Positions 1 through 35,686 of a stretch of DNA of 35,686 bases are shown here, one piece after another. Position numbers and translations under genes: made by a program. Source of the DNA: a virus (taxonomy: Duplodnaviria; Heunggongvirae; Uroviricota; Caudoviricetes). The stretch lies in the IMG/VR virus record IMGVR_UViG_2923302340_000008, one strand, 5' to 3'. How positions within the stretch are numbered: position 1 is the first letter of the stretch; the number at the start of each line of letters is the position of its first letter. A model generated the notes under the pieces. That model saw nothing but the letters and a program-made list of their open reading frames with translations. It was not told the origin of the DNA and searched no databases.

Positions 1-19
1 CTATTTGATAAATATTAAA

Positions 20-1315
20 TTAATTTTTTATTGCTTCATTATGGGGCATGGTTGGGGCAAACTCGCTTAACTGTGTATTTAACAAAGCTAGCTGTGCATT
101 ATTGTTTTCAGACATCCATTTTCCGTATACCTGAAATACCATTTGCGCATCTGCATGGCCCATCTGGTTTGCTATAAATGCCGGGTTGGCACCAGCTGTC
201 AGCGACCAGCAGGCATAAGTATGTCTCGACTGATATGATTTTCGATGGCGGAGTCCGGCACGTTTTATCGCTGCGTCCCACATCTGCCTTATTGAGTCAA
301 CGGTAAAATGGTCACCATAATTTTTTACTCTCGCTGACACTTCAGGTTGAAAAACAAAGGTGCATTTTTGTTTTTCTGTTCTGCCATACTCTCTGAGGTG
401 AACATCAATGATATGCTCTTTACTCAGTCTCGTTAATGTCATCTGACTCCGGAGAGCGTCGATTGCTGGCTTAATAAGATGAATGACCCGATTGGTTCCC
501 GCCTGTGTTTTTGGTACCGTGAAACGGTCTTTTGCTAAATTTCTCCTGATCATCATTGTTCCATTTTTCAGATCTATGTCCTCCCATCCAAGTGCACACA
601 GCTCACCAGGGCGAACGCCAGTATAAACAGAAACACACCATAAATTTTTTGCTTGCTGATTTCTGCACGCATCGATAAGACGGATAAATTCCTCCCGCGA
701 AAGAGGATCCGGAATGGTTCTTGATTCCTTTAATGGCGAGATCCCCTTAAACGGATTATCTGCCAGGTAACCGTTATCAACACCAAACTGGAACACGGCG
801 TTAAGATTTGTCATGTAATTATTTACAGTTACAGCCGATCTCCCTGGTTGTGTAACAATATAGTTACTTTTGGGGATCTGGTATCCAGTCAGTAGCTCTT
901 TACGAACCTCCAGTAATTTTTCTTTATTAATCGATGAGGCAAGATTTTTTTCACCGATTATGCTCAGGATATTTTTGATGACGGCACGGTATGTGTTGAG
1001 TGATGTTTTGGCGACTTCAGTTTCTTTCAGTGCCAGAAATTTTTCAGCCAGTTCTTTTATGGTTAAATCTTGTCGGGCCTCACCAAATTTTTCCAGATTG
1101 CGTGAGGAGGGAAACTGTTTTGCATAGTCGAAAACACCAGTTTTTATTGCGTAACAAACAGAGGAGCGTAGTTCACCTGCAACGCGCCTGTTTTTTGCTG
1201 TGTCAGGAACCCCCAGATTTTCCCTGACTCTTACGCCTTTATAAACAAACCAGATACGTAATTTCCCTCCATGGTTTTCCACGCCTGTCGGATATTTCAT
1301 TTCAACTTCTCTCAT
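20..1315 (-). CDS. int: Phage tyrosine integrase (site-specific recombinase)
   Basis: 431-aa ORF with a tyrosine-recombinase-like C-terminal region (…RHTYACWSLTAGANPAFIANQMGHADAQMVFQVYGKW…). It lies at the prophage end, downstream of an excisionase-like gene. An alternative start at the second Met (MKYPTG) is possible. Confidence 0.85.
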   Translation of the reverse strand: MREVEMKYPTGVENHGGKLRIWFVYKGVRVRENLGVPDTAKNRRVAGELRSSVCYAIKTGVFDYAKQFPSSRNLEKFGEARQDLTIKELAEKFLALKETEVAKTSLNTYRAVIKNILSIIGEKNLASSINKEKLLEVRKELLTGYQIPKSNYIVTQPGRSAVTVNNYMTNLNAVFQFGVDNGYLADNPFKGISPLKESRTIPDPLSREEFIRLIDACRNQQAKNLWCVSVYTGVRPGELCALGWEDIDLKNGTMMIRRNLAKDRFTVPKTQAGTNRVIHLIKPAIDALRSQMTLTRLSKEHIIDVHLREYGRTEKQKCTFVFQPEVSARVKNYGDHFTVDSIRQMWDAAIKRAGLRHRKSYQSRHTYACWSLTAGANPAFIANQMGHADAQMVFQVYGKWMSENNNAQLALLNTQLSEFAPTMPHNEAIKN

Positions 1316-1334
1316 TAGTTAGTGTGGCTTTTAG

Positions 1335-1586
1335 TCAAGTAAGATGACGTCTTGGTCTTGCTGATGCCTGGCGCTCAATCCAGCGATCAATTTCTTCCAG
1401 GTTGTAAAAGCATGGACTGTTATCCCATGGCATACCGTCATGAGCGACATGCTTATATTCCCTTCCTTCCATAAACGATTTTTCCCGGGCCTTTTTTAAC
1501 GTACCTTTTTTTATTCCTTTCAGCGCAATTAACTGCTCTTCGGATACCCATTTGCCGGGAGAGACAATCATGATTACTTCGCTCAT
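1335..1586 (-). CDS. xis: Excisionase-like small DNA-binding protein
   Basis: 83-aa basic ORF immediately upstream of and co-directional with int, the classic xis position. The family is not identifiable by eye. Confidence 0.55.
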   Translation of the reverse strand: MSEVIMIVSPGKWVSEEQLIALKGIKKGTLKKAREKSFMEGREYKHVAHDGMPWDNSPCFYNLEEIDRWIERQASARPRRHLT

Positions 1587-1658
1587 CGATTTCTTTATCT
1601 CTTACATCAGACGAGCGCCGGTTGCAGAATACCAGTCACAACCGGCGACAGTTGAACA

Positions 1659-4130
1659 TTAAGAATCAGCCTGACTCGGGATCAGTTTTTGCCAGATAAC
1701 TGAAACGTATTTTGCCTGGTAACGGGCGTCATCAAGTGCATTATGGCGCTCACCTTCGAATGGAATAGCCGTTCTGGCATCGAAGTCTATGGCTTTCCCC
1801 AGCTCAACGATTGTGCGTACATCGCGATCGTTGTAGTAACGCCACGGACAGGGGATCCCCTGCCGTTCGTATGAACGGCGCAAAATCGTGTTGTCGAAGT
1901 TGGCTCCATTTCCCCAGACCTGAACAAAAAATTCACCGGAGTTTTCGTCGATAAATTCCCGCAATTGTAACAGTGCATCATCTAACGGGATTTCATCGGT
2001 CATAATGGCAGATTGCGCTTCGCGTGATTGCTTAAGCCACCATTTAATGGTGTCCCGATCAATGACTCCGCCAGCAGTTTCCAGATCGATAGTCTTACTA
2101 AATTCCGGTCCCATATCTCCGGTTTGCGGATCGAAAAATATTGCACCTATTGAGATGATCGGGGCATCAGGATTTTTTCCCATGGTTTCAAGGTCGATCA
2201 TTAGATGGTCACACGTCCTGCTGGTGGATGTGATTTCGTGATGACCGTTCACCTTAATTGAGTGATCTGCCGTCTCGCCAGTTTCATTATCGCTATCGTG
2301 ATGCTGATTGCCGCCAGTGTTCTCCTTGTGTGGATGTTCAGCGCCTTCCATTTCCTTCGGATCATCTTCCTGAACTTCAACCTGATACTCTTCATCGAAT
2401 GTTTCCTGGTATGTTGCGTCGCCCATCACCGCGCCACAATCAGGGCAGTTGCCGCCGCCGGTCTGACCGCAGGCGGTGCAGACTTTTTCCACTTCCTGTT
2501 GCGCCACTGGTTCAGGCTGTTTCGTTTCTGGCTCGTTTTGTAACGCATTTGGGCTGTTTTGTTCCGCTTTTTGGTAGTTCCGTTCCGATTCATGCTGGTT
2601 CTGGTTCACAGAATCGCGGGTCTGGATCCCCTTAACCCATTTCGGATCATTCGGGTCACTAATCCCTTCAACAAATTCACCACGTGATGCAGCAAGCAAC
2701 TTATCGGCGTCAGGCTGGCTGATATTGGCTGCCTGCATAATTTTGTTTACTTCGTCAGCGGTAACTTTTATCGGTTCTGGTTGTTCTGAATCTTCAGCGG
2801 TATCTACATTTTGCGGTAAGCCCGTGTATGTGCCATTTTTTCGGGCAAAATATTCTTCTTTAGTGATTTCAGTGGCGCCAGCAGCCAGTGCCTTATCCAG
2901 ACCAGAAAGTTTGTTTGCGCGACCGTATTTTTCTCCGTCCTTATCTGCGAAGAGGAAATAGAACGGCCCCTCACGCTCTACAGATGGTTCAGCTTCCGGC
3001 GCGGTTTCATTTTTTGGGATATCAGATACCTCAGTTTCCACTGCATCAGTTTGTGTTTCTGATGACTGGAGAACATCAACAGTGCCCAGGTCTGTTTCTT
3101 CATTCTCAAACACGCCCTTTGTCGTCAGGTATTCAGTAATGTATTTGTTCAGTGCCACAGGGTCTTTGTGAATGTCGATCGGACGTTCACGGACAAGGCC
3201 AAAAATAGTCTGGCGGTCGTAGCGAAGGGCATCAGGCTGTTTGCGCATTGATGCCGAGATACGCTTCCAGTCTTCACGGTCGTTGTCGATAACTTCATTT
3301 TTTGCCCAGCGATGGATGCTGCCGTCAATGTTTCCGGCATCCACATCACCAGGCCAGAGAGCGTAGGCCAGTTCGTCATCCAGTGTTTTCCATGTCTGCT
3401 TGTATTCGCGATGAATGGCAGCAATGACCGGGCTGAGTTTTCCTGTTGAATTTTCAGTGTGCTGTTGATTGGCTCTGGCGCGGGCGAGATCAACAACAGA
3501 CGTGTATTTTCCGGTTTCCTTGCGTTCACCTTCGCGACGTTTTTTCCAGATGCGCATCTCTGCCTGAATTTCGGGCCATTTGGCACCTGGCTTACATTTA
3601 TGCTTAACCCACCCGATGGCATGCAGCTTAAGCTCCGGATACATGGCGTTAACTTCTGGCATTTTCATCAACGCTTCAACGATATGTCCGTCGAATGTTG
3701 CCATGTCTTCCTGCAACAGTTCCTGCGCGCTAATCACCATATCAACGGTGATGTTTTCACATGTGTCGAACTTAACCATGACAGCGTTCTGTACTTCAGG
3801 GGCCAGCTTGTCAAAAGTGACGTTTATCGGATCTGATTCAGTCTCAACCGGGACAAAGGAAGCAGACTCCTCATCCCAGCGGTTTTCCTGCATATATTCA
3901 GCATCCCAGGAATCGAGGGCAGGGCGGGGTATGTCAGGTTTATCCTCGCAGACAATAAATTTATAAGCGCAGTCCTGAGCAGCCGTATAATGTTCCAGGA
4001 ACTGCCAGTGAAATTTTGCTCGAGCACGGCGTTCGTCGCCAGCTTCAATGGCTGTGGCTACAGCCACAGCGCCTTCTTCCCTTGTTGCCAGTTCGTCAGG
4101 AATAGCGGCGCAAATAAAGACTTTACTCAT
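1659..4130 (-). CDS. Phage exonuclease with C-terminal DnaQ-like (DEDDh) 3'-5' exonuclease domain and internal Cys4 zinc ribbon
   Basis: 823-aa ORF. The C-terminus carries DLETMG…GNGANFD…HNALDDARYQAKY motifs typical of DEDDh exonucleases. A CTACGQTGGGNCPDCG zinc-ribbon lies mid-protein. A GAGG RBS lies about 10 nt upstream. It occupies the exo position of the leftward early operon. Confidence 0.75.
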   Translation of the reverse strand: MSKVFICAAIPDELATREEGAVAVATAIEAGDERRARAKFHWQFLEHYTAAQDCAYKFIVCEDKPDIPRPALDSWDAEYMQENRWDEESASFVPVETESDPINVTFDKLAPEVQNAVMVKFDTCENITVDMVISAQELLQEDMATFDGHIVEALMKMPEVNAMYPELKLHAIGWVKHKCKPGAKWPEIQAEMRIWKKRREGERKETGKYTSVVDLARARANQQHTENSTGKLSPVIAAIHREYKQTWKTLDDELAYALWPGDVDAGNIDGSIHRWAKNEVIDNDREDWKRISASMRKQPDALRYDRQTIFGLVRERPIDIHKDPVALNKYITEYLTTKGVFENEETDLGTVDVLQSSETQTDAVETEVSDIPKNETAPEAEPSVEREGPFYFLFADKDGEKYGRANKLSGLDKALAAGATEITKEEYFARKNGTYTGLPQNVDTAEDSEQPEPIKVTADEVNKIMQAANISQPDADKLLAASRGEFVEGISDPNDPKWVKGIQTRDSVNQNQHESERNYQKAEQNSPNALQNEPETKQPEPVAQQEVEKVCTACGQTGGGNCPDCGAVMGDATYQETFDEEYQVEVQEDDPKEMEGAEHPHKENTGGNQHHDSDNETGETADHSIKVNGHHEITSTSRTCDHLMIDLETMGKNPDAPIISIGAIFFDPQTGDMGPEFSKTIDLETAGGVIDRDTIKWWLKQSREAQSAIMTDEIPLDDALLQLREFIDENSGEFFVQVWGNGANFDNTILRRSYERQGIPCPWRYYNDRDVRTIVELGKAIDFDARTAIPFEGERHNALDDARYQAKYVSVIWQKLIPSQADS

Positions 4131-4223
4131 TTTGTTTTAACCTCATGACAGATTTAAGGATGAACAAATCCCTGCCATTGCTGGCATATAAGAATGAAAC
4201 CGGATATTTATTACGGAACTGTT

Positions 4224-4415
4224 TTAAAGACCTGCCGGGATTTCGATATTATCCTGGTGAATAACTTTATCGACCGGGTAACAGTTACCGGGAATTTTCT
4301 GTTCGGTTGCTGCAGTCATACACTCCTGCATTGTCCTGTGAACACTGACTGCAATATCAACTGGCTCTCCGGAAACAAGAAAAACTGTCAGAACAAGCGC
4401 AAATGCTGAATTCAT
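4224..4415 (-). CDS. ydfD: YdfD-like small lysis protein with N-terminal hydrophobic segment
   Basis: 63-aa product (MNSAFALVLTVFLVSGEPVD…) immediately downstream of dicB, with its start overlapping the dicB stop. Length and position match Qin ydfD. Confidence 0.7.
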   Translation of the reverse strand: MNSAFALVLTVFLVSGEPVDIAVSVHRTMQECMTAATEQKIPGNCYPVDKVIHQDNIEIPAGL

Positions 4416-4600
4416 TGTGCACATCCTTTTGGCATCAGACGTAAACGAGCCAGCATTGAAACAATGCATATTTTATTTAATAGCTCCCGTTCTTGTTTTC
4501 TCTTGTTAATGGCATCTTCAGTAAATACAGGGTTACTGATAGTGACACCAATTTCAAAACAACCTTCAGACGTATTAACGTTTGGTAATAACGTTTTCAT
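4412..4600 (-). CDS. dicB: Cell division inhibitor DicB
   Basis: 62-aa product MKTLLPNVNTSEGCFEIGVTISNPVFTEDAINKRKQERELLNKICIVSMLARLRLMPKGCAQ matches recalled DicB nearly residue for residue. A GAGGA RBS lies 8 nt upstream. dicF lies immediately upstream. Confidence 0.85.
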   Translation of the reverse strand: MKTLLPNVNTSEGCFEIGVTISNPVFTEDAINKRKQERELLNKICIVSMLARLRLMPKGCAQ

Positions 4601-4771
4601 TATCGCGTCCTCAACAATGAATTTTGTGATGCAGTGCCTGGTGCCTCCAGGTGACGTTAACCAGTTAACAATTAACGCCGGATACAGAGAATCCACCCAT
4701 AACACTGTTTTTGGTTTTAACTGTTCCGCGTGCGCTTAGCCGCATTCACCGCATCACAAAATTCACTTTAA

Positions 4772-4827
4772 AAACGGCGGCAGAGCAGTCACGGAGTAAA
4801 ACTGATACCGCCAAACGTCACCAGAAA
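4772..4827 (-). ncRNA. dicF: DicF small regulatory RNA (ftsZ translation inhibitor)
   Basis: The reverse complement of 4776..4827 reads TTTCTGGTGACGTTTGGCGGTATCAGTTTTACTCCGTGACTGCTCTGCCGCC, matching the recalled about 53-nt DicF sequence. A GGCGG…CCGCC stem and a U-tract follow. It sits directly upstream of dicB as in Qin. Confidence 0.85.
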
Positions 4828-5102
4828 ATTGATAACAGAGGGCGTTGCAGCGGGGTTGTCACTTAAGCGTATGGTTAACCTGACAACTCGGTGTCCTCAA
4901 CGGGGAAGGAATAACCCCGCCATACTTACCGCCGCGCCATTTCGCGGGTTGCCACAACCGGAAGCGCACGGTCGAATTAAATTTAACGACACCGTACAGT
5001 GAGACGAACTTCGCCGTGCGCTTTCGTGTTGTGTGCCTGCTTTTAACCACGTCAGGCGAGGTGGTATCCTTCTTATCCCGAATAACCAAGAAGGAAATCT
5101 AT

Positions 5103-5303
5103 ATGACTAAAGAAGAATTTGTCTCTTATATTTTTGATAAAACGGTTGAAATGTATGCCGCTACTTACGGGTCCTGTAATCCTCTGAATAAACCAGAGGG
5201 GAAAGATGATTTCGACAAAATTTACCGCTTCTTGGAGGATCGCTATATCAAAAGGTTAGAGGACGCAGGGATCAAATCCCCAGTGAAGTCACCATTGTCC
5301 TGA
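5103..5303 (+). CDS. Hypothetical 66-aa protein encoded on the strand opposite to the dicB operon
   Basis: ATG preceded by a strong RBS (AAGAAGGAAAtctatATG). Codon composition is protein-like. No recognisable family. Confidence 0.4.
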   Translation: MTKEEFVSYIFDKTVEMYAATYGSCNPLNKPEGKDDFDKIYRFLEDRYIKRLEDAGIKSPVKSPLS

Positions 5304-5649
5304 GAACTTGCAGGACGTCATGATCGTAACTTCCATCCAAACCGCGACGGCAAATTGCTTCTCGTATTACCGGAAGCAGTTCGCTGGAAATCTCGGTGCA
5401 TATTTCACCTGCTAATACGCCTGGTTCAAGTGAGAATATTGGTGAACTTACGGTCTTGGTCTCGACAGTTTCAGAGTCAGTGCCAACATTATAAAGCTCA
5501 ACGAAAGCGGTCTTGATTTTCCGGGCCAGATCTTTTGCTGGCTCGCTTGCAATATCTTTCCCGATTTCTCGCAGCACAGAATGCAATGTATGAGCTGCTG
5601 TTTTCTGTACATCAGACGGTAAATCTTTAAATTCCATCGTCAGCCTCAT
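5272..5649 (-). CDS. Hypothetical 125-aa protein of the dicB operon
   Basis: Its start overlaps the ydfA-like stop (TGATG), suggesting translational coupling. Composition is protein-like. Family unknown. Confidence 0.5.
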   Translation of the reverse strand: MRLTMEFKDLPSDVQKTAAHTLHSVLREIGKDIASEPAKDLARKIKTAFVELYNVGTDSETVETKTVSSPIFSLEPGVLAGEICTEISSELLPVIREAICRRGLDGSYDHDVLQVLRTMVTSLGI

Positions 5650-5801
5650 CAGTCAGTGTTTCTGGCTAACCAGCAACGCGCGCCAGATTCGGTTTTAAAC
5701 GTTTTGCTTTTGGTATATGTCATCGCGGTGAACGTACCGTCCTGGTTGGGGAACACGCCACATACCAGAGATTCGCTGTTGCCAAGATCGATAGTATCCA
5801 T
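5649..5801 (-). CDS. ydfA: YdfA-like small protein (first gene of dicB operon)
   Basis: 50-aa product MDTIDLGNSESLVCGVFPNQDGTFTAMTYTKSKTFKTESGARCWLARNTD resembles recalled Qin YdfA. It lies downstream of the dicA-like gene. Confidence 0.6.
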   Translation of the reverse strand: MDTIDLGNSESLVCGVFPNQDGTFTAMTYTKSKTFKTESGARCWLARNTD

Positions 5802-5914
5802 GCTGACCTCATTTCCCCTTAACGCCGGGGTAGCGGAACTGTTTGCTGAGAACACCGTGCGGTGTGTTGATGGAGGTGATTTGGTTTTCTCATTGTTTTT
5901 CGTCAAGGTTTTTT

Positions 5915-5936
5915 GATGAGAAAACTCAAGTATTGG
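5915..5936. promoter_or_regulatory. Candidate DicA operator in the dicB-operon promoter region
   Basis: gaTGAGAAAACTCAAgTATTGG is a near-exact copy of the site at 6450..6470. It contains the inverted repeat TGAG-aaaa-CTCA. It lies between the dicA stop and the ydfA start. Confidence 0.5.
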
Positions 5937-5993
5937 CGCAAGATAAAGCCAATACATTGAAATGTAAGGCTTTAAAATTTTGTGAAGGGATGA

Positions 5994-6401
5994 TTATTGA
6001 TGCTTGTTGCGTTTGCGAGCCTCTAATAGCTCGGTGAACAGGCGATTAAAATTCTCAACGCGGGCGCGGAGTTCGCTGAGTTGTGCTTGTTGCTCTGATT
6101 TAGGAAGTGCGCGATACAAACGCAGCATCTCTAACTCATCTTCCGATAAGTCTAAGGCACTATCGAGTGAAACAGGGGGAGCTGGTGTTTTGTCCTCGTC
6201 GCCAAACAGTATCCAGGTTGGTGAACATTGCAATACCTCGGCGAGGCGATGCAAATTTTGCCCGCGCGGGGCTGTATGGTCACTTTCCCATAATGAAATT
6301 GATGAGCCAGATACGCCAGCAGCTTTGCTTAAACCGTTTTGACTTAAGCCTACCTGCTTACGTCTTTCTCTAATGCGTTGACCTAAAGTTTTCTCGTTCA
6401 T
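5994..6401 (-). CDS. dicA: DicA-like HTH (XRE-family) repressor
   Basis: 135-aa product from MNEKTLGQRIRERRKQVGLSQ… with an N-terminal HTH and the motif LQCSPTWILFGDEDK recalled from DicA. It is divergent from the dicC-like gene. Confidence 0.8.
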   Translation of the reverse strand: MNEKTLGQRIRERRKQVGLSQNGLSKAAGVSGSSISLWESDHTAPRGQNLHRLAEVLQCSPTWILFGDEDKTPAPPVSLDSALDLSEDELEMLRLYRALPKSEQQAQLSELRARVENFNRLFTELLEARKRNKHQ

Positions 6402-6449
6402 ATTTAGATATCTTAATAACCCTTGACTTGAGATTCCTTGAGTGATTAG

Positions 6450-6470
6450 CATTGAGAAAACTCAATATTG
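6450..6470. promoter_or_regulatory. Candidate DicA/DicC operator in the divergent intergenic region
   Basis: atTGAGAAAACTCAAtATTGG with inverted repeat TTGAG-aaaa-CTCAA. It overlaps a putative dicC promoter (TTGACT at 6423..6428) and lies just upstream of the dicC RBS. Confidence 0.5.
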
Positions 6471-6478
6471 GAGGTGCG

Positions 6479-6706
6479 ATGTTTAAATCAGACGTAATTA
6501 ATTTTTACGGTACGAAAGCCAAAGTAGCGAAAGCTGCTGGCGTTGACCCATCTGCTGTTTCTCAATGGCAAGAGCTGGTTCCTGAAGGTCGCGCGATGCG
6601 TCTACAGGAGGCATCTGGCGGCGAGCTTCTGTATGATCCCAAGGTTTATGACGAATATCGTAAGACGAAGCGGGCGGGGCGGTTGAACAATGAAAATCAC
6701 TCCTGA
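6479..6706 (+). CDS. dicC: DicC-like Cro-type regulator
   Basis: 75-aa product with C-terminus …LVPEGRAMRLQEASGGELLYDPKVYDEYRKTKRAGRLNNENHS as recalled for DicC. GGAGG RBS. Divergent from dicA. Confidence 0.75.
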   Translation: MFKSDVINFYGTKAKVAKAAGVDPSAVSQWQELVPEGRAMRLQEASGGELLYDPKVYDEYRKTKRAGRLNNENHS

Positions 6707-7211
6707 ACAGGCTCGTGAGGCTCTGGATGCTTGGATATGTCGACCAGGAATGACACAGGAGCAGGCGACGATATTAATCACTGAAGCATTCTGGGCTTTG
6801 AAAGAGCGCCCGAACATCGATGTTCAGCGTGTCACAGATGAAGGTGGCGCGGTTGATCAGCGAGCGCTTGGCGTTAATCGAGTGAAGATATTCGAACGCT
6901 GGAAGGCTATCGACACCAGGGATAAGCGTGAAAAGTTCACGGCGCTAGTGCCTGCAATTATGGAGGCTATCCGGATTAATGATTTCAGGTTGTATCGTGA
7001 AATTAGTGACGGAAAAAGCATCACGTACATGATCGCCGGGTTAAACAAAGAATATGGCGATGTGGTGGAGTCCGGACTGCTTTTTGCTGATCCTGCCGTA
7101 GTGGATCGTGAAACTGACGAACTTATAGAAAAAGCAATTGCTTTCAAACTTGCGTATCGACAGCAATACCAACAAAAAGCTGGATGGAATTATGAGCCTT
7201 CTTTTTGCTGA
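6690..7211 (+). CDS. Phage early-region protein of unknown function
   Basis: 173-aa ORF beginning inside the dicC 3' end and co-directional with it, upstream of the replication gene. No recognisable motifs. Confidence 0.5.
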   Translation: MKITPEQAREALDAWICRPGMTQEQATILITEAFWALKERPNIDVQRVTDEGGAVDQRALGVNRVKIFERWKAIDTRDKREKFTALVPAIMEAIRINDFRLYREISDGKSITYMIAGLNKEYGDVVESGLLFADPAVVDRETDELIEKAIAFKLAYRQQYQQKAGWNYEPSFC

Positions 7212-8157
7212 ACGCCCACTGGTTATAAACACACAGCTTGCGATGAAGATTGGCTTAAATGAAGCCATTGTGTTGCAGCAGTTGCATTACTGGTTGAGAG
7301 ATACCAATTCCGGCATGGAATGTGATGGTGTTCGCTGGATTTACAACACAACGGAACAATGGCTGGAACAGTTCCCATTCTGGTCAGAGTCAACGTTAAA
7401 GCGCGCGTTTGCAAGTCTGAAAACGCTGGGGCTTTTGCGTTGTGAAAAGCTCAATAAATCAAAGCGCGATATGACCAATTTCTACACGATTAACTATGGG
7501 AGCGAGCTTTTAGATGATGGCAAATTGAGCGAATCCATCGGTTCAAAATGCGCCGCTCCATCAGGTCAAAATGACACGATGGAAGAGGTCAAAATGAAAC
7601 GCTCCATTGGTTCAAAACGACCCAATGTCATCGGGTCAAAATGGCCTGATGATCTTACAGAGAATACAACAGAGATTACTACAGAGAATAAAAACACTTT
7701 TCGTCCGGAAGCTTCGCAATCGGACCCGCAGACAGCTGAACAGAATTATTTAACCCAATATCCTGACGCGGTGGTTTTCAGTGCTAAAAAACGTCAGTGG
7801 GGGAATCAGGAGGATTTGGCGTGTGCGCAATGGATCTGGGCACGAATCGTGAGCCTTTACGAACAGGCCGCCAGTGATGATGGCGAGATCATGCGACCAA
7901 AAGAGCCTAACTGGACTGCCTGGGCTAATGACGTGCGCACAATGCGGATGCTGGATGGCAGAAGCCATAAACAAATTTGCGAAATGTTTGGTCGGGTTCA
8001 GCGAGATCCATTCTGGGTAAAAAACATCATGAGCCCTTCAAAGCTCCGCGAAAAATGGGATGAACTGGTCATTCGCCTGGGGCGTTCACCTGTACAGCGT
8101 TGTGTGAATCATATTTCTGAGCCGGACAGCGAAATTCCACCGGGATTCAGGGGGTAG
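7192..8157 (+). CDS. Replication initiation / replisome-organizer-like protein with N-terminal HTH
   Basis: 321-aa product. The N-terminal region (NTQLAMKIGLNEAIVLQQLHYWL) is HTH-like. Repeated SIGSK/VIGSK peptides are encoded by an internal iteron array, analogous to ori inside lambda O. Confidence 0.65.
   Translation: MSLLFAERPLVINTQLAMKIGLNEAIVLQQLHYWLRDTNSGMECDGVRWIYNTTEQWLEQFPFWSESTLKRAFASLKTLGLLRCEKLNKSKRDMTNFYTINYGSELLDDGKLSESIGSKCAAPSGQNDTMEEVKMKRSIGSKRPNVIGSKWPDDLTENTTEITTENKNTFRPEASQSDPQTAEQNYLTQYPDAVVFSAKKRQWGNQEDLACAQWIWARIVSLYEQAASDDGEIMRPKEPNWTAWANDVRTMRMLDGRSHKQICEMFGRVQRDPFWVKNIMSPSKLREKWDELVIRLGRSPVQRCVNHISEPDSEIPPGFRG
7537..7644. repeat. Iteron array (candidate replication origin) inside the replication initiator gene
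   Basis: Five copies of a GG(T)TCAAAA(T/C)G motif spaced about 23-24 bp apart, at 7540, 7564, 7587, 7609 and 7633. Confidence 0.6.
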
Positions 8158-8159
8158 GT

Positions 8160-8372
8160 ATGCACAGCAGTAATCAACAGGCCGCAATCCAGCATTTGCT
8201 GGAGAACGGGGAAGCCACGTTCCGGGAGCTGGCTGATGCTCTTGGTGTGACCAACAAGAAAATTCAAAACCTGCTCCAGAACATACAGCGGTACGGGCAG
8301 CTTGTGCGGGAGGGGGAAAAATATCGGCTGGTACCGAACTGGCAGGAAAAATCTGCATTGCAAAAGCGGTAA
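8160..8372 (+). CDS. Small winged-helix/HTH-like protein
   Basis: 70-aa ORF with an ATG 2 bp after the replication gene stop and a G-rich RBS. Motif FRELADALGVTNKKIQNL is HTH-like. Confidence 0.5.
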   Translation: MHSSNQQAAIQHLLENGEATFRELADALGVTNKKIQNLLQNIQRYGQLVREGEKYRLVPNWQEKSALQKR

Positions 8373-8621
8373 CCGAAAGGTCAACAGCGTCGAAACAGGC
8401 TGCGGCGCAGGAATGTCGCCGGAACAGCAACGGATACCAGAGACAAAAAATTTTGGGGAGTAGTCGGGGAGTCGGTAACAGAGCTTAGGTAGAGCAATTG
8501 ATGCCAACTGACCTCTAACGTTTTGTTTCATGTTGTCATTATGTTTCAATTTAGTGGAATTGTTAATAAAGTGTTTTTATAATTAAAAACCAAACTACAG
8601 ATAGCATGGAGCTTTTGTTCA

Positions 8622-10178
8622 ATGAATGCCTATAAATTCAGAAATAATGATGAGATTGGAAAATTAGAGGCGGAAACTGATTCTTATCTTGATGCTTGTT
8701 TTTATGAGTCCAATGTTTTTAAAGGTATTGTGAATTTTGACTCTACTGAGAAGAATCCTGATTTTACAAGAAGAATTATTGTTGGAAGAACAGGAAGCGG
8801 TAAGTCTGCGTTGCTTAAAAAAATATTAGACAAAGGAAATATTAAGCTGCATGACACAATAGAGGCAGAAAATACGATATTTGAACATATTAATAACAAT
8901 GTGTTTATATCTGATTTGATCTCGAAAGGGATAGATTTACGTGGGTTTTATAAATCGTTATGGCTGCATGTATTACTTATGAAAGTTATACCAGCCGTTT
9001 ATCGTTCTTCCTATCAAAGCTTTTTTGAGGAAATTAAAGATCTTATTGGTGGTAAGAAGAAACCGTATAAACCAGAAGTTGCGAATGATTATATTGAACA
9101 ATTTAAAGAAAATTTCTTCAATGATAAAGCGCTCATTGAAATAAGTAACAAGCTTGAAAGTGATTTGTCATTCAAACTCGGAAATTCCGCTGTTGGTGTG
9201 GGTGGTAAAATATCTAATTCTGATACAGCCAAAATACAATCAGAAACTTCAAGTTATGTGAGTCGTGAACTTCTTTTTAAACAAAAAGAACTTATTAAAA
9301 TACTTAAAGAGGAGTTCGCTGACTCAAACCAGGTTAGAATAGTAATCAGTATCGATGATTTAGATAAATCTTGGTTAAGCACGAGCGCCATCAGATATGA
9401 CTTTATTAATGCTCTTCTTGAGGCCTTTCGAGAATTATTAGATATAAAGTCGGTTAAGGTTCTGATATCAATAAGAACAGATATTTTAATGGGAATTTAT
9501 AAAAGTAGTTTAAGGCAGGATGAGAAAGATCAATCTTTAATATATTCCATATCATGGAATAAAACGGAAATAAGAGAGATTATTGATGCTAGAATTAACC
9601 ATTTGGTTAAAAATAGATATCAATCAAATAAGTCTGTATTAATGAAGGATATTTTTAATTTTACAGTTGAAGGTATTGGAGCAGATGATTATATCCTTGA
9701 CAGAACAATGCTTAGGCCTAGAGATGCAATTAATTTCGTAAATATATGTCTTTCTGAGTGCGATGGTATGGTTAACATGAATGAAAATATTGTGTTAATT
9801 GCCGAAGAGAAATTTTATTCGTCCAGAAAGAGAGCTTTGGTTACAGAATGGAAAAGCATATATCCGTTTATCGAAGAATATTTGGATGTGCTTTCCTTGA
9901 TTTCATTTTCTGATTTTACAGTCTCAAACATAGGACAAGCAGTAAAAGATGATATATCGCAGCATTTACTTGATAGATTGACTGTAGTTAAAGAGGATGA
10001 TCAACATACAAAAATATTGATGAATTTTGAGGAGTTACTTAAAGTCTGGTTCGTCGTAGGCGTGGTTGGCATAAGGAAAACAGTATCTTTAATTTTATAT
10101 TCATCTTTTGATAAACCTAATTTGGATATTACTGATATGAAGAGAGATTTTGTAATACATCCGTTGTTTGATAGGTAA
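8622..10178 (+). CDS. AT-rich P-loop NTPase of unassigned family (candidate defence or abortive-infection protein)
   Basis: 518-aa ORF. Walker A is IIVGRTGSGKSALLKKI near residue 55. Walker B-like VRIVISIDDLDKSW lies near residue 243. Candidate sensor and arginine motifs are ISIRTD and LRPRD. Base composition is markedly AT-rich versus flanks. A TATAAT hexamer sits at 8578..8583 and a GGAG RBS upstream. Confidence 0.75.
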   Translation: MNAYKFRNNDEIGKLEAETDSYLDACFYESNVFKGIVNFDSTEKNPDFTRRIIVGRTGSGKSALLKKILDKGNIKLHDTIEAENTIFEHINNNVFISDLISKGIDLRGFYKSLWLHVLLMKVIPAVYRSSYQSFFEEIKDLIGGKKKPYKPEVANDYIEQFKENFFNDKALIEISNKLESDLSFKLGNSAVGVGGKISNSDTAKIQSETSSYVSRELLFKQKELIKILKEEFADSNQVRIVISIDDLDKSWLSTSAIRYDFINALLEAFRELLDIKSVKVLISIRTDILMGIYKSSLRQDEKDQSLIYSISWNKTEIREIIDARINHLVKNRYQSNKSVLMKDIFNFTVEGIGADDYILDRTMLRPRDAINFVNICLSECDGMVNMNENIVLIAEEKFYSSRKRALVTEWKSIYPFIEEYLDVLSLISFSDFTVSNIGQAVKDDISQHLLDRLTVVKEDDQHTKILMNFEELLKVWFVVGVVGIRKTVSLILYSSFDKPNLDITDMKRDFVIHPLFDR

Positions 10179-10408
10179 TAGCAATGTGAATATGTTGAGA
10201 CTACTGGAAAAGCTATAACTCCTTTAGTAAAGTTTCCGTGGGTGCTTGAGGCTATCTGTCTCAGGCATGAACACCAAAGGCAGATAGAGAAAAGCCCCAG
10301 TTAACATTACGCGTCCTGCAAGACGCTTAACATTAATCTGAGGCCAATTTCATGCTAGACACATGTAGGTTAGCCTCTTACGTGCCGAAAGGCAAGGAGA
10401 AGCAGGCT

Positions 10409-10564
10409 ATGAAGCAGCAAAAGGCGATGTTAATCGCCCTGATCGTCATCTGTTTAACCGTCATAGTGACGGCACTGGTAACGAGGAAAGACCTTTGCGA
10501 GGTACGAATCCGAACCGGCCAGACGGAGGTCGCTGTCTTCACAGCTTACGAACCTGAGGAGTAA
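10409..10564 (+). CDS. hokD: Hok-family type I toxin (HokD/RelF-like)
   Basis: 51-aa product MKQQKAMLIALIVICLTVIVTALVTRKDLCEVRIRTGQTEVAVFTAYEPEE matches recalled Hok-family sequence. GGAGA RBS. An in-frame upstream extension from 10352 is present. Confidence 0.85.
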   Translation: MKQQKAMLIALIVICLTVIVTALVTRKDLCEVRIRTGQTEVAVFTAYEPEE

Positions 10565-10633
10565 GAGACCCGGCGAGGGAGAAATCCCTCGCCACCTCTG
10601 ATGTGGCAGGCATCCTCAACGCACCCGCACTTA

Positions 10634-10665
10634 ACCCGCTTCGGCGGGTTTTTGTTTTTATTTTC
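10634..10665 (+). terminator. Rho-independent terminator downstream of hok
   Basis: CCCGC-TTCG-GCGGG hairpin followed by TTTTTGTTTTT. A second hairpin, GAGGGA-gaaa-TCCCTC, lies at 10575..10590. Confidence 0.7.
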
Positions 10666-10780
10666 AACGCGTTTGAAGTTCTGGACGGTGCCGGAATAGA
10701 ATCAAAAATACTTAAGTAGCGCGCAGGGAGAAGAGGGATGGTCCCTTAAAGGGGAGAGCTAATTATCCGGAAGGATTCTG

Positions 10781-11044
10781 ATGATGAACATGATGATGAA
10801 CATCGAAGAACTGCGTAAAAATTTTTGTGAAGATGGCCTCTATGCTGTGTGCGTTGAAAATGGAAATCTTGTTAGTCATTACCGCATTATGTGTTTGCGA
10901 AAGAATGGGGCTGCGTTAATTAATTTTGTGGATGGTCGAGTGACAGACGGATTTATCTTGCGCGAAGGTGAGTTTGTCACTTCATTACAGGCACTGAAAG
11001 AGATCGGAATAAAAGCAGGCTTTTCAGCTTTTGCAGAAGAATAA
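10781..11044 (+). CDS. Hypothetical protein
   Basis: 87-aa ORF with an AAGGA RBS and tandem Met codons. Family unknown. Confidence 0.45.
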   Translation: MMNMMMNIEELRKNFCEDGLYAVCVENGNLVSHYRIMCLRKNGAALINFVDGRVTDGFILREGEFVTSLQALKEIGIKAGFSAFAEE

Positions 11045-11110
11045 ACTCATCTACAATCTTGCGCGGGGCTGAACTCCCGCTGAGTAACACCGTGCCACCG
11101 GAGAAAACCG

Positions 11111-11389
11111 ATGGCACGCAACGTAAAATATTACAATTCTGATAATTCGCCCGTTCTTGCCTGCACGCACGAGCGGTATTCTCACGCATTCAAGTCTGAA
11201 TGGTTCCAGCACCCTCCATGCACTGAAGAGCAGGCTGAATGGATAATTCAGTGTTACCGCAGGCGCGGATACGAGGTTAAGAAAGCCCTTAGTCTCGACT
11301 ACCGTCACTGGATAATCTCAGTCAGATTGCCTTACTCCGAACGCCCACCGCGTCCGTCCCGTACATTCCAGCAACGCATCTGGAGGTAA
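11111..11389 (+). CDS. Hypothetical phage protein
   Basis: 92-aa ORF with GGAGA RBS, immediately upstream of the DUF968 gene. Confidence 0.5.
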   Translation: MARNVKYYNSDNSPVLACTHERYSHAFKSEWFQHPPCTEEQAEWIIQCYRRRGYEVKKALSLDYRHWIISVRLPYSERPPRPSRTFQQRIWR

Positions 11390-11390
11390 C

Positions 11391-12440
11391 GTGCGGGTAT
11401 TACTTCGACCTGTTCTGGTACCGGAACTCGGGCTGGTGGTCGTTAAGCCGGGCCGTGAATCCATGCCGGTATTCCACAATACCCGGGTACTGGTGGAGCC
11501 GGAACCGAAAAGCATGCGTAATCTGCCGTCCGGGGTCGTTCCTGCCGTTCGCCAGCCGCTGGTGGAAGACAAAACATTGCTGCCGTTTTTCAGTAATGCA
11601 CGGGTAATTCGTACTGCTGGTGGTGCTGGTGCATTGTCTGACTGGCTGTTGCGCCATATTAAATCCTGCCAGTGGCCACACGGCGATTATCATCACAGCG
11701 AAACCGTTATTCACCGTTATGGTACCGGCGCAATGGTGTTGTGCTGGCACTGCGACAACCAGCTGCGTGACCAGACATCCGAATCACTCGAGCAACTTGC
11801 TCATCAAAACCTGTCAGCATGGATGATTGACGTCATCGGTCACGCACTAAGCGGTACGCAGGAGCGTGAATTATCTCTGGCTGAATTATCCTGGTGGGCG
11901 GTCCGCAATCAGGTGGCGGACGCGCTACCGGAAGCGGTATTACGTCGCTCGCTGGGATTACCAGCGGAAAAAAACTGCTCGGTGTACCGCGAAAGCGACA
12001 TCGTACCGGGAGAGCAGACCGCCACCAGCATATTGAAACAGCGCACAAAAAATCTTGCACCGTTGCCTCACGCCCACCAGCAACAAAACCCATCACAGGA
12101 AAAAACGGTGGTAAGCATCACCGTTGATCCTGAGTCTCCGGAATCTTTCATGAAGCTGCCTAAACGTCACCGTTGGGTTAAGGAGAAATACACACGCTGG
12201 GTTAAGACACAGCCGTGTGCTTGCTGCGGTATGCCAGCCGACGATCCGCATCATCTGATTGGTCACGGGCAGGGCGGAATGGGAACCAAAGCACATGATC
12301 TCTTTGTGTTGCCTTTGTGCAGAAAGCATCACGACGAGTTGCATACGGGTACCGTGGCATTTGAAGAGAAGTATGGCTCCCAACTGGAGCTGATTTTTCG
12401 ATTTATCGATCGCGCGCTGGCAATTGGTGTGCTGGCCTAA
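11391..12440 (+). CDS. ydfU: DUF968-family protein with C-terminal HNH-like Cys/His cluster (YdfU-like)
   Basis: 349-aa ORF with GTG start and GGAGG RBS. The C-terminus carries CACCG…[10 protein letters not shown]…CRKHHDELH. Size and position upstream of Q match Qin ydfU. Confidence 0.65.
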
Positions 12441-12457
12441 TTTTGTGGAGTAAGTTG

Positions 12458-12835
12458 ATGCGTGATATTCAGATGGTTCTTGAGCGTTGGGGGGCATGGG
12501 CGGCTAATAATCATGAAGATGTGACCTGGTCGTCCATTGCCGCCGGTTTTAAGGGATTAATTCCTTCAAAAGTAAGATCTCGTCCGCAATGCTGTGACGA
12601 TGACGCGATGATCATTTGTGAATGTATGGCTCGCCTGAAAAAAAACAACAGCGATTTACATGATTTATTGGTGGACTATTATGTCGGCGGCATGACTTTT
12701 ATGGCGCTTGCACGTAAGCATGGGCGATCTGATTGTTGGGTTGGCAGGATGCTCCAGAAAGCTGAGGGCGTAGTGGAGGGCATGCTGATGGTGTTGGATC
12801 TCCGATTGGAGATGGATGCTGATTGTTCGAAATAA
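12458..12835 (+). CDS. Putative late-gene antiterminator Q
   Basis: 125-aa ORF ([21 protein letters not shown]…) with a Cys cluster. It sits at the Q position and is followed by a promoter-like sequence and a strong terminator. Confidence 0.55.
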
Positions 12836-12935
12836 TCAAAGGAAAAGTTGCTGTCTGATTTTCATTAGTCTAACATTTTAAATGTTGGAATCGCAACGTA
12901 GTTATTATCATATAACAGCTTGTTTCCTGATTTAG

Positions 12936-12962
12936 CCAGCCTCCCCAAAGGCTGGTTTTTTT
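12936..12962 (+). terminator. Rho-independent terminator (candidate tR' after Q)
   Basis: CCAGCC-tccccaaa-GGCTGG hairpin followed by seven T residues. Confidence 0.7.
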
Positions 12963-12990
12963 CTAATAAGTATCATTTCGGGTGGGGATT

Positions 12991-13515
12991 TTATTGTTTA
13001 ACCCATAATAGTTCATTGACATTGAATCCCAACTTTTGAGCGGTACGCACATAGTCTGCTTTTACATTATCTGGAATAGTTTGGGTCCTTGCCAGAATCC
13101 ATAGGTATTCTCTGTTCGGACCACTGACAAGAGCATACTTATACTCATCATCCAGCTTGATTACATTATAGCCACCATAGAAGGGGCCAAAAAACGAAAC
13201 TTTCAACGCTGCAGTTTTAGTATCTCCAGTAAAGTATGCTTTACCTTCGCTCTCGCTCCATTTGTTTTTCGTTGGATCGTATCCACGGTTAAGTACGCGA
13301 ATCCCTCCGTCGTTCCGTTTTTCATAAGTAGCGCTGACTTGTTCCAGACCACGTTCGAACCAGTTCTCGAGGCGAGCTATTTCATACCATTTTCCGAGGT
13401 AGCGGTTGGCGTCAAAATTTGTAATCGGCTGCACACCTTTAGGTGGTGTCGGGGCCTTACATGCTATAAGAGTGAAAGAGAGTGCAATGCCAGTCAACAC
13501 AGGCCATAACTTCAT
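12991..13515 (-). CDS. blc: Blc-like outer-membrane lipocalin lipoprotein (moron)
   Basis: 174-aa ORF with a signal peptide and lipobox (LIAC). Lipocalin-like motifs (NFDANRYLGKWYEIARLENWFERG) are present. Confidence 0.75.
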   Translation of the reverse strand: MKLWPVLTGIALSFTLIACKAPTPPKGVQPITNFDANRYLGKWYEIARLENWFERGLEQVSATYEKRNDGGIRVLNRGYDPTKNKWSESEGKAYFTGDTKTAALKVSFFGPFYGGYNVIKLDDEYKYALVSGPNREYLWILARTQTIPDNVKADYVRTAQKLGFNVNELLWVKQ

Positions 13516-13707
13516 AATAAATCCTGTACTTTTGATAGTTGAGAGTAAGTATGAAAGATAGATGAGTACGACCGATCACTTAAAGAACTTTCCTACTATA
13601 TTAGGAATAGTCCATAACAGAAAAATTGTCAGTGATGAAGCCAGAAAGGCAATTTAGTCCGTGCATTACAAAGTTTATGTGTTAATGAATTAGTCAAGGG
13701 GGAGGAA

Positions 13708-14667
13708 ATGATAAAAAAACCTGTGATTGGGATCAGCGGTTGTTTGGGCGGTTCTGCTGTTCGTTTTGATGGTGGTCACAAAAGAGATGACTTTTTAATG
13801 GACAAATTAGTGGAATGGGTAACATTCAGACCAGTATGTCCGGAAATGGCTATAGGGCTGCCAGTTCCGCGTCCTGCTCTACGACTTGTGCGCTCGAAGC
13901 AAGGAAATATACGGATGTGTTTCAGCCACGACCAGAATGAGGATGTGACAGAGAGAATGACAGAGTTTAGTCGTTCTTATATGGACAAATTAAAGGATGT
14001 ATCGGGGTTTGTGGTTTGTGCTAAATCTCCCAGCTGTGGCATGGAGCGCGTGCGTGTCTATGATGAAAATGGTAATCGAGGTCGTAAAGATGGAGTGGGA
14101 CTATTTACGAGCACTTTGATGGAAAAGTTTTCCTGGCTACCGGTTGAAGAGGATGGGCGATTACATGATCCAGTGCTTCGTGAGAATTTTATTGAAAGAG
14201 TTTTTGCTTTGCATGAGCTCAATCATCTTTACAAGGAGAAATTATCAAGAAGAGAGTTATTAGCTTTTCATAGTCGTTATAAGCTTCAGTTGTTGGCGCA
14301 TAGCCAGGCAGGCTATAAAGATATGGGACCATTTGTGGCTGCAATACACGAGTGGGCGGACCTTGAATCATACTTTGAGGTGTATCGTGATAATCTGATG
14401 GCGATTCTCAGAAAACCAGCATCACGTAAAAATCACACGAATGTGCTGATGCATATACAGGGGTATTTTAGTAATTACTTAAGTACACGCCAGCGTAAAG
14501 AGTTGAGCGAGGTTATACTTAACTATCGCTTTGGCACATTGCCTCTTCTTGCGCCGTTGACTCTGCTGAAGCATTATCTGGGTGAGTATCCTAATGATTA
14601 CTTGCTTACACAGAATTACTTCGATCCCTATCCGGAAGAACTGGCTCTAAGACTGATGGTGAATTAA
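13708..14667 (+). CDS. DUF523/DUF1722 fusion protein (TudS-like Cys-rich N-domain with YbgA-like C-domain)
   Basis: 319-aa ORF. The N-terminus GISGCLGGSAVRFDGGHK plus further conserved Cys residues suggest DUF523. The C-terminal half is helical, as in DUF1722. This assignment is from memory. Confidence 0.55.
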   Translation: MIKKPVIGISGCLGGSAVRFDGGHKRDDFLMDKLVEWVTFRPVCPEMAIGLPVPRPALRLVRSKQGNIRMCFSHDQNEDVTERMTEFSRSYMDKLKDVSGFVVCAKSPSCGMERVRVYDENGNRGRKDGVGLFTSTLMEKFSWLPVEEDGRLHDPVLRENFIERVFALHELNHLYKEKLSRRELLAFHSRYKLQLLAHSQAGYKDMGPFVAAIHEWADLESYFEVYRDNLMAILRKPASRKNHTNVLMHIQGYFSNYLSTRQRKELSEVILNYRFGTLPLLAPLTLLKHYLGEYPNDYLLTQNYFDPYPEELALRLMVN

Positions 14668-14759
14668 CTGTATGCGATATCATCTGAAAGTGATGAGTTC
14701 CTGTATGCAGGATATTTACAATCGTAAAAACTACGCTATGATGCCCATTGGATTTGCCC

Positions 14760-15665
14760 CTATATTTCCAGACATCTGTTATCACTTAACCCATTACAGG
14801 CCCGCTGCCGCAGATATTCCCGTGGCGAGCGATAACCCAGCGCACTATGCGGATGCCATTCGTTATAATGCTCGAACGCCTCTGCAAGGTTCTTTGCTGC
14901 CGTTAACCCGTCTGGTTTGGGCATGATACTGATGTAGTCACGCTTTATCGTTTTCACGAAGCTCTCTGCTATTCCGTTACTCTCCGGACTCCGCACCGCC
15001 GTGTTCTTCGGTTCAAGTCCCAACATCCGGGCGAACTGGCGTGTTTCATTAGCCCGGTAGCATGAACCATTATCCGTCAGCCACTCCACTGGAGACGACG
15101 GAAGATCGTTGCCGAAGCGGCGTTCCACCGCTCCCAGCATGACGTCCTGTACTGTTTCACTGTTGAAGCCGCCAGTAGTCACCGCCCAGTGCAGTGCCTC
15201 ACGATCACTGCAGTCCAGCGCGAACGTGACACGCAGTCTCTCTCCGTTATCACAGCAGAACTCGAACCCGTCAGAGCACCATCGCTGATTGCTTTCTTTC
15301 ACGGCCACTCTGCCTGTATGTGCCCGTTTCGATGGCGGTACAGCAGGTTTTCGCTCAAGCAACAGCGCATTCTGGCGCATGATCCGGTAAACACGTTTGG
15401 CATTGATCGCAGGCATACCATCAAGTTCTGCCTGTCTGCGAAGCAGCGCCCATACCCGACGATAACCATACGTGGGCAGCTCTCCGATAACATGGTGTAT
15501 ACGGAGAAGCACATCCGTATCATCAGTGTGACGACTGCGGCGGCCATCCATCCAGTCATCGGTTCGTCTGAGAATGACGTGCAACTGCGCACGCGACACC
15601 CGGAGACAACGGCTGACTAAGCTTACTCCCCATCCCCGGGCAATAAGGGCGCGTGCGCTATCCAC
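14760..15665 (-). CDS. insD: IS2 transposase InsD (OrfB)
   Basis: 301-aa product [23 protein letters not shown]… matches recalled IS2 InsD. DDE integrase core. Confidence 0.9.
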
Positions 15666-15988
15666 TTTTTTGCCCGTCCATATTCAACGGCTTCTTTGAG
15701 GAGTTCATTTTCCATCGTTTTCTTGCCGAGCAGGCGCTGGAGTTCTTTAATCTGCTTCATGGCGGCAGCAAGTTCAGAGGCAGGAACAACCTGTTCTCCG
15801 GCGGCGACAGCAGTAAGACTTCCTTCCTGGTATTGCTTACGCCAGAGAAATAACTGGCTGGCTGCTACACCATGTTGCCGGGCAACGAGGGAGACCGTCA
15901 TCCCCGGTTCAAAGCTCTGCTGAACAATTGCGATCTTTTCCTGTGTGGTACGCCGTCTGCGTTTCTCCGGCCCTAAGACATCAATCAT
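15623..15988 (-). CDS. insC: IS2 InsC (OrfA)
   Basis: 121-aa product [24 protein letters not shown]… matches recalled IS2 InsC. It overlaps the insD start, as expected for a frameshift fusion. Confidence 0.85.
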
Positions 15989-16400
15989 CTGTTCTCCAAT
16001 GACTAGTCTAAAAACTAGTATTAAGACTATCACTTATTTAAGTGATACTGGTTGTCTGGAGATTCAGGGGGCCAGTCTACCCATAGTGTCAGTTTGTATA
16101 AAAATCCTGTTCACGCTAAAGAAAACATTGAGATGCAATTTAATGTTGGTAAACATACCAGCCCCAAAAGATTTTATTCAATCTGTTTTTATATGAAGAT
16201 ATTTCAAGTGAATATTAAGAGCATATAATATTATTATTGCACGCAGCTATTATAATATAACAGATTAGTTTAATGATTTGTTTTTTGTGAGTTAAACACA
16301 TGGTTTTATAGTTGTGATGCAATGAGATTTTCCTTATTGTTGAACTGGCGAATATTGATTTTCCACCTATACTTACCTGGTGTAACCCCAATGATATCAG

Positions 16401-17123
16401 GTGGATAATATGCCATACATATGTTCTATCATTTTGGTGTTGAACTCGTTTGGTGTCCGAATTGGTAAAGAAGATATTTTGTTTAAAAAAGGAAATGCTG
16501 TCCTCATTGAATACAATTTAAAAGATCTTTTTTCGTCAAATACAGATCATCTAATGATCGTAGATGTTGAGGAGAAAACAGTTAATGATTTCTTTAAAAA
16601 CTACACACTCTCACCTTTTTCTGTAAGAAGGTTTTATCCGTCATACTTGATAGTAGAATGTGAAGATTTTTCATTGTTAAGGAACTTGGTTGCATGCTTG
16701 AATTGTGATAGCAAAACCGTGGATGTAGTTAGAAATCAAATATCACTTGCATGTCTTGCTGTCTTATCTTCAGAGAAAATAGTGCAAAGTTTTTTGTTCG
16801 GAAGTCTTAATAGCTTAGGTTGTAAAGTTAAGGCTATTATTCACTCGGATATCTCAGCGTCATGGAGACTTTGTGATATATCTTCAAGATTATATATGAG
16901 CGAGAGTTTGTTAAAAAGAAAATTAAAAGACGAAGGATTATCGTTTAGTAAATTAATTCTTGAAGAACGAATGATGATGGCGCAAAGATTATTGATCTAC
17001 AGTAACCATACTGTCGGCAAGGTGGCGGGAATATGCGGGTATGACAATGCATCATATTTTGTAAGTGTTTTTAGAGGATATTTTGGTGTGCCTCCGCACC
17101 AATATTTATCAAGATTTTCTTAG
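16401..17123 (+). CDS. AraC/XylS-family transcriptional regulator (AppY/PatE-like)
   Basis: 240-aa ORF in a strongly AT-rich segment. The C-terminus carries an AraC-type HTH (…KVAGICGYDNASYFVSVFRGYFGVPPHQY). Confidence 0.75.
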   Translation: MDNMPYICSIILVLNSFGVRIGKEDILFKKGNAVLIEYNLKDLFSSNTDHLMIVDVEEKTVNDFFKNYTLSPFSVRRFYPSYLIVECEDFSLLRNLVACLNCDSKTVDVVRNQISLACLAVLSSEKIVQSFLFGSLNSLGCKVKAIIHSDISASWRLCDISSRLYMSESLLKRKLKDEGLSFSKLILEERMMMAQRLLIYSNHTVGKVAGICGYDNASYFVSVFRGYFGVPPHQYLSRFS

Positions 17124-17313
17124 AAGATATGATGTGATGGCATTTTATAAAGTTATTTTTTGAAGTGTAAGATTATACGATATTTTTAGCTACGCCAGAA
17201 TAATTGCTGGCGTTTTTCTTTTTGAATAGATGTTCGGGCCTTACGCTAATGTAACTTCTTTCCTTCTTCGAACCAAACCGTGTACACCATCCGTTATCTG
17301 CGGAGGTGAGGCT

Positions 17314-17529
17314 ATGAAATCCATGGATAAGTTAACAACGGGCATCGCCTACAGCACCTCTGCAGGCAGTGCTGGCTACTGGTTTTTACAGTTGCTCGAT
17401 AAAGTCACGCCCTCACAGTGGGCGGCAATAGGTGTATTGGGTAGTCTGGTATTTGGCATGCCGACGTATCTGACAAACCTTTATTTCAAGATTAAAGAAG
17501 ACAGGCGTAAGGTTGCGAGAAGAGAGTAA
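17314..17529 (+). CDS. Class II holin (S21-like pinholin)
   Basis: 71-aa product with dual start MKSM and motif [15 protein letters not shown]…[13 protein letters not shown]…[15 protein letters not shown] resembling recalled S21. GGAGG RBS. Confidence 0.8.
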
Positions 17530-17533
17530 TCCA

Positions 17534-18085
17534 ATGACTCAAGACTATGAACTGGTTGTGAAAGGAGTTCGCAATTTTGAGAATAAAGTGGCGGTAACTG
17601 TAGCCTTACGGGACAAAAAACACTTTGACGGTGAAATTTTTGACCTGGACATCTCGCTGGACCGTGTTGAAGGTGCCGCGCTGGAGTTTTATGAGGCAGC
17701 AGCCAGAAGGAGCATCAGACAGGTCTTCCTGGATGTTGCTGCCGGGTTATGTGAAGGGGATGAGCAGTCGCCGGAAAAGCGCCCCATAATTTTAGAGGCG
17801 CAGAATGTGTGGATAACCTACAAAGGAAAGCTACCGGGAAGAATTACTGGTTCTCTGAAGACGCCACCGACGGCATTGCGGTCAGAAAAAGATGATATTG
17901 AATCGCCCATTGAAAAACTGGAGGGCAGCGTCGCTGATCTGAATAAAAAATTGTCGGTGCTGATTCCTTCTGAAGATGAAAAAAAACGCCGCGATGAGCA
18001 GTTTGCGGCGTTTTACGATTATTGCATTGAAGTTACTCGCAGGAATTTTGTGAAGATTTTTGAGGAGGGTAAATCTCTTCAGTAA
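17534..18085 (+). CDS. Hypothetical protein between holin and endolysin
   Basis: 183-aa acidic ORF at the position Qin ydfR occupies. Weak RBS. Family unknown. Confidence 0.45.
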   Translation: MTQDYELVVKGVRNFENKVAVTVALRDKKHFDGEIFDLDISLDRVEGAALEFYEAAARRSIRQVFLDVAAGLCEGDEQSPEKRPIILEAQNVWITYKGKLPGRITGSLKTPPTALRSEKDDIESPIEKLEGSVADLNKKLSVLIPSEDEKKRRDEQFAAFYDYCIEVTRRNFVKIFEEGKSLQ

Positions 18086-18293
18086 GCTTATTGGCGGACG
18101 CTGCAATTAATTCAGGAAGGTCCGCAAGGTCATCTGTCAGTGGATATGATGAAAAATCGGCGGCAGTTCTGTTAAGAAGCGCTTTAACTAATTCCTTTTC
18201 CTTCTCCGGCAACAAGTTGATTAGAGCTACGACTGCTTGCCTGAGTGCGATTAAATCAGCAAAAGTTTGTTTAGGTAGATTTGTGTAATCCAT
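18033..18293 (-). CDS. Hypothetical small acidic protein (opposite strand within lysis cassette)
   Basis: 86-aa ORF with a GAGG RBS about 5 nt upstream. It is convergent with the upstream ORF. Confidence 0.3.
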   Translation of the reverse strand: MDYTNLPKQTFADLIALRQAVVALINLLPEKEKELVKALLNRTAADFSSYPLTDDLADLPELIAASANKLTEEIYPPQKSSQNSCE

Positions 18294-18405
18294 AGTCGCC
18301 TCTGTGTTTATCAGATTGACTCCTCCTCCCGCCAGTGCCCATCACTGGTGAGGTAAGATTTAACATATCCGGGGATTTGAAGCCGATAAATCCTGATAAA
18401 TATCC

Positions 18406-19433
<1,028 letters not shown>

Positions 19434-19793
19434 ATTAATATTAAATCGGATTATTTTTAGCGCTGAATGTGAAATTTAAATAAAAAGGACTCTTCCATGA
19501 GTCAAAATCCTTGAAATCTTAAGGGTAAGATAAAAGGTCATTAGACAGAATGACACGTTTTATTAATAAATAAAGCTATTGTTTCATTCGTGTGTTTTTC
19601 TTTACAAAAGTAATCCTTGCTATGGTTGGTTAATCATGCGTTAATGGTGTTCTGGTTTGTTACAAAATTATCTGAAGCAGTCATTGTTATAATTTTATTA
19701 TTTGTACCTCTTGAGATTTCCTTGTTGGTTTTTCTCTCTGATATTTTTTTTCGGACCATTCTGCCCAAGGGCTAACTTCTTCAAAAGGTAATA

Positions 19794-20009
19794 ATGATGT
19801 CTAACAAAATGACTGGTTTAGTGAAATGGTTTAACCCTGAAAAAGGTTTTGGTTTCATCACGCCGAAAGATGGTAGCAAAGATGTGTTTGTCCATTTCTC
19901 AGCTATTCAGAGCAACGATTTCAAAACGTTAACTGAGAATCAGGAAGTCGAATTTGGTATTGAGAACGGACCTAAAGGCCCCGCGGCTGTTCATGTTGTG
20001 GCACTTTGA
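19794..20009 (+). CDS. Cold-shock protein (CspB/CspI-like)
   Basis: [38 protein letters not shown]… carries RNP1/RNP2 cold-shock-domain motifs. A long AT-rich 5' leader precedes it. Confidence 0.9.
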
Positions 20010-20213
20010 GGTAGAAAATATTACAAACCATATTCACTTTAGATGCCCGTGTTGCCATGGTTCTCAGTATAGAACATCATCTTTTGATGTTTCTGACAGG
20101 AATCCTTTCGGGGCAAAATGTATCTTTTGTAAATCAATGATGATTACATTTGATAATATTTCACAATACTTAAATGTTAGCCGTCTATCGTTAGATTTAA
20201 GAAAGTGAAAATG

Positions 20214-20236
20214 AAGGCTCCTTCGGGAGCTTTTTT
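20214..20236 (+). terminator. Rho-independent terminator
   Basis: AAGGCTCC-TTCG-GGAGCTT hairpin followed by TTTTTT. Confidence 0.7.
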
Positions 20237-20280
20237 GCTTAGTGTCTAGTCGATGGATACTCACATATTACGGTAACATT

Positions 20281-20511
20281 ATGAAAAAAATAATAGTTTT
20301 TTTTAACTCTGAACCAGCAATGGTAGTGCCAGTGATGACCGGAGTTAACACCATCATGCGTGAATATCCAAATGGCGAAACAACACACCTCACTGTAATG
20401 GCTGCAGGGTTTCCATCTCTGACCGGAGATCATAAAGTCATTTATGTAGCAGCGGATCGACATGTAACTTCAGAAGAAATTCTGGAAGCAGCAATGAGAC
20501 TCTTGAATTGA
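20281..20511 (+). CDS. Hypothetical 76-aa protein upstream of the gnsB-like gene
   Basis: ORF beginning MKKIIVFFNSEPAMVVPV…. Weak RBS. Confidence 0.4.
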   Translation: MKKIIVFFNSEPAMVVPVMTGVNTIMREYPNGETTHLTVMAAGFPSLTGDHKVIYVAADRHVTSEEILEAAMRLLN

Positions 20512-20680
20512 TTTGATTCTAATGCATTGATAATAAATGATAATCATCTTTATCTGTTTGTGTGAAATTTAGACCGTCGTATGTTGATTATTGCGATGTT
20601 TCATCTTATCTTTTATACGTTTGCTCCATATAATTGACACTACTGTGTACCAGGAAAGTCATAACAGACTAAAAGAGGAA

Positions 20681-20857
20681 ATGATGAACATTGAAGAGTT
20701 AAAAACAAAAACAGAAGCAGATATTTCTGAATATATAACAAAAAAAATCATTGAGCTTAAGAAAAAGACCGGGAAAGAAGTTACCAGTATCCAGTTTACT
20801 GCACGGGAAAAAATGACTGGTCTTGAAAGCTATGATATCAAGATTGATTTAATCTAG
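20681..20857 (+). CDS. gnsB: GnsA/GnsB-family small protein
   Basis: MNIEELKTKTEADISEYITKKIIELKKKTGKEVTSIQFTAREKMTGLESYDIKIDLI closely resembles recalled GnsB. AAGAGGA RBS. Confidence 0.75.
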   Translation: MMNIEELKTKTEADISEYITKKIIELKKKTGKEVTSIQFTAREKMTGLESYDIKIDLI

Positions 20858-21150
20858 TCTGTTTAGTATTAGCATCAATTTCTCATCAGATGCTATTCAA
20901 CAATACAAATTACCCATAAACCTCGTTTTTACGGGGTTTTGTTATATTTAAACATTACCGAATAGGTATAAATCTCGATTGTCGATGGTATTGGTTGTGT
21001 GACAATACCTAGTCTTTCCGGTATGCCTGAAGAGAATACAAACGACAGATTATGTAAGGGAAACGCGCTGAATCTTTAACTCTTTCATGCTGAGTGATTT
21101 GACGTTATATTTTTAGCCGTAAGTGAAGAGCAAACGCATGGAGCGACAAA

Positions 21151-21357
21151 ATGCATAAAGATCAATACACTGATGCCCCCTCCCAGGAGCAGGTTCGTGT
21201 AAAAACTATGCTTAATAGCACCATTTCGATGGGTTACCCGGATGTTGTAATTGCATGTATAGAACATCAAGTGTCTCTGGAAGCATTCAGGGCAATTGAG
21301 GCCGCGTTAGTAAAGCACGATAAGAATACGAAGGATTATTCCCTGGTGGTTGACTGA
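21151..21357 (+). CDS. Hypothetical small protein
   Basis: 68-aa ORF with a GGAG RBS. Family unknown. Confidence 0.35.
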
Positions 21358-21719
21358 TCACCATAACTGCTAACCATTCTGACCATTTCACAAGTGACAG
21401 AGTCAATATCGTATTCTGTCACTGTCAGGCTAATACAGCAATGCAATTCAACTACAGCAATGCCTCGTATTTAGGTGAATTTACAATATCGTCCAGTTCG
21501 GATGCCGGCTGCATTTCTGAAGATAAGGCATTTCGGTTCTCGTATTTTCCCCTCATGCTCGTCAGTCCTGCGCGTAGTAAGAAACAGGACACTCACACTA
21601 ATTTGTGTGGGCATGCTGTGATGTCCTTCTGAATTATCCCCATGCCATTATGTAAAGCTCTGTTACAGATGCTCGTCACGGTTGTCAGGCTGTCGGGTCC
21701 TCCCAGTGGGGGGCCCTGC

Positions 21720-21745
21720 CACGGGGCGGGAGCGTCGCGGAAAAA
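21720..21745. other. Candidate cos site (cosN-like)
   Basis: CACGGGGCGGGAGCGTCGCGG followed by an A/T-rich tract resembles recalled lambda cosN (…ACGGGGCGGCGACCTCGCGGG…). It lies about 190 bp upstream of the terminase small-subunit gene. Confidence 0.55.
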
Positions 21746-21909
21746 GGCTAGTTTTTGAAATTTTATTCGTCATCACCACTACTGTAATTGATTGATATTA
21801 CAGTTGTTTTAATTTTATGGTGTCGATTCTGATTGTTTTTTGTTCATCACTAACACCGTTTGCCTAAAGTTGTTCGCAAGATGCATGTTTAAAACATTCT
21901 GGAGCGGGT

Positions 21910-22404
21910 ATGGATCGAGAGTTAAAAAATCTGACGCTGAATATCAGTCAACTGGCGGCATTGTCAGGTGTACATCGCCAGACTGCTGCGGCAAGGCTGC
22001 AAAATCTACCCGTTGCAGGGGGGCATGAAAGCAACCTCAAGCTTTATCGGGTGGTTGATATTGTGTCGGCATTTCTGGCATTACCACCGCCGGTTGCAGA
22101 AGGCGAAATGGACGCGCATGAGCGCAAAGCCTGGTATCAGTCTGAACGTGAGCGTCTTAAGTTCGAACAGGAAACGGCACAACTCATTCCGGCCAGTGAT
22201 GTCAGACGGGAGTTTGCCATCTGGGCAAAAGCGGTCGTGCAGGTGCTGGAGACATTACCGGATATTCTTGAACGTGACTGCGGTCTGCAGCCTGCCGCTG
22301 TGAGCCGTGTTCAGTCCATTATTGATGATCTGCGCGATCAGATAGCCCTGCGGGTGACTGAAGCAGGTGCGGATGATGAGGAGGAATTACAGCAGGAGGA
22401 GTAA
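21910..22404 (+). CDS. Terminase small subunit (Nu1-like)
   Basis: 164-aa ORF with an N-terminal HTH and acidic C-terminus. It is immediately upstream of, and overlaps, the terminase large-subunit gene. Confidence 0.7.
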   Translation: MDRELKNLTLNISQLAALSGVHRQTAAARLQNLPVAGGHESNLKLYRVVDIVSAFLALPPPVAEGEMDAHERKAWYQSERERLKFEQETAQLIPASDVRREFAIWAKAVVQVLETLPDILERDCGLQPAAVSRVQSIIDDLRDQIALRVTEAGADDEEELQQEE

Positions 22405-24506
22405 TGCTGAATCAGGAAACCGCAAAGGCAGCACGAACCGATTCAGGTTATATCCTTCGCGCACCGAGACGAATGCGGGTTGCTGATGCCGTTGCTCAGT
22501 ATATGCGGGTGCCCATGGGGGCAGGGAACTCAGTCCCGTGGGATCCGCTGGTGGCACCGTATGTTATTGAGCCTATGAACTGCCTGGCCTCGCGTGAATA
22601 CGACGCAGTGATATTTGTTGGCCCGGCACGAACCGGCAAGACTATCGGCCTGATTGACGGCAGGGTGATTTACAACGTGATTTGCGATCCTGCTGATATG
22701 CTGATCATTCAGATGACGGAGGAAAAAGCCCGCGAACACTCCAAAAAACGACTCGCCAGAACGTTTCGCGTCAGCCCGGAAGTGGTCAGTCGCCTGAGTC
22801 CGAACAAAAATGACAACAACGTTTATGACCGAACATTCCTTGCTGGCAACTACCTGAAAATCGGCTGGCCGTCAGTCAATATCATGTCTTCATCAGATTA
22901 TAAATGCGTGGCGCTGACGGATTATGACCGTTTTCCGGAAGATATTGATGGTGAGGGGGATGCCTTCTCTCTTGCCTCAAAACGTACCACCACATTTATG
23001 TCCAGTGGTATGACGCTGGTGGAGAGTTCCCCCGGCAGGGATGTGAAGGATGTGAAATGGCGACGGACTTCACCGCATGAGGCTCCACCAACCACGGGGA
23101 TCCTGTCGCTCTATAACCGTGGCGATCGCCGTCGCTGGTACTGGCCCTGTCCACACTGTGGTGAGTATTTTCAGCCCTGCGGCGATGTGGTTGCTGGTTT
23201 CCGTGATATTGCCGATCCTGTGCTGGCAAGTGAGGCGGCTTATATTCAGTGTCCTTCCTGTTCAGGACGGATTTTGCCTGAACAAAAACGCGAGCTGAAC
23301 GGACGTGGGGTCTGGTTACGGGATGGTGAATCCATCAATGCAGATGGCAGTCGTTATGGTGATCCCCGGCGTTCACGTATTGCGTCATTCTGGATGGAGG
23401 GTCCGGCAGCTGCTTATCAGACACTCTCGCAACTCGTTTACAAACTGCTTACTGCAGAACAGGAATACGAGACAACCGGAAGTGAAGAGACACTCAAGAC
23501 GGTTATCAATACCGACTGGGGATTACCTTATCTTCCCCGCGCCAGCATGGAGCAACGAAAAAGTGAATTGCTTGAGCAGCGGGCAGAGCCAGTTCCTTCC
23601 CGCAGTGTGCCGGATGGCGTTAATTTCCTTGTGGCGACAGTGGATGTGCAGGCGGGACATCATCGCCGTTTTGTGGTTCAGGTAACGGGCTATGGCAGCC
23701 GTGGCGAACGCTGGATTATTGATCGTTACAACATCACGCAGTCATTGCGCGGTGACAGCGACGGGGAGAGCCAGCGAATTGATCCGGCCAGCTATCCGGA
23801 AGACTGGGATGTCCTGCTGACGGATGTTTTTCATAAAAGCTGGCCGCTGGCCTCCGATCCTTCTCAACAAATGCGACTGATGGCAATGGCGGTGGACTCC
23901 GGCGGTGAAGACGGGGTCACTGATAATGCCTATAAATTCTGGCGTCGTTGCCGTCGTGATGGCCTTGGTAAACGTATTTACCTGTTTAAGGGCGACAGCA
24001 TCCGGCGCGCAAAACTGATCACCCGTACATTCCCTGATAACACCGGACGAACGGGCCGACGGGCGCAGGCCGCAGGTGATGTACCGCTCTGGCTTCTTCA
24101 GACGGATGCCCTGAAAGACCGGGTGAATAACGCGTTATGGCGTGACTCGCCAGGTCCCGGCTATGTGCATTTCCCTGACTGGCTGGGGAGCTGGTTTTAC
24201 GACGAACTGACGTATGAAGAGCGGAGCAGTGACGGGAAATGGAGTAAGCCGGGTCGCGGTGCCAACGAAGCTTTTGACCTGATGGTGTATGCCGAGGCTC
24301 TGGTCATTCTGCATGGATACGAAAAGATCCGCTGGCCGGATGCACCGGAGTGGGCGAGCCGGGAAACCTGGCTGGAGTGTGTCCCGGACAGTACCGAACC
24401 GTCACCCACACCGGAACCGGTATCCACGCCTGTTAAAAAACAAAAACGGAAGAAAACAGTAACTGACGATGTTAACCCCTGGCTGACTTCCGGAGGATGG
24501 TTATGA
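22404..24506 (+). CDS. Terminase large subunit (gpA-like)
   Basis: 700-aa ORF with Walker A (VGPARTGKT), acidic motifs, and position between Nu1-like and W/portal genes. Confidence 0.85.
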   Translation: MLNQETAKAARTDSGYILRAPRRMRVADAVAQYMRVPMGAGNSVPWDPLVAPYVIEPMNCLASREYDAVIFVGPARTGKTIGLIDGRVIYNVICDPADMLIIQMTEEKAREHSKKRLARTFRVSPEVVSRLSPNKNDNNVYDRTFLAGNYLKIGWPSVNIMSSSDYKCVALTDYDRFPEDIDGEGDAFSLASKRTTTFMSSGMTLVESSPGRDVKDVKWRRTSPHEAPPTTGILSLYNRGDRRRWYWPCPHCGEYFQPCGDVVAGFRDIADPVLASEAAYIQCPSCSGRILPEQKRELNGRGVWLRDGESINADGSRYGDPRRSRIASFWMEGPAAAYQTLSQLVYKLLTAEQEYETTGSEETLKTVINTDWGLPYLPRASMEQRKSELLEQRAEPVPSRSVPDGVNFLVATVDVQAGHHRRFVVQVTGYGSRGERWIIDRYNITQSLRGDSDGESQRIDPASYPEDWDVLLTDVFHKSWPLASDPSQQMRLMAMAVDSGGEDGVTDNAYKFWRRCRRDGLGKRIYLFKGDSIRRAKLITRTFPDNTGRTGRRAQAAGDVPLWLLQTDALKDRVNNALWRDSPGPGYVHFPDWLGSWFYDELTYEERSSDGKWSKPGRGANEAFDLMVYAEALVILHGYEKIRWPDAPEWASRETWLECVPDSTEPSPTPEPVSTPVKKQKRKKTVTDDVNPWLTSGGWL

Positions 24507-24715
24507 ATCAGAATGATATTGAAGCCATGATTCAGCGTTATACGGAAGCTGAAATGGCGGCGCTGGACGGAAAATCCGTCACTTTTAATGGTCAGCAGAT
24601 GACCATGGAAAACTTATCTGAGATCCGGCAGGGGCGGCAGGAGTGGGAGCGCCGCCTTGCGGCTCTGATTACACGACGACGGGGGCATCCCGGGTACCGG
24701 CTGGCGAGGTTCTGA
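24503..24715 (+). CDS. Head-tail joining protein gpW-like
   Basis: 70-aa product whose C-terminus (…ITRRRGHPGYRL…) resembles recalled lambda gpW. GGAGG RBS. Its stop overlaps the portal start (TGATG). Confidence 0.65.
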   Translation: MNQNDIEAMIQRYTEAEMAALDGKSVTFNGQQMTMENLSEIRQGRQEWERRLAALITRRRGHPGYRLARF

Positions 24716-26223
24716 TGGCAATTCTTGATGATGTGATTGGCGTTTTTTCACCAGGATGGAAAGCGGCAAGGCTGCGTTCCCGAGCGGTGATCCAGGCTTA
24801 TGAGGCCGTAAAAACGACGCGGACACACAAAGCCCGACGGGAGAACCGAACTGCCGACCAGTTAAGCCAGTACGGGGCCGTGTCGTTACGTGAGCAGGCC
24901 CGTTACCTTGATAACAACCACGATCTGGTCATTGGTGTATTTGACAAGCTGGAAGAACGGGTGGTGGGGAAAAACGGGATTATTGTCGAGCCACATCCGG
25001 TATTACGCAATGGTGCCATTGCCCGTGACCTGGCAGCGGAGATACGTACCCGATGGAGTGAATGGTCTGTCAGTCCGGAAGTCACCGGGCAGTTTACCCG
25101 TCCGATGCTGGAACGTCTGATGCTGCGTACCTGGCTGCGCGATGGTGAGGTGTTTGCCCAGATGGTTTCCGGGCGCATAAACAGCCTGACGCCTTCTGCC
25201 GGTGTTCATTTCTGGCTGGAGGCGCTCGAGCCGGACTTTATTCCCATGACCAGTGATGAGAGCAACAGGCTGAATCAGGGCGTGTTTGTTGATGACTGGG
25301 GGCGTCCCGAAAAATATCTGGTGTATAAAAGTCGTCCTGTATCCGGACGGCAGATGGAAACCAAAGAAGTGGATGCAGAGCGAATGCTGCATCTTAAATT
25401 TGTTCGCCGTCTGCACCAGATGCGCGGGACGTCTTTATTGTCCGGTGTGCTGATCCGCCTCAGCGCCCTGAAAGAGTATGAAGATTCTGAGCTGACTGCA
25501 GCAAGGATCGCCGCTGCTCTGGGGATGTACATCCGGAAAGGCGACGGACAGAGCTATGAAACGGATGGTAATGACAGCAAGGAGAATGAACGCGAGCTTA
25601 CCATTCAGCCAGGCATTATTTACGACGATCTGAAACCCGGCGAAGAAATCGGAATGGTGAAGTCGGATCGTCCCAATCCTAACCTTGAAACTTTTCGTAA
25701 TGGTCAGTTGCGTGCCGTGGCGGCGGGCAGTCGTCTGAGTTTTTCCAGTACGGCACGCAACTATAACGGCACTTACAGCGCCCAGCGTCAGGAACTGGTT
25801 GAGTCTACTGATGGCTACCTGATCCTGCAGGACTGGTTTATTGGTGCCGTCACCCGCCCGATGTATCGTGCCTGGCTGAAACAGGCTGTGGCATCCGGTG
25901 TTATCAGGCTACCCCGCGATCTTGACCGTTCTTCACTGTATACCGCGGTGTATTCCGGACCAGTGATGCCGTGGATTGACCCTGTTAAGGAGGCTGAGGC
26001 CTGGAAAATCCAGATTCGTGGTGGAGCGGCGACAGAATCAGACTGGGTACGTGCTGGTGGTCGTAATCCGGATGATGTCAAACGTCGGCGCAAGGCCGAA
26101 ATTGATGAAAACCGCAAGCTGGATCTGGTATTTGATACCGATCCGGCCAGTGATAAAGGAGGCAGCAGTGCCGCAACGAAACGACAGGAGCCGCAGCACA
26201 CCGACGACCAGTCCGAAGAATAA
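24715..26223 (+). CDS. Portal protein (gpB-like)
   Basis: 502-aa ORF following gpW with translational coupling. Size and position match lambda-type portal. Confidence 0.8.
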   Translation: MAILDDVIGVFSPGWKAARLRSRAVIQAYEAVKTTRTHKARRENRTADQLSQYGAVSLREQARYLDNNHDLVIGVFDKLEERVVGKNGIIVEPHPVLRNGAIARDLAAEIRTRWSEWSVSPEVTGQFTRPMLERLMLRTWLRDGEVFAQMVSGRINSLTPSAGVHFWLEALEPDFIPMTSDESNRLNQGVFVDDWGRPEKYLVYKSRPVSGRQMETKEVDAERMLHLKFVRRLHQMRGTSLLSGVLIRLSALKEYEDSELTAARIAAALGMYIRKGDGQSYETDGNDSKENERELTIQPGIIYDDLKPGEEIGMVKSDRPNPNLETFRNGQLRAVAAGSRLSFSSTARNYNGTYSAQRQELVESTDGYLILQDWFIGAVTRPMYRAWLKQAVASGVIRLPRDLDRSSLYTAVYSGPVMPWIDPVKEAEAWKIQIRGGAATESDWVRAGGRNPDDVKRRRKAEIDENRKLDLVFDTDPASDKGGSSAATKRQEPQHTDDQSEE

Positions 26224-26236
26224 TTCCTGGTTCAGG

Positions 26237-28045
<1,809 letters not shown>

Positions 28046-28111
28046 ATTTTATAACCCATAACGGGCGTCAGAAATGACGCCTTTTTTATTGCAGAAAAGC
28101 GAGAGGTAATT

Positions 28112-28711
28112 ATGCGTAAACTTTATGCCGCCATTTTGTCCGCAGCCATTTGTCTGGCCGTATCCGGTGCGCCTGCATTGGTGTCTGAACATCAGTCCAC
28201 GCTGAGCGCGGGGTATCTTCATGCCTCGACGAACGTTCCCGGCAGCGATGATCTGAACGGGATTAACGTGAAATACCGTTATGAGTTTACGGACACACTA
28301 GGGATGGTGACGTCATTCAGCTATGCAGGAGACAAGAATCGCCAGCTGACCCATTACAGCGATACCCGCTGGCATGAAGACTCCGTTCGTAACCGCTGGT
28401 TCAGCGTGATGGCGGGGCCGTCTGTGCGCGTGAATGAATGGTTCAGCGCGTATGCGATGGCGGGTGTGGCTTACAGCCGTGTGTCGACTTTCTCCGGGGA
28501 TTATCTCCGCGTAACTGACAACAAGGGGAAAACGCACGACGTGCTGACCGGAAGTGATGACGGTCGCCACAGCAACACGTCTCTGGCGTGGGGAGCTGGC
28601 GTGCAGTTTAACCCGACCGAATCCGTGGCCATTGATATTGCTTATGAAGGCTCCGGCAGTGGCGACTGGCGCACTGACGGTTTCATCATGGGTGTCGGTT
28701 ATAAGTTCTGA
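28112..28711 (+). CDS. lom: Lom/Ail/PagC-family outer-membrane beta-barrel protein
   Basis: 199-aa ORF with a signal peptide and C-terminal aromatic residue (…GVGYKF). Its position between J and stf matches lambda. Confidence 0.8.
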   Translation: MRKLYAAILSAAICLAVSGAPALVSEHQSTLSAGYLHASTNVPGSDDLNGINVKYRYEFTDTLGMVTSFSYAGDKNRQLTHYSDTRWHEDSVRNRWFSVMAGPSVRVNEWFSAYAMAGVAYSRVSTFSGDYLRVTDNKGKTHDVLTGSDDGRHSNTSLAWGAGVQFNPTESVAIDIAYEGSGSGDWRTDGFIMGVGYKF

Positions 28712-28738
28712 TTAGCCAGGTAACACAGTGTTATGACA

Positions 28739-28764
28739 GCCCGCCGGTTCAGGCGGGCTTTTTT
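28739..28764 (+). terminator. Rho-independent terminator after lom
   Basis: GCCCGCC-ggttca-GGCGGGC hairpin followed by TTTTTT. Confidence 0.7.
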
Positions 28765-28775
28765 GTGGGGTGAAT

Positions 28776-31700
28776 ATGGCAGTAAAGATTTCAGGTGTAC
28801 TGAAAGACGGCACAGGAAAACCGGTACAGAACTGCACAATCCAGCTGAAAGCAAAACGTAACAGTACCACGGTGGTGGTGAACACGCTGGCCTCAGAAAA
28901 TCCGGATGAAGCCGGGCGTTACAGCATGGACGTTGAGTACGGGCAGTACAGCGTTATTCTGTTGGTGGAAGGATTCCCGCCGTCACATGCCGGGATCATC
29001 ACCGTGTATGAAGATTCTCAACCCGGTACGCTGAATGATTTTCTCGGTGCCATGACGGAGGATGATGCCCGTCCGGAGGCACTGCGCCGTTTTGAACTGA
29101 TGGTGGAAGAGGTGGCGCGTAACGCGTCCGTGGTGGCACAGAACACGGCAGTCGCGAAGAAGTCAGCCGGCGATGCCGGCACATCTGCCCGTGAGGCGGC
29201 AACCCATGCGACTGATGCTGCAGGCTCAGCACGCGCAGCCAGCACGTCAGCCGGACAGGCCGCTTCGTCGGCTCAGTCAGCGTCTTCCAGCGCAGGAACG
29301 GCATCAACAAAGGCCACTGAAGCGGAAAAAAGTGCTGCCGCTGCAGAGTCCTCAAAAAGCGCGGCGGCCATCAGTGCCGCTGCGGCGAAAACGTCAGAAA
29401 CGAATGCGGCAGAGTCACAACAATCAGCAGCCACTTCTGCATCCACCGCGACCACGAAAGCGTCAGAAGCTGCCACCTCAGCCCGGGATGCGTCAGCTTC
29501 AAAAGAGGCGGCAAAATCATCAGAAACGAGCGCAGCCTCGAGCGCCAGCAGCGCAGCTTCCTCGGCAACGGCGACAGCAAATTCTGCGAAGGCGGCAAAA
29601 ACGTCCGAGACGAACGCTAAGTCTTCTGAAACGGCAGCGGGACAGAGTGCCTCAGCTGCGGCAGGCTCAAAAACAGCGGCTGCGTCGTCTGCCAGTGCCG
29701 CGTCAACAAGTGCCGGGCAGGCCTCAGCCAGTGCCACCGCTGCCGGAAAATCGGCAGAAAGCGCCGCATCGTCCGCTTCAACAGCCACAACGAAGGCTGG
29801 CGAAGCCACTGAACAGGCCAGTGCAGCAGCGAGGTCTGCTTCCGCAGCGAAGACATCCGAGACGAACGCGAAAGCGTCGGAAACCAGCGCAGAATCCTCA
29901 AAAACGGCTGCCGCATCGTCCGCCAGTTCGGCGGCGTCATCGGCATCATCTGCGTCTGCTTCAAAAGATGAGGCGACCAGACAGGCGTCAGCAGCGAAGG
30001 GCAGCGCCACGACGGCATCCACGAAGGCGACAGAGGCTGCTGGTAGTGCGACGGCAGCAGCTCAGAGCAAAAGTACGGCGGAATCTGCAGCAACGCGCGC
30101 TGAGACAGCGGCAAAACGGGCAGAGGATATTGCATCCGCCGTGGCGCTTGAGGATGCGAGCACGACGAAAAAGGGGATAGTACAGCTCAGTAGTGCGACT
30201 AACAGCACTTCCGAGTCACTGGCGGCAACACCAAAAGCCGTTAAGGCCGCGTATGACCTGGCTAACGGGAAATACACCGCACAGGATGCAACGACAGCAC
30301 AGAAAGGGATAATCCAGCTAAGCAGCGCGACCAACAGCACGTCTGAAACGCTGGCGGCAACGCCAAAGGCAGTAAAAGCAGCCAATGACAATGCTGAGAA
30401 ACGTCTGCAGAAAGATCAGAACGGTGCGGATATCCCTGGCAAAGACACCTTTACGAAAAATATTGGTGCCTGCCGTGCCTTCGGTGGGTCAGTAAGCACA
30501 ACAACAGGAAACTGGACGACTGCACAGTTTATCGAGTGGCTGGATTCTCAGGGAGCATTTAACCATCCATACTGGATGTGCAAGAGTTCCTGGTCTTATG
30601 GCAATAATAAAATCATTACTGATACTGGCTGCGGTAATATTCATCTCGCCGGAGCTGTCATTGAAGTAATGGGGATAAAGTCAGCGATGACGATCCGCAT
30701 TACCACTCCGACCACATCCAGCGGTGGCGGAACAACCAACGCCCAGTTTACCTATATTAATCACGGAACAGATTATTCACCTGGCTGGCGAAGGGACTAT
30801 AACTCCAGAAATAAGCCAACGGCATCAGAGATCGGGGCGCTACCGTCAGGTGGAACAGCAGTATCATCAGTTAATCTGGCTTCAAAAGGTCGGGTAGCCG
30901 CGCTGACAGACAATACGCAGGGGGCAGCAGGTCTTGAGTTATACGAGGTGTATAACAACGGATATCCAACAGCGTATGGAAATATCATTCACCTGAAAGG
31001 GATGACAGCCGTTGGCGAAGGTGAGTTACTCATCGGCTGGAGTGGTACAAGCGGTGCTCATGCTCCGGCATTTATTCGTTCACGACGGGATACGACCGAC
31101 GCAAACTGGTCGCCGTGGGCGCAGCTTTACACCTCAGCTCATCCTCCTGCAGAGTTTTATCCAGTCGGTGCACCAATCCCGTGGCCATCAGATACCGTTC
31201 CGTCTGGTTATACCCTGATGCAGGGGCAGACTTTTGACAAATCTGCATACCCGAAACTTGCAGCCGCTTATCCGTCAGGCGTGATCCCTGATATGCGTAG
31301 CTGGACGATTAAGGGCAAACCTGCCAGTGGTCGGGCCGTATTGTCTCAGGAACAGGACGGCATTAAATCGCACACCCACAGCGCCAGCGCATCCAGTACG
31401 GATTTGGGGACGAAAACCACATCGTCGTTTGATTACGGCACTAAATCCACGAATAACATCGGGGCGCATACGCACAGTGTGAGCGGTACAGCCGCAAGTG
31501 CCGGAAACCATACTCATAGTGTCACAGGCGCATCAGCAGTCAGCCAGTGGTCACAAAATGGGTCAGTACATAAGGTAGTGTCTGCGGCCAGTGTGAATAC
31601 AAGTGCTGCAGGAGCGCACACTCATAGTGTCAGCGGCACAGCTGCATCTGCAGGTGCTCACGCACATACTGTCGGTATTGGTGCTCATACGCACTCTGTT

Positions 31701-31802
31701 GCGATTGGCTCACATGGACACACCATCACCGTTAACGCTGCTGGTAACGCGGAAAACACCGTCAAAAACATCGCATTTAACTATATTGTGAGGCTTGCAT
31801 AA
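28776..31802 (+). CDS. stf: Side tail fibre protein Stf (lambda orf401/orf314-type)
   Basis: N-terminus [26 protein letters not shown]… and C-terminus …[28 protein letters not shown] closely match recalled lambda Stf. A long Ala/Ser-rich repetitive core is present. Confidence 0.9.
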
Positions 31803-32377
31803 TGGCATTCAGAATGAGTGAACAACCACGGACCATAAAAATTTATAATCTGCTGTCCGGAACTAATGAATTTATTGGTGAAGGTGATGCATATATTCCG
31901 CCTCATACAGGTCTGCCAGCAAACAGTACCGATATTGCACCGCCAGATATTCCGGCTGGTTTCGTGGCTGTTTTCAACAGTGATGAGTCATCGTGGCATC
32001 TCGTTGAAGATCATCGGGGTAAAACGGTTTATGACGTGGCTTCCGGCGACGCGTTATTTATTTCTGAACTCGGCTCATTACCGGAAAATGTCACCTGGTT
32101 ATCCCCGGAAGGGGAGTTTCAGAAGTGGAACGGCACAGCCTGGGTGAAGGATACGGAAGCAGAAAAACTGTTCCGGATCCGGGAGGCGGAAGAAACAAAA
32201 AACAGCCTGATGCAGGTAGCCAGTGAGCATATAGCGCCGCTTCAGGATGCTGTGGATCTGGAGATCGCAACGGAGGAAGAAACCTTGTTGCTGGAAGCCT
32301 GGAAAAAGTATCGGGTGTTGCTGAACCGTGTTGATACATCAACTGCACCGGATATTGAATGGCCAGCCCTACCGTAG
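31802..32377 (+). CDS. tfa: Tail fibre assembly protein Tfa
   Basis: 191-aa ORF overlapping the stf stop (TAATG). Size and position match lambda Tfa. Confidence 0.8.
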
Positions 32378-32474
32378 GGTAAGATATATAAATTCTATAA
32401 TTAGAAGTATCTTTCCATTTAAGGCTAGGAAGGGGGGCTTGGAAAACGTAAGGAATCTCACACCGAGATTATTT

Positions 32475-33065
32475 TTATATATCAGGTGTCTGATTTTTTG
32501 CTTTAGCTCTTAAAATGGTTTGCCGCGAGGTTTTGAATTCTTGGGCAATGTCACTTATATTTATACCTGACTTAATTTGCTCTAGTACCCTCTGTATTTG
32601 TTCATCATTTAACACAGGTGGGCGACCAAATCGCTTTCCTGCGCCCCGTGCTCTTAATATCCCTGAATGAGTACGCTCAAGTAAAAGGTCTCGCTCAAAT
32701 TCAGCGACTGCTGAAATTACTTGCATCATCATTTTTCCAGGTGGACTGGTCAGGTCAACGCCCCCCAATGCTAAGCAATGCACTTTGATACCTGCTTTGG
32801 TCAGTTGTTCCACCGTTTTACTGATATCCATTGGATTACAACCGAGGCGATCCAGTTTTGTGACAATCAATGCATCACCTCTTTTCAGTCGATCAAGCAA
32901 CTGGTTAAAACCAGGACGCTCACTGGTTGCTGCTGAGCCGCTAATTTGTTCTTCAATTATTTGCTGAGATTTGATGTTAAAACCTGCACTTTCGATTTCC
33001 CGACGTTGATTTTTGGTTGTTTGTTCCAGAGTTGATACCCGACAGTAAGCATAAATTCGAGACAT
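32475..33065 (-). CDS. pin: Serine recombinase / DNA invertase (Pin/Gin/Hin family)
   Basis: 196-aa product [15 protein letters not shown]… has the catalytic Ser near the N-terminus and a C-terminal HTH. Length matches PinQ/PinR. Confidence 0.9.
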
Positions 33066-33383
33066 AGTGAGATCTTCTATACGAAATTGGTGTACATATC
33101 ATAATGCATCTCAGGAAATAATTTTGATTATTTTTGTACATATTTGTATGTACACGTTCGAAAATAAACGAATGCGTATGCAACCCCGTAATTTTGGTGA
33201 GACCCAAAATCGATTTTGTGAAAAATGGCCTTAACTCGGTTTGTTTTTCGAGTTCCGGGCGGACTCAAGGAAGAAGAATAGTGTTGCGTGTTATTTCAAC
33301 CAGATTTCAAGTTGTTTGGTCGTGGAAAAGTGGAGCAAAATGTTGTTAAAGTGGAAAAATGATAAAAAAGTAAGTTTATTATA

Positions 33384-33617
33384 TTACATTTTACCATTTA
33401 AATTTTTGTTGTCTTTAAGAACTGATATCGCTGTTTGTAATAATTCTTTGTTATCCAGCCATGACTTTTTCTTTATGTTTCCTTCAATGTAATCAAGCAA
33501 TGTTCTGGTATTGATAGGTCTTCCCTGTTTTGCTACTTCCACTACAGCATCCCCTAGGATAATTCTTACTTCAGGAAGCTGCGCAGGGAACCACTTTAGG
33601 GTGTCTTTTGATTTCAT
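33384..33617 (-). CDS. ydfK: YdfK/YnaE-like small protein
   Basis: 77-aa product MKSKDTLKWFPAQLPEVRIILGDAVVEVAKQGRPINTRTLLDYIEGNIKKK… matches recalled YdfK/YnaE. It lies adjacent to pin as in Qin. Confidence 0.75.
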   Translation of the reverse strand: MKSKDTLKWFPAQLPEVRIILGDAVVEVAKQGRPINTRTLLDYIEGNIKKKSWLDNKELLQTAISVLKDNKNLNGKM

Positions 33618-34402
33618 GAAGATATTCCTTAAAATATTATTGATTTTCATTGCGATATTGTATGTCTGATTCAGGATATGTTGACTTATACATCGGTTTT
33701 GTCTGGGTTATTGGATATGCCAATCCCTAATTTTATTAGAGCATGACTAAAAATGCTGAATATGATAAGGAGCGAAGTGATTATCAGTATGCTGTTCATA
33801 TAGCCTCGAATTAGTAATGTGTTATATATGATATAGTTGACAATTTTTATCCTGGGGGTTCTTAAAGTTCGTAGATAAACATTGTCGTTTCAGGTATACA
33901 GGAATGCTAACAGGTGGCGGCAAAAATCAGGCGGTTTATGGCGCAAGCTGAAGTGGCAACTGCAAACTATCTTATGCAGAGACTCTACACGGATTGGGTT
34001 TAAAAGTATACATAGATAACAGTTTTTATCTGAAGAAGAAAAATATCAAGGTGATATAGCCTATATGCCTTTGATGCGGAGGAATGAATGTGATGGGAGT
34101 GATGTATCTGAATAGTTGAAAAACCGCAGACACGCCTTATGCAAGAACGTGCTGCGGTTGGCTGGTAAATTTTTCGATAGTGCGAGTATTGAATGATTTC
34201 CAGCCGTTATTGATTTTACGCGTAAATCCATGAAAAAACTACTTATCTGTTGGGGAGTCTTTTTGGGGCATATATGGGACAGAAATAGGCCCCAGATAGA
34301 CACTGAGATCGAACTTAGGATGCTTTTTAAAAAATGCAACTATCTGAAAAAACCTAGAAAACGCCAAGGAAACCACAGGATGGGAAAAAACACCTGTGAA
34401 TT

Positions 34403-35686
34403 ATGGATTTCCAGTTATATTCGCTCGGCGCAGCGTTAGTGTTTCATGAAATATTTTTTCCTGAATCATCAACGGCAATGGCGTTAATTCTGGCAATGGG
34501 AACCTACGGTGCAGGTTATGTGGCGCGTATTGTCGGAGCATTTATTTTCGGCAAAATGGGCGACAGAATCGGGCGTAAAAAAGTGCTCTTTATTACCATC
34601 ACTATGATGGGGATCTGTACTACCTTAATTGGTGTGCTGCCGACCTATGCACAAATTGGTGTGTTTGCGCCAATTTTGCTGGTGACGCTGCGTATTATTC
34701 AGGGGCTGGGGGCAGGCGCGGAAATTTCCGGTGCCGGCACGATGCTGGCGGAATATGCACCAAAAGGTAAGCGCGGAATTATCTCCTCATTTGTTGCTAT
34801 GGGGACTAACTGCGGAACCTTGAGCGCAACGGCAATCTGGGCCTTTATGTTCTTCATTCTCAGTAAAGAGGAACTGCTTGCGTGGGGATGGCGTATACCG
34901 TTCCTGGCGAGCGTTGTCGTGATGGTCTTTGCTATCTGGTTGCGTATGAATCTGAAAGAAAGCCCGGTCTTTGAGAAGGTTAACGACAGCAACCAACCGA
35001 CAGCAAAACCTGCACCTGCTGGTAGCATGTTCCAGAGCAAATCCTTCTGGCTGGCAACAGGGCTGCGTTTTGGTCAGGCTGGTAACTCCGGTTTAATTCA
35101 GACTTTCCTTGCAGGCTATTTAGTGCAGACGTTATTGTTTAACAAAGCAATTCCAACAGATGCATTGATGATCAGTTCGATTCTCGGCTTTATGACCATT
35201 CCGTTCCTTGGTTGGTTATCCGATAAAATAGGTCGCCGGATCCCGTATATTATTATGAATACCTCTGCGATTGTGCTGGCGTGGCCAATGCTTTCTATCA
35301 TCGTAGATAAAAGCTATGCCCCGAGCACCATTATGGTTGCACTGATTGTGATTCATAACTGTGCGGTGCTGGGATTATTTGCTCTGGAAAACATTACCAT
35401 GGCAGAAATGTTCGGCTGTAAAAACCGCTTTACCCGGATGGCGATTTCTAAAGAAATTGGTGGTCTTATCGCTTCCGGTTTTGGTCCTATCCTGGCGGGT
35501 ATTTTCTGCACCATGACGGAATCCTGGTATCCGATCGCCATTATGATCATGGCATATTCAGTGATTGGTTTAATCTCTGCGCTGAAAATGCCAGAAGTGA
35601 GAGACCGTGATTTAAGTGCACTGGAAGATGCCGCGGAAGATCAACCGCGTGTTGTAACAGCTGCGCAACCTTCAAGAAGTCTGTAA
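34403..35686 (+). CDS. ydfJ: MFS-family metabolite:H+ symporter YdfJ (host gene; 5' part apparently separated by the prophage)
   Basis: 427-aa ORF with multiple TM segments. It begins at MDFQLY…, resembling the conserved N-terminal MFS motif, but an in-frame TGA lies 4 nt upstream. The product matches recalled YdfJ, the known Qin insertion target. Confidence 0.8.
   Translation: MDFQLYSLGAALVFHEIFFPESSTAMALILAMGTYGAGYVARIVGAFIFGKMGDRIGRKKVLFITITMMGICTTLIGVLPTYAQIGVFAPILLVTLRIIQGLGAGAEISGAGTMLAEYAPKGKRGIISSFVAMGTNCGTLSATAIWAFMFFILSKEELLAWGWRIPFLASVVVMVFAIWLRMNLKESPVFEKVNDSNQPTAKPAPAGSMFQSKSFWLATGLRFGQAGNSGLIQTFLAGYLVQTLLFNKAIPTDALMISSILGFMTIPFLGWLSDKIGRRIPYIIMNTSAIVLAWPMLSIIVDKSYAPSTIMVALIVIHNCAVLGLFALENITMAEMFGCKNRFTRMAISKEIGGLIASGFGPILAGIFCTMTESWYPIAIMIMAYSVIGLISALKMPEVRDRDLSALEDAAEDQPRVVTAAQPSRSL

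Follow-up and report, generated by a model that had tools for sequence, protein, structure and literature searches.

A 35,686-nucleotide stretch of DNA from the virus record IMGVR_UViG_2923302340_000008, referred to here in its entirety as the window, carries on its minus strand the small RNA DicF followed by the genes for the 62-aa cell-division inhibitor DicB and the 63-aa lysis protein YdfD. DicF lies at 4775–4827 (−), is 53 nt long by the K-12 annotation, and is identified both by Rfam family RF00039 and by its identity to the K-12 RNA. In the covariance check that a first-pass annotation had proposed, cmscan aligns RF00039 at 4775–4826 (−) over the full model (positions 1–52 of 52) with 72.5 bits against a gathering threshold of 48 (E = 2.7e-14); the stems are intact, with no pair marked as non-canonical. 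That annotation had given DicF as the reverse complement of 4776–4827, which is right within one base, the K-12 53-nt equivalent being 4827–4775, and it had named an identity of about 80% to dicF as the lower limit; the observed value is 52 of 53 nucleotides. The sole change, C to G, falls on the last base before the U-run, a base that is unpaired in the Rfam model, and the loop and the seed for pairing with ftsZ, xylR and pykA have the same sequences as in characterised DicF.

The RNA is laid out as a single-stranded 5′ seed, UUUCUGGUGACGUUU, and then a stem-loop, GGCGGUAUCAG...CUGCUCUGCCGCC. Together with a U5 run, this hairpin forms an intrinsic terminator (4765–4812, −; MFE fold −16.6 kcal/mol, with UUUUU after it), which was missed by a simple terminator scan because its loop is long and interrupted. 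Judging from the fold, the terminator would set the 3′ end of the 53-nt RNA, and expression of dicB and ydfD would need read-through; in K-12, termination at the site of the DicF hairpin has been reported (PMC5069750, PMC10448788). The nearly identical K-12 DicF brings about Hfq-dependent repression of ftsZ translation (PMC5069750), and we expect that the RNA described here would act on ftsZ in the same way.

What separates DicF from dicB? The first-pass annotation had placed dicB immediately after DicF, which overstates their proximity, as 174 nt (4601–4774, −) and the terminator of DicF itself lie in between. This spacer, or dicB 5′ leader, has the dicB ribosome-binding site GAGGA at its 3′ end, is kept in phages with kil instead of dicB, and gives BLAST blocks in Rac-SA53, P7, D6 and Shigella phage 75/02; an Rfam STnc100 match at 4568–4777 falls below threshold (34.5 bits, gathering threshold 47). 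The dicB gene that follows (4412–4600, −) matches Pfam PF05358 at 136.7 bits (cut-off 27; profile 1–62/62) and NCBIfam NF049927 at 132.8 bits (cut-off 100), and its product is identical to K-12 DicB at 62 of 62 residues. DicB works via MinC in K-12 (PMC10448788), and with 100% identity a MinC-dependent inhibition of division would be expected of the protein in the window as well.

The ydfD gene (4224–4415, −) begins within the end of dicB, its ATG (4415–4413) overlapping the dicB TGA (4414–4412) in the motif ATGA, which can be read directly from the sequence. The product matches Pfam DUF1482 (PF07358) at 92 bits (cut-off 25; profile 1–57/57), and 62 of its 63 residues are those of K-12 YdfD, the exception being A6V. 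A search of NCBIfam with YdfD gave no model match; PGAP names an identical CP53 protein "lysis protein YdfD". K-12 YdfD binds IspG and lyses dividing cells (PMC8835842), and the A6V allele would probably share this lysis function, given its near-identity. Both small proteins and the overlap of their genes had thus been called correctly at first reading.

Prophage context and immunity region

The dicF–dicB–ydfD region is very probably part of the early-left (PL-type) operon of a Qin-like E. coli lambdoid prophage and an ortholog of K-12 dicBF. The overall layout of the window is that of Qin-like prophages at the rspB/ydfJ site. The prophage is defective, an IS3-family element standing in place of the head and tail genes: the IS3-family transposase (26340–27386) comes after the portal gene, and beyond it only the J C-terminus, lom, a tail fibre gene and tfa are present, everything from portal to J having been lost. 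An inducible lambdoid prophage would have all of its genes for head and tail morphogenesis, and the window does not.

Downstream of ydfD, a terminator-like site (4186–4173) has only a weak 5-bp stem. The left arm then holds a full-length, 823-aa exonuclease (1659–4130, −; Pfam Rv2179c-like 3′-5′ exonuclease domain, 226.7 bits; PGAP "exonuclease"), the excisionase xis (1335–1586, −; Pfam DUF1233 putative excisionase, 108 bits) and the tyrosine integrase int (20–1315, or 20–1300 with the PGAP-equivalent start, −; Pfam Arm-DNA-bind_2 and Phage_integrase), which adjoins rspB in related genomes. The gene order, dicA > ... > dicF > dicB > ydfD > exo > xis > int, bears out the original description of the module as co-directional with and downstream of a DicA-like repressor and upstream of exonuclease, xis and int. 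At its N-terminus, the exonuclease has 258 residues identical to the translated K-12 ydfE pseudogene, and K-12 ydfE is an IS2-truncated remnant of an exonuclease of this type. A reading of the region as anti-phage defence was dropped after a PADLOC defence search returned no match for DicB, YdfD, the exonuclease, a 121-aa and a 66-aa ORF, or a 518-aa ATPase.

The dicA-like gene (5994–6401, −) encodes a 135-aa repressor that scores 239.4 bits against NCBIfam NF007257, "transcriptional repressor DicA" (cut-off 101), and is 57% identical to K-12 DicA; HTH_3 is its sole Pfam match, with no S24 peptidase domain found. Divergent from dicA, a dicC-like gene for a Cro-type regulator (6479–6706, +; NCBIfam NF007282, 165.3 bits, cut-off 130; Pfam P22_Cro) has a product 70% identical to K-12 DicC. 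The immunity region is predicted to be heteroimmune relative to K-12. Between the two genes lies a candidate operator, the perfect palindrome ATTGAG-TTTT-CTCAAT (6450–6466), and the candidate operators read ATTGAG-N4-CTCAAT in the window versus the TGTTAG-N6-CTAACA of K-12.

A putative dicBp/PL-like promoter region (5879–5931, −) has its −35, TTGACG, at 5907–5902, with two operator-like half-palindromes, CTTGAGTTTTCTCATC and ATGAGAAAACCAAAT, on either side of it; the geometry is as in K-12 dicBp, and the operator sequence is different. The dicA–dicC intergenic region (PR side) and the PL-like region have in common a 13-nt exact repeat, located in the latter beside the −35. The window has 3 matches to the degenerate operator palindrome by itself vs 1.45 expected, which does not amount to enrichment. 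A scan of the minus strand of the PL-like region for a consensus promoter found none, and the −10 that we assign, CAAATC, is weak. The first gene of the PL-type operon is a ydfA-like DUF1391 gene (5649–5801, −; Pfam DUF1391 and the PGAP naming of homologous loci) with a product of 50 aa vs the 51 aa of K-12 YdfA, 43 residues being identical. A rem homologue (10793–11044, +) encodes a protein identical at 79 of 83 residues to K-12 Rem, the antirepressor of DicA in K-12, and the window also has a HokD homologue. From this architecture we infer that the adjacent DicA-like protein represses the operon. Given the divergence of DicA and of the operators, the specificities of Rem for DicA and of DicA for its operators are therefore only putative for the alleles found here.

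Relation to known dic cassettes

The dicF–dicB–ydfD cassette has been under study since the 1980s, and what the window holds is an ordinary intact copy of this known cassette of the E. coli Qin prophage. Of 5426 complete E. coli genomes, 4741 match a 1-kb query taken around the module, 3772 of them over at least 80% of the query, and genomes with any match have a median of 2 matching places and up to 10. The Qin dicBF operon of K-12 (MG1655, b1570–b1577) has near-identical dicF, DicB and YdfD; the same order, dicA > ydfA > ... > dicF > dicB > ydfD > ydfE-type exonuclease > int, with a divergent dicC; rem and hokD in the right arm; and the rspB/ydfJ chromosomal site, which the window's relatives occupy. 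The two differ between ydfA and DicF, where K-12 has ydfB and ydfC and the window instead has the 121-aa ORF and the convergent (antisense) 66-aa ORF, with K-12 homology stopping after ydfA and restarting ~160 nt upstream of DicF. They also differ in the left arm, as ydfE and intQ of K-12 are pseudogenes disrupted by IS2, whereas the exonuclease, xis and int of the window are intact.

Viable phages carry the cassette as well. Tritos (OV696610), mEp460_ev081 (LR597641) and HannyBb (PP925841) show 97–99% DNA identity over 4150–5000 and, unlike the prophage in the window, have complete genomes that include the head and tail genes. For example, Tritos, in which DicF is annotated, has an int-xis-exo-ydfD-dicB-DicF arrangement identical to that of the window; its CI is different, and genes of the ydfC/ydfB type are retained. 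Lambda Kil and Rac KilR, small proteins encoded in the early-left operon, block the function of the FtsZ ring; K-12 DicB differs in acting via MinC. Related phages have kil at the position of dicB, behind the same leader as dicB has in the window. In EHEC O157:H7, the same cassette occurs in several lambdoid prophages (CP-933M/O/P, Sp) with differing flanks and integration sites, and multiple dicF/dicB copies in the prophages of these strains have been described (PMC5069750).

Proposed mechanism and alternative readings

How might this operon be controlled, and what would it do to the host cell? In the mechanism that we propose, a DicA-family repressor bound to palindromic operators on both sides of the PL-like promoter that precedes the ydfA-like gene would keep the operon mostly off, and its relief, possibly by the prophage's own Rem antirepressor, by spontaneous DicC/Cro-like switching or by stress, would give rise to a polycistronic RNA. 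RNase III would cleave this RNA ~137 nt before DicF, RNase E would do so at the DicF 5′ end, and the intrinsic terminator would supply the 3′ end. DicF would then pair, with Hfq, with the ftsZ, xylR, pykA and manX mRNAs to block their translation, and read-through RNAs would yield DicB and, via translational coupling at the ATGA overlap, YdfD. DicB would bring MinC to the septum, such that division is stopped, and would also block ManYZ-dependent entry of phage DNA, and YdfD would inhibit IspG, leading to lysis that depends on cell division. Others have established these molecular functions in K-12, and they would carry over to the window by near-identity.

The first-pass annotation had gone further in describing a complete operon that would be silent under DicA repression. 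All three components are indeed intact, and "silent" holds only approximately in K-12, where DicF accumulates in stationary phase, the promoter of a strain without the operon comes on spontaneously in ~1% of cells, and the Rem antirepressor derepresses the operon (PMC10448788). In K-12, moreover, Fis and Hfq are reported to add to the silencing, and Cnu/H-NS to affect how DicA binds. Could control here then lie elsewhere than with the adjacent DicA-like protein, the operon being constitutively leaky or subject to H-NS/Fis/Hfq or to the repressor of another prophage? Those K-12 precedents speak for such control, as do the absence of a consensus promoter in the scan and the heteroimmune region, with a DicA and a DicC that have diverged from K-12 and operators that differ. 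However, the palindrome beside the repressor gene recurs as the 13-nt exact repeat by the PL-like −35 in K-12 geometry, which is the signature expected of a cognate repressor–operator set exchanged as a single module, and we consider such a departure from K-12-type control by the adjacent DicA-like protein unlikely.

That the module is a decaying relic in a defective prophage, with dicF, dicB and ydfD being look-alikes lacking expression or function, is in our judgment highly improbable. Decay would be in keeping with the loss of the portal-to-tail genes through IS3-family insertion and deletion and with the weak −10 element of the PL-like promoter, but all three genes are uninterrupted and 98–100% identical to functional K-12 alleles, the left arm is better preserved than that of K-12 (full exonuclease, xis and int), and K-12 Qin, defective itself, still expresses functional DicF and DicB (PMC10448788). 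We find it somewhat doubtful, yet worth bearing in mind, that the cassette is chiefly an early lytic host-takeover module, i.e. a functional analogue of lambda Kil, as opposed to a domesticated host-control operon. It does sit in the PL arm of the viable phages Tritos, HannyBb, mEp460_ev081 and PhiR42_1, and related phages have kil where dicB would be, whereas the copy here resides in a defective prophage incapable of forming virions, and K-12 offers host-level effects, namely ManYZ-based phage exclusion and metabolic targets of DicF (PMC10448788, PMC5069750). The host-takeover and host-control views of the cassette are compatible.

As a probable dicBF ortholog under its own DicA-like repressor, the module itself adds little, being a further copy of a cassette that most E. 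coli genomes carry and for which a viable phage already has an annotation. With its intact left arm and its heteroimmune DicA, DicC and operators, this natural allele could aid tests of Rem–DicA specificity.

The RNA segment upstream of DicF

The one new lead from the region is a folded domain upstream of DicF. The DicF precursor has a conserved, structured 5′ domain at 4832–4972 (−; 163 bits with covariance model R1), with a core of ~115 nt at 4844–4958; in K-12 this domain corresponds to the 5′ portion of the known 190-nt form of DicF. Helix P1 (4958–4951/4851–4844) encloses P2 (4947–4943/4936–4932), P3 (4930–4928/4892–4890), P4 (4919–4915/4905–4901), P5 (4889–4881/4861–4853) and an inner helix (4880–4878/4868–4866), all on the minus strand, and a pseudoknot pairs 4925–4920 with 4874–4869 (−). 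Paired cells amount to 96.7% across 50 distinct sequences vs 34–54% when the partners are slid, and 11 pairs are changed on both sides vs 1–4 in the slid-partner control; the observed values were reached by 0 of 500 shuffles. The thermodynamic z-scores are unremarkable (0.24 for 4828–4970 and −1.18 for 4765–5010), and support for the fold is comparative only, from covariation. An Rfam search gave no match for the domain, and the papers that a literature search turned up do not describe it.

The domain recurs in Qin-like prophages and in prophages of Citrobacter, Trabulsiella and Erwinia; in cdtI-type phages, in the PL leader directly behind cI, and in Stx2c phages; and in phage P1, in the leader of the C1-controlled ban operon. 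Almost always, it lies 25–45 nt before a GC-rich hairpin and U-run, the seed and loop of which vary by lineage. A pattern scan of genome contigs also produced many chance matches in unrelated MAGs, which model R1 rejected. There is one domain per genome, with no second (putR-like) copy in the window, Tritos, cdtI or P1.

Several other explanations were set aside. The MFE fold pairs the domain's GGCGG with CCGCC in the 3′ arm of the DicF terminator; this anti-terminator pairing was rejected as a conserved feature because lineages whose terminator arms are GGUGG/CCACC keep the domain's GGCGG. A coding sequence was rejected as well, given 1-nt indels in P4 among close relatives and hairpin replacements with lengths that are not multiples of three.

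On a further reading, which we hold to be somewhat less likely than not, the segment is a distinct multi-helix pseudoknotted domain rather than a mere spacer, and DicF is one of a family of cassettes that combine a scaffold with a variable terminator-sRNA. What would such a scaffold do? It could direct RNase III/RNase E maturation or stabilize the sRNA; it could tune termination and read-through at the adjacent terminator, gating dicB, ydfD, exo, xis and int; or it could be a regulatory RNA in itself, by way of the conserved pyrimidine-rich loop of P4. If the domain is functional, the "DicF gene" could come to be viewed as one of several scaffold-plus-variable-sRNA cassettes, and a testable account would be at hand of the control of the first early-operon terminator, or of sRNA maturation, in lambdoid phages and P1.

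Like the domain, the put elements of HK022 are structured cis RNAs that precede terminators in an early operon under repressor control. Membership in that group was rejected, as model R1 has no match in HK022 18–40.7 kb with filters off and the architecture differs: put spans ~70 nt, folds into two stem-loops and has a putL and a putR copy (PMC9378689), whereas the domain comprises ~115 nt, with four helices inside a closing one plus a pseudoknot, in a single copy per genome.

The DicF, dicB and ydfD cassette

The module is real and already known, a textbook prophage cassette. Its small RNA, DicF, lies on the minus strand at 4775–4826, where an Rfam gathering-threshold scan of the whole window returned family RF00039 at 72.5 bits (gathering score 48; E = 2.7e-14); the alignment spans the full 52-position model and keeps both helices, bearing out the first-pass annotation, which had recognized DicF in the reverse complement of 4776..4827 and proposed a covariance search of its stems. 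The annotated 53-nt dicF of E. coli K-12 MG1655 corresponds to 4827..4775 and is identical at 52 of 53 bases, the sole difference being a C to G change at the last base ahead of the U-run, a position that the Rfam model leaves unpaired. Folding gives the expected hairpin at -16.6 kcal/mol with UUUUU directly after it, and this hairpin is itself an intrinsic terminator.

The two small proteins are also what they had been taken for. The 62-aa DicB (4412–4600, minus strand; Pfam DicB, 136.7 bits; NCBIfam NF049927, 132.8 bits with a cut-off of 100) is identical to K-12 DicB at 62 of 62 residues, and the 63-aa YdfD (4224–4415, minus strand; Pfam DUF1482, 92 bits) differs from its K-12 counterpart only by A6V (62/63), its ATG overlapping the dicB TGA as ATGA at 4415–4412. 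One detail of the layout was wrong: dicB had been placed immediately after DicF, but the DicF terminator and a 174-nt spacer (4601–4774, minus strand) intervene. This spacer, probably a common 5′ leader with the conserved hairpin CACCUGGAGGCACCAGGCAC, is conserved in P1-like phages and in phages with kil in place of dicB; it also draws a sub-threshold match to Rfam STnc100 (4568–4777, minus strand; 34.5 bits, gathering score 47).

In essence the window is a single Qin-like lambdoid prophage. The genomes of close E. coli relatives have its integrase end next to rspB and its other end next to a truncated ydfJ, the same flanks as those of K-12 Qin. The gene order is as originally described: upstream on the same strand is a DicA-family repressor (5994–6401; NF007257, 239 bits; HTH only), and downstream of ydfD come a full-length, 823-aa exonuclease (1659–4130), an excisionase (1335–1586) and, ending the minus-strand series, the integrase (20–1315). 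This left arm is more intact than that of K-12 Qin, in which ydfE and intQ are IS2-disrupted pseudogenes. Between repressor and cassette lie a ydfA-like DUF1391 gene (5649–5801, minus strand) and, before the DicF region, a 121-aa ORF (5272–5637, minus strand), overlapped at its 3′ end by a convergent 66-aa ORF (5103–5303, plus strand). These two ORFs occupy the positions of K-12 ydfB and ydfC within the PL-type operon; neither has a match in Pfam, NCBIfam or PADLOC searches, and in related genomes PGAP calls each a conserved hypothetical protein.

Such cassettes are common. A 1-kb module query matched 4741 of 5426 complete E. coli genomes, with at least 80% coverage in 3772, and genomes with any match have a median of two matching places and a maximum of ten. 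A 2016 survey of ~2,000 phage genomes found no DicB or DicF matches (PMC5069750); in the current phage collection, eight records match the cassette query over at least 80% of its length, including HannyBb, Tritos, PhiR42_1 and mEp460_ev081. Tritos has the same int-xis-exo-ydfD-dicB-DicF order with DicF annotated, and mEp460_ev081 has been discussed as a functional phage with dicB, dicF, dicAC and rem (PMC10448788).

Mechanism and control of the operon

Given this near-identity, the mechanism established in K-12 is the best explanation for how the module would work. RNase III would cut the polycistronic transcript to a 190-nt species, from which RNase E would generate the 5′ end of 53-nt DicF, with the 3′ end set by termination at its own hairpin; read-through transcripts would be processed by RNase III to a 72-nt form (PMC10448788; PMC5069750). 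Together with Hfq, DicF would repress ftsZ, xylR, pykA and manX (PMC10448788; PMC5069750). DicB would act through MinC on FtsZ rings and block ManYZ-dependent phage infection (PMC10448788), and YdfD would bind IspG and lyse dividing cells, unless prevented by DicB co-expression (PMC8835842).

Is the operon silent, as the first-pass annotation supposed? Homology to K-12 is a mosaic here: near-identity sets in precisely where the PL-type leader (tcaacacacc...) begins, a recombination boundary, stops after ydfA and resumes ~160 nt upstream of DicF. Relative to K-12 the DicA/DicC module is heteroimmune, the window DicA and DicC being 57% and 70% identical to the K-12 proteins; the DicC/Cro-type gene (6479–6706, plus strand) is divergent from dicA. 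K-12 operators are TGTTAG-N6-CTAACA-type palindromes on either side of the dicBp -35 element TTGACC and between dicA and dicC, whereas in the window another palindrome occupies the corresponding positions with the same geometry: a candidate operator ATTGAG-TTTT-CTCAAT at 6450–6466, between the dicA-like and dicC-like genes, and candidates CTTGAGTTTTCTCATC and ATGAGAAAACCAAAT within 5879–5931, flanking a -35 element TTGACG at 5907–5902. A 13-nt exact repeat is common to the PR and PL sides. The PL-like -10 element is weak, a consensus promoter scan found no minus-strand promoter in the PL-like region, and the degenerate palindrome alone is not enriched across the window. Palindromes and repeat together are what the exchange of a repressor with its cognate operators as a unit would leave, and on this ground we infer from architecture that the local DicA homologue represses the dicF-dicB-ydfD operon.

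Repression thus stands as an architectural reading, but "silent" is only approximate given the behavior of the K-12 operon. DicA represses K-12 dicBp ~22-fold, and Rem derepresses it ~165-fold, with filamentation dependent on DicB and DicF; in a dicBF-deleted strain the promoter turns on spontaneously in ~1% of cells in a DicC-dependent manner, and DicF accumulates in stationary phase (PMC10448788). The right arm of the window prophage carries hokD/sok and a rem homologue identical to K-12 Rem at 79 of 83 residues.

A conserved RNA domain with a proposed fold upstream of DicF

Only an RNA domain next to the module may be new, a side observation outside the main finding. BLAST searches against phages resolve the dicF region into separately distributed noncoding blocks, and the block directly upstream of mature DicF (4832–4972, core 4844–4958, minus strand), the 5′ part of the K-12 190-nt species, also occurs in phages without DicF proper (Stx2c phages, Ayreon, 2H10, cdtI and phage P1) and in Citrobacter, Trabulsiella and Erwinia prophages. 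The window, Tritos, cdtI and phage P1 have a single copy each. In cdtI a strong PL-like promoter, sited directly after cI, precedes the block by ~270 nt; in phage P1 the distance from the C1-controlled Pban promoters to its start is ~15 nt, and it overlaps an annotated "dicF-like region". A 1994 study reportedly noted "dicF-like" homology in prophages at the sequence level; our literature searches found no description of the domain, and Rfam 15 holds nothing that matches it with the E-value limit raised to 10.

Further copies came from two IMG/VR pattern scans and one scan of GTDB genomes; 30 representatives were aligned, a structure was derived and built into a covariance model (R1), and its 54 matches, 50 of them distinct, were realigned. 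The proposed minus-strand fold has a closing helix P1 (4958–4951 with 4851–4844), a hairpin P2 (CCGCG/CGCGG), a 3-bp helix P3, a variable hairpin P4, a 9-bp helix P5 with an inner 3-bp helix, and a pseudoknot pairing GUAUGG (4925–4920) with CCAUAC in the P5 loop (4874–4869). Among the 50 distinct sequences, 96.7% of cells are standard pairs, versus 34–54% with the 3′ partners slid by 1–3 columns, and 11 pairs are changed on both sides versus 1–4; none of 500 shuffles reached the observed values. The alignment (A5) was fitted to the model, with the pseudoknot outside it; the variable pseudoknot pair is UA in 44, CG in 3 and UG in 3. The P4 stem shows at least 10 different self-complementary replacements, with a pyrimidine-rich UCCUU-like motif retained in its loop. 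Thermodynamic z-scores of the region are unremarkable. A pseudoknotted fold is favored by covariation that is supportive rather than conclusive, since the sequences are closely related and mostly from enterobacterial phages.

What might the domain do? A coding role is ruled out by 1-nt insertions and deletions in P4 among close relatives, and homology to the put antiterminator RNAs, whose features are published (PMC9378689), because R1, run with filters off, finds no match in HK022 (18–40.7 kb). Of 82 unique downstream flanks, 79 passed an automated check for a stable hairpin that runs into a U-run; the three missed are two longer hairpins of the same kind and one decayed Shigella copy. These hairpins form at least eight lineages differing in loops and 5′ seeds, DicF being one; most begin UUUGGCGG, and that of phage P1 is unrelated. 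Anti-terminator pairing of the domain's GGCGG with terminator CCGCC is rejected because lineages with compensated GGUGG/CCACC terminators keep the domain GGCGG unchanged. Three candidate roles can be proposed: a scaffold on which a family of terminator sRNAs is matured or stabilized, which fits the 190-nt intermediate and RNase III/RNase E dependence in K-12; a cis element that tunes whether transcription stops at, or reads through, the first terminator of an early operon, which fits the position after PL and Pban; or a regulatory RNA in its own right. Copies on two IMG/VR contigs (L130, L139) are without the 5′ arm of helix P1, other upstream sequence being joined within the domain, and K-12 has a partial look-alike, ACGCGAAAGCGCATGGCGAGG, further upstream (L002 ~6100–6165); both hint at recombination or duplication in this noncoding region.

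The defective right arm and other cargo

The prophage is defective. Located 3′ of the portal gene is an IS3-family transposase (26340–27386, minus strand; rve-domain; ISEc31-like in related genomes), past which remain only the J C-terminus, lom, a tail-fibre gene, tfa and a Pin-type invertase; the element (26340–27553, minus strand) substitutes for all genes from after portal to the J C-terminus. An Rfam isrC match directly upstream of the transposase ORF (27399–27521, 150 bits) may be part of the same element. An IS009 match (32145–32343, plus strand; 221.7 bits) falls wholly within the tfa coding sequence (31802–32377) and is probably a coding-sequence match with no separate RNA gene.

Standard Qin cargo is represented by a hokD/sok type I toxin-antitoxin locus (10240–10564, plus strand; HokD 51/51 to K-12; sok RF01794, 118 bits) and a cold-shock gene of the cspI type whose leader is a cspA thermoregulator (19639–20055, plus strand; RF01766, 109.8 bits). 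Between the replication genes and hokD is a 518-aa P-loop ATPase of the Sll1717 family (8622–10178, plus strand; NCBIfam, 178.8 bits), with weak KAP_NTPase and nSTAND1 matches, a faint resemblance to an 'anti-phage protein' model that stays far under the cut-off, and no PADLOC match. Related prophages without this ATPase among their listed matches have DUF4209 or DUF2326 proteins instead, and the locus may be a hotspot for variable defence or moron genes.

Follow-up and report, generated by a model that had tools for sequence, protein, structure and literature searches.

A probable DicF processing stem beside a variable cargo slot carrying a selected, moron-like 66-aa gene in the dicB operon of a Qin-like prophage

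Gene content of the locus

The locus lies in a viral DNA record of 35,686 nucleotides (IMGVR_UViG_2923302340_000008), the whole of which is referred to as the window. The window is an mEp460/Qin-like lambdoid prophage that is here 99.6% identical to the Qin prophage of BL21(DE3), and the locus as a whole is 99.6–99.7% identical to E. coli BL21(DE3), REL606 and other genomes. The PGAP annotation of BL21(DE3) contains an identical gene set at this position, and the same gene arrangement is found in mEp460, which is a viable temperate phage. At least 80% of a 1.1-kb query from the locus is contained in 384 of 5,426 complete E. coli genomes (about 7%). The features are collected in Table 1; individual homologous loci are identified below by L numbers.

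Alignment to K-12 bore out the claim of a preliminary description that the dicB operon differs here from that of K-12, i.e., that ydfB and ydfC are absent. The divergence from K-12 spans ydfA to about 210 nt upstream of dicF, with homology back at about 5040, and in the window two genes fill the ydfB/ydfC slot: one of 121 aa, which runs with the operon, and one of 66 aa, which converges on it from the plus strand.

Table 1. Features of the ydfA–DicF interval and the basis on which each was assigned (window coordinates)
Feature	Position	Strand	Basis
DicF sRNA, 53 nt	4775..4827	-	Rfam RF00039; match to K-12 dicF annotation
Predicted 190-nt DicF precursor, from RNase III 5' end to terminator 3' end	4775..4964	-	K-12 annotation and published size
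76-aa open frame, over the non-coding DicF leader	4859..5089	-	ORF list
Imperfect stem of ~23 bp, 5' arm CACAACACGAAAGCGCACGGCGAA, 3' arm UUCGACCGUGCGCUUCCGGUUGUG	4953..5033	-	Repeats, MFE fold, covariation
Hairpin 2 (ACCAC...GUGGU), structured operon-RNA leader	5046..5065	-	Predicted fold
Invariant block GGTGGTATCCTT, candidate extended -10 promoter	5060..5071	+	Conservation
Hairpin 1, perfect 8-bp inverted repeat UCCUUCUU/AAGAAGGA	5067-5074/5088-5095	.	Repeat search
Shine-Dalgarno region AAGAAGGAAA of the 66-aa gene	5088..5097	+	Sequence reading
66-aa gene (MTKEEFVSYIFDKTVE...)	5103..5303	+	ORF list; PGAP WP_000159335.1; PHROG 34441, E 1.5e-50
Convergent 3' overlap of the 66-aa and 121-aa genes, 32 nt, dual coding	5272..5303	.	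ORF coordinates
121-aa early-operon gene, WP_001320327.1, PHROG 33007	5272..5637	-	ORF list; PGAP; homologues
ydfA (DUF1391), first dicB-operon gene	5649..5804	-	Pfam PF07151, E 4.6e-27; PGAP

Related prophages differ in the contents of this slot, which lies between ydfA and the DicF leader. In a set of 117 DicF-bearing viral contigs, 87 were K-12-like, 13 carried an opposite-strand 106-aa ORF, seven carried the window-type cassette and two were free of cargo, while eight showed a GGGG-loop (type C) junction, with an opposite-strand 148-aa ORF in the one locus of this type examined, L128. Searches of the alternative cargo ORFs against Pfam, NCBIfam and PADLOC returned nothing. An assignment of the 148-aa cargo protein as SLATT-like was considered and dropped, as family searches gave it no support.

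DicF, its leader and the processing stem

Rfam scored DicF at 72.5 bits, where the gathering score is 48 (E 3e-15), and the match is full-length at 4775-4826. An Rfam scan of 3500-7500 at E ≤ 1 returned only DicF and a sub-threshold STnc100, and the hairpin region was without a match. The window does not contain the sequence of another small RNA, sRNA-17 of E. coli K1 RS218, which was reported from a prophage resembling mEp460 (PMC7719688).

A perfect 9-bp inverted repeat had been noted upstream of the 66-aa ORF and placed at 4972..5031. The repeat is real, but its arms lie at 4962-4971 and 5014-5023 and pair perfectly over 10 bp. It extends to 13 nt at 92%, with flanking pairing between 4953-4963 and 5023-5033, and in both the MFE and the centroid folds the resulting stem, which at some 23 bp amounts to roughly two turns of RNA helix on the operon strand, contains one A.C mismatch and two single-A bulges. 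Perfect inverted-repeat seeds of 9–10 bp number 23 in the window versus about nine in shuffled sequences, so that the repeat alone is not beyond chance, and its significance comes from comparative data together with the folding of the 341-nt leader (z-score -2.7).

In the covariation analysis, 89% of the cells were paired and seven of the 12 pairs had changed on both sides; none of 500 shuffles was as good, and slid controls paired at 20–51%. U.G wobbles that are legal on the operon strand only were found in K-12, L086, L027, L161 and others, and in some lineages a change leaves its position unpaired (G7->A in four sequences, A9->C in five). The 3' arm CCGUGCGCUUCC is identical to that of K-12, and the leader from there downstream to DicF is about 99% identical. 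A stem of different sequence persists in loci without DicF (L008, L009, L010/L062). Hairpin 2 is kept in type A, B and C leaders.

In K-12, where the cleavage has been mapped, a DicF species of 190 nt arises through RNase III and the 53-nt one through RNase E (Faubladier 1990; Ragunathan et al. 2023, PMC10448788), and the region is described in the literature as a long untranslated region. The published cleavage position, 813/814, could not be placed on window coordinates. The 5' end of the 190-nt species was computed to fall at window position 4964 (K-12 locus position 2746), i.e., within the 3' arm at 4960-4971, an end that is good to a few nucleotides only because the size of 190 nt is a gel estimate. 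The stem is thus probably the one at which RNase III processes the dicBF mRNA, with cutting at this locus assigned by homology to K-12.

The 76-aa minus-strand frame over the leader had been suggested to be a ydfC-like gene. A BLASTP comparison with K-12 YdfC gave no alignment with E ≤ 100, and the frame is not conserved: in a comparison of 104 distinct leaders, many copies that are otherwise nearly identical have lost it through +/-1 indels, and the open length varies from 21 to 76 codons. Frameshifts are tolerated while nucleotide conservation of the leader stays at 98% or above, the frame is no gene, and the region is annotated as intergenic in K-12. The frame matches PHROG 8854 (E 2e-27), a match that reflects ORFs called in phage genomes.

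The DicF leader and the cassette can be separated. Rfam found no DicF in L004, L005, L007, L008, L009, L062 or L193, and these seven loci show that the cassette is independent of DicF. The inverted repeat and the variable cargo slot are two unrelated neighbours.

The 66-aa plus-strand gene and its product

The preliminary description had reported a plus-strand ORF with a near-consensus ribosome-binding site. Its coordinates are correct, AAGAAGGAAA is present at 5088-5097, and the gene is annotated by PGAP. On the 56 codons that are free of overlap with other genes, dN/dS was 0.04–0.26, with third-position changes in excess. Cedecea and two metagenome-assembled prophage contigs contain homologues at 54–73% identity, and down to 54% identity the frame and length are unchanged, indicating a genuine gene; a Morganella member (L193) widens the family further. 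Frameshifts and stops in homologues had been named in advance as the observation that would count against the ORF. Such a search was made and left the ORF standing, with disrupted copies being few (L056, L067, L068/L069, L226/L229). Comparison of the homologous sequences thus establishes the ORF as a real protein-coding gene under purifying selection.

The family is narrow. An exhaustive profile search gave 13 matches among 1.84 billion representatives, and the gene occurs in one of 50,697 phage records. The AF2 model of the protein (pLDDT 79.5) is a two-helix hairpin with helices at residues 3-21 and 31-54, and no 19-residue window exceeds 1.6 on the Kyte-Doolittle scale (maximum 0.31), in line with the absence of any predicted membrane segment. 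Pfam, NCBIfam and PADLOC contained no family match for the 66-aa, 121-aa or 76-aa products, PADLOC called no defence family at the 66-aa gene, and no toxin-antitoxin family matched. Foldseek against PDB and BFVD gave no match to the 66-aa protein below E 0.8, and sequence searches of the PDB gave no meaningful match; no family reached an E-value as low as 0.04, and no fold one as low as 0.8. A literature search for the protein accessions found none. The product is accordingly described, from its predicted model and these searches, as small and soluble with two helices, and it belongs to a narrow family of enterobacterial prophages that has no recognisable relatives. Two features by which a superinfection-exclusion or defence protein might be recognised, i.e., family homology and membrane association (the latter being common among Sie proteins), are both lacking, and a role in superinfection exclusion is conjectural. 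The G+C content of the gene, 0.39–0.40, is lower than that of the window (0.47) and of the partner gene (0.45), a modest difference.

The convergent 121-aa partner

A 125-aa minus-strand ORF at 5272..5649 had been described as translationally coupled to ydfA. Such an ORF is present, and one base is common to its first ATG and the stop codon of ydfA (TGATG). The length did not hold, since the homologues all start with MEFK at the second ATG, at 5637, and PGAP gives 121 aa; the start at 5637 is preceded by GAGG with a 6-nt spacer, and the alternative upstream ATG at 5649 would yield the 125-aa product. The 121-aa protein begins with an N-terminal helical hairpin domain that other PHROGs also contain; a disordered linker separates it from a C-terminal domain of about 50 aa (hereafter the C-domain). 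Its AF2 model has a mean pLDDT of 59.8, with values of about 80 for residues 1-50 and low values elsewhere. The dN/dS of the gene is 0.21–0.57.

The C-domain and the 66-aa gene travel together. Wherever the C-domain was found in IMG/VR, in 61 loci out of 61, the 66-aa gene is present too, at full length in 55 of them and otherwise as a remnant. In Cedecea, the C-domain occurs alone; it has a Shine-Dalgarno (SD) sequence and ATG of its own and adjoins the 66-aa gene, and the operon there is a different one, pR. The convergent overlap of the two genes is also found elsewhere, with a length of 56 nt in L004/L007, 32 nt in L008/L009 and 35 nt in the Morganella locus L193. The 63-aa convergent partner in Morganella showed no detectable homology with the C-domain (hhalign probability 0.2%).

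Signals upstream of the 66-aa gene

An AAGGA/GGAGG motif lies 6–11 nt before the ATG of the 66-aa gene and is kept in all homologues. Farther upstream, the block GGTGnTAnCCTT is the sole contiguous invariant stretch before the ATG across three genomic contexts. It includes a TGnTAnnnT sequence (TGGTATCCT, 5062-5070), with the TG at 5062-5063 and the hexamer at 5065-5070, which is located 33–41 nt upstream of the ATG in the three contexts. This invariant block is a candidate extended -10 promoter of the opposite-strand cargo gene, from which transcription would be predicted to start at about 5075-5081. A scan for the sigma-70 consensus left the block uncalled, because a -35 element is absent.

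Hairpin 1 overlaps this region and pairs the Shine-Dalgarno sequence with an upstream anti-SD sequence, CCUUCUU. Its arms co-vary, as shown by differing arm sequences in L004, L008, L009, L062 and L080. The folding energies on the two strands are similar; wobbles and energies favour the plus strand in L004, L009, L010 and L080, and the minus strand in L008 and in type C leaders. If transcription starts at the candidate promoter, the co-varying SD/anti-SD hairpin would lie outside the mRNA, suggesting either that the start site is further upstream or that the hairpin acts on the other strand.

No terminator-like site was found on either strand between 4600 and 6000, including on the plus strand after the 66-aa gene, which runs directly into its convergent neighbour. 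With no plus-strand terminator found, a plus-strand transcript would cross the 121-aa gene and ydfA in antisense towards dicBp.

Interpretation

The explanation that we favour, with a probability of roughly 0.6 for the whole, is that the DicF processing stem lies beside a cargo slot that bears a selected, moron-like 66-aa gene. RNase III would cut the stem to give the 190-nt DicF species with a 5' end at about 4964, and RNase E would trim this species to the 53-nt DicF (4775-4827). The hairpins at 5046-5095 may plausibly protect the 3' end of the upstream ydfA/121-aa mRNA after cleavage. The 66-aa gene would be transcribed from its weak extended -10 promoter while repressor silences the convergent dicB promoter, and upon induction the strong early transcript would shut it off by transcriptional interference and antisense pairing.

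A moron that is expressed in the lysogen is the best-supported reading of the 66-aa gene. A moron-like configuration had been proposed from the orientation of the gene, and the proposal has gained support: the same slot bears other opposite-strand cargo ORFs, and the family is always antisense in an early operon, located beside repressor or cro in every context seen. Presence and absence at the same site among close relatives, as is expected of a moron, is evident both among the 117 DicF loci and between K-12 and the window; no terminator of the gene's own was found. Our best guess is that the protein serves a lysogen-benefit or phage-conflict function, possibly with or against the C-domain of its partner.

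A more specific version of such a function would make the 66-aa protein and the C-domain a two-state pair, in which the former is an effector in the lysogen (exclusion, abortive-infection or host-modulating) and the early partner neutralises it. We consider this unlikely, albeit the best of the alternatives. Its appeal derives from the complete co-occurrence in IMG/VR, from the survival of the C-domain beside the 66-aa gene in the Cedecea pR operon after loss of the N-terminal domain, from purifying selection on both genes and from the distant Morganella member, which also overlaps its first early gene convergently. However, the physical overlap itself forces part of the co-occurrence, which comes mostly from E. 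coli prophages that are nearly identical; the Morganella partner shows no detectable homology with the C-domain; and neither PADLOC nor toxin-antitoxin families gave a match. In such a pair, the 3' overlap would add an antisense shut-off, giving a logic analogous to that of P22 sieB/esc or of a toxin-antidote pair. In an equally unlikely fuller form of this reading, the two proteins would make up a lysogeny/lytic module whose effector is produced only under repression of the early promoter. After induction it would be turned off at the RNA level by the overlapping antisense early transcript and at the protein level by the C-domain, and the module would be portable between pL and pR, as in Cedecea. 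If this were true, the prophage would gain a function in exclusion or host control against which it would itself be immune.

It is also improbable, and we rank it next, that the plus-strand unit acts mainly as an RNA, damping leaky expression of the toxic dicB/dicF in lysogens by convergent transcription and as a cis-antisense RNA, with the peptide being secondary. Such a role would suit a gene that is always antisense in an early operon adjoining the immunity region, that keeps its 3' overlap with the upstream early gene and whose slot holds other cargo ORFs in the same orientation. However, the low dN/dS and the third-position excess amount to strong purifying selection on the amino acids, meaning that the protein itself is selected, and an RNA-only role would not keep a 66-codon frame at 54% identity.

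Very little speaks for the long inverted repeat belonging to the plus-strand gene, whether as a 5' leader, a riboswitch-like element or a convergent terminator. The repeat lies 80–150 nt upstream of the 66-aa ATG, and it is linked to the cassette in L009, L010 and L062 despite the absence of DicF. However, it is nearly identical in K-12 and in the 87 of 117 DicF loci without the 66-aa gene, and where only one side has changed, the operon-strand RNA has a U.G pair but the plus-strand RNA would have a C.A mismatch. A U-run follows the repeat on neither strand, no terminator was called, the repeat is located upstream of the only conserved promoter-like block, and Rfam gave no match. The preliminary description had offered the hairpins as a leader, a convergent terminator or a new RNA gene of the plus-strand ORF, readings that fail because the stem is on the operon strand and K-12 has the stem without the ORF; nor is it a new RNA element, since it coincides with the published RNase III site for the 190-nt DicF.

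We find it scarcely credible that the 66-aa ORF is a random open stretch within the 3' UTR of the 121-aa gene, or that the 76-aa minus-strand ORF is a real ydfC-like gene. Both ORFs are short and without a characterised homologue, the 76-aa ORF has its PHROG 8854 match, and disrupted 66-aa copies exist. However, the selection, the codon-position pattern and the conserved start and SD all favour the 66-aa gene, and the 76-aa frame is switched by small indels, lacks similarity to YdfC and lies in a region that is annotated as untranslated in K-12.

If the favoured explanation of a processing stem beside a moron-like gene is correct, the hairpin is one already described as the DicF processing site, and what is new is its covariation and its presence in relatives without DicF. 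The 66-aa gene encodes an uncharacterised, clearly selected small protein and is present in the much-used BL21(DE3), REL606 and other E. coli B derivatives, and in about 7% of complete E. coli genomes; its operon also makes DicB and DicF, through which cell division and resistance to phages are affected. Opposite-strand cargo has a hot-spot between ydfA and the DicF leader, which is a defined place to seek new prophage functions in conflict or lysogeny maintenance. Removing the spurious ORF family PHROG 8854 from consideration also gives a cleaner annotation.

Comparison with known systems

The closest comparison is the Qin prophage of K-12, whose dicBF region has the stem, DicF, terminator and leader as in the window, whereas the apical stem-loop differs. 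In K-12, the leader joins ydfC upstream, in contrast to the window, where it joins a different cargo module. The K-12 genes ydfB and ydfC occupy the same slot as the window cassette, between ydfA and the DicF leader, but they are on the operon strand, and the DNA across the slot is unalignable with that of the window.

Morons of lambdoid prophages, such as lambda bor/lom and HK97 gp15, are present or absent at a fixed slot, as is the case here. The 66-aa gene shares with them a modestly lower G+C content, a candidate promoter of its own, alternative cargo at the same site and an orientation by which it is insulated from the repressed early operon. It is unlike classical morons in that no own terminator was found and in that it overlaps a neighbour convergently instead of occupying an intergenic position.

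The early-left operons of Rac, lambda and P22 contain sieB, and such exclusion genes are opposite-strand or independently expressed. The 66-aa gene resembles sieB as a small gene in the pL operon region of a lambdoid phage that is plausibly expressed in the lysogen, but no sequence or fold similarity between the two was detected, and the 66-aa protein is without a hydrophobic segment.

Lambda OOP and P22 sar are non-coding cis-antisense RNAs of lambdoid immunity regions. Each is a short transcript that converges with an early gene and overlaps its 3' end, as that of the 66-aa unit would, and RNase III could act on the duplex. In contrast to these non-coding RNAs, the predicted transcript of the 66-aa gene would encode a protein that is under purifying selection.

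Locus setting and features

The region belongs to a lambdoid prophage, of which it forms the immunity and early-left part. The 1.1 kb around the finding matches E. coli chromosomes, among them those of BL21(DE3), REL606 and strain C, at 99.6–99.7% identity, and 384 of 5,426 complete E. coli genomes contain at least 80% of this 1.1-kb query. The nearest phages are HannyBb and mEp460, a viable temperate phage with an identical gene arrangement here. The departure of the operon from K-12 at ydfB and ydfC, stated in the preliminary description, was borne out by alignment with K-12 Qin: both genes are absent here, and no alignment is possible between the ydfA stop and ~5040, whereas the sequences are ~99% identical from there through DicF.

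Features of the locus and of opposite-strand cargo (window numbering unless a related locus, L-number, is named)
Feature	Position	Strand	Remark
DicA-like repressor	5994..6452	minus	
ydfA/DUF1391	5649..5804	minus	Pfam, E 4.6e-27
121/125-aa ORF	5272..5649	minus	
66-aa ORF	5103..5303	plus	
76-aa ORF	4859-5089	minus	
Inverted repeat, arms	4962-4971 / 5014-5023		
DicF	4775..4826	minus	Rfam, 72.5 bits
dicB, ydfD, 823-aa exonuclease	beyond DicF, in this order	minus	
106-aa ORF, example	L080 4585-4905	minus	opposite to operon
148-aa ORF, example	L128 4917-5363	plus	opposite to operon

The 66-aa gene and its convergent partner

The plus-strand 66-aa gene is coding, under selection, narrowly distributed and always antisense within an early operon. 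As first described, it has a ribosome-binding site (AAGAAGGAAA, 5088-5097), and PGAP calls it a hypothetical protein. Homologues at 73%, 57% and 54% identity all keep the start, the length and the invariant N-terminus MTxEEFVxYIFDKTVE. Most copies are intact, and a few (L056, L067, L068/L069, L226/L229) are broken by insertions or frameshifts. Over the 56 codons free of overlap with other genes, dN/dS is 0.04–0.26, and the third-position excess is clear (e.g., 10/10/25 differences vs. the Cedecea copy). A word-indexed search with the protein returned 19 clusters, and an exhaustive profile search of 1.84 billion representatives gave only 13 matches at E ≤ 1e-3, about ten of them genuine. The named sources are almost all Enterobacterales (Escherichia, Shigella, Cedecea and Morganella), and a few matches lie in metagenome bins with other labels. 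The protein corresponds to PHROG 34441, of unknown function, and has no matches in Pfam, NCBIfam, PADLOC, PDB sequences or Foldseek. Its AlphaFold model is a two-helix hairpin (pLDDT 79.5), no hydrophobic segment was found in it, and the G+C content of the ORF is 0.39–0.40, vs. 0.47 for the window.

The minus-strand partner had been described as a 125-aa ORF translationally coupled to ydfA. Its first ATG does share a base with the ydfA stop, but all homologues begin at MEFK. This start corresponds to the second ATG (5637); a GAGG precedes it by six nucleotides, and the product is the 121-aa hypothetical protein annotated by PGAP. The partner has a dN/dS of 0.21–0.57, a range that indicates purifying selection. 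In its model, a helical hairpin at the N-terminus is joined by a disordered linker to a C-terminal helix pair of low confidence. The 66-aa gene is present in 61 of 61 IMG/VR loci encoding the partner C-terminal domain, 55 of which carry it at full length.

In every locus examined, the 66-aa gene lies antisense within an early operon beside immunity genes. In five loci (L004, L007, L008, L009 and L010) it is convergent with a 121–137-aa gene directly after a cI-like repressor, the two overlapping by 32–56 nt. In Morganella it overlaps by 35 nt a 63-aa first early gene with no detectable homology to the E. coli partner. In Cedecea it is flanked by cro and cII and runs antisense to the pR operon, and the partner there comprises only the C-terminal ~50 residues with their own SD and ATG, matching PHROG 33007 at positions 71-121 (E 1e-15). 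This Cedecea ORF (L005 3568-3897, minus strand) lacks the usual stop and stays open antisense through the entire 66-aa gene for 109 codons, giving two fully overlapping open frames. Separately, two of the divergent prophages with the cassette formed by the two genes, L004 (4257-4329, minus strand) and L007 (3260-3332, minus strand), have a tRNA gene within the early-left operon, some hundreds of bases downstream of that cassette.

The site (window 5103-5649) from ydfA to the DicF leader, the untranslated RNA upstream of DicF, is a cargo hot-spot. A census of 117 DicF-bearing viral contigs, chosen independently of the 66-aa gene, found at least five alternative fillings: the K-12-like ydfB/ydfC side (87 loci), an opposite-strand 106-aa ORF with a hydrophobic C-terminus (type B, 13 loci), a type C junction with a GGGG-loop hairpin (8 loci), the 66-aa cassette (7 loci) and ydfA joined straight to the leader (2 loci). 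Three fillings carry an ORF opposite to the dicB operon, namely the soluble 66-aa protein, the 106-aa ORF and, in the type C locus L128, a 148-aa ORF with hydrophobic segments (PHROG 6315).

The probable DicF processing stem

The perfect 9-bp inverted repeat of the preliminary description exists, although it had been placed ~9 nt off: the arms pair perfectly over 10 bp and at 92% over 13 nt, and the flanks (4953-4963 and 5023-5033) also pair. Since the window holds 23 perfect 9-mer inverted-repeat seeds vs. ~9 in shuffles, the repeat alone is not unusual, and its meaning must come from comparison. In the K-12 annotation, the ~340 nt between ydfC and dicF are intergenic. Ragunathan et al. 2023 (PMC10448788), confirming Faubladier 1990, reported two DicF species of 190 nt and 53 nt, whose 5′ ends are made by RNase III in the first case and by RNase E in the second, and which both derive from a transcript begun at dicBp; their Fig. 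S1 displays the loop and 3′ arm of exactly the window's stem. The position 190 nt upstream of the DicF 3′ end was computed as K-12 locus position 2746, equal to window 4964, which falls within the 3′ arm CCGUGCG|CUUCC. In the RNA of the minus strand, pairing continues beyond the arms to make a ~23-bp stem with one A·C mismatch and two single-A bulges, a size that matches an RNase III substrate.

DicF-bearing viral contigs (n = 119), together with the other loci of the comparison, yielded 169 copies of the leader with 104 distinct sequences, from which 24 distinct stem variants were aligned. Paired cells make up 89% of this alignment, and both sides have changed at 7 of 12 pairs. None of 500 shuffles reached any of five measures, and slid registers paired at 20–51% only. 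The single-side C→U changes in K-12, L086/L128/L160 and L027/L161 give U·G on the operon strand and would read C·A on the plus strand; unpaired changes (G→A, A→C) are present in some lineages. Loci without DicF (L008, L009, L010/L062) also have a stem there, with another sequence but likewise between invariant CAYAAC and GUUGUG, so these early-left transcripts conserve the stem independently of DicF. The stem is a structure of the operon strand, and its homologue in K-12 is the mapped RNase III site. It therefore does not serve the plus-strand ORF as leader, terminator or RNA gene, roles that had been considered for these hairpins.

In L008, L009, L010 and L062 (reverse complement, 60-260 nt upstream of the 66-aa gene), the RNase III-type stem abuts sequence like the post-DicF spacer (GUUGUGGUAAUGCGGCU...), suggesting that DicF and its ~190-nt leader are themselves an insertable module, bounded by GUUGUGG-like repeats. 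The DicF–dicB spacer (window 4568-4777, minus strand) gives a full-length, sub-threshold Rfam STnc100 match (34.5 bits vs. a gathering score of 47), and STnc100 also matches the equivalent place in L008, which is without DicF, at 40.7 bits.

A related observation concerns sRNA-17, a 193-nt 'novel' sRNA of a mEp460-like prophage in E. coli K1 RS218 (PMC7719688), whose sequence is not in the window. By the supplementary primers of that study, its reverse strand begins at CGUUGUGG, a position just after the RNase III stem, and reads as a DicF-like core plus terminator (...CUUUGGCGGUACCAG...CUGGUACCGCUCUUUU); the Northern probe given there agrees in sense with the claimed sRNA. For these reasons, sRNA-17 may be a DicF paralogue's ~190-nt precursor that was assigned to the wrong strand.

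The 76-aa minus-strand ORF, tentatively called ydfC-like at first, is spurious. It overlies the DicF leader and has no similarity to K-12 YdfC. Nucleotide conservation across the 104 distinct leaders is at least 98% between ~4985 and DicF, yet the frame is shifted time and again by ±1 indels and is open back from the common stop for anything from 21 to 76 codons. The ORF matches PHROG 8854, of unknown function; given the unconserved frame and the lack of YdfC similarity, this match reflects ORF calls over non-coding RNA, and PHROG 8854 appears to have been built from such ORFs over the conserved leader in phage genomes.

Expression signals and proposed role

The only invariant block upstream of the 66-aa ATG is GGTGnTAnCCTT (5060-5071), shared by the E. 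coli cassette, the L004 lineage, the copy in Cedecea, whose operon is another one, and the type B cargo. The block fits a candidate extended -10 promoter (TGnTAnnnT); no -35 element accompanies it, and the promoter scan left it uncalled. Directly after the block comes an 8-bp inverted repeat in which the SD pairs with CCUUCUU; in other lineages the arms of this repeat differ yet stay complementary. Folding energies and wobble pairs favour neither strand decisively, and the counterpart of this hairpin in type C leaders contains wobbles that are legal on the operon strand only. If the promoter reading is right, this hairpin lies outside the 66-aa mRNA and more likely belongs to the operon RNA. 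Together with hairpin 2 (5046-5065), it would then lie near the 3′ end of the upstream fragment left by RNase III cleavage, which would fit the loss of the ydfA transcript in an rnc mutant (Ragunathan et al. 2023, PMC10448788). No plus-strand terminator was found after the 66-aa gene.

In K-12-type leaders, the hairpin ACCAC...GUGGU (window 5046-5065) is replaced by CCCUGAAAAGUCAGGG followed by GCAUAAC (K-12, L003 ~2660-2700; type D leaders such as L110). By eye, CCCUGAAAAGUCAGGG with the bases on its 3′ side looks like lambda boxB (GCCCUGAAAAAGGGC) with its 3′ flank; the dicB operon showed no N-like protein.

In the lysogen, a promoter of its own would drive the 66-aa gene, which the convergent early transcript would silence after induction. 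A two-state protein pair formed by the 66-aa protein and the partner C-terminal domain seems improbable, and superinfection exclusion is purely conjectural, one possible function among several. Expression in the lysogen with silencing after induction would follow the logic of a moron, and overall the locus presents an ordinary but genuine orphan accessory gene beside an already known RNA-processing element.

Follow-up and report, generated by a model that had tools for sequence, protein, structure and literature searches.

Two related sequences on either side of a dicA-like repressor gene are very probably operators of a DicA/DicC-type lambdoid switch, Qin-like and related to P22 immC, with a predicted specificity unlike that of the K-12 system. 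They were found in a 35,686-base stretch of viral DNA (the window, by which the whole stretch is meant), and they belong to a larger set of operator-like sites in the same region (Table 1). Judged by its sequence, the locus belongs to a Qin-like lambdoid prophage, of which it forms the immunity and early-left region. The first-pass annotation of this DNA had assigned its genes correctly as a dicA-like repressor, dicC, ydfA and the dicB operon. The 135-aa repressor is 57% identical to K-12 DicA over 127 aligned of its 135 residues (E 3e-52), and its closest solved relative is the N-terminal domain of P22 C2 (1adr, 2r1j; E ~1e-15). On the minus strand dicA is followed by ydfA, an unrelated ORF of 125 aa, DicF, dicB, ydfD, exonuclease, xis and int. 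On the plus strand the DicC-like gene, preceded by a GGAGG ribosome-binding sequence at 6470-6474, is followed by a gene of the YdaT family (CII-like) and then by replication genes.

Table 1. Genes and predicted regulatory elements of the locus; positions are counted from the first base of the window.
Feature	Position	Strand	Sequence	Remarks
DicA-like repressor, 135 aa	5994-6401	minus		HTH_3 above Pfam cut-off; recognition helix SGSSISLW
DicC/Cro-like regulator, 75 aa	6479-6706	plus		P22_Cro family above Pfam cut-off; 70% identical to DicC
ydfA-like (DUF1391)	5649-5801	minus		first gene of the left operon
DicF RNA	4775-4826	minus		Rfam, 72.5 bits (gathering score 48)
dicB	4412-4600	minus		left operon
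Rem-like gene	10781-11044			antirepressor candidate
dicC-like (pR-like) promoter	6423-6452	plus	TTGACT (6423-6428), 18 nt, TAGCAT (6447-6452)	promoter scan
dicBp-like (pL-like) -35	5901-5906	minus	TTGACG	
dicBp-like -10 position	5878-5883	minus	CAAATC	sequence as in the window
Oc-type operator (in site 2)	6451-6466		ATTGAGAAAACTCAAT	scan reference, 0 mismatches; AAAA centre, perfect 6-bp arms
Distal left operator (core of site 1)	5915-5930	plus (as written)	GATGAGAAAACTCAAG	3 mismatches to Oc (13/16)
Proximal left operator	5879-5894	minus (as written)	AATGAGAAAACCAAAT	3 mismatches to Oc (13/16)
Oa-like palindrome	6402-6417		ATTTAGATATCTTAAT	4 mismatches to Oc (12/16); abuts the dicA start codon
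Om-like weak site	6427-6442		CTTGAGATTCCTTGAG	one good half-site; weakest assignment
Terminator-like hairpin	5945-5973	minus	AAAGCCUUACAUUUCAAUGUAUUGGCUUU	downstream of the dicA stop codon

The repeat and the predicted operator set

Site 1, gatgagaaaactcaagtattgg, occupies 5915-5936, exactly as first annotated, and lies, as had also been said, in the promoter region of the dicB operon between dicA and ydfA. Site 2, attgagaaaactcaatattgg, has the coordinates 6451-6471 and not, as given before, 6450-6470, a shift of one base to the right. The two had been described as matching at 20 of 21 positions, which did not hold: without gaps they agree at 15 of 21, and with a gap of 1 nt, needed for an extra g at 5930, at 19 bases (13 + 6). 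Their likeness consists of 13 contiguous bases, the 1-nt indel and the hexamer TATTGG. The inverted repeat TGAG-aaaa-CTCA reported for both sites is present, although it is better written (A/T)TGAG-AAAA-CTCAA. Site 2 contains a perfect 6+4+6 pseudo-palindrome, ATTGAG-AAAA-CTCAAT, the functional unit being 16 bp.

The exact 13-mer common to both sites, TGAGAAAACTCAA (5917-5929 and 6453-6465), has no other exact copy on either strand of the 35,686 bases, with about 0.0014 copies expected from the base composition. In Markov simulations matched to the two intergenic regions in size and composition, a shared exact word of at least 13 nt arose in 2 of 5000 runs (P ~4e-4). Matches to the 13-mer with up to two mismatches cluster in the immunity region, and at three mismatches there is no enrichment in the window (19 found, 14.7 expected). 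Both sites are non-coding. The ORFs that run across them, 5649-5957 on the minus strand and 6452-6706 on the plus strand, are upstream extensions of ydfA and dicC, and these extensions are absent from the RefSeq annotation of near-identical loci.

The TATTGG tail (5931-5936 and 6466-6471) was considered as part of the operator and rejected, because it aligns only with the 1-nt gap and is not conserved in loci L003, L010 and L011, which include a 90%-identical relative in E. coli (L003) and Buttiauxella. The copy at site 2 enters the ribosome-binding sequence of dicC, and the copy at site 1 is a hairpin arm: in an alternative stem, bases 5930-5937 (GTATTGGC) pair with 5948-5955 (GCCAATAC) and take in the whole tail.

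The window was scanned over its full length with the Oc 16-mer, allowing up to four mismatches. Five places were found, four of them in the immunity region (starting at 5879, 5915, 6402 and 6451). The fifth, GATGAGAAAGATCAAT at 9519-9534 with four mismatches, was treated as a chance match since it falls inside a coding region, one that matches the P-loop ATPase gene of L002, and has no partner site. The proximal left, Oa-like and Om-like sites had all been missed in the first annotation. The centre of the three best operators is AAAA; in the distal and proximal left sites it stands in opposite orientation, and this is conserved in 4/4 loci with sites of the TTGAG type.

Site 2 does lie in the dicA/dicC intergenic region, but the overlap with TTGACT that had been claimed for it was not confirmed. 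It begins 22 nt downstream of that hexamer, at the fifth base of the -10-like TAGCAT, so that the Oc-type operator extends over the final 2 nt of the -10 and over the expected start point. The Om-like site overlaps the 3' end of the -35 and the spacer of the same promoter. On the left, the order along the sense strand of dicA is hairpin, distal operator, 8 nt, TTGACG, a 17-nt spacer that holds most of the proximal operator, and the -10, which the proximal operator overlaps. The centre of the distal operator is about 19 bp from that of the -35, and the two left operators, 36 bp apart (about 3.4 helical turns, a spacing not obviously suited to face-to-face cooperativity), flank the -35 hexamer.

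Comparison with K-12, related phages and other loci

The architecture of the Qin (Kim) immunity region of K-12 was described by Bejar et al. in 1986 and 1988, according to PMC10448788 and PMC3441716, and the DicA/DicC system was taken up again by Yun et al. 2012 (PMC3441716) and by Ragunathan and Vanderpool 2023 (PMC10448788); our description of the left operators of K-12 is based on the later papers and on an alignment made here. The gene order is the same, ydfA-...-dicF-dicB and dicA with divergent dicC-ydaT/ydfX, except that K-12 has ydfB/ydfC where the window has the unrelated 125-aa ORF. The promoter skeleton is also shared (right, TTGACT-17/18-(-10); left, TTGACx-17-TAAnnT), the right promoter being TTGACT-17-TATCTT in K-12 whereas the window has a spacer of 18 nt and the -10 TAGCAT. 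In both, the -10 on the dicC side is overlapped by an operator and the left -35 stands between two operator-like sites, the K-12 counterpart of the proximal left operator being GTTAGTCATGGCTAAT.

In K-12, Oc has been shown to be a DicA site in vivo, through which dicC is repressed and dicA activated; single base changes in it abolish binding, and the start point of dicC has been mapped by 5'RACE (PMC3441716). In the alignment of the dicA-dicC intergenic regions that had been proposed as a check, site 2 fell within 1-2 nt of the position of this operator. The sequences themselves are different. The K-12 Oc is TTGTTAGTCATAACTAACAA, which on the strand of the window reads TTGTTAGTTATGACTAACAA, and has the core TTAG-N6-CTAA against ATTGAG-AAAA-CTCAAT in the window. 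Cross-type matches reached only 9-10/16 (10/16 for the Oc of the window against the left region of K-12, 9/16 for the K-12 Oc against the left region of the window), and the recognition helices differ, SHVSVSQW in K-12 DicA and SGSSISLW here, so that an immunity specificity in common with K-12 DicA was not found. From the low cross-type operator match and the different helices the two types are predicted to be heteroimmune.

The immunity type of the window is that of the temperate phages mEp460 (LR597641.1) and HannyBb (PP925841.1). Each is 99.5% identical to the window over 5802-6710 (909 nt), with five differences, of which four of five in mEp460 and three of five in HannyBb lie in or near the left promoter and leader. 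In mEp460 neither the repressor gene nor dicC departs from the window; HannyBb carries single substitutions at 6630, in dicC, and at 6444, between dicA and dicC. Neither phage differs from the window in the distal left operator or in Oc, and each has a single change, at 5883, in the proximal left operator. Of 5,426 complete E. coli genomes, 458 contain a 75-nt segment of the left promoter. No description of the operators of mEp460-type immunity was found in the literature searched, where mEp460 appears in mentions from prophage annotation only.

Besides K-12 (L001), the window was compared with four more E. coli loci, which represent three further immunity types (L003-L007), and with representatives of other species that were identified from the repressor protein (Buttiauxella, Citrobacter, Symbiopectobacterium, Yersinia and Rosenbergiella). 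The operator matrix holds 12 locus labels, the window included; L019 and L020, with repressors 44-49% identical, have a different intergenic layout and were left out. In all 12 loci, which span several immunity types, an Oc-like 16-mer stands at a distance of 49-51 nt from the dicA start, and the left -35 is flanked by two related 16-mers spaced 34-36 bp apart; a TTGACx-like hexamer stands between the two left operators in 13/13 loci. Sites of the form TTGAG-N4-CTCAA were found in the window, L003 and two Buttiauxella loci, and TTAG-N6-CTAA sites in K-12, strain B and the remaining loci. The best match of Oc to the left regions is 13-16/16 within the TTGAG group compared with 8-12/16 from TTGAG to TTAG. 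The repressor recognition helix is SGSSISLW in the TTGAG type and (S/A)HV(S/T)(V/I)SQW in the TTAG types. Operator sequence thus covaries with the recognition helix of the repressor between immunity types. The putative recognition helix of DicC also differs, DPSAVSQW in the TTGAG type and RLAS(L/V)xxW in the TTAG types.

Between E. coli and Buttiauxella, whose repressors are 74-76% identical, the operators stand out as islands of conservation. Invariant columns number 12/16 in the distal, 10/16 in the proximal and 14/16 in the Oc-type operator, against 22/90 in the left flanks. In the hairpin 17/29 columns are invariant. The Oa-like site is invariant in 16/16 columns and the Om-like site in 12/16, although the conservation of the former may instead reflect the translation-initiation region of dicA.

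Taken with the K-12 precedent, this comparison of 12 loci supports the layout proposed at first, in which one repressor would control two promoters. That proposal was incomplete, as it lacked the core-promoter, Oa-like and Om-like sites, and repressor binding in the window is deduced from sequence.

The -10 sequence of the left promoter

Over 5425-7788 the window differs from the closest complete genome (L002) at three positions only, 5878, 5883 and 5895, all of them A-to-G on the plus strand and within 18 bp. On the promoter strand the changes at 5878 and 5883 turn the -10 TAAATT into CAAATC, so that the T is lost at both -12 and -7, and the change at -12 also weakens the proximal left operator. 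Elsewhere the -10 is TAAATT (mEp460, HannyBb, L002, L003 and others) or TAAnnT at 17-18 nt, the -10 and -35 of L005, L016 and L017 having been read by eye at an alternative spacing or with an alternative -35. The -7 allele is also present in strain LR-29-1 and the spacer allele in phage HannyBb. The combination was not found in 5,426 complete E. coli genomes (none at least 99% identical to a 75-mer). A search of IMG/VR for the -10 allele with an exact 20-mer gave nothing, and the seven matches in a search of JGI metagenomes were all to unrelated sequence.

CAAATC is probably a promoter-down allele of the toxic early-left operon, although it may be a sequencing artefact. With this -10 the left promoter of the window may be nearly dead, and repression there would then have little to act on. 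Promoter decay may add to repression in silencing the DicF/dicB operon of the window.

Proposed mode of action and competing readings

From the observed sequences, positions, statistics, conservation and covariation we infer binding, repression, activation and cooperativity at the sites of the window as follows. A dimer of the 135-aa repressor would recognise ATTGAG-AAAA-CTCAAT, with the outer 6 bp read by the helix-turn-helix and the central A-tract probably read indirectly, as in P22 C2. The operators of P22 are rotationally symmetric, their central 4 bp are not contacted, and those with an A-tract centre bind best (PMC4267663); the invariant AAAA centre of the three best sites fits such indirect readout. 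The likeness has its limits, in that P22 operators are 18 bp long with 7 contacted bp per half, whereas the sites in the window are 16 bp (6+4+6) with another half-site, and in that P22 C2 has 216 aa and DicA-type repressors are much shorter.

On Oc, the strongest site, the repressor would block RNA polymerase and keep dicC, the ydaT-like gene and the replication genes silent, and by analogy with K-12 it would also stimulate transcription of dicA. Occupancy of the proximal left site would exclude polymerase from the promoter of ydfA-DicF-dicB-exo-xis-int, and the distal left site probably adds occupancy or cooperativity. In K-12, DicA in vivo bound Oc only, neither Oa nor Om (PMC3441716); by this analogy the weaker sites, Oa, Om and possibly the left sites with 13/16 matches, may not be occupied alone. 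The Cro-like DicC would be expected at the same sites with another order of preference, giving a bistable switch. In K-12, DicC is needed for spontaneous switching, the antirepressor Rem relieves repression, and DicA is without the bond cleaved through RecA (PMC10448788). Since the repressor of the window is short like K-12 DicA, induction would be expected to proceed through an antirepressor, for which the Rem-like gene is a candidate, and not through RecA cleavage.

Lambda follows the same logic, with the repressor gene between a right set of operators, shared with the divergent cro promoter, and an early-left set, and it is bistable. However, CI and Cro of lambda are not close relatives of the proteins of the window, lambda has three left sites 20-24 bp apart over the -35 and -10 whereas the window has two clear sites flanking the -35, and the left and right sets in the window, unlike those of lambda, are only about 0.5 kb apart.

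One alternative is that the sites serve mainly DicC or a YdaT/CII-like protein, the repressor binding only the perfect site on the dicC side and the left sites belonging to the lytic side. The occupancy of Oc only by K-12 DicA in vivo would fit this, as would the effect of DicC on switching of dicBp (PMC10448788) and the difference in the putative DicC helix between immunity types. On the other hand, K-12 DicA represses dicBp 22-fold without DicC (PMC10448788), so a DicA site is needed there, and the YdaT site of Rac, ATGATT-n6-AATCAA (PMC11879457), is unrelated to the motif. We consider this alternative unlikely; it also overlaps with the operator reading, because repressor and Cro of lambdoid phages share operators, and is a refinement of it and not a true competitor.

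It is a good deal less probable that site 1 is primarily a stop for dicA transcription, acting as a U-rich tract after a hairpin or as a roadblock, with its likeness to site 2 secondary. On the sense strand of dicA the site reads UUGAGUUUUCUCAU and follows hairpins with z-scores of -3.4 to -5.9, and in the Buttiauxella locus L010 the left arm of the operator is itself paired into a hairpin. A consensus terminator scan, however, called no terminator at site 1 or its hairpin. The pairing and the hairpin partner vary from locus to locus, and L003 has lost the adjoining stem with the operator core intact. Moreover, the whole palindrome is conserved, including the arm distal to the hairpin, and at the equivalent position the TTAG-type loci carry an operator in their own version of the sequence, with no T-tract.

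The probability that the repeat is a chance similarity, or a functionless remnant of a duplicated (coding) segment, is close to nil: the repeat is short, the region AT-rich and the 13-mer not enriched at three mismatches, but the exact match has a P of ~4e-4, the closer matches are concentrated in the immunity region, in annotated relatives both copies lie between genes and not in coding sequence (a coding duplication being what the first-pass annotation had named as grounds for giving up its proposal), and the sites are conserved in Buttiauxella despite diverged flanks and covary with repressor type, so that statistics and comparative evidence together exclude it.

Within the operator reading, the position of the distal site, directly after the dicA hairpin and about 0.5 kb from Oc, allows the further and rather improbable idea that repressor bound there is a roadblock to read-through from dicA into toxic DicF/dicB, or loops with Oc around the repressor gene. 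If the loop were true, it would be a miniature of the OL-OR loop of lambda and would couple repression of the division inhibitor to the autoregulation of dicA. The conserved opposite orientation of AAAA in the left sites would gain a meaning if either were true.

The known picture of lambdoid switches is unchanged by these results, the layout being already textbook. Specific here are the mEp460-type operator sequence, its covariation with the helix and the consistent layout of two sites around the left -35. For K-12, operator-like sequences have been described in both intergenic regions (PMC10448788), and one source gives the position of the DicA site at dicB as unknown or of low evidence (PMC7567609); in our comparison every type, including K-12, has two candidate DicA sites that bracket the dicBp -35. 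The result is a predicted operator set for a common immunity type of E. coli prophages, present in hundreds of genomes. It offers a natural specificity pair for P22 C2-like helix-turn-helix proteins, TTAG with HV(S/T)(V/I)SQ and TTGAG with GSSISL, and predicts which of the Qin-like prophages would be heteroimmune.

The dicB-operon promoter

Between 5425 and 7788 the window differs from the closest complete genome (L002) at only three positions, 5878, 5883 and 5895, all of which are A-to-G changes located inside 18 bp. In the window the -10 element of the dicB-operon promoter is converted from TAAATT to CAAATC, with loss of the T at both -12 and -7. Judged from the sequence, CAAATC is probably a promoter-down allele of this toxic operon. 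The combination of the three changes was absent from all collections searched, comprising 5,426 E. coli genomes, IMG/VR and the JGI metagenomes. The A-to-G differences at these positions would also be expected to make the proximal operator of this promoter weaker.

Further features of the window

The features listed in the table include five Rfam matches, which were counted when above the gathering scores, and these five elements are cargo typical for Qin-like prophages. The 125-aa ORF gave no match in a Pfam search and stands where K-12, in contrast, has ydfB/ydfC. The hairpin following dicA is probably the dicA terminator, and the TTTCAATGT motif shows no variation between E. coli and Buttiauxella. 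The K-12 counterpart, ATCAATGAGTTA, is presumably also similar to an IHF consensus. The start of the Rem-like gene carries a 12-nt tandem duplication, the window reading MMNM-MMNIEEL against MMNIEEL in L002. The antirepressor that acts on DicA in K-12 is Rem (PMC10448788).

Features located in the window
Feature	Coordinates	Strand	Remark
DicF	4775-4826	-	Rfam
125-aa ORF	5272-5649	-	between ydfA and DicF
hairpin AAAGCCUUACAUUUCAAUGUAUUGGCUUU	5945-5973	-	conserved; directly past the dicA stop codon
sok antitoxin	10240-10414	+	Rfam; adjoins hokD
Rem-like antirepressor gene	10781-11044	+	
cspA thermoregulator	19639-20055	+	Rfam
isrC	27399-27521	-	Rfam
IS009	32145-32343	+	Rfam

Predicted operators of the window and of related loci

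The AAAA centre of the operators is asymmetric and its orientation is fixed in each of the three sites, 5915-5930 (distal left), 5879-5894 (proximal left) and 6451-6466 (Oc, at the dicC promoter). In the sense orientation of dicA, the centre is TTTT in both Oc and the distal left site and AAAA in the proximal left site, a pattern kept in all four loci with TTGAG-type half-sites.

Two loci, L008 and L009, encode a repressor 100% identical to that of the window, their source MAGs being labelled Bacillota and Veillonella parvula; both are almost certainly misbinned E. coli prophage contigs. The operator set of the Citrobacter braakii locus (L012; 1100-1200 and 1609-1750) was found to be a hybrid. 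Its Oa, the site adjoining the dicA start (GTTTAGATATCTTAAT), is one base off the window type, and its Oc (GTTAAATAAACTCAAC) and left sites are a mixture of TTGAG-like and TTAA/TTAG-like half-sites. The repressor of this locus is 67% identical to that of the window and differs in the helix-turn-helix. On these sequence comparisons, the specificity of the Citrobacter locus may be intermediate.

Follow-up and report, generated by a model that had tools for sequence, protein, structure and literature searches.

A predicted lambdoid replication origin within the O-like initiator gene of an Escherichia coli prophage

The replication initiator gene of the prophage analysed here (IMG/VR record IMGVR_UViG_2923302340_000008; the full stretch of 35,686 nucleotides is referred to as the window) harbors in its middle an array of 23-bp repeats, which is directly followed by an A-rich tandem repeat. 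With high confidence, this array is predicted to represent an iteron-type origin of replication. As a whole, the locus probably serves a lambdoid (Rac-like) E. coli prophage as its origin, which follows the design of ori-lambda, is situated inside the initiator gene and may rely on the C-terminal tip of the initiator for helicase delivery.

The iteron array and the adjoining A-rich repeat

The array extends over positions 7513–7651 of the window and consists of six in-phase 23-bp units, spaced by 23, 23, 23, 23 and 24 bp (Table 1). The iteron core is GGTCAAAATG, and the iteron consensus forms an imperfect palindrome of 23 bp with two 10-bp arms around three central nucleotides (CATCAGGTCA-AAA-TGACCTGATG). 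The arms match at 8 out of 10 positions in three of the iterons and at 5–6 out of 10 in the remaining three. Five clear iterons display 70–100% identity to the reference copy. These five copies and their spacing of roughly 23–24 bp had been described in an earlier note on this DNA, and all of them could be located (spacing 23, 23, 23 and 24 bp); the copy number of five given there, however, has to be extended by a sixth, degenerate unit, iteron 0, which in orthologues is a good copy (GATGAGGTCAAAGTGACC...). TRF recovers the same array with a period of 23. When all 35.7 kb of the window were scanned for self-similarity at periods of 9–60, with no motif assumed, period 23 at the array ranked joint first with 58 matches out of 92 (z = 7.4), a score that was reached by just 6 of 1.85 million combinations of scanning window and period. 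A chance origin of the repeats is excluded. DnaA boxes were not detected near the array.

Table 1. Positions of the features in the window, with the evidence or sequence attached to each.
Feature	Position	Strand	Details
pR-like promoter candidate	6423–6452	+	Consensus scan 9/12, consensus match only; upstream of cro, cII-like gene and rep
cI-like gene	5994–6452	−	Gene order cI/cro/cII/initiator
Cro	6452–6706		Upstream of initiator
cII/YdaT-like gene	6690–7211		Upstream of initiator
Replication initiator gene, 321 aa	7192–8157	+	N-terminal wHTH-like domain, disordered linker, lambda-O-like C-terminal domain, DnaT-like tail
N-terminal domain, coding part (aa 1–104)	7192–7503	+	Presumed iteron reader
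Iteron 0 (degenerate)	7513–7535		GATGATGGCAAATTGAGCGAATC; in phase with array
Iteron 1	7536–7558		CATCGGTTCAAAATGCGCCGCTC
Iteron 2	7559–7581		CATCAGGTCAAAATGACACGATG; arms 8/10
Iteron 3	7582–7604		GAAGAGGTCAAAATGAAACGCTC
Iteron 4	7605–7627		CATTGGTTCAAAACGACCCAATG; arms 8/10
Iteron 5	7629–7651		CATCGGGTCAAAATGGCCTGATG; arms 8/10
A-rich, purine-skewed 12-bp tandem repeat	7655–7694		ACAGAGAATACA, about 3 copies; presumed DNA-unwinding element
Helical C-terminal domain, coding part (aa about 190–297)	7759–8082	+	Homologous to lambda O C-domain
C-terminal tip, coding part	8095–8154	+	QRCVNHISEPDSEIPPGFRG; matches tail of E. coli DnaT
70-aa wHTH protein, 'ren' position	8160–8372	+	Pfam TrmB 8e-6; PHROG 142 'Ren-like' 5e-8
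Cargo P-loop ATPase, 518 aa, Sll1717 family, KAP-like	8622–10178	+	NCBIfam NF047389 2e-52; Pfam KAP_NTPase 1.6e-6

On its promoter-distal (3') side, the array is directly adjoined by the 12-bp repeat, of which TRF detects 2.8 copies at 7657–7690 (score 54). The repeat is located within the lowest-GC stretch (GC 0.33), and among all 40-bp segments of the initiator gene, that at 7654–7693 has the lowest duplex stability, 3.2 sd below the gene mean. Judged by GC content and duplex stability, an AT-rich element of the kind that the earlier note had proposed to look for is present at this site.

Constraint at the DNA level is displayed by both the iterons and the 12-mer region. Pairwise identity at third codon positions is 0.55 in the part encoding the N-terminal domain, 0.81 in the iteron cores, 0.73 in the spacers and 0.85 in the 12-mer region. 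Iterons and 12-mers are both kept in phage mEp460_4F5 (78% nucleotide identity), Klebsiella phage vB_VIPKPNMC05 and Providencia phage PSTCR8lys (50% amino acid identity), and orthologues with as little as 50% identity at the protein level retain the 12-mer repeat. In Staphylococcus phage P954, whose gp20 is 46% identical in the N-terminal domain, GGACAAAATGGCCCGA recurs at a spacing of 22–23 bp and is followed by a related ACAGAGA stretch, and initiators with other types of N-terminal domain carry different mid-gene iterons. Across phages of hosts as far apart as E. coli and Staphylococcus, iterons and 12-mers accompany the N-terminal domain. According to the earlier note, absence of the repeats from orthologous genes would speak against an origin; the array was present in the orthologues compared. 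Exactly four iterons are missing from natural initiator variants of 290 residues; either these variants are no longer functional, or the array may be dispensable in part.

The earlier note had read the repeats as coding for the peptide (S/V)IGSK. This is true for three copies, but the remaining ones encode SGQN and EVK(M), since 23 is not a multiple of three and the iteron motif is translated in all three frames. A purely protein-level feature, in which a flexible linker carries a recurring peptide and the DNA as such has no function, would be in line with the three (S/V)IGSK copies and with the predicted disorder of the linker, which would tolerate repeats. The chance of this is close to nil, and it is effectively refuted already by a single DNA motif running through three frames, by third codon positions that are far more conserved than in the folded N-terminal domain, by the palindromic nature of the units and by a DNA motif common to E. 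coli and Staphylococcus phages whose linker peptides differ. The repeats could also be sites at which the initiator or another wHTH protein exerts a regulatory function, such as autorepression, copy control or exclusion of related phages, and not a replication start. Plasmid iterons also serve copy control, and most relatives carry a wHTH gene behind the initiator. In addition, PMC3349717 and PMC4488673 report that cloned ori-lambda fragments inhibit related phages. A solely regulatory array is nevertheless highly improbable, given that an easily melted and conserved A-rich repeat adjoins it, that the iterons track the N-terminal domain of the initiator and not the variable downstream wHTH gene, that the architecture agrees with the experimentally defined ori-lambda and that no further candidate for an origin stood out in the early region.

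The initiator and its gene neighbourhood

The initiator belongs to PHROG 391 ('replication initiation O-like', 1e-91) and is 96% identical to the product of the only gene with a replication annotation in phage HannyBb. Its RefSeq label is mostly 'hypothetical protein', and a Pfam search revealed no family at E <= 0.01, the N-terminal domain not being of the Phage_rep_O type. An AF2 model of low confidence (mean pLDDT 54), which like Foldseek was used for domain boundaries only, displays a winged-helix-like pattern of helices and strands in the N-terminal domain (pLDDT 60–77). Between the two folded parts, residues 109–187 (pLDDT < 35) form a linker that is predicted to be disordered. Foldseek comparison of the N-terminal domain with the PDB gave weak, generic wHTH matches (E about 0.05), including the plasmid Rep–iteron complex 5kbj. 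The iterons are located centrally in the gene, where the linker is encoded, and alignment revealed that relatives share the N-terminal domain up to the linker stretch and then continue into differing C-terminal domains. Only residues 170–294 align with lambda O, at 35% identity over 125 residues (tblastn, E = 1e-16); when a 10-sequence initiator alignment was searched as a profile against the PDB, no match was obtained.

Upstream of the initiator gene, a cI-like gene, cro and a cII/YdaT-like gene are found together with the pR-like promoter candidate (Table 1); scores in promoter and terminator scans were no higher than in shuffles. Downstream, the claim of the earlier note that no P- or DnaC-like gene follows the initiator was confirmed, the next genes encoding the 70-aa wHTH protein and the 518-aa ATPase. 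The wHTH gene, which probably lies outside of the origin, has its slot occupied in relatives by DUF977, PerC-like or other wHTH genes or by none. An essential hidden loader or partner function of this protein was considered and rejected, because several relatives (loci L004 and L014 among them) lack the gene, which is accordingly not essential. The ATPase was likewise rejected as a loader, given its KAP/STAND type, its low GC content (0.31 versus 0.47 for the window) and its presence in just 9 genomes, the initiator–ATPase arrangement being found in 9 of 5426 E. coli genomes. Since isolated phages with the same initiator gene (HannyBb, PhiR42_1, mEp460 and SfIV) also possess no loader or helicase gene, absence of a loader is normal for this replication module. 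The copy in the window may be part of a prophage that no longer replicates.

The DnaT-like tip and its proposed role in helicase delivery

The last 20 residues of the initiator are identical to residues 160–179 of DnaT at 15 positions (75%; BLASTP, E = 4e-8, with only the tail aligned) and also match the DnaT tail in PDB chains 2ru8, 6aep and 9zbt_D. The initiator contains the conserved flexible C-terminal tail of DnaT, ...VSEPDSQIPPGFRG. A full-length match to DnaT was not found: NCBIfam model PRK02854 (DnaT) reached 17.3 bits against a cut-off of 201 bits, with positions 160–179 only, and the protein has neither the N-terminal domain of DnaT nor a detectable three-helix bundle. Initiator types L171 and L184 appear, as read by eye from the sequences, to carry the whole C-terminal domain of DnaT in addition to the tail.

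In viral contigs, the tip pattern was located at the C-terminus of the ORF in 120 of 120 matches and occurred on at least eight types of N-terminal domain. A P-like gene was present downstream of none of 75 GFRG tips, where 16 loci displayed a DnaC-like gene, one another Walker-A ORF and 58 none. The 16 DnaC homologues, ORFs of about 247 aa with the sequence GKNH, are overlooked by a strict Walker-A regular expression (GK[ST]). They place a DnaC homologue behind the tip-bearing gene as in the dnaT–dnaC operon. Downstream of ...EAWENTL tips, a P-like gene was found in 39 of 40 cases (PF06992 confirmed on three references). The association between tip and P-like partner has a Fisher exact p of 5e-30, computed on loci that are related to each other, with about three types of N-terminal domain carrying both tips. 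In one locus, L227, an initiator of the same type as in the window directly precedes a DnaC homologue and a gene of 256 aa. This phage DnaC homologue and E. coli DnaC share 50% identity, so that the pair of initiator and dnaC mirrors the dnaT–dnaC operon. An initial proposal that the tip replaces a loader altogether was revised in view of the 16 GFRG-tip loci with DnaC homologues downstream. A literature search for 'initiator-solo' modules returned nothing, and the motif PPGFRG was not found in searchable papers.

By analogy with lambda O and ori-lambda, transcription from the pR-like promoter would produce the initiator and run through the origin. Initiator dimers would bind to the iterons via their N-terminal winged-helix domains and wrap the DNA, and the resulting stress would open the neighbouring 12-mer region. 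The DnaT-like tip would then bring the host DnaB–DnaC complex, or the phage DnaC homologue where present, with no need for a phage loader, in contrast to lambda. Recruitment of host DnaB–DnaC by the tip, through contact with either protein, is a tentative proposal suggested by comparative genomics, and such a tip may explain why no loader gene follows the initiator.

A more far-reaching interpretation is possible but doubtful. The last 10–20 residues of lambdoid initiators might constitute an exchangeable peptide that sets the mode of helicase delivery, with ...HWNxxEAWENTL tips going together with a lambda-P loader and ...IP(P/A)GFRG tips with DnaC-type loading, either phage-borne or by the host. 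The GFRG tip would then equal the DnaT tail and represent the restart contact to DnaB–DnaC, which implies that the tail, instead of or besides the N-terminal domain, would contact DnaB–DnaC. The dnaT–dnaC operon would correspond to a domesticated phage pair, namely initiator and loader minus the origin-reading domain. In a recent report, the N-terminal domain of DnaT and not the tail was proposed as recruiter of DnaB/DnaC (PMC13377028), and how DnaT recruits DnaB–DnaC in replication restart is an open question according to PMC13377028 and PMC11087952. Counter to the rule of tip and partner, DopC has a P-like partner while carrying a DnaT C-terminal motif (PMC5509034).

Instead of contacting DnaB–DnaC, the tip might dock on PriA (or PriB), in which case the origin, once opened by the initiator, would be passed on to the restart primosome of the host. 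In cryo-EM structures the C-terminal domain of DnaT docks on PriA (PMC13377028), and a direct contact between DnaC and DnaT has not been demonstrated (PMC11087952). Docking on PriA is unlikely, however, as the tip is repeatedly coupled with a phage DnaC homologue that is placed as in the dnaT–dnaC operon; moreover, the tail is not named as part of the PriA interface in PMC13377028, and the protein of the window possesses the tail of DnaT only and not its C-terminal domain. Very unlikely is a degenerate module, in which a DnaC-like loader was displaced by the ATPase cargo and the origin, though intact in sequence, is not self-sufficient. The DnaC homologue directly behind the same initiator type in L227 fits such a loss, as do the low GC content of the ATPase gene and the rarity of the arrangement; yet a loader is missing from 58 of the 75 loci that share the tip, plaque-forming isolates with a 96% identical initiator lack one genome-wide, and E. 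coli itself provides a DnaC with 50% identity to the phage protein.

Comparison with known origins and implications

The architecture of lambdoid origins has been documented (PMC7466680), and the likeness to lambda ori within gene O, which the earlier note had pointed out, is supported by the O-like gene, the linker position, the palindromes, the A-rich flank, the constraint at the DNA level and the co-variation with the N-terminal domain. As in ori-lambda and in the six-iteron origins of the Stx phages 933W and P27, dyad-symmetric iterons are situated in the middle of the initiator gene, at the position of the interdomain linker, with an A-rich region directly on the promoter-distal side and an iteron number that varies among relatives. 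The homologous C-terminal domain (35%) and the gene order cI/cro/cII/initiator are likewise shared with lambda. In contrast to ori-lambda, the iterons of the window are abutting 23-bp units instead of 19-bp units, and the A-rich region is built as a 12-bp tandem repeat. Furthermore, the N-terminal domain has no sequence match to the Pfam O family, a P gene is missing and the tip is DnaT-like, whereas that of lambda O is P-associated.

The combination of an O-like HTH N-terminus with a DnaT C-terminal motif has already been noted for DopC/DopE (Brezellec et al. 2017, PMC5509034); DopC, however, is chromosomal, lacks iterons and has a P-like partner. Unlike DnaT, the initiator of the window is presumably targeted by sequence-specific iterons and not by PriA/PriB. 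The 'DnaD-like' modules of Staphylococcus phages (P954 gp20–gp22) share the homologous N-terminal domain, a nearly identical iteron core (GGACAAAATG.CC.GA) and the A-rich stretch behind it, but differ in the C-terminal half of the initiator and possess a loader of their own and a DnaB-like helicase. Iteron plasmids (Rep of pPS10, R6K and pSK41 type) resemble the window in their winged-helix initiator, tandem iterons and AT-rich neighbour, although their iterons lie outside of the rep gene, whereas those of the window are coding sequence. Evidence for handcuffing or copy control was not found for the system of the window.

The origin is of textbook lambdoid design. A related initiator gene is detectable in 2790 of 5426 complete E. 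coli genomes, which is about half, and is mostly listed as a hypothetical protein with no Pfam domain, its origin being unannotated. The signature of iterons and 12-mers would make it possible to call the origins of thousands of prophages and to predict replication incompatibility or exclusion between prophages. The tip code provides a cheap and testable handle on the recruitment of DnaB–DnaC by DnaT in replication restart and, if true, would explain how a single replication gene is sufficient for many temperate phages.

The iteron array and the adjacent A-rich repeat

The five repeat copies at 23–24-bp spacing described in the earlier note are present as 23-nt direct repeats spaced by 23, 23, 23 and 24 nt (see table), with 70–100% identity to the reference copy CATCAGGTCAAAATGACACGATG. 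Tandem Repeats Finder recovered the array with a period of 23 and a score of 71, together with a second array just downstream of the iterons, ACAGAGAATACA x2.8. Allowing one mismatch, GGTCAAAATG occurs at 8 sites in the window versus 3.8 expected, a count that alone is not striking; four of these sites fall in strict phase within the 100-bp stretch of the array. Decisive for the reality of the array is a motif-free test, in which each window of the whole 35.7 kb was scored for self-matches over 92 positions at all periods between 9 and 60. At period 23 the iteron locus ranks joint first (58/92 matches, z = 7.4), a score reached by only 6 of 1.85 million window/period combinations. Since the best window starts at 7503, a further degenerate copy precedes the five, which was confirmed by orthologue alignment. 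An equal period-21 signal (58/92) is located in an A-rich stretch (…CAAAAAGCGGAACAAAACAGCC…) of a large exonuclease (RecE-like) gene and probably represents a low-complexity coding linker.

Features of the probable origin module and its surroundings
Feature	Position in window	Strand	Details
Large exonuclease (RecE-like) ORF	1659–4130	−	823 aa
Period-21 stretch	2495–2610	−	within the exonuclease ORF
cI-like repressor gene		−	upstream of initiator
P22-Cro-family gene			upstream of initiator
cII/YdaT-like gene			upstream of initiator
pR-like promoter candidate	6423–6452		consensus match
Initiator ORF	7192 (ATG) to 8157 (stop)	+	321 codons; array inside
N-domain, helix/strand			residues 14–101; pLDDT 60–77
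Low-confidence stretch			residues 109–187; pLDDT below 35
C-domain, helical			residues ~200–297; AlphaFold model
Disordered tail			residues 298–321; AlphaFold model
DnaT-like tip	8095–8154		residues 302–321
Iteron 0, degenerate	7513–7535
Iterons 1–5	7536–7651		starts 7536, 7559, 7582, 7605, 7629
12-bp repeat array	7657–7690		x2.8
70-aa wHTH protein	8160–8372		downstream of initiator
Sll1717-family/KAP-type P-loop ATPase	8622–10178		518 aa; downstream
Hok/Gef-like membrane toxin ORF	10352–10564		70 aa
Perfect 12-bp tandem	10779–10803		x2.1

Pooling the six positions from ten orthologues gives the unit consensus sATsrGGTCAAAwTGAmCyGATs, a 23-bp palindrome with two 10-nt arms flanking AAA. In the window, 8/10 arm positions are complementary in iterons 2, 4 and 5 and 5–6/10 in iterons 0, 1 and 3. 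The unit length of 23 is no multiple of 3, so the six units begin on differing codon positions (1, 3, 2, 1, 3 and 3), and a single DNA motif yields EVK/DGK, GSK and SGQN on translation. The repeated peptide (S/V)IGSK proposed previously is thus found in three copies, the others being read in other frames. The spacings add up to 93 bp, equivalent to 31 codons, and among the natural 290-aa variants of the initiator (P0017–P0023; corresponding window region ~7537–7629) P0020, the only one that was aligned, is short of precisely these 31 residues, an in-frame loss of four iterons resembling the classical lambda ori-minus deletions.

Directly 3' of the last iteron lies CTTACAGAGAATACAACAGAGATTACTACAGAGAATAAAA, with a GC content of 0.33 and a top strand consisting of 70% purines, with A at 55%. 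Nearest-neighbour energies make it the weakest 40-bp duplex in the gene (−45.6 kcal/mol, against an average of −55.9 with an sd of 3.2) and place it at the 97th percentile of duplex instability in the window. An AT-rich candidate unwinding element, sought beside the array, is therefore present.

The initiator and its putative DNA site

The start codon of the initiator gene is also chosen in annotations of near-identical phage genes. In RefSeq the gene goes by "hypothetical protein", "DNA-binding protein" and "phage replication protein O". A Pfam search assigned no family to the protein; PHROG 391 ("replication initiation O-like") is hit at 1e-91, and over residues 170–294 the protein shares 35% identity with the C-terminal part of lambda O (E = 1e-16). 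Built on a shallow alignment, the AlphaFold model scores low overall (mean pLDDT 54) but has clear domain boundaries, and iterons and 12-mers encode exactly the stretch with pLDDT below 35. Foldseek returned weak winged-helix matches only, including the plasmid Rep–iteron complex 5kbj (E = 0.05).

Iterons and 12-mer repeat are found at the corresponding position in phage mEp460_4F5 (78% nt identity), Klebsiella phage vB_VIPKPNMC05 (N-domain 72% aa), Providencia phage PSTCR8lys (N-domain 50% aa) and several enterobacterial prophages; the repeats, whose absence from orthologous genes had been considered, are retained. Third codon positions have a mean pairwise identity of 0.55 in the N-domain, 0.73 in the iteron spacers, 0.81 in the iteron cores and 0.85 in the 12-mer region. 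Different N-domains are accompanied by different mid-gene repeats, namely GTCAAAATCTGAC with 15-bp spacing in SfIV and GGTGCAG..ATTCACC in MSMELMVK-type initiators. The most telling case is Staphylococcus phage P954 gp20, whose N-domain is 46% identical to that of the window initiator and whose gene contains, at L285 2814–2935, CATCGGGACAAAATGGCCCGACG / ATGAGGACAAATTGGCACGATG / CAAGAGGACAAAATGACCCGACC at 22–23 bp spacing, with an iteron core (GGACAAAATG.CC.GA) nearly the same as in the window, followed by an ACAGAGA-type A-rich stretch. Downstream, the P954 module encodes its own loader and a DnaB-like helicase. Since P954 keeps a nearly unchanged iteron core with this N-domain, the N-domain and its putative DNA site appear to stay paired across phyla, the remainder of the module being exchanged.

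Architecture of the probable origin and neighbouring genes

In ori-lambda, gene O carries midway along its length the O-binding iterons, which are imperfect inverted repeats situated beside an AT-rich tract that unwinds; the iteron count is variable, being four in lambda and six in Stx phages (PMC7466680). The architecture in the window matches this experimentally documented origin, supporting the proposed likeness to lambda ori; the putative origin belongs to the known lambdoid ori-in-initiator kind rather than founding a new one. Four features set it apart from lambda: the fold family to which the initiator N-domain belongs, the abutting 23-bp iterons, an A-rich region built of 12-bp repeats and a module without P. 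By analogy, pR transcription would supply the initiator and activate the origin, initiator dimers would bind the palindromic iterons, the wrapped complex would destabilise the adjacent 12-mer region and the C-terminal part of the initiator would bring in the helicase.

The 70-aa wHTH protein and the cargo NTPase reported to follow the initiator are both found, the latter being an Sll1717/KAP-type ATPase. Its gene has a GC content of 0.31 versus 0.47 for the window and weakly matches DS41, an anti-phage model; it probably represents cargo of a defence type. The arrangement of initiator, wHTH and ATPase genes occurs in only 9/5426 complete E. coli genomes, rep-like DNA in 2790/5426. The slot 3' of the initiator corresponds in position to lambda ren and in most cases encodes a small protein whose N-terminal part is a wHTH, elsewhere in DUF977, PerC-like and 256-aa versions; other filled slots are found at loci L001 (5299–5721), L003 (4451–4939) and L013 (4918–5364), and the gene is missing from some relatives. 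Beyond the ATPase gene lie a Hok/Gef-like toxin ORF, the equivalent region of HannyBb being annotated 'MokW-like host killing protein', and the tandem TGATGATGAACA, with which the following ORF (MMNMMMN...) begins.

The DnaT-like tip and helicase delivery

As described in the earlier note, no P/DnaC-like gene follows the initiator, and this is the norm for the module: in the isolated phages HannyBb, PhiR42_1, mEp460_4F5 and SfIV the initiator is followed by neither a loader nor a helicase gene, and the O-like gene is the sole annotated replication gene of the complete HannyBb genome. Searches of PDB and NCBIfam matched the last 20 residues of the initiator (QRCVNHISEPDSEIPPGFRG) to the very C-terminal end of E. 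coli DnaT, a segment of 20 residues described as flexible (PMC5778457). In a direct comparison, 15/20 residues are identical (75%, E = 4e-8), and no alignment was obtained outside this tip. An O-like N-terminus joined to a DnaT C-terminal motif has already been noted for DopC (PMC5509034).

IMG/VR viral contigs were scanned for two back-translated tips, and PF06992 (replication protein P) was verified on three reference proteins. All 120 hits of the GFRG pattern ([EQ]IP[PA]GFRG-stop) are ORF C-termini, distributed over at least eight unrelated N-domain types; the 75 loci scored, each with at least 2.5 kb downstream, comprise none with a P-like gene, 16 with a DnaC-like gene, one with another Walker-A ORF and 58 without a loader. 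EAWENTL-stop was found at 49 ORF C-termini, and a P-like gene follows in 39 of the 40 loci scored, with no DnaC-like gene and one locus lacking a loader. Tip and downstream gene are associated with a Fisher p of 5e-30, calculated over related loci. A fairer description is that at least three N-domain types bear either tip, the downstream gene switching along with it, and either tip is found on both of two C-domain types. On this sequence evidence, the tip would thus behave as a portable adaptor.

The one DnaC homologue compared (locus L227, ~247 aa) is 50% identical to E. coli DnaC. Because dnaC follows dnaT in E. coli, a GFRG-tip initiator with a DnaC homologue constitutes a direct parallel. 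We infer that the tip may engage a DnaC-type loader–helicase complex, and that phages like that of the window would use the complex of the host. The way in which DnaB–DnaC is brought in by the preprimosome is stated to be unknown (PMC11087952, PMC13377028), and no DnaC–DnaT contact has been shown (PMC11087952). Binding of the DnaT-like tail to PriA is a live rival to engagement of the loader complex, because the DnaT C-domain has been seen docked on PriA and the DnaT N-domain is favoured as recruiter (PMC13377028). Initiator-like proteins of the IMG/VR loci L171 and L184 appear, from gene DNA compared by eye with the DnaT sequence, to contain the complete C-terminal domain of DnaT together with its tail (…PEPDSEIPPGFRG), which would suggest shared ancestry of dnaT and such phage genes.

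The literature searched contains no mention of the PPGFRG motif and no paper on "initiator-solo" modules, though an earlier description of either may exist. The origin itself is ordinary; some interest is added by the pairing rule between tip and downstream partner, which could be tested at little cost and concerns an unsettled point of replication restart.

Follow-up and report, generated by a model that had tools for sequence, protein, structure and literature searches.

Several described defence systems come close to the locus discussed here, either in the fold of their ATPases or in the way their genes are placed. DS-41 ('AAA2', WP_033812887.1) is a single-gene anti-phage system that was validated in DefensePredictor (Science 2026, PMC13092281). 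When present alone on a plasmid, it protects against lytic phages by up to ~3.6 log, with defence defined in that study as a plating drop of at least 10-fold or smaller plaques for genes cloned in E. coli K-12. Among 24 proteins that are remotely homologous to defence proteins but were scored as non-defensive by its model, the same work found only one that defended, so remote homology alone is weak evidence. KAP-type NTPases without known effector domains have also recently been shown to defend and, in the case of EF_KAP, to need Walker B for defence (PMC12632615). BrxC from BREX, RdrA from RADAR, and the Avs proteins (AVAST) have a fold in common with the ATPase described below, but BREX is made up of six genes and RADAR includes the RdrB deaminase, whereas this ATPase is solitary. 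Avs proteins have nuclease, protease, or SIR2 domains together with large sensor arms, and it has neither. In terms of placement, the P2 tin/old locus and the hotspots of temperate phages have a fixed backbone position at which unrelated cargo alternates (Rousset 2022, PMC9122126; Vassallo 2022, PMC9519451). The slot described here is organized likewise, but it differs from the P2 and P4 hotspots of these two studies in being lambdoid (Qin/Rac-like).

The stretch of DNA that was analysed, called the window in what follows, is 35,686 nucleotides long and comes from a virus of the Caudoviricetes (IMG/VR record IMGVR_UViG_2923302340_000008). The features of interest are collected in Table 1. In the reading that we favour, an AT-rich cassette was acquired into a slot of this Qin-like E. 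coli prophage, and its ATPase probably acts alone as an anti-phage gene of the superinfection-exclusion type, expressed from the prophage, in the manner of its remote relative DS-41; the activity, its trigger, and the mode of inhibition are what we infer. The prophage also carries IS2 and pseudogenes.

Table 1. Features of the ATPase cassette and its neighbours, in coordinates of the window
Feature	Position	Strand	Basis
O-like replication/DNA-binding gene	7192..8157	+	Annotation of identical record
70-aa winged-HTH (wHTH) gene, Ren-like; prophage backbone at the slot's left border	8160..8372	+	phrog_142
Horizontally acquired AT-rich cassette (leader, ORF, 28-bp tail; ~1.7 kb)	~8508..10206	+	Alignment edges, GC step
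AT-rich leader with putative own promoter and RBS	8508..8621	+	Consensus motifs
Candidate defence gene, single 518-aa soluble P-loop ATPase (WP_107235934.1)	8622..10178	+	ORF, NF047389 match, RefSeq annotation
Walker A codons, GRTGSGKS (residues 55-62, K61)	8784..8807	+	G55-K61 invariant, 37 homologues
Walker B codons, IVISIDDLD (residues 240-248, D245 D246)	9339..9365	+	Homologue alignment
Lid motif R-P-R-D (residues 365-368), sensor-2-like arginine motif	9714..9725	+	R365, P366, D368 invariant in 37 homologues
C-terminal winged-helix-like domain (residues 408-518)	9843..10175	+	
hok/sok regulatory RNA region	10240..10414	+	Rfam RF01794
hokD toxin gene, the slot's right border	10409..10564	+	Pfam HOK_GEF, 81.6 bits; annotated hokD in identical record

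An earlier note on this DNA, made from its letters alone, had described the 518-aa reading frame as AT-rich against its flanks, and this is borne out by a GC content of 0.314 (GC3 0.264) compared with 0.47 to 0.52 for the flanking genes. The frame starts with ATG and is intact. The same note had left the family unassigned and called the gene undescribed, which does not hold. The protein matches the NCBIfam model NF047389, "P-loop ATPase, Sll1717 family," with 178.8 bits (E 2.1e-52) against a curated cut-off of 75 bits for this subfamily-level model, and the match is full-length, covering protein residues 12 to 516 and profile positions 1 to 450 of 454. The RefSeq name for WP_107235934.1 is also "P-loop ATPase, Sll1717 family." DS-41 (P0135) passes NF047389 as well (97.6 bits) in addition to its own equivalog model, NF053860 ('DS41_1 anti-phage protein'; 414 bits). 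On the latter model true DS-41 relatives score 371 to 414 bits, while the window protein, at 39.1 bits, stays below the cut-off of 370. The family is already named and has one validated member, and the window protein does not represent a new category of system. An exhaustive search puts the family at 1,718 clusters at 50% identity, and the best 150 representatives are 500 to 593 aa in length with the same architecture and no extra domains.

Other searches place the protein more broadly. Pfam PF07693 (KAP_NTPase) is matched with 28 bits (E 1.6e-6), above its gathering score of 20, over part of the profile (positions 30 to 206 of 293). In profile searches, the matches of the window protein to nSTAND1, NACHT, and AAA_22 were below cut-offs, and there was no sequence match to the Cdc6, ORC, DnaA, or DnaC families. 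The protein had no significant match to a system component in PADLOC-DB v2.0.0, where mad8 and mad3 appeared at P-loop level only (E ~0.01), and a search of the sequences of solved structures returned uninformative P-loop-level matches (LRRK2 Roc, E ~0.04). It is not among the entries listed in the accessible part of the DefensePredictor table. Our literature search found no paper on 'Sll1717' and none on the clade of the window protein under the terms ORC-CDC6-like and KAP P-loop. What the earlier note had put forward as a candidate defence gene is still best described as such, a P-loop NTPase with a plausible role in defence.

In the AF2 model (pLDDT 83.6, pTM 0.80), the whole protein is an ORC/Cdc6-like module of the AAA+/STAND type, with an NTPase core that bears a helical insert, followed by a lid and, at the C-terminus, a winged helix. 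The best Foldseek matches are BrxC, ORC, and RdrA, and the predicted structure has the AAA+ core, lid, and winged helix that define the ORC/Cdc6-type fold. All 518 residues are assigned to N-terminal helices, the NTPase core, the lid, or the winged helix. The insert, which is predicted to be soluble, is ~140 residues long and separates Walker A from Walker B. A C-terminal region of ~270 aa had been said to lack a recognisable fold; its residues ~250 to 410 are predicted to form the remainder of the core plus the lid, with the winged-helix-like domain occupying the rest. Neither an effector domain nor a large C-terminal sensor (repeat) domain was found in the protein, and no membrane segment is present (highest Kyte-Doolittle 19-mer 1.67). 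The Walker A and Walker B-like motifs are present as first described, at a spacing of ~184 residues, and both are invariant in 37 homologues, with I242, S243, D245, D246, L247, and D248 fixed in Walker B. The sensor-1 arginine, R285, is invariant in the same set (n = 37), and the lid motif may act as sensor 2, judging from the ORC/Cdc6- and KAP-type fold.

The likeness to DS-41 goes beyond the umbrella model NF047389, which both proteins pass. Both are encoded by solitary, AT-rich accessory genes in Enterobacterales, are ~500 to 520 aa long, and lack an effector domain, and in both the Walker A motif, the hhhhD(D/K)LD motif, the 'ISWN' strand, and the lid PR(D/E) motif occur in matching order and register. 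The window Walker B aligns with VLIDKLDE of DS-41, and RPRD with SPRE of the DS-41 clade. Over the stretch that runs from Walker B to the lid, hhalign places the two clades in register (89.5%, E 2e-6), and reciprocal HMM searches gave matches for all 120 proteins in one direction and for 117 of 120 in the other. The relationship is nonetheless a remote one: the BLASTP match is confined to 74 residues at 24% identity, HMM scores from clade to clade come to 8 to 28 bits, R285 has no counterpart in DS-41, and the C-terminal domains cannot be aligned by sequence. With the KAP defence NTPases (PifA of plasmid F, EF_KAP, and relatives; PMC12632615), the window protein shares PF07693 above the gathering score, Walker motifs set apart by a long insert, a PR-type lid motif, a solitary gene, and a C-terminal region without a known enzymatic domain. 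It differs in lacking the TM helices, set within or beside the NTPase domain, that are typical of classical KAP proteins and are also present in EF_KAP (PMC12632615), and in that its C-terminus is a lid and winged helix rather than a 300-aa unknown 'effector' region.

These features suggest how such a protein might work. The ATP-bound form would serve as an ATP-driven switch. A phage component, either DNA or protein, would be recognised by the helical insert, the winged helix, or both, and recognition would lead to ATP-dependent assembly. Since the protein has no enzymatic effector domain, assembly as such would form the block, for example to phage DNA replication or packaging, by occupying the step or by sequestering a factor; the choice of step is speculative. 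In a further-reaching version, which we regard as unlikely, the protein would be a self-contained, effector-less immune ATPase with a mechanism new to bacterial defence, such as ORC-like, ATP-dependent assembly in which the winged helix and insert engage phage DNA or a phage protein of replication or packaging, causing a physical block with a specificity unlike that of DS-41, and the slot would count as a lambdoid defence hotspot that had not been named before. If the ATPase does defend, experimental support would reach a second and very divergent clade, beyond DS-41, of a large family whose 1,718 clusters are currently annotated merely as "P-loop ATPase." It would also offer a compact 518-aa model for how an effector-less ORC/Cdc6-like ATPase stops phage, and the same question stands for DS-41.

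The edges of the cassette can be traced by alignment and by base composition. On the left, the O-like gene is the last gene common to ~2,780 E. coli genomes, and similarity to these stops at ~8150-8159. Identity to the Rac-like prophage of strain C41 fades near ~8508, and GC falls from 0.526 (8373-8507) to 0.289 (8508-8621). On the right, similarity to ~4,550 E. coli genomes restarts at 10207. The position of the gene between replication genes and hok, and the presence of its own AT-rich leader, were described correctly at the outset. The leader contains TGGAAT as a -35 element, a 17-nt spacer, a perfect -10 element (TATAAT, 8578-8583), and GGAG at 8608-8611. The -35 and -10 elements follow the consensus, the former weakly, and point to a putative promoter for the ATPase gene; a consensus scan called no promoter in the leader because the -35 element fits at only 3 of 6 positions. 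The gene is missing from E. coli MG1655. Among 5,426 complete E. coli genomes, the ATPase gene is found in 10, CFSAN018748 being one of the carriers, whereas the flanks occur in thousands, and together with the sharp GC step at the edges this identifies the cassette as separately acquired cargo, in agreement with the earlier note.

The rarity of the gene also bears on whether it could be a replication or partition accessory of the element, for instance an ORC/Cdc6-like initiator or loader. This is very unlikely, although its best structural matches and its position directly after the replication genes would fit. The replication gene also occurs in ~2,770 genomes that have no ATPase and carry DUF977 and other genes in its place, and copies of the ATPase gene elsewhere sit on plasmids and ICEs equipped with RepA, ParAB, or a relaxase of their own, or on chromosomes with no replicon nearby. 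Its GC is foreign and uniform (30-34%), ORC/Cdc6, DnaA, and DnaC give no sequence match, a conserved syntenic role in a replication module is lacking, and BrxC, RdrA, and Avs, all of them ATPases of defence systems, have the same fold.

What occupies the slot in other prophages agrees with an anti-phage role. Comparison with sister prophages found the slot to be variable, and in the same position these carry validated defence systems, PD-T7-1 (521 bits) or IetA and IetS (437 and 887 bits), in keeping with the defence-hotspot pattern that had been anticipated; small nin-like genes also alternate between the replication gene and hok. The comparison with relBE was right in part. In K-12-type Qin, relB-relE does lie directly 5' of hokD, but the junction is not identical, as relBE there replaces the entire hok/sok leader that is kept in the window. 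The replication-to-hok/sok slot of Qin/Rac-like prophages is a variable defence hotspot, and our literature search found no paper that names it. Since it alternates between PD-T7-1, ietAS, relBE, and the ATPase, it is a practical place to seek further systems across thousands of E. coli genomes.

The genes at the borders of the slot raise the question of a partner. An inverted repeat (CTATCTG, 10253-10259; CAGATAG, 10282-10288) had been taken for a hairpin downstream of the ATPase gene. The repeat is there, but it corresponds to the first stem in the sok/hok model of Rfam, RF01794, which is matched with 118.3 bits (gathering score 59) over model positions 1 to 157 of 157. Because this stem lies in DNA common to ~4,550 genomes, it is part of hokD and not of the ATPase gene, and it was rejected as a terminator for the latter. 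The sole terminator-like site on the + strand (10633-10650) comes after hokD, and the scan found none between the ATPase gene and hokD. This arrangement, with the three genes adjacent on the same strand, would suit a two-component abortive-infection or toxin-antitoxin-like module in which the ATPase is one half and hok/sok or the 70-aa wHTH protein the other, as would the occurrence of the wHTH and ATPase genes in the identical set of 10 E. coli genomes. Such a module is highly improbable. In ~4,550 genomes, hokD and its leader occur while the ATPase is missing. The wHTH protein matches phrog_142, 'Ren-like exclusion protein' (E 4.7e-8), its gene has a phage-like composition (GC 0.52, GC3 0.63), and in C41 a frameshifted copy of it, 75% identical, stands just before ietAS; a tblastn search of a phage genome collection gave no match to it. 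The wHTH gene was rejected as a partner on its GC, its place 5' of ietAS, the cassette edge at ~8508, which excludes it, and its absence beside orthologues of the ATPase.

These orthologues (70-89% identity) are found on IncFII plasmids, on ParAB plasmids, on an ICE, at the edge of a P2-like prophage, and on chromosomes. Neither hok nor the wHTH gene is present in any of the six orthologue contexts in other genera, so the partnership with one or the other that had earlier been considered is contradicted; standing alone as they do, the orthologues argue that there is no partner gene. The DNA up- and downstream of the six loci cannot be aligned outside the ORF, and thus no larger mobile unit was seen. 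The copies in Photobacterium are surrounded by ordinary chromosomal genes and are accompanied by no marker of a mobile element, and a tblastn search of 50,697 phage records gave no match to the ATPase. Paralogues at ~30% identity are present on 91 plasmids, 58 of which are conjugative.

This distribution allows for a role in conflict between mobile elements other than classical phage defence, such as keeping out competing plasmids or ICEs, or a modulating or counter-defence role that serves the carrier element. Many copies are carried by conjugative plasmids and ICEs, where they adjoin partition, relaxase, ArdC, or TA genes, and BrxC-like and KAP-like ATPases act in several kinds of conflict system. 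We consider this quite unlikely, however, as DS-41, the only family member tested, guards against lytic phages alone on a plasmid, and the slot in the window elsewhere houses anti-phage systems.

The gene could finally be selfish or neutral cargo, for example a silenced AT-rich hitch-hiker of no benefit to host or prophage. It is rare (10 of 5,426 genomes) and AT-rich enough to be a plausible target of xenogeneic silencing, and IS2 and pseudogenes occur in the same prophage, yet there is very little probability that this explains it. Compared with its orthologues, the ATPase gene has a pN of 0.08 to 0.23 and a pS of ~0.8, values that are given in place of dN/dS because synonymous sites are saturated, and all orthologues are at 30-34% GC and under purifying selection. 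The intact frame, more than 100 positions that are invariant across genera, a pN far below pS, and the spread of the family over 1,718 clusters argue for a selected function.

The P-loop ATPase gene of this Qin-like prophage, which is inserted adjoining rspB/ynfA, is a real ORF situated between an O-like replication gene and hokD (see table). E. coli CFSAN018748 (NZ_CP028192.1) matches the window at 100% identity, and the protein, WP_107235934.1, contains both of the motifs proposed for it earlier, Walker A (GRTGSGKS, residues 55-62) and Walker B (IVISIDDLD, residues 240-248), each invariant in an alignment of 37 homologues of 53-89% identity. The earlier note had considered the family unassigned, which is no longer tenable, as the protein scores 178.8 bits (cut-off 75) on the NCBIfam model NF047389 (P-loop ATPase, Sll1717 family), its residues 12-516 covering profile positions 1-450 of 454, and the annotation of all ten E. 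coli records with the gene names the same family. Pfam adds a KAP_NTPase match barely above threshold (28 bits against a gathering score of 20), and the protein falls under the cut-offs of AAA_22, nSTAND1, and NACHT. PADLOC v2 returned P-loop noise and no further match. The PHROGs match is to a family without a name (phrog_13260, E 6e-20). More than 400 word-indexed homologues are almost all 510-530 aa long, and an exhaustive profile search gave 1,718 clusters (50% identity) at E <=1e-3 and 461 at E <=1e-30. The best 150 of the 1,718 measure 500-593 aa and all match over their whole length; near relatives therefore carry no fused extra domains.

AlphaFold2 models the full protein confidently (pLDDT 83.6, pTM 0.80), and the top Foldseek ranks of the model are BrxC, ORC/Cdc6, and RdrA (E 1e-4 to 1e-2), aligned over some 240-270 residues that take in the core of the NTPase, a sensor-1 strand (VLISIR) whose R285 is invariant, and a helical lid carrying an invariant RPRD motif. 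Walker A and Walker B are set apart by an all-helical insert (residues 94-231, about 140 in all), in which no transmembrane segment was found. The 518 residues are predicted to form a single module in the ORC/Cdc6/STAND style, with core, lid, and winged helix, a fold common to the defence ATPases BrxC, RdrA, and Avs. The C-terminal half, once described as having no recognisable fold, is filled in the model by the remainder of the core, the lid, and the winged helix. The 518 residues include no effector domain, whether nuclease, protease, TIR, SIR2, or of another kind.

The Sll1717 family is already named and annotated, and one member has been validated. This is DS-41 (working name AAA2, WP_033812887.1, 502 aa), a single-gene system from the DefensePredictor study that protects in plating assays by up to ~3.6 log (Bas63 3.6, Bas3 2.7, Bas19 2.3) and has homologues extending into Halobacteria (PMC13092281). 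The DS-41 model NF053860 (DS41_1 anti-phage protein) matches the window protein over its full length but weakly, at 39 bits (E 4.5e-10) against an equivalog cut-off of 370, and BLASTP between the two gives 24% identity over 74 residues only. DS-41 itself scores 414 bits on its own model and 97.6 bits on NF047389; as both proteins pass NF047389, they belong to the same curated family, though to remote clades. When the DS-41 family was retrieved and the alignment of one clade set against that of the other, hhalign covered 149 columns, beginning at Walker B and reaching the lid (probability 89.5%, E 2e-6). The DS-41-clade HMM matches all 120 proteins of the window clade at 24-28 bits, and the reverse search matches 117 of 120 (median 8 bits), the register always being the same, with VISIDDLD/VLIDKLDE, ISWNKTEIREIID/ISWNNDELKEMLD, and RPRDAINF/SPRELIKL aligned as window/DS-41 pairs. 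The window clade lies far from DS-41 within the family.

The gene is AT-rich against its flanks, as had been noticed, with a GC content of 0.314 (GC3 0.264) compared with 0.469 for the O-like gene, 0.521 for the upstream winged-HTH (wHTH) gene, and 0.498 for the hok locus. Other E. coli genomes resemble the window up to ~8150-8159, where the O-like gene ends, and again from 10207. The wHTH gene lies inside this dissimilar interval; it is phage-like in composition (GC 0.52, GC3 0.63), and the Rac-like prophage of strain C41 carries a frameshifted, 75%-identical copy with ~135 bp downstream before other cargo begins. Identity with C41 stops near 8508, exactly where GC drops from 0.526 to 0.289, which bounds the acquired unit on the left. 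In its leader, TGGAAT precedes a perfect TATAAT (8578-8583) by 17 nt and GGAG follows at 8608, plausibly a promoter of the gene's own; a consensus scan made no call there because the -35 is weak.

Orthologues keep a GC of 30-34% whatever the host, and against the window gene their pN is 0.08-0.23 with pS saturated at ~0.8. Such conservation contradicts a neutral cargo, which we regard as very improbable. At 70-89% identity, they occur between an integrase and a TacAT module on Enterobacter IncFII conjugative plasmids, adjoining parAB on Yersinia plasmids, adjoining relaxase, UvrD, and ArdC in a Citrobacter/Klebsiella ICE, with an integrase on either side at the border of a P2/186-like prophage of Yersinia enterocolitica, and beside HTH, Fic, and ICE-type genes in Dickeya; a Photobacterium orthologue (63%) stands among ordinary chromosomal genes. 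The flanking DNA does not align past the ORF, and neither wHTH, hok, nor any recurring neighbour accompanies the gene in the inspected contexts. A partnership with hok or wHTH, which the earlier note had entertained, is therefore contradicted by co-occurrence, leaving half of a two-part module a very slim prospect; no partner is indicated at any orthologue locus examined. Comparative evidence describes a selected, mobile, and solitary gene. An accessory role in replication is improbable, its distribution and mobility arguing against it.

Paralogues of ~30% identity are found on 91 plasmids, 58 of them conjugative. One of them, WP_000026497.1, is a 557-aa protein that records label "hypothetical protein" or "DNA repair protein"; it is frequent on plasmids, IncF-type and others, from Klebsiella, E. 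coli, and Raoultella (plasmid matches H66-H95) and represents another clade of the same family.

The interval from the replication gene to hok is variable. Among 5,426 complete E. coli genomes the ATPase gene is present in 10, the left-flank replication gene in ~2,780, and the hok flank in ~4,550. In sister prophages the place is taken by DUF977 together with small genes that vary from one prophage to the next, pseudogenes, a methyltransferase remnant, or IS elements. Across Qin/Rac-like prophages the ATPase and such small-gene arrays alternate with a reverse-strand PD-T7-1 in strain EC20 (PADLOC 520.7 bits), a system that Vassallo et al. 2022 validated (PMC9519451), with IetA/IetS (436.8 and 887.4 bits) and then a Hok/Gef gene in C41, and with relBE, directly upstream of hokD as the earlier note has it, in K-12-type Qin. 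These occupants indicate that the slot acts as a defence or addiction-module hotspot, supporting the central idea of the earlier note; no report naming it as such was found in the literature searched. The right-hand junctions differ, since relBE of K-12-type Qin takes the place of the whole hok/sok leader that the window still has. "Hypothetical" genes beside PD-T7-1 (314 aa) and ietAS (254 and 72 aa) could be further cargo or accessory genes; PADLOC gave no match for the 314- and 254-aa proteins.

Taken together, membership of NF047389 alongside DS-41, the BrxC/RdrA/Avs fold, the solitary, mobile, AT-rich character of the gene, its rarity, and its slot make a single-gene anti-phage ATPase expressed from the prophage the best explanation, and a fairly probable one. 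The DefensePredictor authors caution that remote homology alone is a poor predictor of defence, since 1 of 24 remote homologues scored non-defensive by their model protected (PMC13092281); genomic context weighs as much as homology here. Service in another kind of conflict between mobile elements is unlikely, if less so than the readings set aside above. As an anti-phage protein, the ATPase may be an ATP-dependent switch that recognises a phage component via the helical insert and/or winged helix and, as it has no effector, would exert its inhibition through assembly or occupancy. The gene is worth cloning, and the hotspot is useful to know of.

Features of the window and of the comparison loci
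Sequence	Feature	Position	Strand	Remark
Window	Slot compared	8160-10240		
Window	wHTH gene	8160-8372		70 aa; similar to Ren-like exclusion proteins, phrog_142, E 4.7e-8
Window	Acquired cassette	~8508-10206		114-bp AT-rich leader, ORF, 28-bp tail
Window	ATPase ORF	8622-10178	+	ATG start, 518 aa
Window	sok/hok RNA (RF01794)	10240-10414		Model positions 1-157/157; 118 bits, gathering score 59
Window	isrK Hfq-binding sRNA match	10573-10654	+	25.7 bits, gathering score 50
Window	Lipocalin (Blc-like) gene	12991-13515	-	
Window	YbgA-like gene	13708-14667	+	2-thiouracil desulfurase and DUF1722
Window	IS2 copy	14760-15988		
Window	AraC-type regulator gene	16401-17123	+	240 aa; HTH_18, 59.9 bits; GC ~0.32
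Window	pin-like serine recombinase gene	32475-33065	-	
Window	AT-rich stretch	33066-34400		GC 0.33-0.39
Window	ydfJ-like transporter gene	34403 onward		Chromosomal
EC20 (L004)	Slot compared	6151-8992		
EC20 (L004)	314-aa gene	6151-7095	-	
C41 (L021)	Slot compared	6001-9965		
C41 (L021)	254-aa and 72-aa genes	10014-10999	-	
K-12-type Qin (L022)	Slot compared	1530-2283		
K-12-type Qin (L022)	relE end to hokD start	2056-2128		72 bp; hok/sok leader gone
Paralogue locus (L020)	Paralogue gene	4995-6668		

The inverted repeat CTATCTG...CAGATAG, earlier taken as a hairpin belonging to the ATPase gene, was ruled out as its terminator. It is the first stem of sok/hok RF01794, in DNA ~90% identical to that of ~4,550 of the 5,426 genomes, and on this evidence is assigned to hokD. 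With its complete leader, the window hokD probably functions as a type I toxin-antitoxin locus under normal regulation, which sets it apart from the relBE-hokD arrangement of K-12. The sub-threshold isrK match overlaps a terminator-like hairpin that follows hokD and probably reflects no more than the 3' end of the hok mRNA.

Elsewhere in the prophage, the lipocalin and YbgA-like genes lie just downstream of the Q antiterminator gene and look like metabolic or envelope cargo rather than phage genes. The AraC-type regulator is encoded on a second AT-rich island that has IS2 and the holin gene as neighbours, at the site for morons downstream of Q. The IS2 copy separates the late-gene regulator region from the lysis genes, with a truncated ydfR pseudogene further right, and the prophage may be defective. 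The AT-rich stretch between the recombinase and transporter genes, with no ORF of at least 90 aa on the + strand, probably marks the prophage right end.

Follow-up and report, generated by a model that had tools for sequence, protein, structure and literature searches.

Positions 10205–10660 of the analysed DNA very probably hold a complete type I toxin-antitoxin cassette, a hok/mok/sok locus of the hokD/hokW subtype that works as in plasmid R1 and in hokW-sokW. The analysed DNA, here called the window, is a 35,686-nt sequence of a member of the Caudoviricetes (IMG/VR record IMGVR_UViG_2923302340_000008). For the window, the assignment draws on the sequence elements of the cassette (Table 1), on their conservation and covariation and on the predicted refolding of the mRNA. 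The cassette is of the textbook type and as such already known; only its upstream neighbour, a gene for a P-loop ATPase, is unusual.

Table 1 Features of the hok/mok/sok cassette and of the upstream ATPase gene (positions in the window; minus-strand features are given 5' to 3')
Feature	Position	Strand	Description
Sll1717-family P-loop ATPase	8622–10178	+	518 aa; NCBIfam E = 2.1e-52, weak Pfam KAP_NTPase match
Putative hok promoter, -35 TGGAAA	10205–10210	+	17-nt spacer to -10
Putative hok promoter, -10 TAAAGT	10228–10233	+	putative start at G10240
Full-length mok-hok mRNA	10240–10656	+	about 417 nt
tac, GGGUGCUUGAGG	10240–10251	+	mRNA 5' end; fold and RNAalifold
ucb / anti-SD box, AAGCCCC	10292–10298	+	fold; GCCCC (10294–10298) invariant in 11 loci
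mok SD, GAGG	10340–10343	+	8 nt upstream of ATG 10352; inside the Sok-complementary stretch
mok frame	10352–10564	+	70 codons; in frame with hok, stop codon common to both
dcb, CCUC	10374–10377	+	partner of the mok SD in the truncated fold; inside the invariant GCCTCTTA block
hok SD, AAGGAG	10394–10399	+	9 nt ahead of ATG
hok (HokD)	10409–10564	+	51 aa; Pfam HOK_GEF and K-12 HokD identity
Tyr47 codon UAC followed by G (UACG)	10547–10550	+	candidate TadA A-to-I site, A10548, Tyr to Cys
3' stem-loop, GGCGAGGGA-GAAA-UCCCUCGCC	10572–10593	+	9-bp stem, GAAA loop
fbi, CCUCAACGCACCC	10614–10626	+	pairs with tac
hok intrinsic terminator	10633–10650	+	7-bp stem, UUCG loop, U-tract; T-run to about 10660
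Sok promoter, -35 TTGCCT	10395 to 10390	-	identical to the sokW promoter region
Sok promoter, -10 TAACCT	10372 to 10367	-	17-nt spacer from -35
Sok transcription start, G	10360	-	6 nt past -10
Sok antisense gene	10360 to 10284	-	about 71–77 nt; homology to annotated sokC, sokB and sokW
Sok transcript layout	hairpin 10345 to 10288	-	15-nt single-stranded 5' tail, terminator hairpin, U-tract; fold

The toxin gene and its prophage setting

The hok reading frame matches the Pfam profile HOK_GEF (PF01848) over 42 of 42 profile positions (E = 1.2e-23) and its product is 100% identical to HokD of Escherichia coli K-12 (WP_000813254.1). This agrees with the initial annotation, which had proposed an intact 51-aa Hok-family toxin with a good ribosome-binding site. 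The conserved residues C34, T36, T44, R45, L48, C49, E50, G56, E59, V60, Y66 and E67 (Mok numbering) are all present; neither a failed alignment with Hok-family proteins nor inactivating substitutions, the outcomes named beforehand as speaking against the gene, were found. An in-frame upstream extension had been suggested to be a Mok-like leader, and its ATG at 10352 is the exact alignment position of the annotated mokC and mokW starts. The 70-aa frame shows 93% identity to MokW (VT2-Sakai) and 74% to MokC of K-12, and matches PHROG 251, 'MokW-like host killing' (E = 7.7e-33).

HokD features a tyrosine in place of the second periplasmic cysteine. For HokC, HokD and HokE, a cysteine coded by RNA editing has been described at the position of Tyr47, with 6% of the K-12 hokD mRNA being edited (PMC12214031). 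Full toxicity of HokD may depend on such low-level Tyr-to-Cys editing. HokD was used as a previously characterised toxic control in the toxicity assay of a preprint (10.1101/2025.08.07.668861).

The region 10179–10720 has a copy with 100% identity in the chromosome of E. coli strain 300081, where it lies within a Qin-like lambdoid prophage whose integration site adjoins rspAB. The gene order in this strain is dicB, dicA, dicC, a ydaT-like gene, an O-like replication gene, the P-loop ATPase gene, hokD, rem, ydfU, Q and lysis genes, and Pfam and PHROG scans of the window ORFs support the same order. Within this lambdoid E. coli prophage of the Qin-like type, the hok cassette occupies the early-right, nin-like region.

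Several Rfam families were found elsewhere in the window. The DicF antisense sRNA matched at full length at 4775–4826 on the minus strand (72.5 bits), which fits a Qin-type dicB operon. Further full-length matches are the Hfq-binding sRNA isrC at 27399–27521 on the minus strand (150 bits) and the IS009 RNA family at 32145–32343 on the plus strand (221.7 bits), the latter where the prophage carries its late or tail-fibre genes. A cspA thermoregulator 5' UTR at 19639–20055 on the plus strand (109.8 bits) is presumably that of a cold-shock gene paralog, of the cspI/cspB type, carried by the prophage.

Directly past the hok terminator and upstream of a rem-like ORF, a promoter-like sequence (TTGAAG-18-TAGAAT) is located at 10673–10702 on the plus strand. 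The rem-like ORF (10781–11044, 87 aa) belongs to PHROG 340 (function unknown) and opens with an odd MMNMMMN run; the RefSeq start of rem lies 12 nt inside this longest ORF. The Q antiterminator of the window (12443–12835, plus strand) has 130 aa and matches Phage_antitermQ over the full profile. At the position of Q, Qin of K-12 carries the 250-aa ydfT, while the Q gene of strain 300081 is interrupted by an IS3-family element, indicating that Q alleles vary among otherwise similar prophages.

The Sok antisense RNA

Whether the leader encodes a Sok-like antisense RNA had been considered undecidable by eye. The question can be decided: judging by sequence comparison, a Sok antisense gene is present at this locus. 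An antisense promoter and terminator on the minus strand of the leader, for which the initial annotation had proposed to look, can both be assigned and would give an RNA of about 71–77 nt, compared to the roughly 60–70 nt anticipated. In alignments with the hokC and hokB loci of MG1655, annotated sokC and sokB project onto 10360 (5' end) to 10284 (3' end) of the minus strand. Annotated sokW (71 nt; VT2-Sakai, AP000422.1) projects onto 10360 to 10290.

Comparison with hok/sok covariance models, likewise proposed, gave a match of the Rfam sok model RF01794 to the plus strand of the leader at 10240–10414 (118 bits, E = 1.4e-26). This match is evidence of leader homology and not of the antisense gene itself. 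Its plus-strand orientation does not contradict the antisense gene, since the model represents the mRNA strand of the hok leader, beginning at +1 and ending at the start codon of hok.

The Sok promoter stretch equals the promoter region of sokW base for base. In the 'promoter-less' sokW of Takada et al. (2021; PMC8621323), the primer used for inverse PCR (YO-421) replaces exactly the -10 hexamer TAACCT. A2 and T6 of the hexamer do not vary among the 11 aligned hok loci, which comprise the window, STEC299, phage HannyBb, VT2-Sakai, PPompW, a P1-like plasmid-phage, strain QA-1986, K-12 hokC, K-12 hokB and two plasmid hok loci. A sigma-70 scan of 10050–10800 with a threshold of 9 of 12 consensus positions reported no minus-strand promoter, the Sok promoter having 7 of 12. 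Reading this result as absence of Sok was rejected, because the sokW promoter, which has the same sequence and has been verified by experiment, also reaches only 7 of 12.

The Sok segment folds (z = -4.26) into a 5' tail and a long hairpin, which are followed by GGGGCUUUU. In each of the 11 loci, folding of the Sok strand was favoured by about 10 kcal/mol over that of the mirrored sense strand, a difference to be expected under selection for G.U pairs in Sok. One U.G pair of the hairpin is invariant; the sense strand would have an A.C mismatch at this position. Among nine distinct Sok sequences, the hairpin has 14 consensus pairs with 95.2% of the cells paired, and compensatory changes were observed in eight of the 14 pairs. 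These values were not reached by any of 500 shuffles, and pairing dropped to 34–56% when the register was slid. Sok spans both the SD sequence and the start codon of mok.

Compared to the hokC, hokB and plasmid loci, the hokD/hokW subtype carries an insert of 18–21 nt in the tip of the Sok hairpin (window 10302–10334, about 10310–10326). The insert makes a GCGUC/GACGC stem of its own and extends Sok from about 57–59 nt to about 71–77 nt. PPompW is without this insert.

The nearest relative is hokW-mokW-sokW of VT2-Sakai/Sp5 (AP000422.1), with 92.9% DNA identity over 95% of the 417-nt locus. Both loci share an identical Sok promoter, in-frame mok and hok, the enlarged Sok hairpin and a lambdoid prophage as home. 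HokW is 92% identical to Hok of the window (47 of 51 residues), whereas its identity to Hok of R1 is only 44% (PMC8621323). The two loci differ in the C-terminus of Hok (TAYEPEE in the window, VDYESEK in HokW), in several bases of the Sok 5' tail and in the place of the cassette, which in Sp5 lies near the far prophage end beyond a very large ORF and in the window between replication genes and Q. HokW was reported to be toxic and SokW, expressed from its own promoter, to rescue the cells in a partly RNase III- and Hfq-dependent manner, and both RNAs were detected by Northern blot (Takada et al. 2021, PMC8621323). According to the same study, SokW is lost after mitomycin C treatment in a RecA-dependent manner and deletion of hokW-sokW lowers phage release by about half (PMC8621323).

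The mok-hok mRNA and its predicted switch

The 417-nt mok-hok mRNA has a minimum free energy (MFE) of -169.7 kcal/mol (z = -7.35 compared to shuffles). In the full-length fold, tac and fbi form a helix of 12 pairs with one bulge and the mok SD is paired with the GCCCC of ucb. RNAalifold analysis of the 11 loci kept 11 of the tac/fbi pairs, with both-sided changes at two of them; the exception is K-12 hokC, the 3' end of which cannot be aligned. When 10613–10656, comprising fbi and the terminator, was removed in silico, the MFE prediction paired tac with ucb and the mok SD with dcb. The hairpin of mok SD and dcb is also drawn in the Rfam consensus. In silico truncation at 10598, just past the 3' hairpin, did not yield a switch of the MFE structure, so that the predicted refolding depends on the end point chosen. 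The R1 mRNA was described with tac/fbi and SD/ucb pairing at full length and with tac/ucb and SD/dcb pairing after truncation (PMC9841398), and the refolding predicted for the window mRNA matches this switch.

Two hairpins behind the toxin gene had been taken as 3' folding elements of a hok mRNA. This view stands and both hairpins exist, but their coordinates were refined, from 10575–10590 to 10572–10593 and from 10634–10665 to 10633–10650 with the T-run to about 10660. The second hairpin is the terminator, which lies past fbi. The structure of the first is conserved while its sequence is not, with compensatory changes across the loci (RNAalifold columns 414–433). By analogy with the truncated R1 mRNA, whose last stem-loop guards against exonucleases (PMC9841398), this stem-loop probably forms the protective end of the processed mRNA.

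If the cassette works as proposed, a weak promoter would yield the stable mok-hok mRNA of about 417 nt, which pairing of the 5' tac with the 3' fbi would lock in a closed state with the mok ribosome-binding site held by ucb. Slow trimming of about 40 nt from the 3' end would remove terminator and fbi, upon which tac would pair with ucb and the mok ribosome-binding site, now in the dcb hairpin, would be open to ribosomes and to Sok. Translation of mok would be required for the coupled translation of hok. Sok, an unstable RNA of about 75 nt transcribed from a separate promoter on the opposite strand, would pair over the ribosome-binding site and start codon of mok, and the duplex would be cut by RNase III. 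Once the supply of Sok ends, by loss of the element or induction of the prophage, Hok would be made and would depolarise the inner membrane. It is by analogy with R1 and hokW-sokW that the cassette is presumed to be transcribed, processed and cut by RNase III, to be toxic in this strain and to have its biological role.

The hok promoter, whose activity is presumed from its sequence, is the least certain element of the cassette. With 8 of 12 sigma-70 consensus positions it falls below the scan threshold and is, like the Sok promoter, a poor match. Position 10240 is exactly where homology to most other hok loci sets in, and the 40 nt or so ahead of it are unlike those of nearly all other hok loci. 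As the end of the foreign ATPase cassette lies no more than about 40 nt ahead of the start, the hok promoter could have been weakened. Inclusion of 10200–10239 in the ATPase cassette is unsupported, since the similarity of the ATPase flank to the Citrobacter and Huaxiibacter loci stops about 25 nt past the stop codon. A further promoter candidate for hok (TTGATA-17-TATGTT, 10168–10196, plus strand) was discarded for its lack of conservation and its location in sequence of the ATPase cassette; with two such sites found and 0.8 expected, it is also within what chance would give.

The divergent upstream sequence and the modest promoter match are also what would be seen if the intact-looking cassette were effectively silent, a relic like most chromosomal hok loci, with its hok promoter altered by the ATPase cassette. 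In that case hok would hardly be transcribed, if at all, leaving nothing for Sok to control. In line with this, hokA, hokC, hokD and hokE of K-12 were reported to be inactivated (PMC12214031), and intact chromosomal hok loci tested earlier did not cause post-segregational killing (preprint 10.1101/2025.08.07.668861). On the other hand, the -10 element retains TAnnnT, of which T1, A2 and T6 are invariant in 11 of 11 aligned loci, and all downstream elements including the ORF are intact and visibly under structural constraint. The promoter of R1 hok is weak by design. In addition, the near-identical hokW locus is expressed and active (PMC8621323). We consider a silent relic unlikely and the cassette very probably a complete and working one.

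Relatives, distribution and the upstream ATPase

The initial annotation regarded relBE as the usual neighbours of the toxin gene, which is the view from K-12 only. The junction of relE and hokD found in K-12 is present in 1173 of 5426 complete E. coli genomes, compared to 4259 of 5426 for the full 155-nt hok leader (at least 80% of the 155 nt covered), which occurs at a median of two places per genome. K-12 carries hokD (relF) in the relBEF operon of Qin, a prophage of the same type as that of the window and at the same chromosomal site adjoining rspAB. The Hok proteins are identical, and so is the DNA from 10395 through the terminator into rem, ydfU and Q. However, the K-12 locus has nothing of the sequence ahead of 10395, so that tac, ucb, the mok start, the Sok gene and the hok promoter are all missing, with relE abutting the hok ribosome-binding site. 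Since the homology of K-12 hokD to the window begins only at 10395, at this ribosome-binding site, K-12 relBE-hokD represents a truncated derivative and the window the complete form. The relBEF arrangement was not found in the window, which features the ATPase gene upstream and the full leader and is without the K-12 junction sequence. The hok loci of K-12 other than hokB have been reported to lack canonical components (PMC12214031).

The hok/sok (parB) locus of R1 shares with the window, in identical order, the promoter, tac, ucb, the Sok target with the mok SD, mok, hok, the 3' stem-loop, fbi and the terminator. In both, the Sok promoter is placed opposite the hok SD, and the refolding predicted after 3' trimming is also common to them. 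The window differs by the 18–21 additional nt in the tip of the Sok hairpin and by its prophage instead of plasmid setting. In R1, mok is out of frame with hok. The same applies to mokB, the stop codon of which differs from that of hokB, whereas the frames coincide in the window, mokC and mokW. K-12 hokC (gef)/mokC/sokC resembles the window in this respect; its leader can be aligned throughout and sokC maps onto the predicted Sok. It differs in a 3' region, including fbi, that cannot be aligned, in the adjoining IS186 and in a sokC of 59 nt without the tip insertion.

The locus was found in 108 phage records, many of them of Stx phages, and an enrichment of hok in prophages has been described (preprint 10.1101/2025.08.07.668861). 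Annotation does not reflect the leader: in 40 of 40 sampled rows of RefSeq/PGAP annotation, no feature, neither mok nor sok, was present under the leader match (window 10240–10394). PGAP names 'hokD' alone at the locus, and the only records with annotated mok and sok features are the curated one of MG1655 and the older GenBank entry of VT2-Sakai. This gap in the PGAP annotation is the reason why the initial annotation could not decide on the antitoxin.

The junction of ATPase and hok seen in the window is shared by 9 of 5426 complete genomes of E. coli. In other loci, the slot upstream of hok is occupied by relBE (K-12), QueH (STEC299) or Paa/AdfO (PPompW). The ATPase gene has a G + C content of about 0.30, compared to about 0.5 in its flanks. 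PADLOC yielded no match for the ATPase or Hok, and membership of the ATPase in the anti-phage family DS41_1 of NCBIfam was rejected at 39 bits, compared to the cut-off of 370. A homolog in Citrobacter amalonaticus (86% identical; locus positions 4172–6762) directly adjoins a pair of McrC (PF10117, E = 2.1e-73) and AAA_5 McrB-like genes, which is a defence-island context without hok/sok nearby. The Huaxiibacter homolog is situated among phage-like ORFs, also without hok/sok nearby. A 2.6-kb contig labelled 'MAG: Bacillota bacterium' carries a 91%-identical copy of the enterobacterial ATPase and is probably mis-binned.

A scan of genome contigs yielded three ATPase loci, none of which (0 of 3) has a hok leader near it, and coupling of ATPase and Hok by co-travel was rejected as unlikely on this ground. 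Since its homologs occur elsewhere without a hok leader nearby, the ATPase represents independent cargo. One could go further and regard hok/sok as the fixed right border of a hypervariable cargo slot, with the ATPase or induction coupled to the release of Hok, a proposal that we judge very unlikely. If true, the transcript of the ATPase gene would enter hok and sense transcription would collide with that of Sok. The proposal would cover the early-right operon of Qin-like and lambdoid prophages, with relBE, QueH, Paa/AdfO and the Sll1717-family ATPase as cargo.

Even more improbable, to a degree that we dismiss it, is that expression of Hok depends mainly on transcripts reading through from the ATPase gene, as with K-12 hokD, which is co-transcribed with relBE, and that both proteins form one functional unit such as a sensor ATPase with a membrane-toxin effector. 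In its favour, both genes lie on the same strand, no terminator-like site was found from the stop of the ATPase gene (10178) up to the terminator of hok (10633), and the Citrobacter McrBC neighbourhood and the weak DS41_1 match place ATPase homologs in defence contexts. Against it, the complete Sok gene and the tac/fbi/ucb/dcb apparatus provide for autonomous control, the deviating G + C content marks the ATPase gene as separate cargo, and the homologs without hok/sok, the rarity of the junction beside a cassette found in more than 4000 genomes with other neighbours and the PADLOC result also speak against such a unit. The initial annotation had offered read-through from this gene as a fallback for toxin control in case Sok were absent. 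Because the Sok gene is present, no such fallback is needed; read-through into hok is physically possible and not required for control.

Taken together, the locus is best described as a complete hok/mok/sok cassette. It belongs to one of the best-studied type I toxin-antitoxin systems and carries little weight as a discovery: most E. coli genomes contain its subtype, hokD/hokW, and hokW-sokW, the relative nearest to it, is already known from experiments. The low-GC Sll1717-family ATPase is a rare, uncharacterised cargo and a candidate defence gene that may merit a study of its own. For the hokD locus of Qin, known from K-12 in its truncated state, the window displays the complete form.

Follow-up and report, generated by a model that had tools for sequence, protein, structure and literature searches.

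The stretch of DNA analysed here (the window; 35,686 nucleotides, IMG/VR virus record IMGVR_UViG_2923302340_000008) comes from a Qin-like, lambda-like defective prophage of E. coli that adjoins rspB. The head and tail genes of this decayed prophage are gone, and it carries two IS insertions. Two divergent genes lie in the region between its late-gene antiterminator and its lysis genes. A Blc-type lipocalin lipoprotein of 174 amino acids is encoded on the minus strand (12991..13515), antisense to the phage late transcript, and the 319-residue fusion protein RudS is encoded on the plus strand (13708..14667), in the orientation of the late operon. Each open reading frame opens with ATG, and the two start codons are 192 bp apart, separated by a divergent intergenic region (13516..13707). 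These are exactly the genes and the shared spacer that an earlier, sequence-only reading of the window had described.

The upstream edge of the cargo slot is formed by the Q antiterminator gene (12443..12835, plus strand), which encodes 130 amino acids and matches Pfam Phage_antitermQ (PF06530, E=8e-51). It is followed on the same strand by a G+C-rich hairpin (12934..12957) and a T-run, together spanning 12934..12965; the terminator scan gave a 9-pair stem with 5 G-C pairs, then TTTTTTTC. The convergent lipocalin gene has its 3' end 26 bp away from this structure, which is kept in phage 1H12. Judged by its sequence, the hairpin is likely to serve as a tR'-type terminator that ends the short pR' transcript. 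At E<=0.1, Rfam returned a sole, sub-threshold match, which lies on this hairpin, and ARAGORN detected no tRNA genes in the window.

Downstream, about 80 bp past the rudS stop codon, an IS2 element lies on the minus strand (about 14746..16082, with orfA at 15623..16033 and orfB at 14760..15665). Its boundaries were set by alignment with locus L001 and phage 1H12, both of which are without IS2 at that site. The element occupies this position in one of 80 IMG/VR loci; it is strain-specific and lies outside the cargo module. Beyond it is a gene for an AraC-family regulator of 240 amino acids (16401..17123, plus strand; HTH_18 and HTH_AraC matches), set in a stretch of 32% G+C. The best NCBIfam matches of this protein are YdeO and GadX-like, far under cutoff, and it is 76% identical to 1H12 gp67. 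The lysis cassette starts with a holin (ORF 17230..17529, plus strand; residues 26-99 match PHROG phrog_9876 and phrog_20), whose true start is probably inside this ORF, and lysozyme and Rz-like ORFs follow at 18406..19433. The order along the window is Q, terminator hairpin, lipocalin and rudS, and then, past IS2 and the AraC-like gene, the holin. The pair had been placed between the Q terminator and the lysis cassette in the earlier reading also, with IS2 and the AraC-family gene left unmentioned.

The lipocalin and the fusion protein

The lipocalin matches Pfam Lipocalin_2 (PF08212, E=7.5e-43) and the NCBIfam Blc model NF007786 (312.6 bits, cutoff 267), covering model positions 1-174 of 176, and phmmer matches it to the crystal structure of E. 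coli Blc (3mbt, 8e-67). Read directly from the sequence, its N-terminus is MKLWPVLTGIALSFTLIAC followed by K, with the lipobox L-I-A-C19 and Lys at +2 (K20); in alignment, this region falls at the N-terminus of mature E. coli Blc. A lipocalin with a lipobox is what the earlier reading had proposed. The non-Asp residue at +2 fits sorting to the outer membrane, which is the predicted location. Blc itself binds lysophospholipids or fatty acids and is associated with the outer membrane. The closest described relative is gp65 of phage 1H12 (96% identity, dN/dS 0.09). Identity to the housekeeping Blc of E. coli is only 59%, and this value and the prophage location argue against orthology with chromosomal blc. 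The phage protein is nearer to lipocalins that are divergent from a MerR operon in other Enterobacterales (73-80% identity).

RudS joins an N-terminal TudS/DUF523 domain (PF04463, 2-thiouracil desulfurase, E=5.8e-40; residues 7-149, full profile 1-141) to a C-terminal DUF1722 domain in the same polypeptide (PF08349, E=9.4e-40; residues 192-309, profile positions 1-117 of 117). These scores, together with that for Lipocalin_2, exclude chance ORFs for both genes. The Pfam profiles that had been named as a check on the earlier assignments (DUF523, DUF1722 and Lipocalin_2) all matched, and the description of a TudS-like DUF523 domain fused to a YbgA-like DUF1722 domain stands. The protein is matched by phmmer to TudS 6z92. 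Its C12, C44 and C110 align with the cluster cysteines C10, C43 and C104 of TudS, and E46, S107 and S109 align with TudS E45, S101 and S103. All six residues are invariant in 14 homologues, in which R55 also lies within an invariant PxPRP motif. The catalytic set was mapped to E51, S111, S113 and R60 of RudS_KT by positional offset only. In the DUF1722 domain, the ASR motif (S239/R240) is invariant among the homologues compared. The same cysteine numbering, C12/C44/C110, applies to RudS_vir and RudS_ST (PMC11417400, Table 1).

A structural model from AlphaFold2, based on a 14-sequence alignment, was mediocre (pLDDT 67). The top Foldseek match of this model, and its only PDB fold, was TudS 6zw9 (probability 1.00), with no PDB fold matched by the DUF1722 part. 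The model recovered TudS alone and is of modest quality, and thus adds little beyond the sequence evidence.

RudS is 92% identical to gp66 of phage 1H12 (RudS_vir), with 26 substitutions between two proteins of 319 amino acids and a dN/dS of 0.14. When overexpressed in E. coli, RudS_vir (H3V29_gp66) lowered 4-thiouridine (s4U) in tRNA (Jamontas 2024, NAR, PMC11417400). Because of the 92% identity to this assayed phage enzyme, and because all catalytic residues are kept, the fusion protein of the window is, by sequence, RudS, a tRNA 4-thiouridine desulfidase that takes away this light-sensitive sulfur mark. A link to tRNA modification, suggested earlier on the basis of the domains, is therefore borne out by the RudS architecture and by the assayed relative. 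The TudS domain would hold a [4Fe-4S] cluster on C12, C44 and C110 and, with E46, R55, S107 and S109, would swap the sulfur of s4U8 for oxygen hydrolytically, and the DUF1722 domain would dock on the anticodon arm of the tRNA.

Distribution, selection and origin

Of 5426 complete E. coli genomes, 1046-1150 (about 19-21%) carry the lipocalin-rudS pair, which is also present in 145 IMG/VR contigs and in 12 deposited phages, so that its earlier description as unusual cargo does not hold. EAEC 042 is one natural carrier. Among 80 IMG/VR loci, 77 have Q upstream of the pair, and 73 have an AraC-like gene 3' of rudS. The commonest architecture (68 of the 80 loci) has the lipocalin gene on the minus strand and Q, rudS, araC and the holin gene on the plus strand in the order Q, lipocalin, rudS, araC, holin; phage 1H12 shows this order too. 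The lipocalin, RudS and the AraC-type regulator make up a cargo module that is conserved among the lambdoid phages of E. coli and lies in the slot from Q/tR' to the lysis genes.

Purifying selection acts on both genes. Their dN/dS is 0.09-0.14, measured between lineages whose dS is 0.20-0.28, and in the window both genes are full-length and intact despite the loss of the head and tail genes of the prophage. E. coli has been said to be without RudS (PMC11417400; likewise a 2026 review). This is contradicted by the intact prophage copies in about 19-21% of complete genomes, and it follows that tRNA s4U and near-UV responses may vary between strains according to prophage content. Such differences, if present, would matter for epitranscriptome and photobiology work outside K-12.

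Chromosomal relatives of the two genes occur together in Enterobacterales. In searches seeded with RudS, a divergent upstream lipocalin was present in 11 of the 20 closest chromosomal loci (RudS 67-75% identity), and these lipocalins are 73-80% identical to that of the window. The locus consists of a lipocalin gene divergent from MerR(MlrA-like)-SnoaL2-SDR-amine oxidase-DUF1365-CFA synthase-like-DUF2878-orf175-DUF3833-RudS, with a full form in L015, short forms in L016-L028 and a minimal form in L026. Similarly, searches seeded with the lipocalin found relatives in Cedecea and Klebsiella that are also divergent from a MerR-SnoaL2-SDR-AmOx-DUF1365-CMAS operon. A divergent upstream lipocalin was found in none of 54 photolyase-linked RudS loci, a clade with 54-63% identity. 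Judged by this synteny, the phage lipocalin and rudS appear to be the two ends of the enterobacterial chromosomal locus, and the phage version would have dropped the MerR gene and the lipid-modification genes in the middle.

No near-identical chromosomal donor was found (best RudS 75%, best lipocalin 80%), so synteny is the argument for joint capture. That the lipocalin clade is exclusively RudS-linked was considered and rejected. In Pantoea sp. At-9b, for example, a lipocalin of similar identity lies near carotenoid genes with no RudS within 5 kb, and the RudS operons of Citrobacter have no lipocalin. Consequently, the idea of co-capture is based on synteny and not on phylogeny. In Salmonella Derby, where RudS lies beside ttcA, neither a lipocalin nor a Q remnant was found there.

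The regulatory DNA was not inherited from the sampled chromosomal forms, since DNA matches between the phage spacer and the spacers of the chromosomal lipocalin-MerR, MerR-RudS and lipocalin-RudS pairs are confined to the coding edges. A tblastn search of the whole window, spacer included, with the MlrA-like MerR of Serratia as query detected no MerR remnant (best E=0.97), and there is no photolyase near the pair. The phage copy is therefore not in a light-responsive operon of the PhrB-LitR/MerR-RudS type, defined by an adjacent MerR/LitR regulator and/or photolyase. RudS genes are frequently found in light-responsive operons (PMC11417400), DUF1365 is UfaO, found in the R. sphaeroides ChrR/sigmaE operon, and in V. 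cholerae, blue light induces both a MerR-phr operon and a gene resembling CFA synthase. By analogy, the domain content of the enterobacterial operon seems to resemble that of singlet-oxygen and blue-light regulons.

Transcription and possible roles

Accessory genes directly downstream of Q/pR'-tR' that are co-oriented with the late genes are necessarily transcribed under Q antitermination. The terminator scan gave no convincing terminator after tR' and ahead of rudS. Since rudS is co-oriented with the late operon, gene order implies that it is transcribed whenever Q antiterminates. On the same gene order, the enzyme would be produced late in lytic growth, typically after UV/SOS induction. Erasure of s4U would then forestall s4U8-C13 photocrosslinks, uncharged tRNA and a stringent slowdown of translation. 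The lipocalin gene is antisense to the late transcript and so should need its own promoter, expected in the conserved block at 13516-13640. Its product is most likely an envelope protein expressed in the lysogen.

The spacer is 192 bp long in 77 of 79 IMG/VR loci and, at its rudS end, carries a strong ribosome-binding site (GGAGG) for that gene. Compared with 1H12, identity is ~96% over the lipocalin-proximal 125 bp (13516-13640) and ~78% over the rudS-proximal 65 bp, with third codon positions (synonymous sites, 84-89% identity) as the yardstick. The lipocalin-proximal block is thus more conserved than synonymous sites, which suggests regulatory sites. Standard and relaxed scans of the spacer for sigma-70 promoters returned weak matches only, at or below the yield from shuffled sequence, and the same scans gave no strong match for pR'; pR' and the cargo promoters are consequently left unassigned. 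Lambdoid morons are accessory genes set between phage functional modules, dispensable to the lytic or lysogenic cycle and equipped with a promoter and a terminator of their own. As candidate morons, the two genes have the expected place between Q with its terminator and the holin, and promoters of their own are only weakly predicted. The cargo interpretation offered earlier agrees with this position, and blc is already a listed lambda moron.

It is plausible, though somewhat short of probable, that both genes serve lysogenic conversion. They would be expressed in the lysogen from the spacer, possibly via the AraC-like regulator, for the benefit of the host, with late read-through being incidental. 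RudS would tune tRNA s4U and cut the near-UV growth delay, and the lipocalin would act on the outer membrane, repairing or buffering it. The conservation of the lipocalin-proximal 125 bp above the synonymous level is consistent with such regulation, and so are the persistence of two intact genes under purifying selection in a prophage unable to make virions and the retention of the pair in ~20% of E. coli genomes. Overexpressed RudS lessens the cell's own UVA growth delay; with RudS_KT it was about 60 min instead of about 105 min. The blc moron, found in more than half of a set of 19 lambda phages from the infant gut, has already been read as a fitness moron (Mathieu 2020). However, the rudS-proximal part of the spacer is variable and has no convincing rudS promoter, the light-responsive MerR regulator of the chromosomal copies is gone, and rudS has the late-operon orientation with no strong predicted terminator in between.

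A more tentative proposal, possible but doubtful, is that the lipocalin and RudS are a two-part photoprotection kit that lambdoid phages excised from either end of a UVA/singlet-oxygen locus under MerR control and brought under Q read-through and AraC-like control; the kit would aid late protein synthesis and burst size. Upon induction by sunlight or UV, RudS would remove s4U from host tRNA. Without photocrosslinked, uncharged tRNA as a stringent trigger, late phage proteins would be made and the burst would be larger. If this were true, tRNA s4U and near-UV growth delay in lysogens would be a strain-variable trait set by the prophage in ~1/5 of E. coli.

Less likely again is TudS-like salvage or detoxification, in which the phage RudS would act mainly on free 4-thiouracil or on 4-thio-UMP from tRNA turnover. 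The TudS domain is complete. The desulfidation of tRNA by RudS_vir is lower than that by RudS_ST at comparable protein levels, and its lag on 4-thiouracil is the shortest among the RudS enzymes tested (PMC11417400), which together indicate that tRNA may not be the only substrate. Nevertheless, no RudS variant, RudS_vir included, supported growth of a uracil auxotroph on thiouracils as stand-alone TudS does, and every RudS enzyme tested reduced tRNA s4U (PMC11417400). The tRNA-binding DUF1722 domain is also fully kept, with S239/R240 of its ASR motif invariant. Desulfidation of the free base, put forward earlier as a thiouracil assay, is not the main activity of the RudS family.

Anti-phage defence or superinfection exclusion, in which the pair would change tRNA or nucleotide pools and the lipocalin would change the cell surface, is very improbable. 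Accessory genes are known to gather in this slot, and these phages commonly carry membrane-associated morons such as sie and bor (Mathieu 2020), but the lipocalin, RudS and the AraC-like protein had no match in PADLOC-DB at E<=0.01, there is no toxin-like partner, and the chromosomal relatives lie in stress, lipid-modification or photolyase operons rather than in defence islands. The earlier suggestion of nucleotide-pool defence finds no support, given the same PADLOC result and the difference of RudS variants, the phage one included, from TudS in growth on thiouracils. There is equally little to recommend neutral hitch-hiking, the persistence of the pair purely by linkage to a Q allele and a lysis cassette that are themselves successful, which would fit the tight linkage to one Q type, AraC and holin genes but not the low dN/dS at the dS given above, the full-length ORFs with all catalytic residues, or the survival of the genes in a decayed prophage with two IS insertions.

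The best overall explanation, and probably the right one, is that of a lambdoid cargo module with RudS, the lipocalin and the AraC-type regulator, including the origin and roles proposed for it here. The phage enzyme and the phage lipocalin have both been described in close relatives, so that the finding itself is largely known and adds little. New here are the synteny link to the enterobacterial locus, the near-constant AraC-like third gene, the prevalence in E. coli and the purifying selection. The synteny with the lipocalin and MerR to RudS locus provides a testable idea for the tRNA 'eraser' in a UV-inducible phage, and a lead to the role of this lipocalin clade. In the literature on the lipocalin-RudS linkage or on DUF1722 in prophages, nothing was found beyond Jamontas 2024 and Mathieu 2020.

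Comparison with known systems

The nearest described system is RudS_vir of phage 1H12, which has the same neighbours as the window: Q, an opposite-strand lipocalin, an AraC-like gene and a holin. 1H12 is a viable lambda-like phage, whereas the window copy belongs to a defective, Qin-like prophage beside rspB and has IS2 just downstream. The chromosomal RudS of Enterobacterales (Salmonella LT2 STM1389/ORF319, that is, RudS_ST, and those of Citrobacter, Enterobacter and Serratia) is equal in length, architecture and cysteine numbering, has 70-75% identity and often has a divergent upstream lipocalin, as in the phage. However, it follows a MerR(MlrA-like) gene and, in many cases, an eight-gene lipid-modification-like operon, and the phage copy has neither.

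E. coli YbgA (b0707, ybgA-phr operon) is related through DUF1722. The NCBIfam YbgA model matches window RudS residues 161-315 with 189 bits, below the equivalog cutoff of 237. The PGAP label for the window RudS is 'YbgA family'. YbgA is without the catalytic TudS domain, and when growth on thiouracils was assayed it gave the same result as the negative control (PMC11417400). TudS (PDB 6Z92/6ZW9) has the fold of the RudS N-terminal domain, and its Glu/Ser/Ser catalytic set and all three cysteines of the cluster recur in RudS, but it has ~31% identity, has no DUF1722 and rescues uracil auxotrophs on thiouracils, which RudS does not do likewise. E. coli Blc (PDB 1QWD/2ACO/3MBT) has the Lipocalin_2 fold, the lipobox and the SCR1 motif GxWYEIAR in common with the phage lipocalin.

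The slot itself is well known. In lambdoid phages, the region from Q to the lysis genes holds stx and tRNA genes in Stx phages, with bor and lom located elsewhere in lambda, and the Qin prophage of K-12 holds cspF and cspB in the slot that is occupied here by the pair. While the cargo of the Stx-phage slot consists of toxin and tRNA genes, that of the window is an RNA-modification eraser, a lipocalin and a regulator.

The divergent pair and its prophage setting

Two intact genes are transcribed divergently between the Q terminator and the lysis genes of the window, as the sequence-only reading had placed them. The lipocalin gene (12991..13515, minus strand) encodes 174 aa and rudS (13708..14667, plus strand) encodes 319 aa, with 192 bp between their two start codons (13516..13707). 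They belong to an E. coli lambdoid prophage of Qin-like type, whose integration site adjoins rspB. Upstream of the pair are Q (12443..12835, PF06530) and a G+C-rich hairpin with a T-run (12934..12957). Downstream are an AraC-family gene (16401..17123) in a stretch of 32% G+C, a holin within the ORF 17230..17529, a DUF1327 gene, and then lysozyme and an Rz-like gene.

Eighty IMG/VR loci, from 145 hits in total, were analysed for module order. The lipocalin gene lies next to rudS on the opposite strand in 79 of them, and the spacer is 192 bp in 77 of these 79. An AraC-like gene is found 3' of rudS in 73 of the 80 loci, and this Q lies upstream in 77.

The prophage is defective, since most of the head and tail genes of L001, a related prophage, are absent (region 22404-31802), with an IS3-family transposase in their place. 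This transposase (26340..27386, with rve domains) comes after a portal-sized ORF (24643..26223) and is followed by tail-fibre genes (28770..31802). A copy of IS2 (~14746..16082, minus strand; orfA 15623..16033, orfB 14760..15665) is inserted ~80 bp past the stop codon of rudS and ahead of the AraC-like gene. In strain L001, IS2 instead interrupts the lipocalin gene at its 5' end; as the sites differ, the cargo slot may be a target region for IS2. Near the right end are a Pin-type serine invertase (32475-33065, Resolvase and HTH_7) and then an MFS transporter (34403-35686), which is probably host DNA.

Identity of the two products

Pfam searches bore out both domain assignments of the sequence-only reading. 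The rudS product joins a 2-thiour_desulf/DUF523 domain (residues 7-149, E=5.8e-40) to DUF1722 (residues 192-309, E=9.4e-40), and this TudS-DUF1722 architecture identifies it as a member of the RudS family. As described by Jamontas et al. 2024 (PMC11417400), enzymes of this family remove the sulfur of 4-thiouridine (s4U) from tRNA; TudS forms their catalytic core with its [4Fe-4S] cluster, and contact with the anticodon arm is made by DUF1722. The single viral enzyme tested in that study, RudS_vir, is gp66 of Escherichia phage 1H12, a phage among the matches of a DNA search with the window. The two proteins are 92% identical across all 319 residues. The earlier guess of a role in tRNA modification is borne out.

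The alignments indicate that the full set of catalytic residues is kept. C12, C44, C110, E46, S107, and S109 align with C10, C43, C104, E45, S101, and S103 of the stand-alone desulfidase TudS; together with R55 and the S239/R240 motif, they are invariant among 14 aligned homologues. The cluster cysteines of RudS_vir are likewise Cys12, Cys44, and Cys110, and mutation of the equivalent residues in RudS_KT abolished or reduced activity (PMC11417400). The AlphaFold2 model is of moderate confidence (pLDDT 67), and its sole PDB fold match is TudS. Overexpression of each tested RudS variant, RudS_vir among them, reduced the s4U of tRNA in E. coli; at a similar protein level RudS_vir was less active than RudS_ST from Salmonella, and the lag on 4-thiouracil was shortest with RudS_vir (PMC11417400). 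Overexpression of RudS_KT shortened the UVA growth delay from ~105 to ~60 min.

The first gene is, on its profile matches, a Blc-type lipocalin (Lipocalin_2, E=7.5e-43; 312.6 bits against the curated NCBIfam Blc cutoff of 267). Its N-terminus (MKLWPVLTGIALSFTLIAC-K) reads as a lipoprotein signal, with the lipobox Cys19 and a +2 residue other than Asp. The protein shares 96% identity with 1H12 gp65 and 59% with the housekeeping Blc of E. coli. Comparison of the window with 1H12 gives a dN/dS of 0.09 for the lipocalin gene and 0.14 for rudS.

Chromosomal relatives and proposed origin of the pair

The nearest RudS proteins outside E. coli are chromosomal, with 70-75% identity, in Citrobacter, Enterobacter, Serratia, Klebsiella, and others. 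Eighty genomic loci of RudS relatives were fetched and searched by tblastn. The operon of the closest clade (L009-L028) ends with RudS: MerR(MlrA-like)-SnoaL2-SDR-amine oxidase-DUF1365-CFA synthase-like-DUF2878-orf175-DUF3833-RudS. An upstream, opposite-strand lipocalin, 73-80% identical to that of the window, occurs in 11 of these 20 loci. Pseudescherichia vulneris (L015) carries the full form of the locus. Serratia rubidaea and Enterobacter species have a short form, in which the lipocalin diverges from MerR-RudS, and Kluyvera cryocrescens (L026) has a minimal one, where lipocalin and RudS diverge across a 112-bp spacer within non-phage flanks. In a distant clade (54-63% identity), a RudS-photolyase operon was confirmed in both loci scanned (L054, L037), and the divergent lipocalin was absent from all 54 loci by tblastn.

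Light-responsive operons are a frequent site of RudS genes (PMC11417400). The R. sphaeroides ChrR/sigmaE operon includes a DUF1365 protein, UfaO, and an amine oxidase-like enzyme, UfaD; in V. cholerae, blue light induces both a MerR-phr operon and a CFA synthase-like gene. By domain content, the enterobacterial operon thus resembles singlet-oxygen and blue-light regulons.

From synteny, we infer an origin of the phage pair in the opposite ends of such a locus, lipocalin divergent from MerR...RudS. Synteny is the basis because the searches gave no close donor and members of the lipocalin clade also occur apart from RudS. A lipocalin-seeded search recovered Cedecea and Klebsiella relatives also divergent from the MerR operon, and a Pantoea relative near carotenoid genes. 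The phage version yielded no MerR remnant, and its spacer is unrelated to the chromosomal spacers.

Two further settings were observed. In Photobacterium (L085, L087, L088), RudS lies a few kb upstream of a SnoaL2-SDR-amine oxidase-DUF1365-CFA synthase-like-orf175 cluster, which extends this link beyond Enterobacterales; in L085 and L087, a MerR-type gene directly follows RudS. In Salmonella (L005 4285-6960, L006 1885-4663), a 73% identical RudS adjoins a phage DUF1367 gene and ttcA, a tRNA 2-thiocytidine synthase-type ATP_bind_3 gene, so that thiolase and desulfidase are neighbours. This region, in which no lipocalin or Q remnant was found, may have been left behind by a Rac-like prophage.

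Possible roles and comparison with known phage cargo

By homology, RudS would desulfurate s4U8 of host tRNA. Gene order suggests that rudS is co-transcribed with the lysis genes upon Q antitermination, as it is co-oriented with the late operon and no convincing terminator follows the 12934-12957 hairpin. The lipocalin gene is antisense to this transcript and would need its own promoter, so its expression in the lysogen is probable. UV induces lambdoid prophages. s4U8-C13 crosslinks slow translation (PMC11417400). Given both, a late-expressed s4U eraser could shield the synthesis of late proteins. In the main rival reading, the two genes are host-fitness morons acting in the lysogen, and retention of the pair in a prophage missing most head and tail genes fits it. 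A salvage role of RudS on free thiobases is a minor alternative, and the defence role raised by the sequence-only reading found no support in PADLOC. Elsewhere in the prophage, a 518-aa P-loop NTPase (8622-10178; weak KAP_NTPase and nSTAND1 matches; RefSeq name, Sll1717 family) is encoded between hokD and the replication genes, in an island of 31% G+C. This is a typical site of prophage defence genes; the NTPase had no PADLOC match.

Promoter scans of the spacer were uninformative. Between the window and 1H12, spacer identity is ~96% over the lipocalin-proximal 125 bp, higher than at third codon positions (84-89%), and ~78% over the rudS-proximal 65 bp, a pattern suggestive of conserved control sites close to where the lipocalin gene starts. 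Two similar 10-mers in the conserved part (13516-13640), GATAGTTGAG and GATAGATGAG, ~22 bp apart, may be regulator-binding sites. The AraC-like regulator, whose best NCBIfam matches (YdeO and GadX-like) are far under cutoff, could control the spacer or host acid-resistance genes.

The cargo had been thought unusual, but it is common. Of 5426 complete E. coli genomes, 1150 matched a 1677 bp query spanning the pair; at least 80% of the query was covered in 1046 of the 1150, nearly always by a single copy on the chromosome. TudS and RudS homologues have been described as lacking in E. coli (PMC11417400), a view restated in a 2026 review, and these counts qualify it. A 3.2-kb contig binned as a Candidatus Nanosynbacter MAG (L029) carries an AraC-like gene and a RudS fragment with 92% identity to the window protein; here a piece of E. 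coli prophage has almost certainly been mis-binned with Saccharibacteria.

Both genes are already on record as phage cargo, through RudS_vir (PMC11417400) and the blc moron (PMC6969025), although both families are labelled ‘unknown function’ in PHROGs v4. Mathieu et al. 2020 (PMC6969025), who isolated 1H12 and the Lambda_ev phages, list blc as a moron and place it in over half of 19 lambda phages from the infant gut. What is added here is modest: the chromosomal origin proposed for the pair, the constant third AraC-like gene, and the prevalence figure. In phage 1H12, the gene order of the module is identical to that of the window, and the AraC-like proteins are 76% identical.

Follow-up and report, generated by a model that had tools for sequence, protein, structure and literature searches.

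Insertion sequences that settle a few hundred base pairs upstream of a regulatory gene raise the questions of whether the element arrived cleanly, whether it could still move and whether it changes the expression of its neighbours. Here these questions concern an element within a 35,686-nt stretch of viral DNA, which was analysed at its full length and is called the window below. The element spans 14749-16079 on the minus strand (1331 bp). On direct reading of the plus strand, its edges were found as TGGATTTGCC... from 14749 and ...GGCCAGTCTA up to 16079, and the same limits were read as TGGATTTGCCCCTATATTTCC... at 14749 and ...GGGGGCCAGTCTA at 16079, in agreement with the initial annotation, which had placed IS2 termini at these two positions and had proposed a BLASTN comparison with IS2 as a check. 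Using megablast against 5426 complete E. coli genomes, the 1331-bp element showed 99.9% full-length identity to features annotated 'IS3-like element IS2 family transposase', and an IS2 copy at ≥80% length coverage was present in 4058 of the 5426 genomes. Compared with the reference copy IS2A of E. coli K-12 MG1655 (NC_000913.3, 381260-382590), 1325 of the 1331 bases were identical (99.5%); the six point differences, including one in the left inverted repeat (IRL) and one that is non-synonymous in OrfB, set the window copy apart from IS2A, whereas the length of 1331 bp, the IRL and right inverted repeat (IRR) termini, the orfA/orfB layout, the A6G motif and a 5-bp target duplication are common to both. 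By these sequence features, the element is IS2, a member of the IS2 group of the IS3 family.

The target duplication was read directly as CCCAT at 14744-14748 (left copy) and CCCAT at 16080-16084 (right copy), and re-inspection confirmed the pentamers to be identical, as had been claimed for them. The identity stops at 5 bp, the sixth base being different on either side; for any given 5-mer, recurrence at a fixed position has a chance of about 1 in 1024. The reading of the locus in which we have high confidence is that a complete, apparently transposition-competent IS2 entered an intergenic spacer by simple insertion, probably recently and in a single lineage, interrupting no gene and likely having little or no effect on its neighbours.

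The host element, judged from the annotation of the PSS-11 prophage and from family searches, is a defective Qin-like lambdoid prophage of E. coli. An integrase gene (20-1315) is followed by early genes and then by the gene for the Q antiterminator (12443-12835; PF06530), and a Blc-type lipocalin gene (12991-13515, minus strand) lies between Q and a YbgA-family gene. Past an AraC-family regulator gene, the order continues with a P21-type holin (PF04971), a DUF1327/YdfR gene, lysozyme and Rz, after which come cold-shock genes, terminase and portal (24643-26223). The IS2 is thus placed between the Q antiterminator and the holin, in what had been described as the cargo region. Farther to the right, the window carries an ISEc31-like IS, also of the IS3 family (26331-27590; inverted repeats at 26331-26357 and 27564-27590; OrfB at 26340-27386, minus strand), which lies at a deletion junction, with the portal gene and the start of the prohead protease gene on its left and a remnant of the J tail-tip protein on its right, followed by Lom, tail fibre, Tfa, a Pin-type invertase and a host MFS transporter gene. 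The prophage lacks its capsid and tail genes, the loss lying at the ISEc31-like IS, and is therefore defective.

The immediate neighbours of IS2 were those named in the initial annotation, a DUF523/DUF1722 gene on one side and an AraC-family regulator on the other. The first (13708-14667, plus strand) matched Pfam PF04463 (2-thiouracil desulfurase, the former DUF523) and PF08349 (DUF1722), its homologues are annotated 'YbgA family protein', and its stop codon ends 81 bp ahead of the first IS2 base (14749). The second (16410-17123, plus strand; Pfam HTH_18 and HTH_AraC) is an intact gene for a YdeO/GadX-like regulator; its ATG at 16410, which is the start annotated in the homologues, lies 330 bp from the IS2 end at 16079, and a GTG at 16401 lies 321 bp from it. 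The end nearest to the regulator is the canonical left end, IRL, and the distance to the GTG agrees with the approximately 320 bp originally given for the left end. Both open reading frames flanking IS2 are full length and no gene is interrupted. The GC content was 53% in IS2, 42% in the 500 bp to its left and 30% in the right flank. The best NCBIfam similarities of the regulator were to YdeO, GadX and HilD, with YdeO at the top and all of them below the cut-offs. Homologues at 98% identity are abundant in E. coli, and a homology search for a specific name returned only generic 'helix-turn-helix/AraC family' labels among them. The prophage regulators AppY, PatE, PsrA and PsrB act on acid-resistance genes, and PatE, PsrA and PsrB are prophage-borne, AraC-like acid-resistance/T3SS regulators of EHEC (PMC10877973); the regulator in the window falls into the same broad class, a likeness shown at the level of the HTH_18/HTH_AraC class only. 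PatE, PsrA and PsrB correspond to Z0321, Z1789 and Z2104, and regulation of gadE/hdeA is a mark of their group. If IS2 does alter the YdeO/GadX-like regulator, acid-resistance regulation could change (compare PatE and PsrB; PMC10877973).

Such an alteration, in which IS2 would change the expression of the AraC-like regulator either by cutting off an upstream promoter or read-through from the YbgA-family gene, or by breaking an H-NS-type silenced AT-rich region, is in our judgement unlikely, although it has some evidence in its favour. On its upstream side, the regulator is 321-330 bp from the site, the DNA there has 30% GC, and insertions of IS1 and IS5 are known to act by breaking silenced AT-rich regions, at bgl and flhDC. 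With regard to orientation, the regulator lies on the IRL side of IS2 and the 3' end of the YbgA-family gene on the IRR side. The transposase promoter in IRL is weak and reads inward, and it is IRR that contains the outward-reading -35 of the minicircle junction promoter (Pjunc) (PMC3219604). With IRL toward the regulator and IRR away from it, no known IS2 promoter element therefore reads toward the regulator, and the lack of a known outward promoter in the end that faces it (PMC3219604) counts against altered expression. The IRR in the window holds the same outward-reading -35 region as Pjunc (PMC3219604) but, unlike in IS2 hybrid promoters, its direction is away from the regulator and antisense into the YbgA-family gene at its 3' end. 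Reading outward from IRR into the left flank (...TGGAAATATAGGGGCAAATCCA|ATGGGCATCATAGCG), no -10-like hexamer was found at the required spacing, and on the minus strand, where IRR abuts the flank (...CCA|ATGGGCATCA), no TAnnnT hexamer was found 16-18 bp downstream. Since IRR reads away and lacks a -10-like hexamer at the spacing, no hybrid promoter is predicted for the regulator. From the right flank into IRL, the only candidate for a hybrid promoter was TTTATA-17-TAGACT (8/12), which fell below the scan threshold and was rejected. On the evidence of its orientation, promoter donation by IS2 to the regulator is unlikely.

A consensus promoter scan of 14500-16500 returned three sites, compared with 2.9 expected from shuffles, and this chance level of promoter-like matches also weighs against an effect on the regulator. 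The first of them, a putative promoter with the sequence TTTACA-16-TATGAT (10/12; 14715-14742, plus strand), is a point in favour of altered expression, as this sigma-70-like match ends 2 bp ahead of the duplicated CCCAT, and a transcript from the putative site would, given this position just before the duplication, now enter IS2. The second, TTGTGA-16-TATAGT (9/12; 16285-16312, plus strand; likewise putative), lies approximately 100 bp upstream of the regulator, is not split off by IS2 and so, as the proximal candidate, stays linked to the gene, which speaks against altered expression. The third (16432-16405, minus strand), which is directed away from the regulator gene, has no bearing here. 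When the spacers of 20 sequences were aligned, comprising the reconstructed empty site of the window and 19 loci (16 distinct), both plus-strand candidates were conserved in diverged copies; this conservation is uninformative, because the entire spacer is at least 90% conserved. It had also been suggested that read-through of the late operon might be altered. In lambda, late transcripts that start at pR' are expected to continue past terminators under Q antitermination. The concern can be given little weight here and would matter little for phage production, since the prophage is defective, with its head and tail genes deleted. The neighbouring genes are most likely affected little or not at all by IS2, with the reservation that it sits 2 bp after a 10/12 promoter-like match and divides AT-rich spacer DNA of a type that H-NS often silences.

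The same module has been entered repeatedly in other strains. In Qin/DLP12-like prophages (loci L002-L007 and L010-L021), 18 further distinct IS2 or IS2-like sites were mapped to window-equivalent positions 13182-17543, in both orientations, and all 18 insertions carried perfect 5-bp duplications, making the footprint in the window a typical one. Five of these sites fall in the same spacer (14668-72, 14707-11, 16115-19, 16283-87 and 16328-32), one further site lies at the start codon of the regulator and four are inside the regulator gene. Two of the spacer sites, GCAGG at 14707-14711 and GCTAA at 16115-16119, are within 40 bp of the window site in empty-site coordinates. The other module insertions (e.g., those of E. 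coli 042, CUVET21-147 and 2 HS-C) resemble the window copy in the module entered, in being IS2 or a 95.6% variant and in their 5-bp duplications, but each is at a different pentamer, and some lie inside the lipocalin, YbgA-family or AraC-family genes, unlike the copy in the window, which is intergenic. At the pentamer GCCAG (window-equivalent 13640-13644), insertions were found in L010 and L015 (1513-2843 in each), in the same orientation and in two unrelated strains, one element being IS2 (99.6% identical to the window copy) and the other a 95.5% IS2-like variant; the shared pentamer could mean that one hot pentamer was used twice independently, or that one IS copy was converted by another. 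In raw genome counts, which include clonal genomes, about 54 of about 1087 genomes that carry the locus have IS2 or an IS2-like element close to it, where a uniform genome-wide density of IS2 would predict about 5, by arithmetic from genome counts that ignores phylogeny and relaxed selection in prophages. Such relaxed selection is the simplest explanation of repeated hits in this non-essential, AT-rich module.

An orientation bias was considered, given that the first 14 sites from other strains were all in the orientation of the window, and was rejected as a search artefact: the search joins same-strand pieces only, and an IS2(-) query hence retrieves only IS2(-) insertions at high coverage. 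The query in the real orientation retrieved 33 genomes, about 15 of them clonal and of the E. coli 042 type, and when the IS in the query was flipped in silico as a control, 21 genomes carrying the opposite orientation were recovered (four mapped). There is no orientation bias, since the flipped control retrieves insertions in the opposite orientation.

The repeated hits bear on the regulator as well. Six distinct IS2 or IS2-like sites, the one in the window included, fall in a spacer of approximately 400 bp, with a seventh at the start codon of the regulator, and this can be taken in favour of altered expression. Six of 19 sites in a spacer that makes up 9% of the module corresponds to a nominal binomial p of about 0.006; the clustering was not relied on, as the spacer formed the centre of the queries and the genomes lack phylogenetic independence, and the bias introduced by a spacer-centred query reduces what the estimate can lend to an effect on expression. 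The regulator gene itself is interrupted by IS2 or the IS2-like variant in L004 (E. coli 042, 3784-5114), L011, L016 and L020, and it is frameshifted in the annotations of L003, L013 and L017. That it is IS-interrupted or frameshifted in several strains suggests that the AraC-family regulator is often dispensable. The IS2 insertions inside the gene look like neutral decay rather than selected activation, again counting against an effect of the window copy on expression. A stronger version, according to which the repeated spacer insertions are selected events that re-tune the regulator through de-silencing or uncoupling from upstream transcription, with the window copy as one such allele, appears quite improbable to us.

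With regard to how IS2 arrived, it could in principle mark or have mediated a rearrangement, namely an adjacent deletion, an inversion between IS2 copies or a composite transposon. IS elements are frequent at rearrangement junctions, and the second IS of the window, the ISEc31-like element, does occupy a deletion junction, in contrast with the clean insertion of IS2. The empty site was reconstructed by joining 14144-14748 to 16085-16684 with one CCCAT kept (1205 bp), and it was identical at 1205 of 1205 positions in nine complete E. coli chromosomes. In strain PSS-11, the identical empty allele occupies 552680-553884 of NZ_AP027694.1. Among the complete E. coli genomes, 874 matched the empty site at ≥80% coverage, in every case flanked by genes annotated 'YbgA family protein' and 'helix-turn-helix/AraC family', and CCCAT is single in the empty site of the other genomes. 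The comparison with related prophages that the initial annotation had proposed was carried out by aligning the window with the PSS-11 prophage, and collinearity broke exactly at 14748/16080, coincident with the ends of the IS, with a reference overlap of 5 bp. The identical 5-bp repeats, together with flanks that are found joined at 1205/1205 in other genomes, refute a rearrangement, for which we see next to no probability left, and the window moreover carries only one IS2 copy. Since the joined flanks with a single CCCAT match nine chromosomes at every position, and the PSS-11 prophage is collinear, the simple transposition without rearrangement that had been proposed from the repeats alone is upheld: as read from the sequence, the insertion was simple, with no deletion and no inversion.

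The anatomy of the copy is that of a complete element. Its termini read TAGACTGG... and ...CAAATCCA, with IRL ending in TA-3' and IRR in CA-3' (a feature of IS2; PMC3219604). IRR comprises 41 bp (14749-14789, minus strand) and IRL 42 bp (16038-16079, minus strand), the terminus of IRL reading TAGACT, which is TA-3' on the complementary strand, and a 33-nt inverted repeat that pairs both IS2 ends was detected. IRL is one base off K-12 IS2A (G for A at IS position 32), a change shared by other natural IS2 copies. The gene orfA (insC, 121 aa; 15623-15988, minus strand) encodes a protein identical to K-12 InsC and matched 'IS2 repressor TnpA' (NCBIfam NF006928) with 276 bits against a cut-off of 229, over positions 1-121 of 121. 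The gene orfB (insD, 301 aa; 14760-15665, minus strand) encodes the catalytic part of the transposase and matched 'IS2 transposase TnpB' (NCBIfam NF006918) with 723 bits against a cut-off of 597, over positions 1-301 of 301. In the overlap of orfA and orfB lies the slippery heptamer AAAAAAG (15665-15671, minus strand), the A6G motif of the programmed -1 frameshift that yields OrfAB, which has been described for IS2 (PMC3219604); when a -1 slip at A6G was simulated, the 409-aa OrfAB fusion stayed open. All the sequence features that define IS2 (PMC3219604) are present in the window copy. The alternatives of a decayed IS2 relic and of a related but distinct IS3-family element are refuted and scarcely worth entertaining, for although IS2-like variants of approximately 95.6% identity occur at nearby sites in other strains (L002, L014, L015, L016 and L019), the window copy is 99.5% identical to K-12 IS2A, with open reading frames and intact ends.

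The complete IS2 is thus apparently transposition-competent, with one reservation. OrfB differs from that of K-12 by a single substitution, C153S, located at window position 15209 (IS2 position 871) in the motif FALDC[C/S]DREAL. The substitution was seen in none of the 20 other IS2 or IS2-like copies examined and is a private change, which makes the activity of the window copy uncertain. By analogy with established IS2 biology, OrfAB, produced by the -1 frameshift at A6G, would have cleaved IRR, and the IRR end would have been joined next to IRL to form a figure-of-eight and then a minicircle. The minicircle would have integrated through staggered cuts 5 bp apart, with gap repair after integration duplicating CCCAT, and IS2 would in this way have entered the non-coding spacer of the Q-to-lysis cargo module of a defective Qin-like lambdoid E. 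coli prophage.

The distribution of this particular insertion was also investigated. No single-piece match to the filled site was found among the 5426 complete E. coli genomes, the left junction, searched as an exact 30-nt sequence, was absent from the GTDB representative genomes, IMG/VR and the JGI metagenomes, and none of the 18 other mapped IS2 or IS2-like sites coincided with the CCCAT of the window. Owing to the absence of both the filled site and the exact junction from the collections searched, the insertion appears lineage-private and is probably recent, and the perfect CCCAT duplication fits a recent insertion.

This is a textbook IS2 insertion of an already known kind, with its exact boundaries confirmed. 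IS2 is among the best-studied insertion sequences, and clean hits of this kind, in non-coding spacers of cryptic prophages, belong to the routine flux of genomes. For annotation, the value lies in exact IS boundaries and in flanking genes that are known to be intact, and the strain-specific junction is usable as a typing or PCR marker.

One further gene was observed in the early region of the prophage. It encodes a 518-aa P-loop ATPase (8622-10178) of the Sll1717 family/KAP NTPase type, with a weak match to an 'anti-phage protein' model, and it lies in a stretch (approximately 8150-10240) that has no alignment to the PSS-11 prophage. From these matches, the ATPase may be a prophage-borne defence gene.
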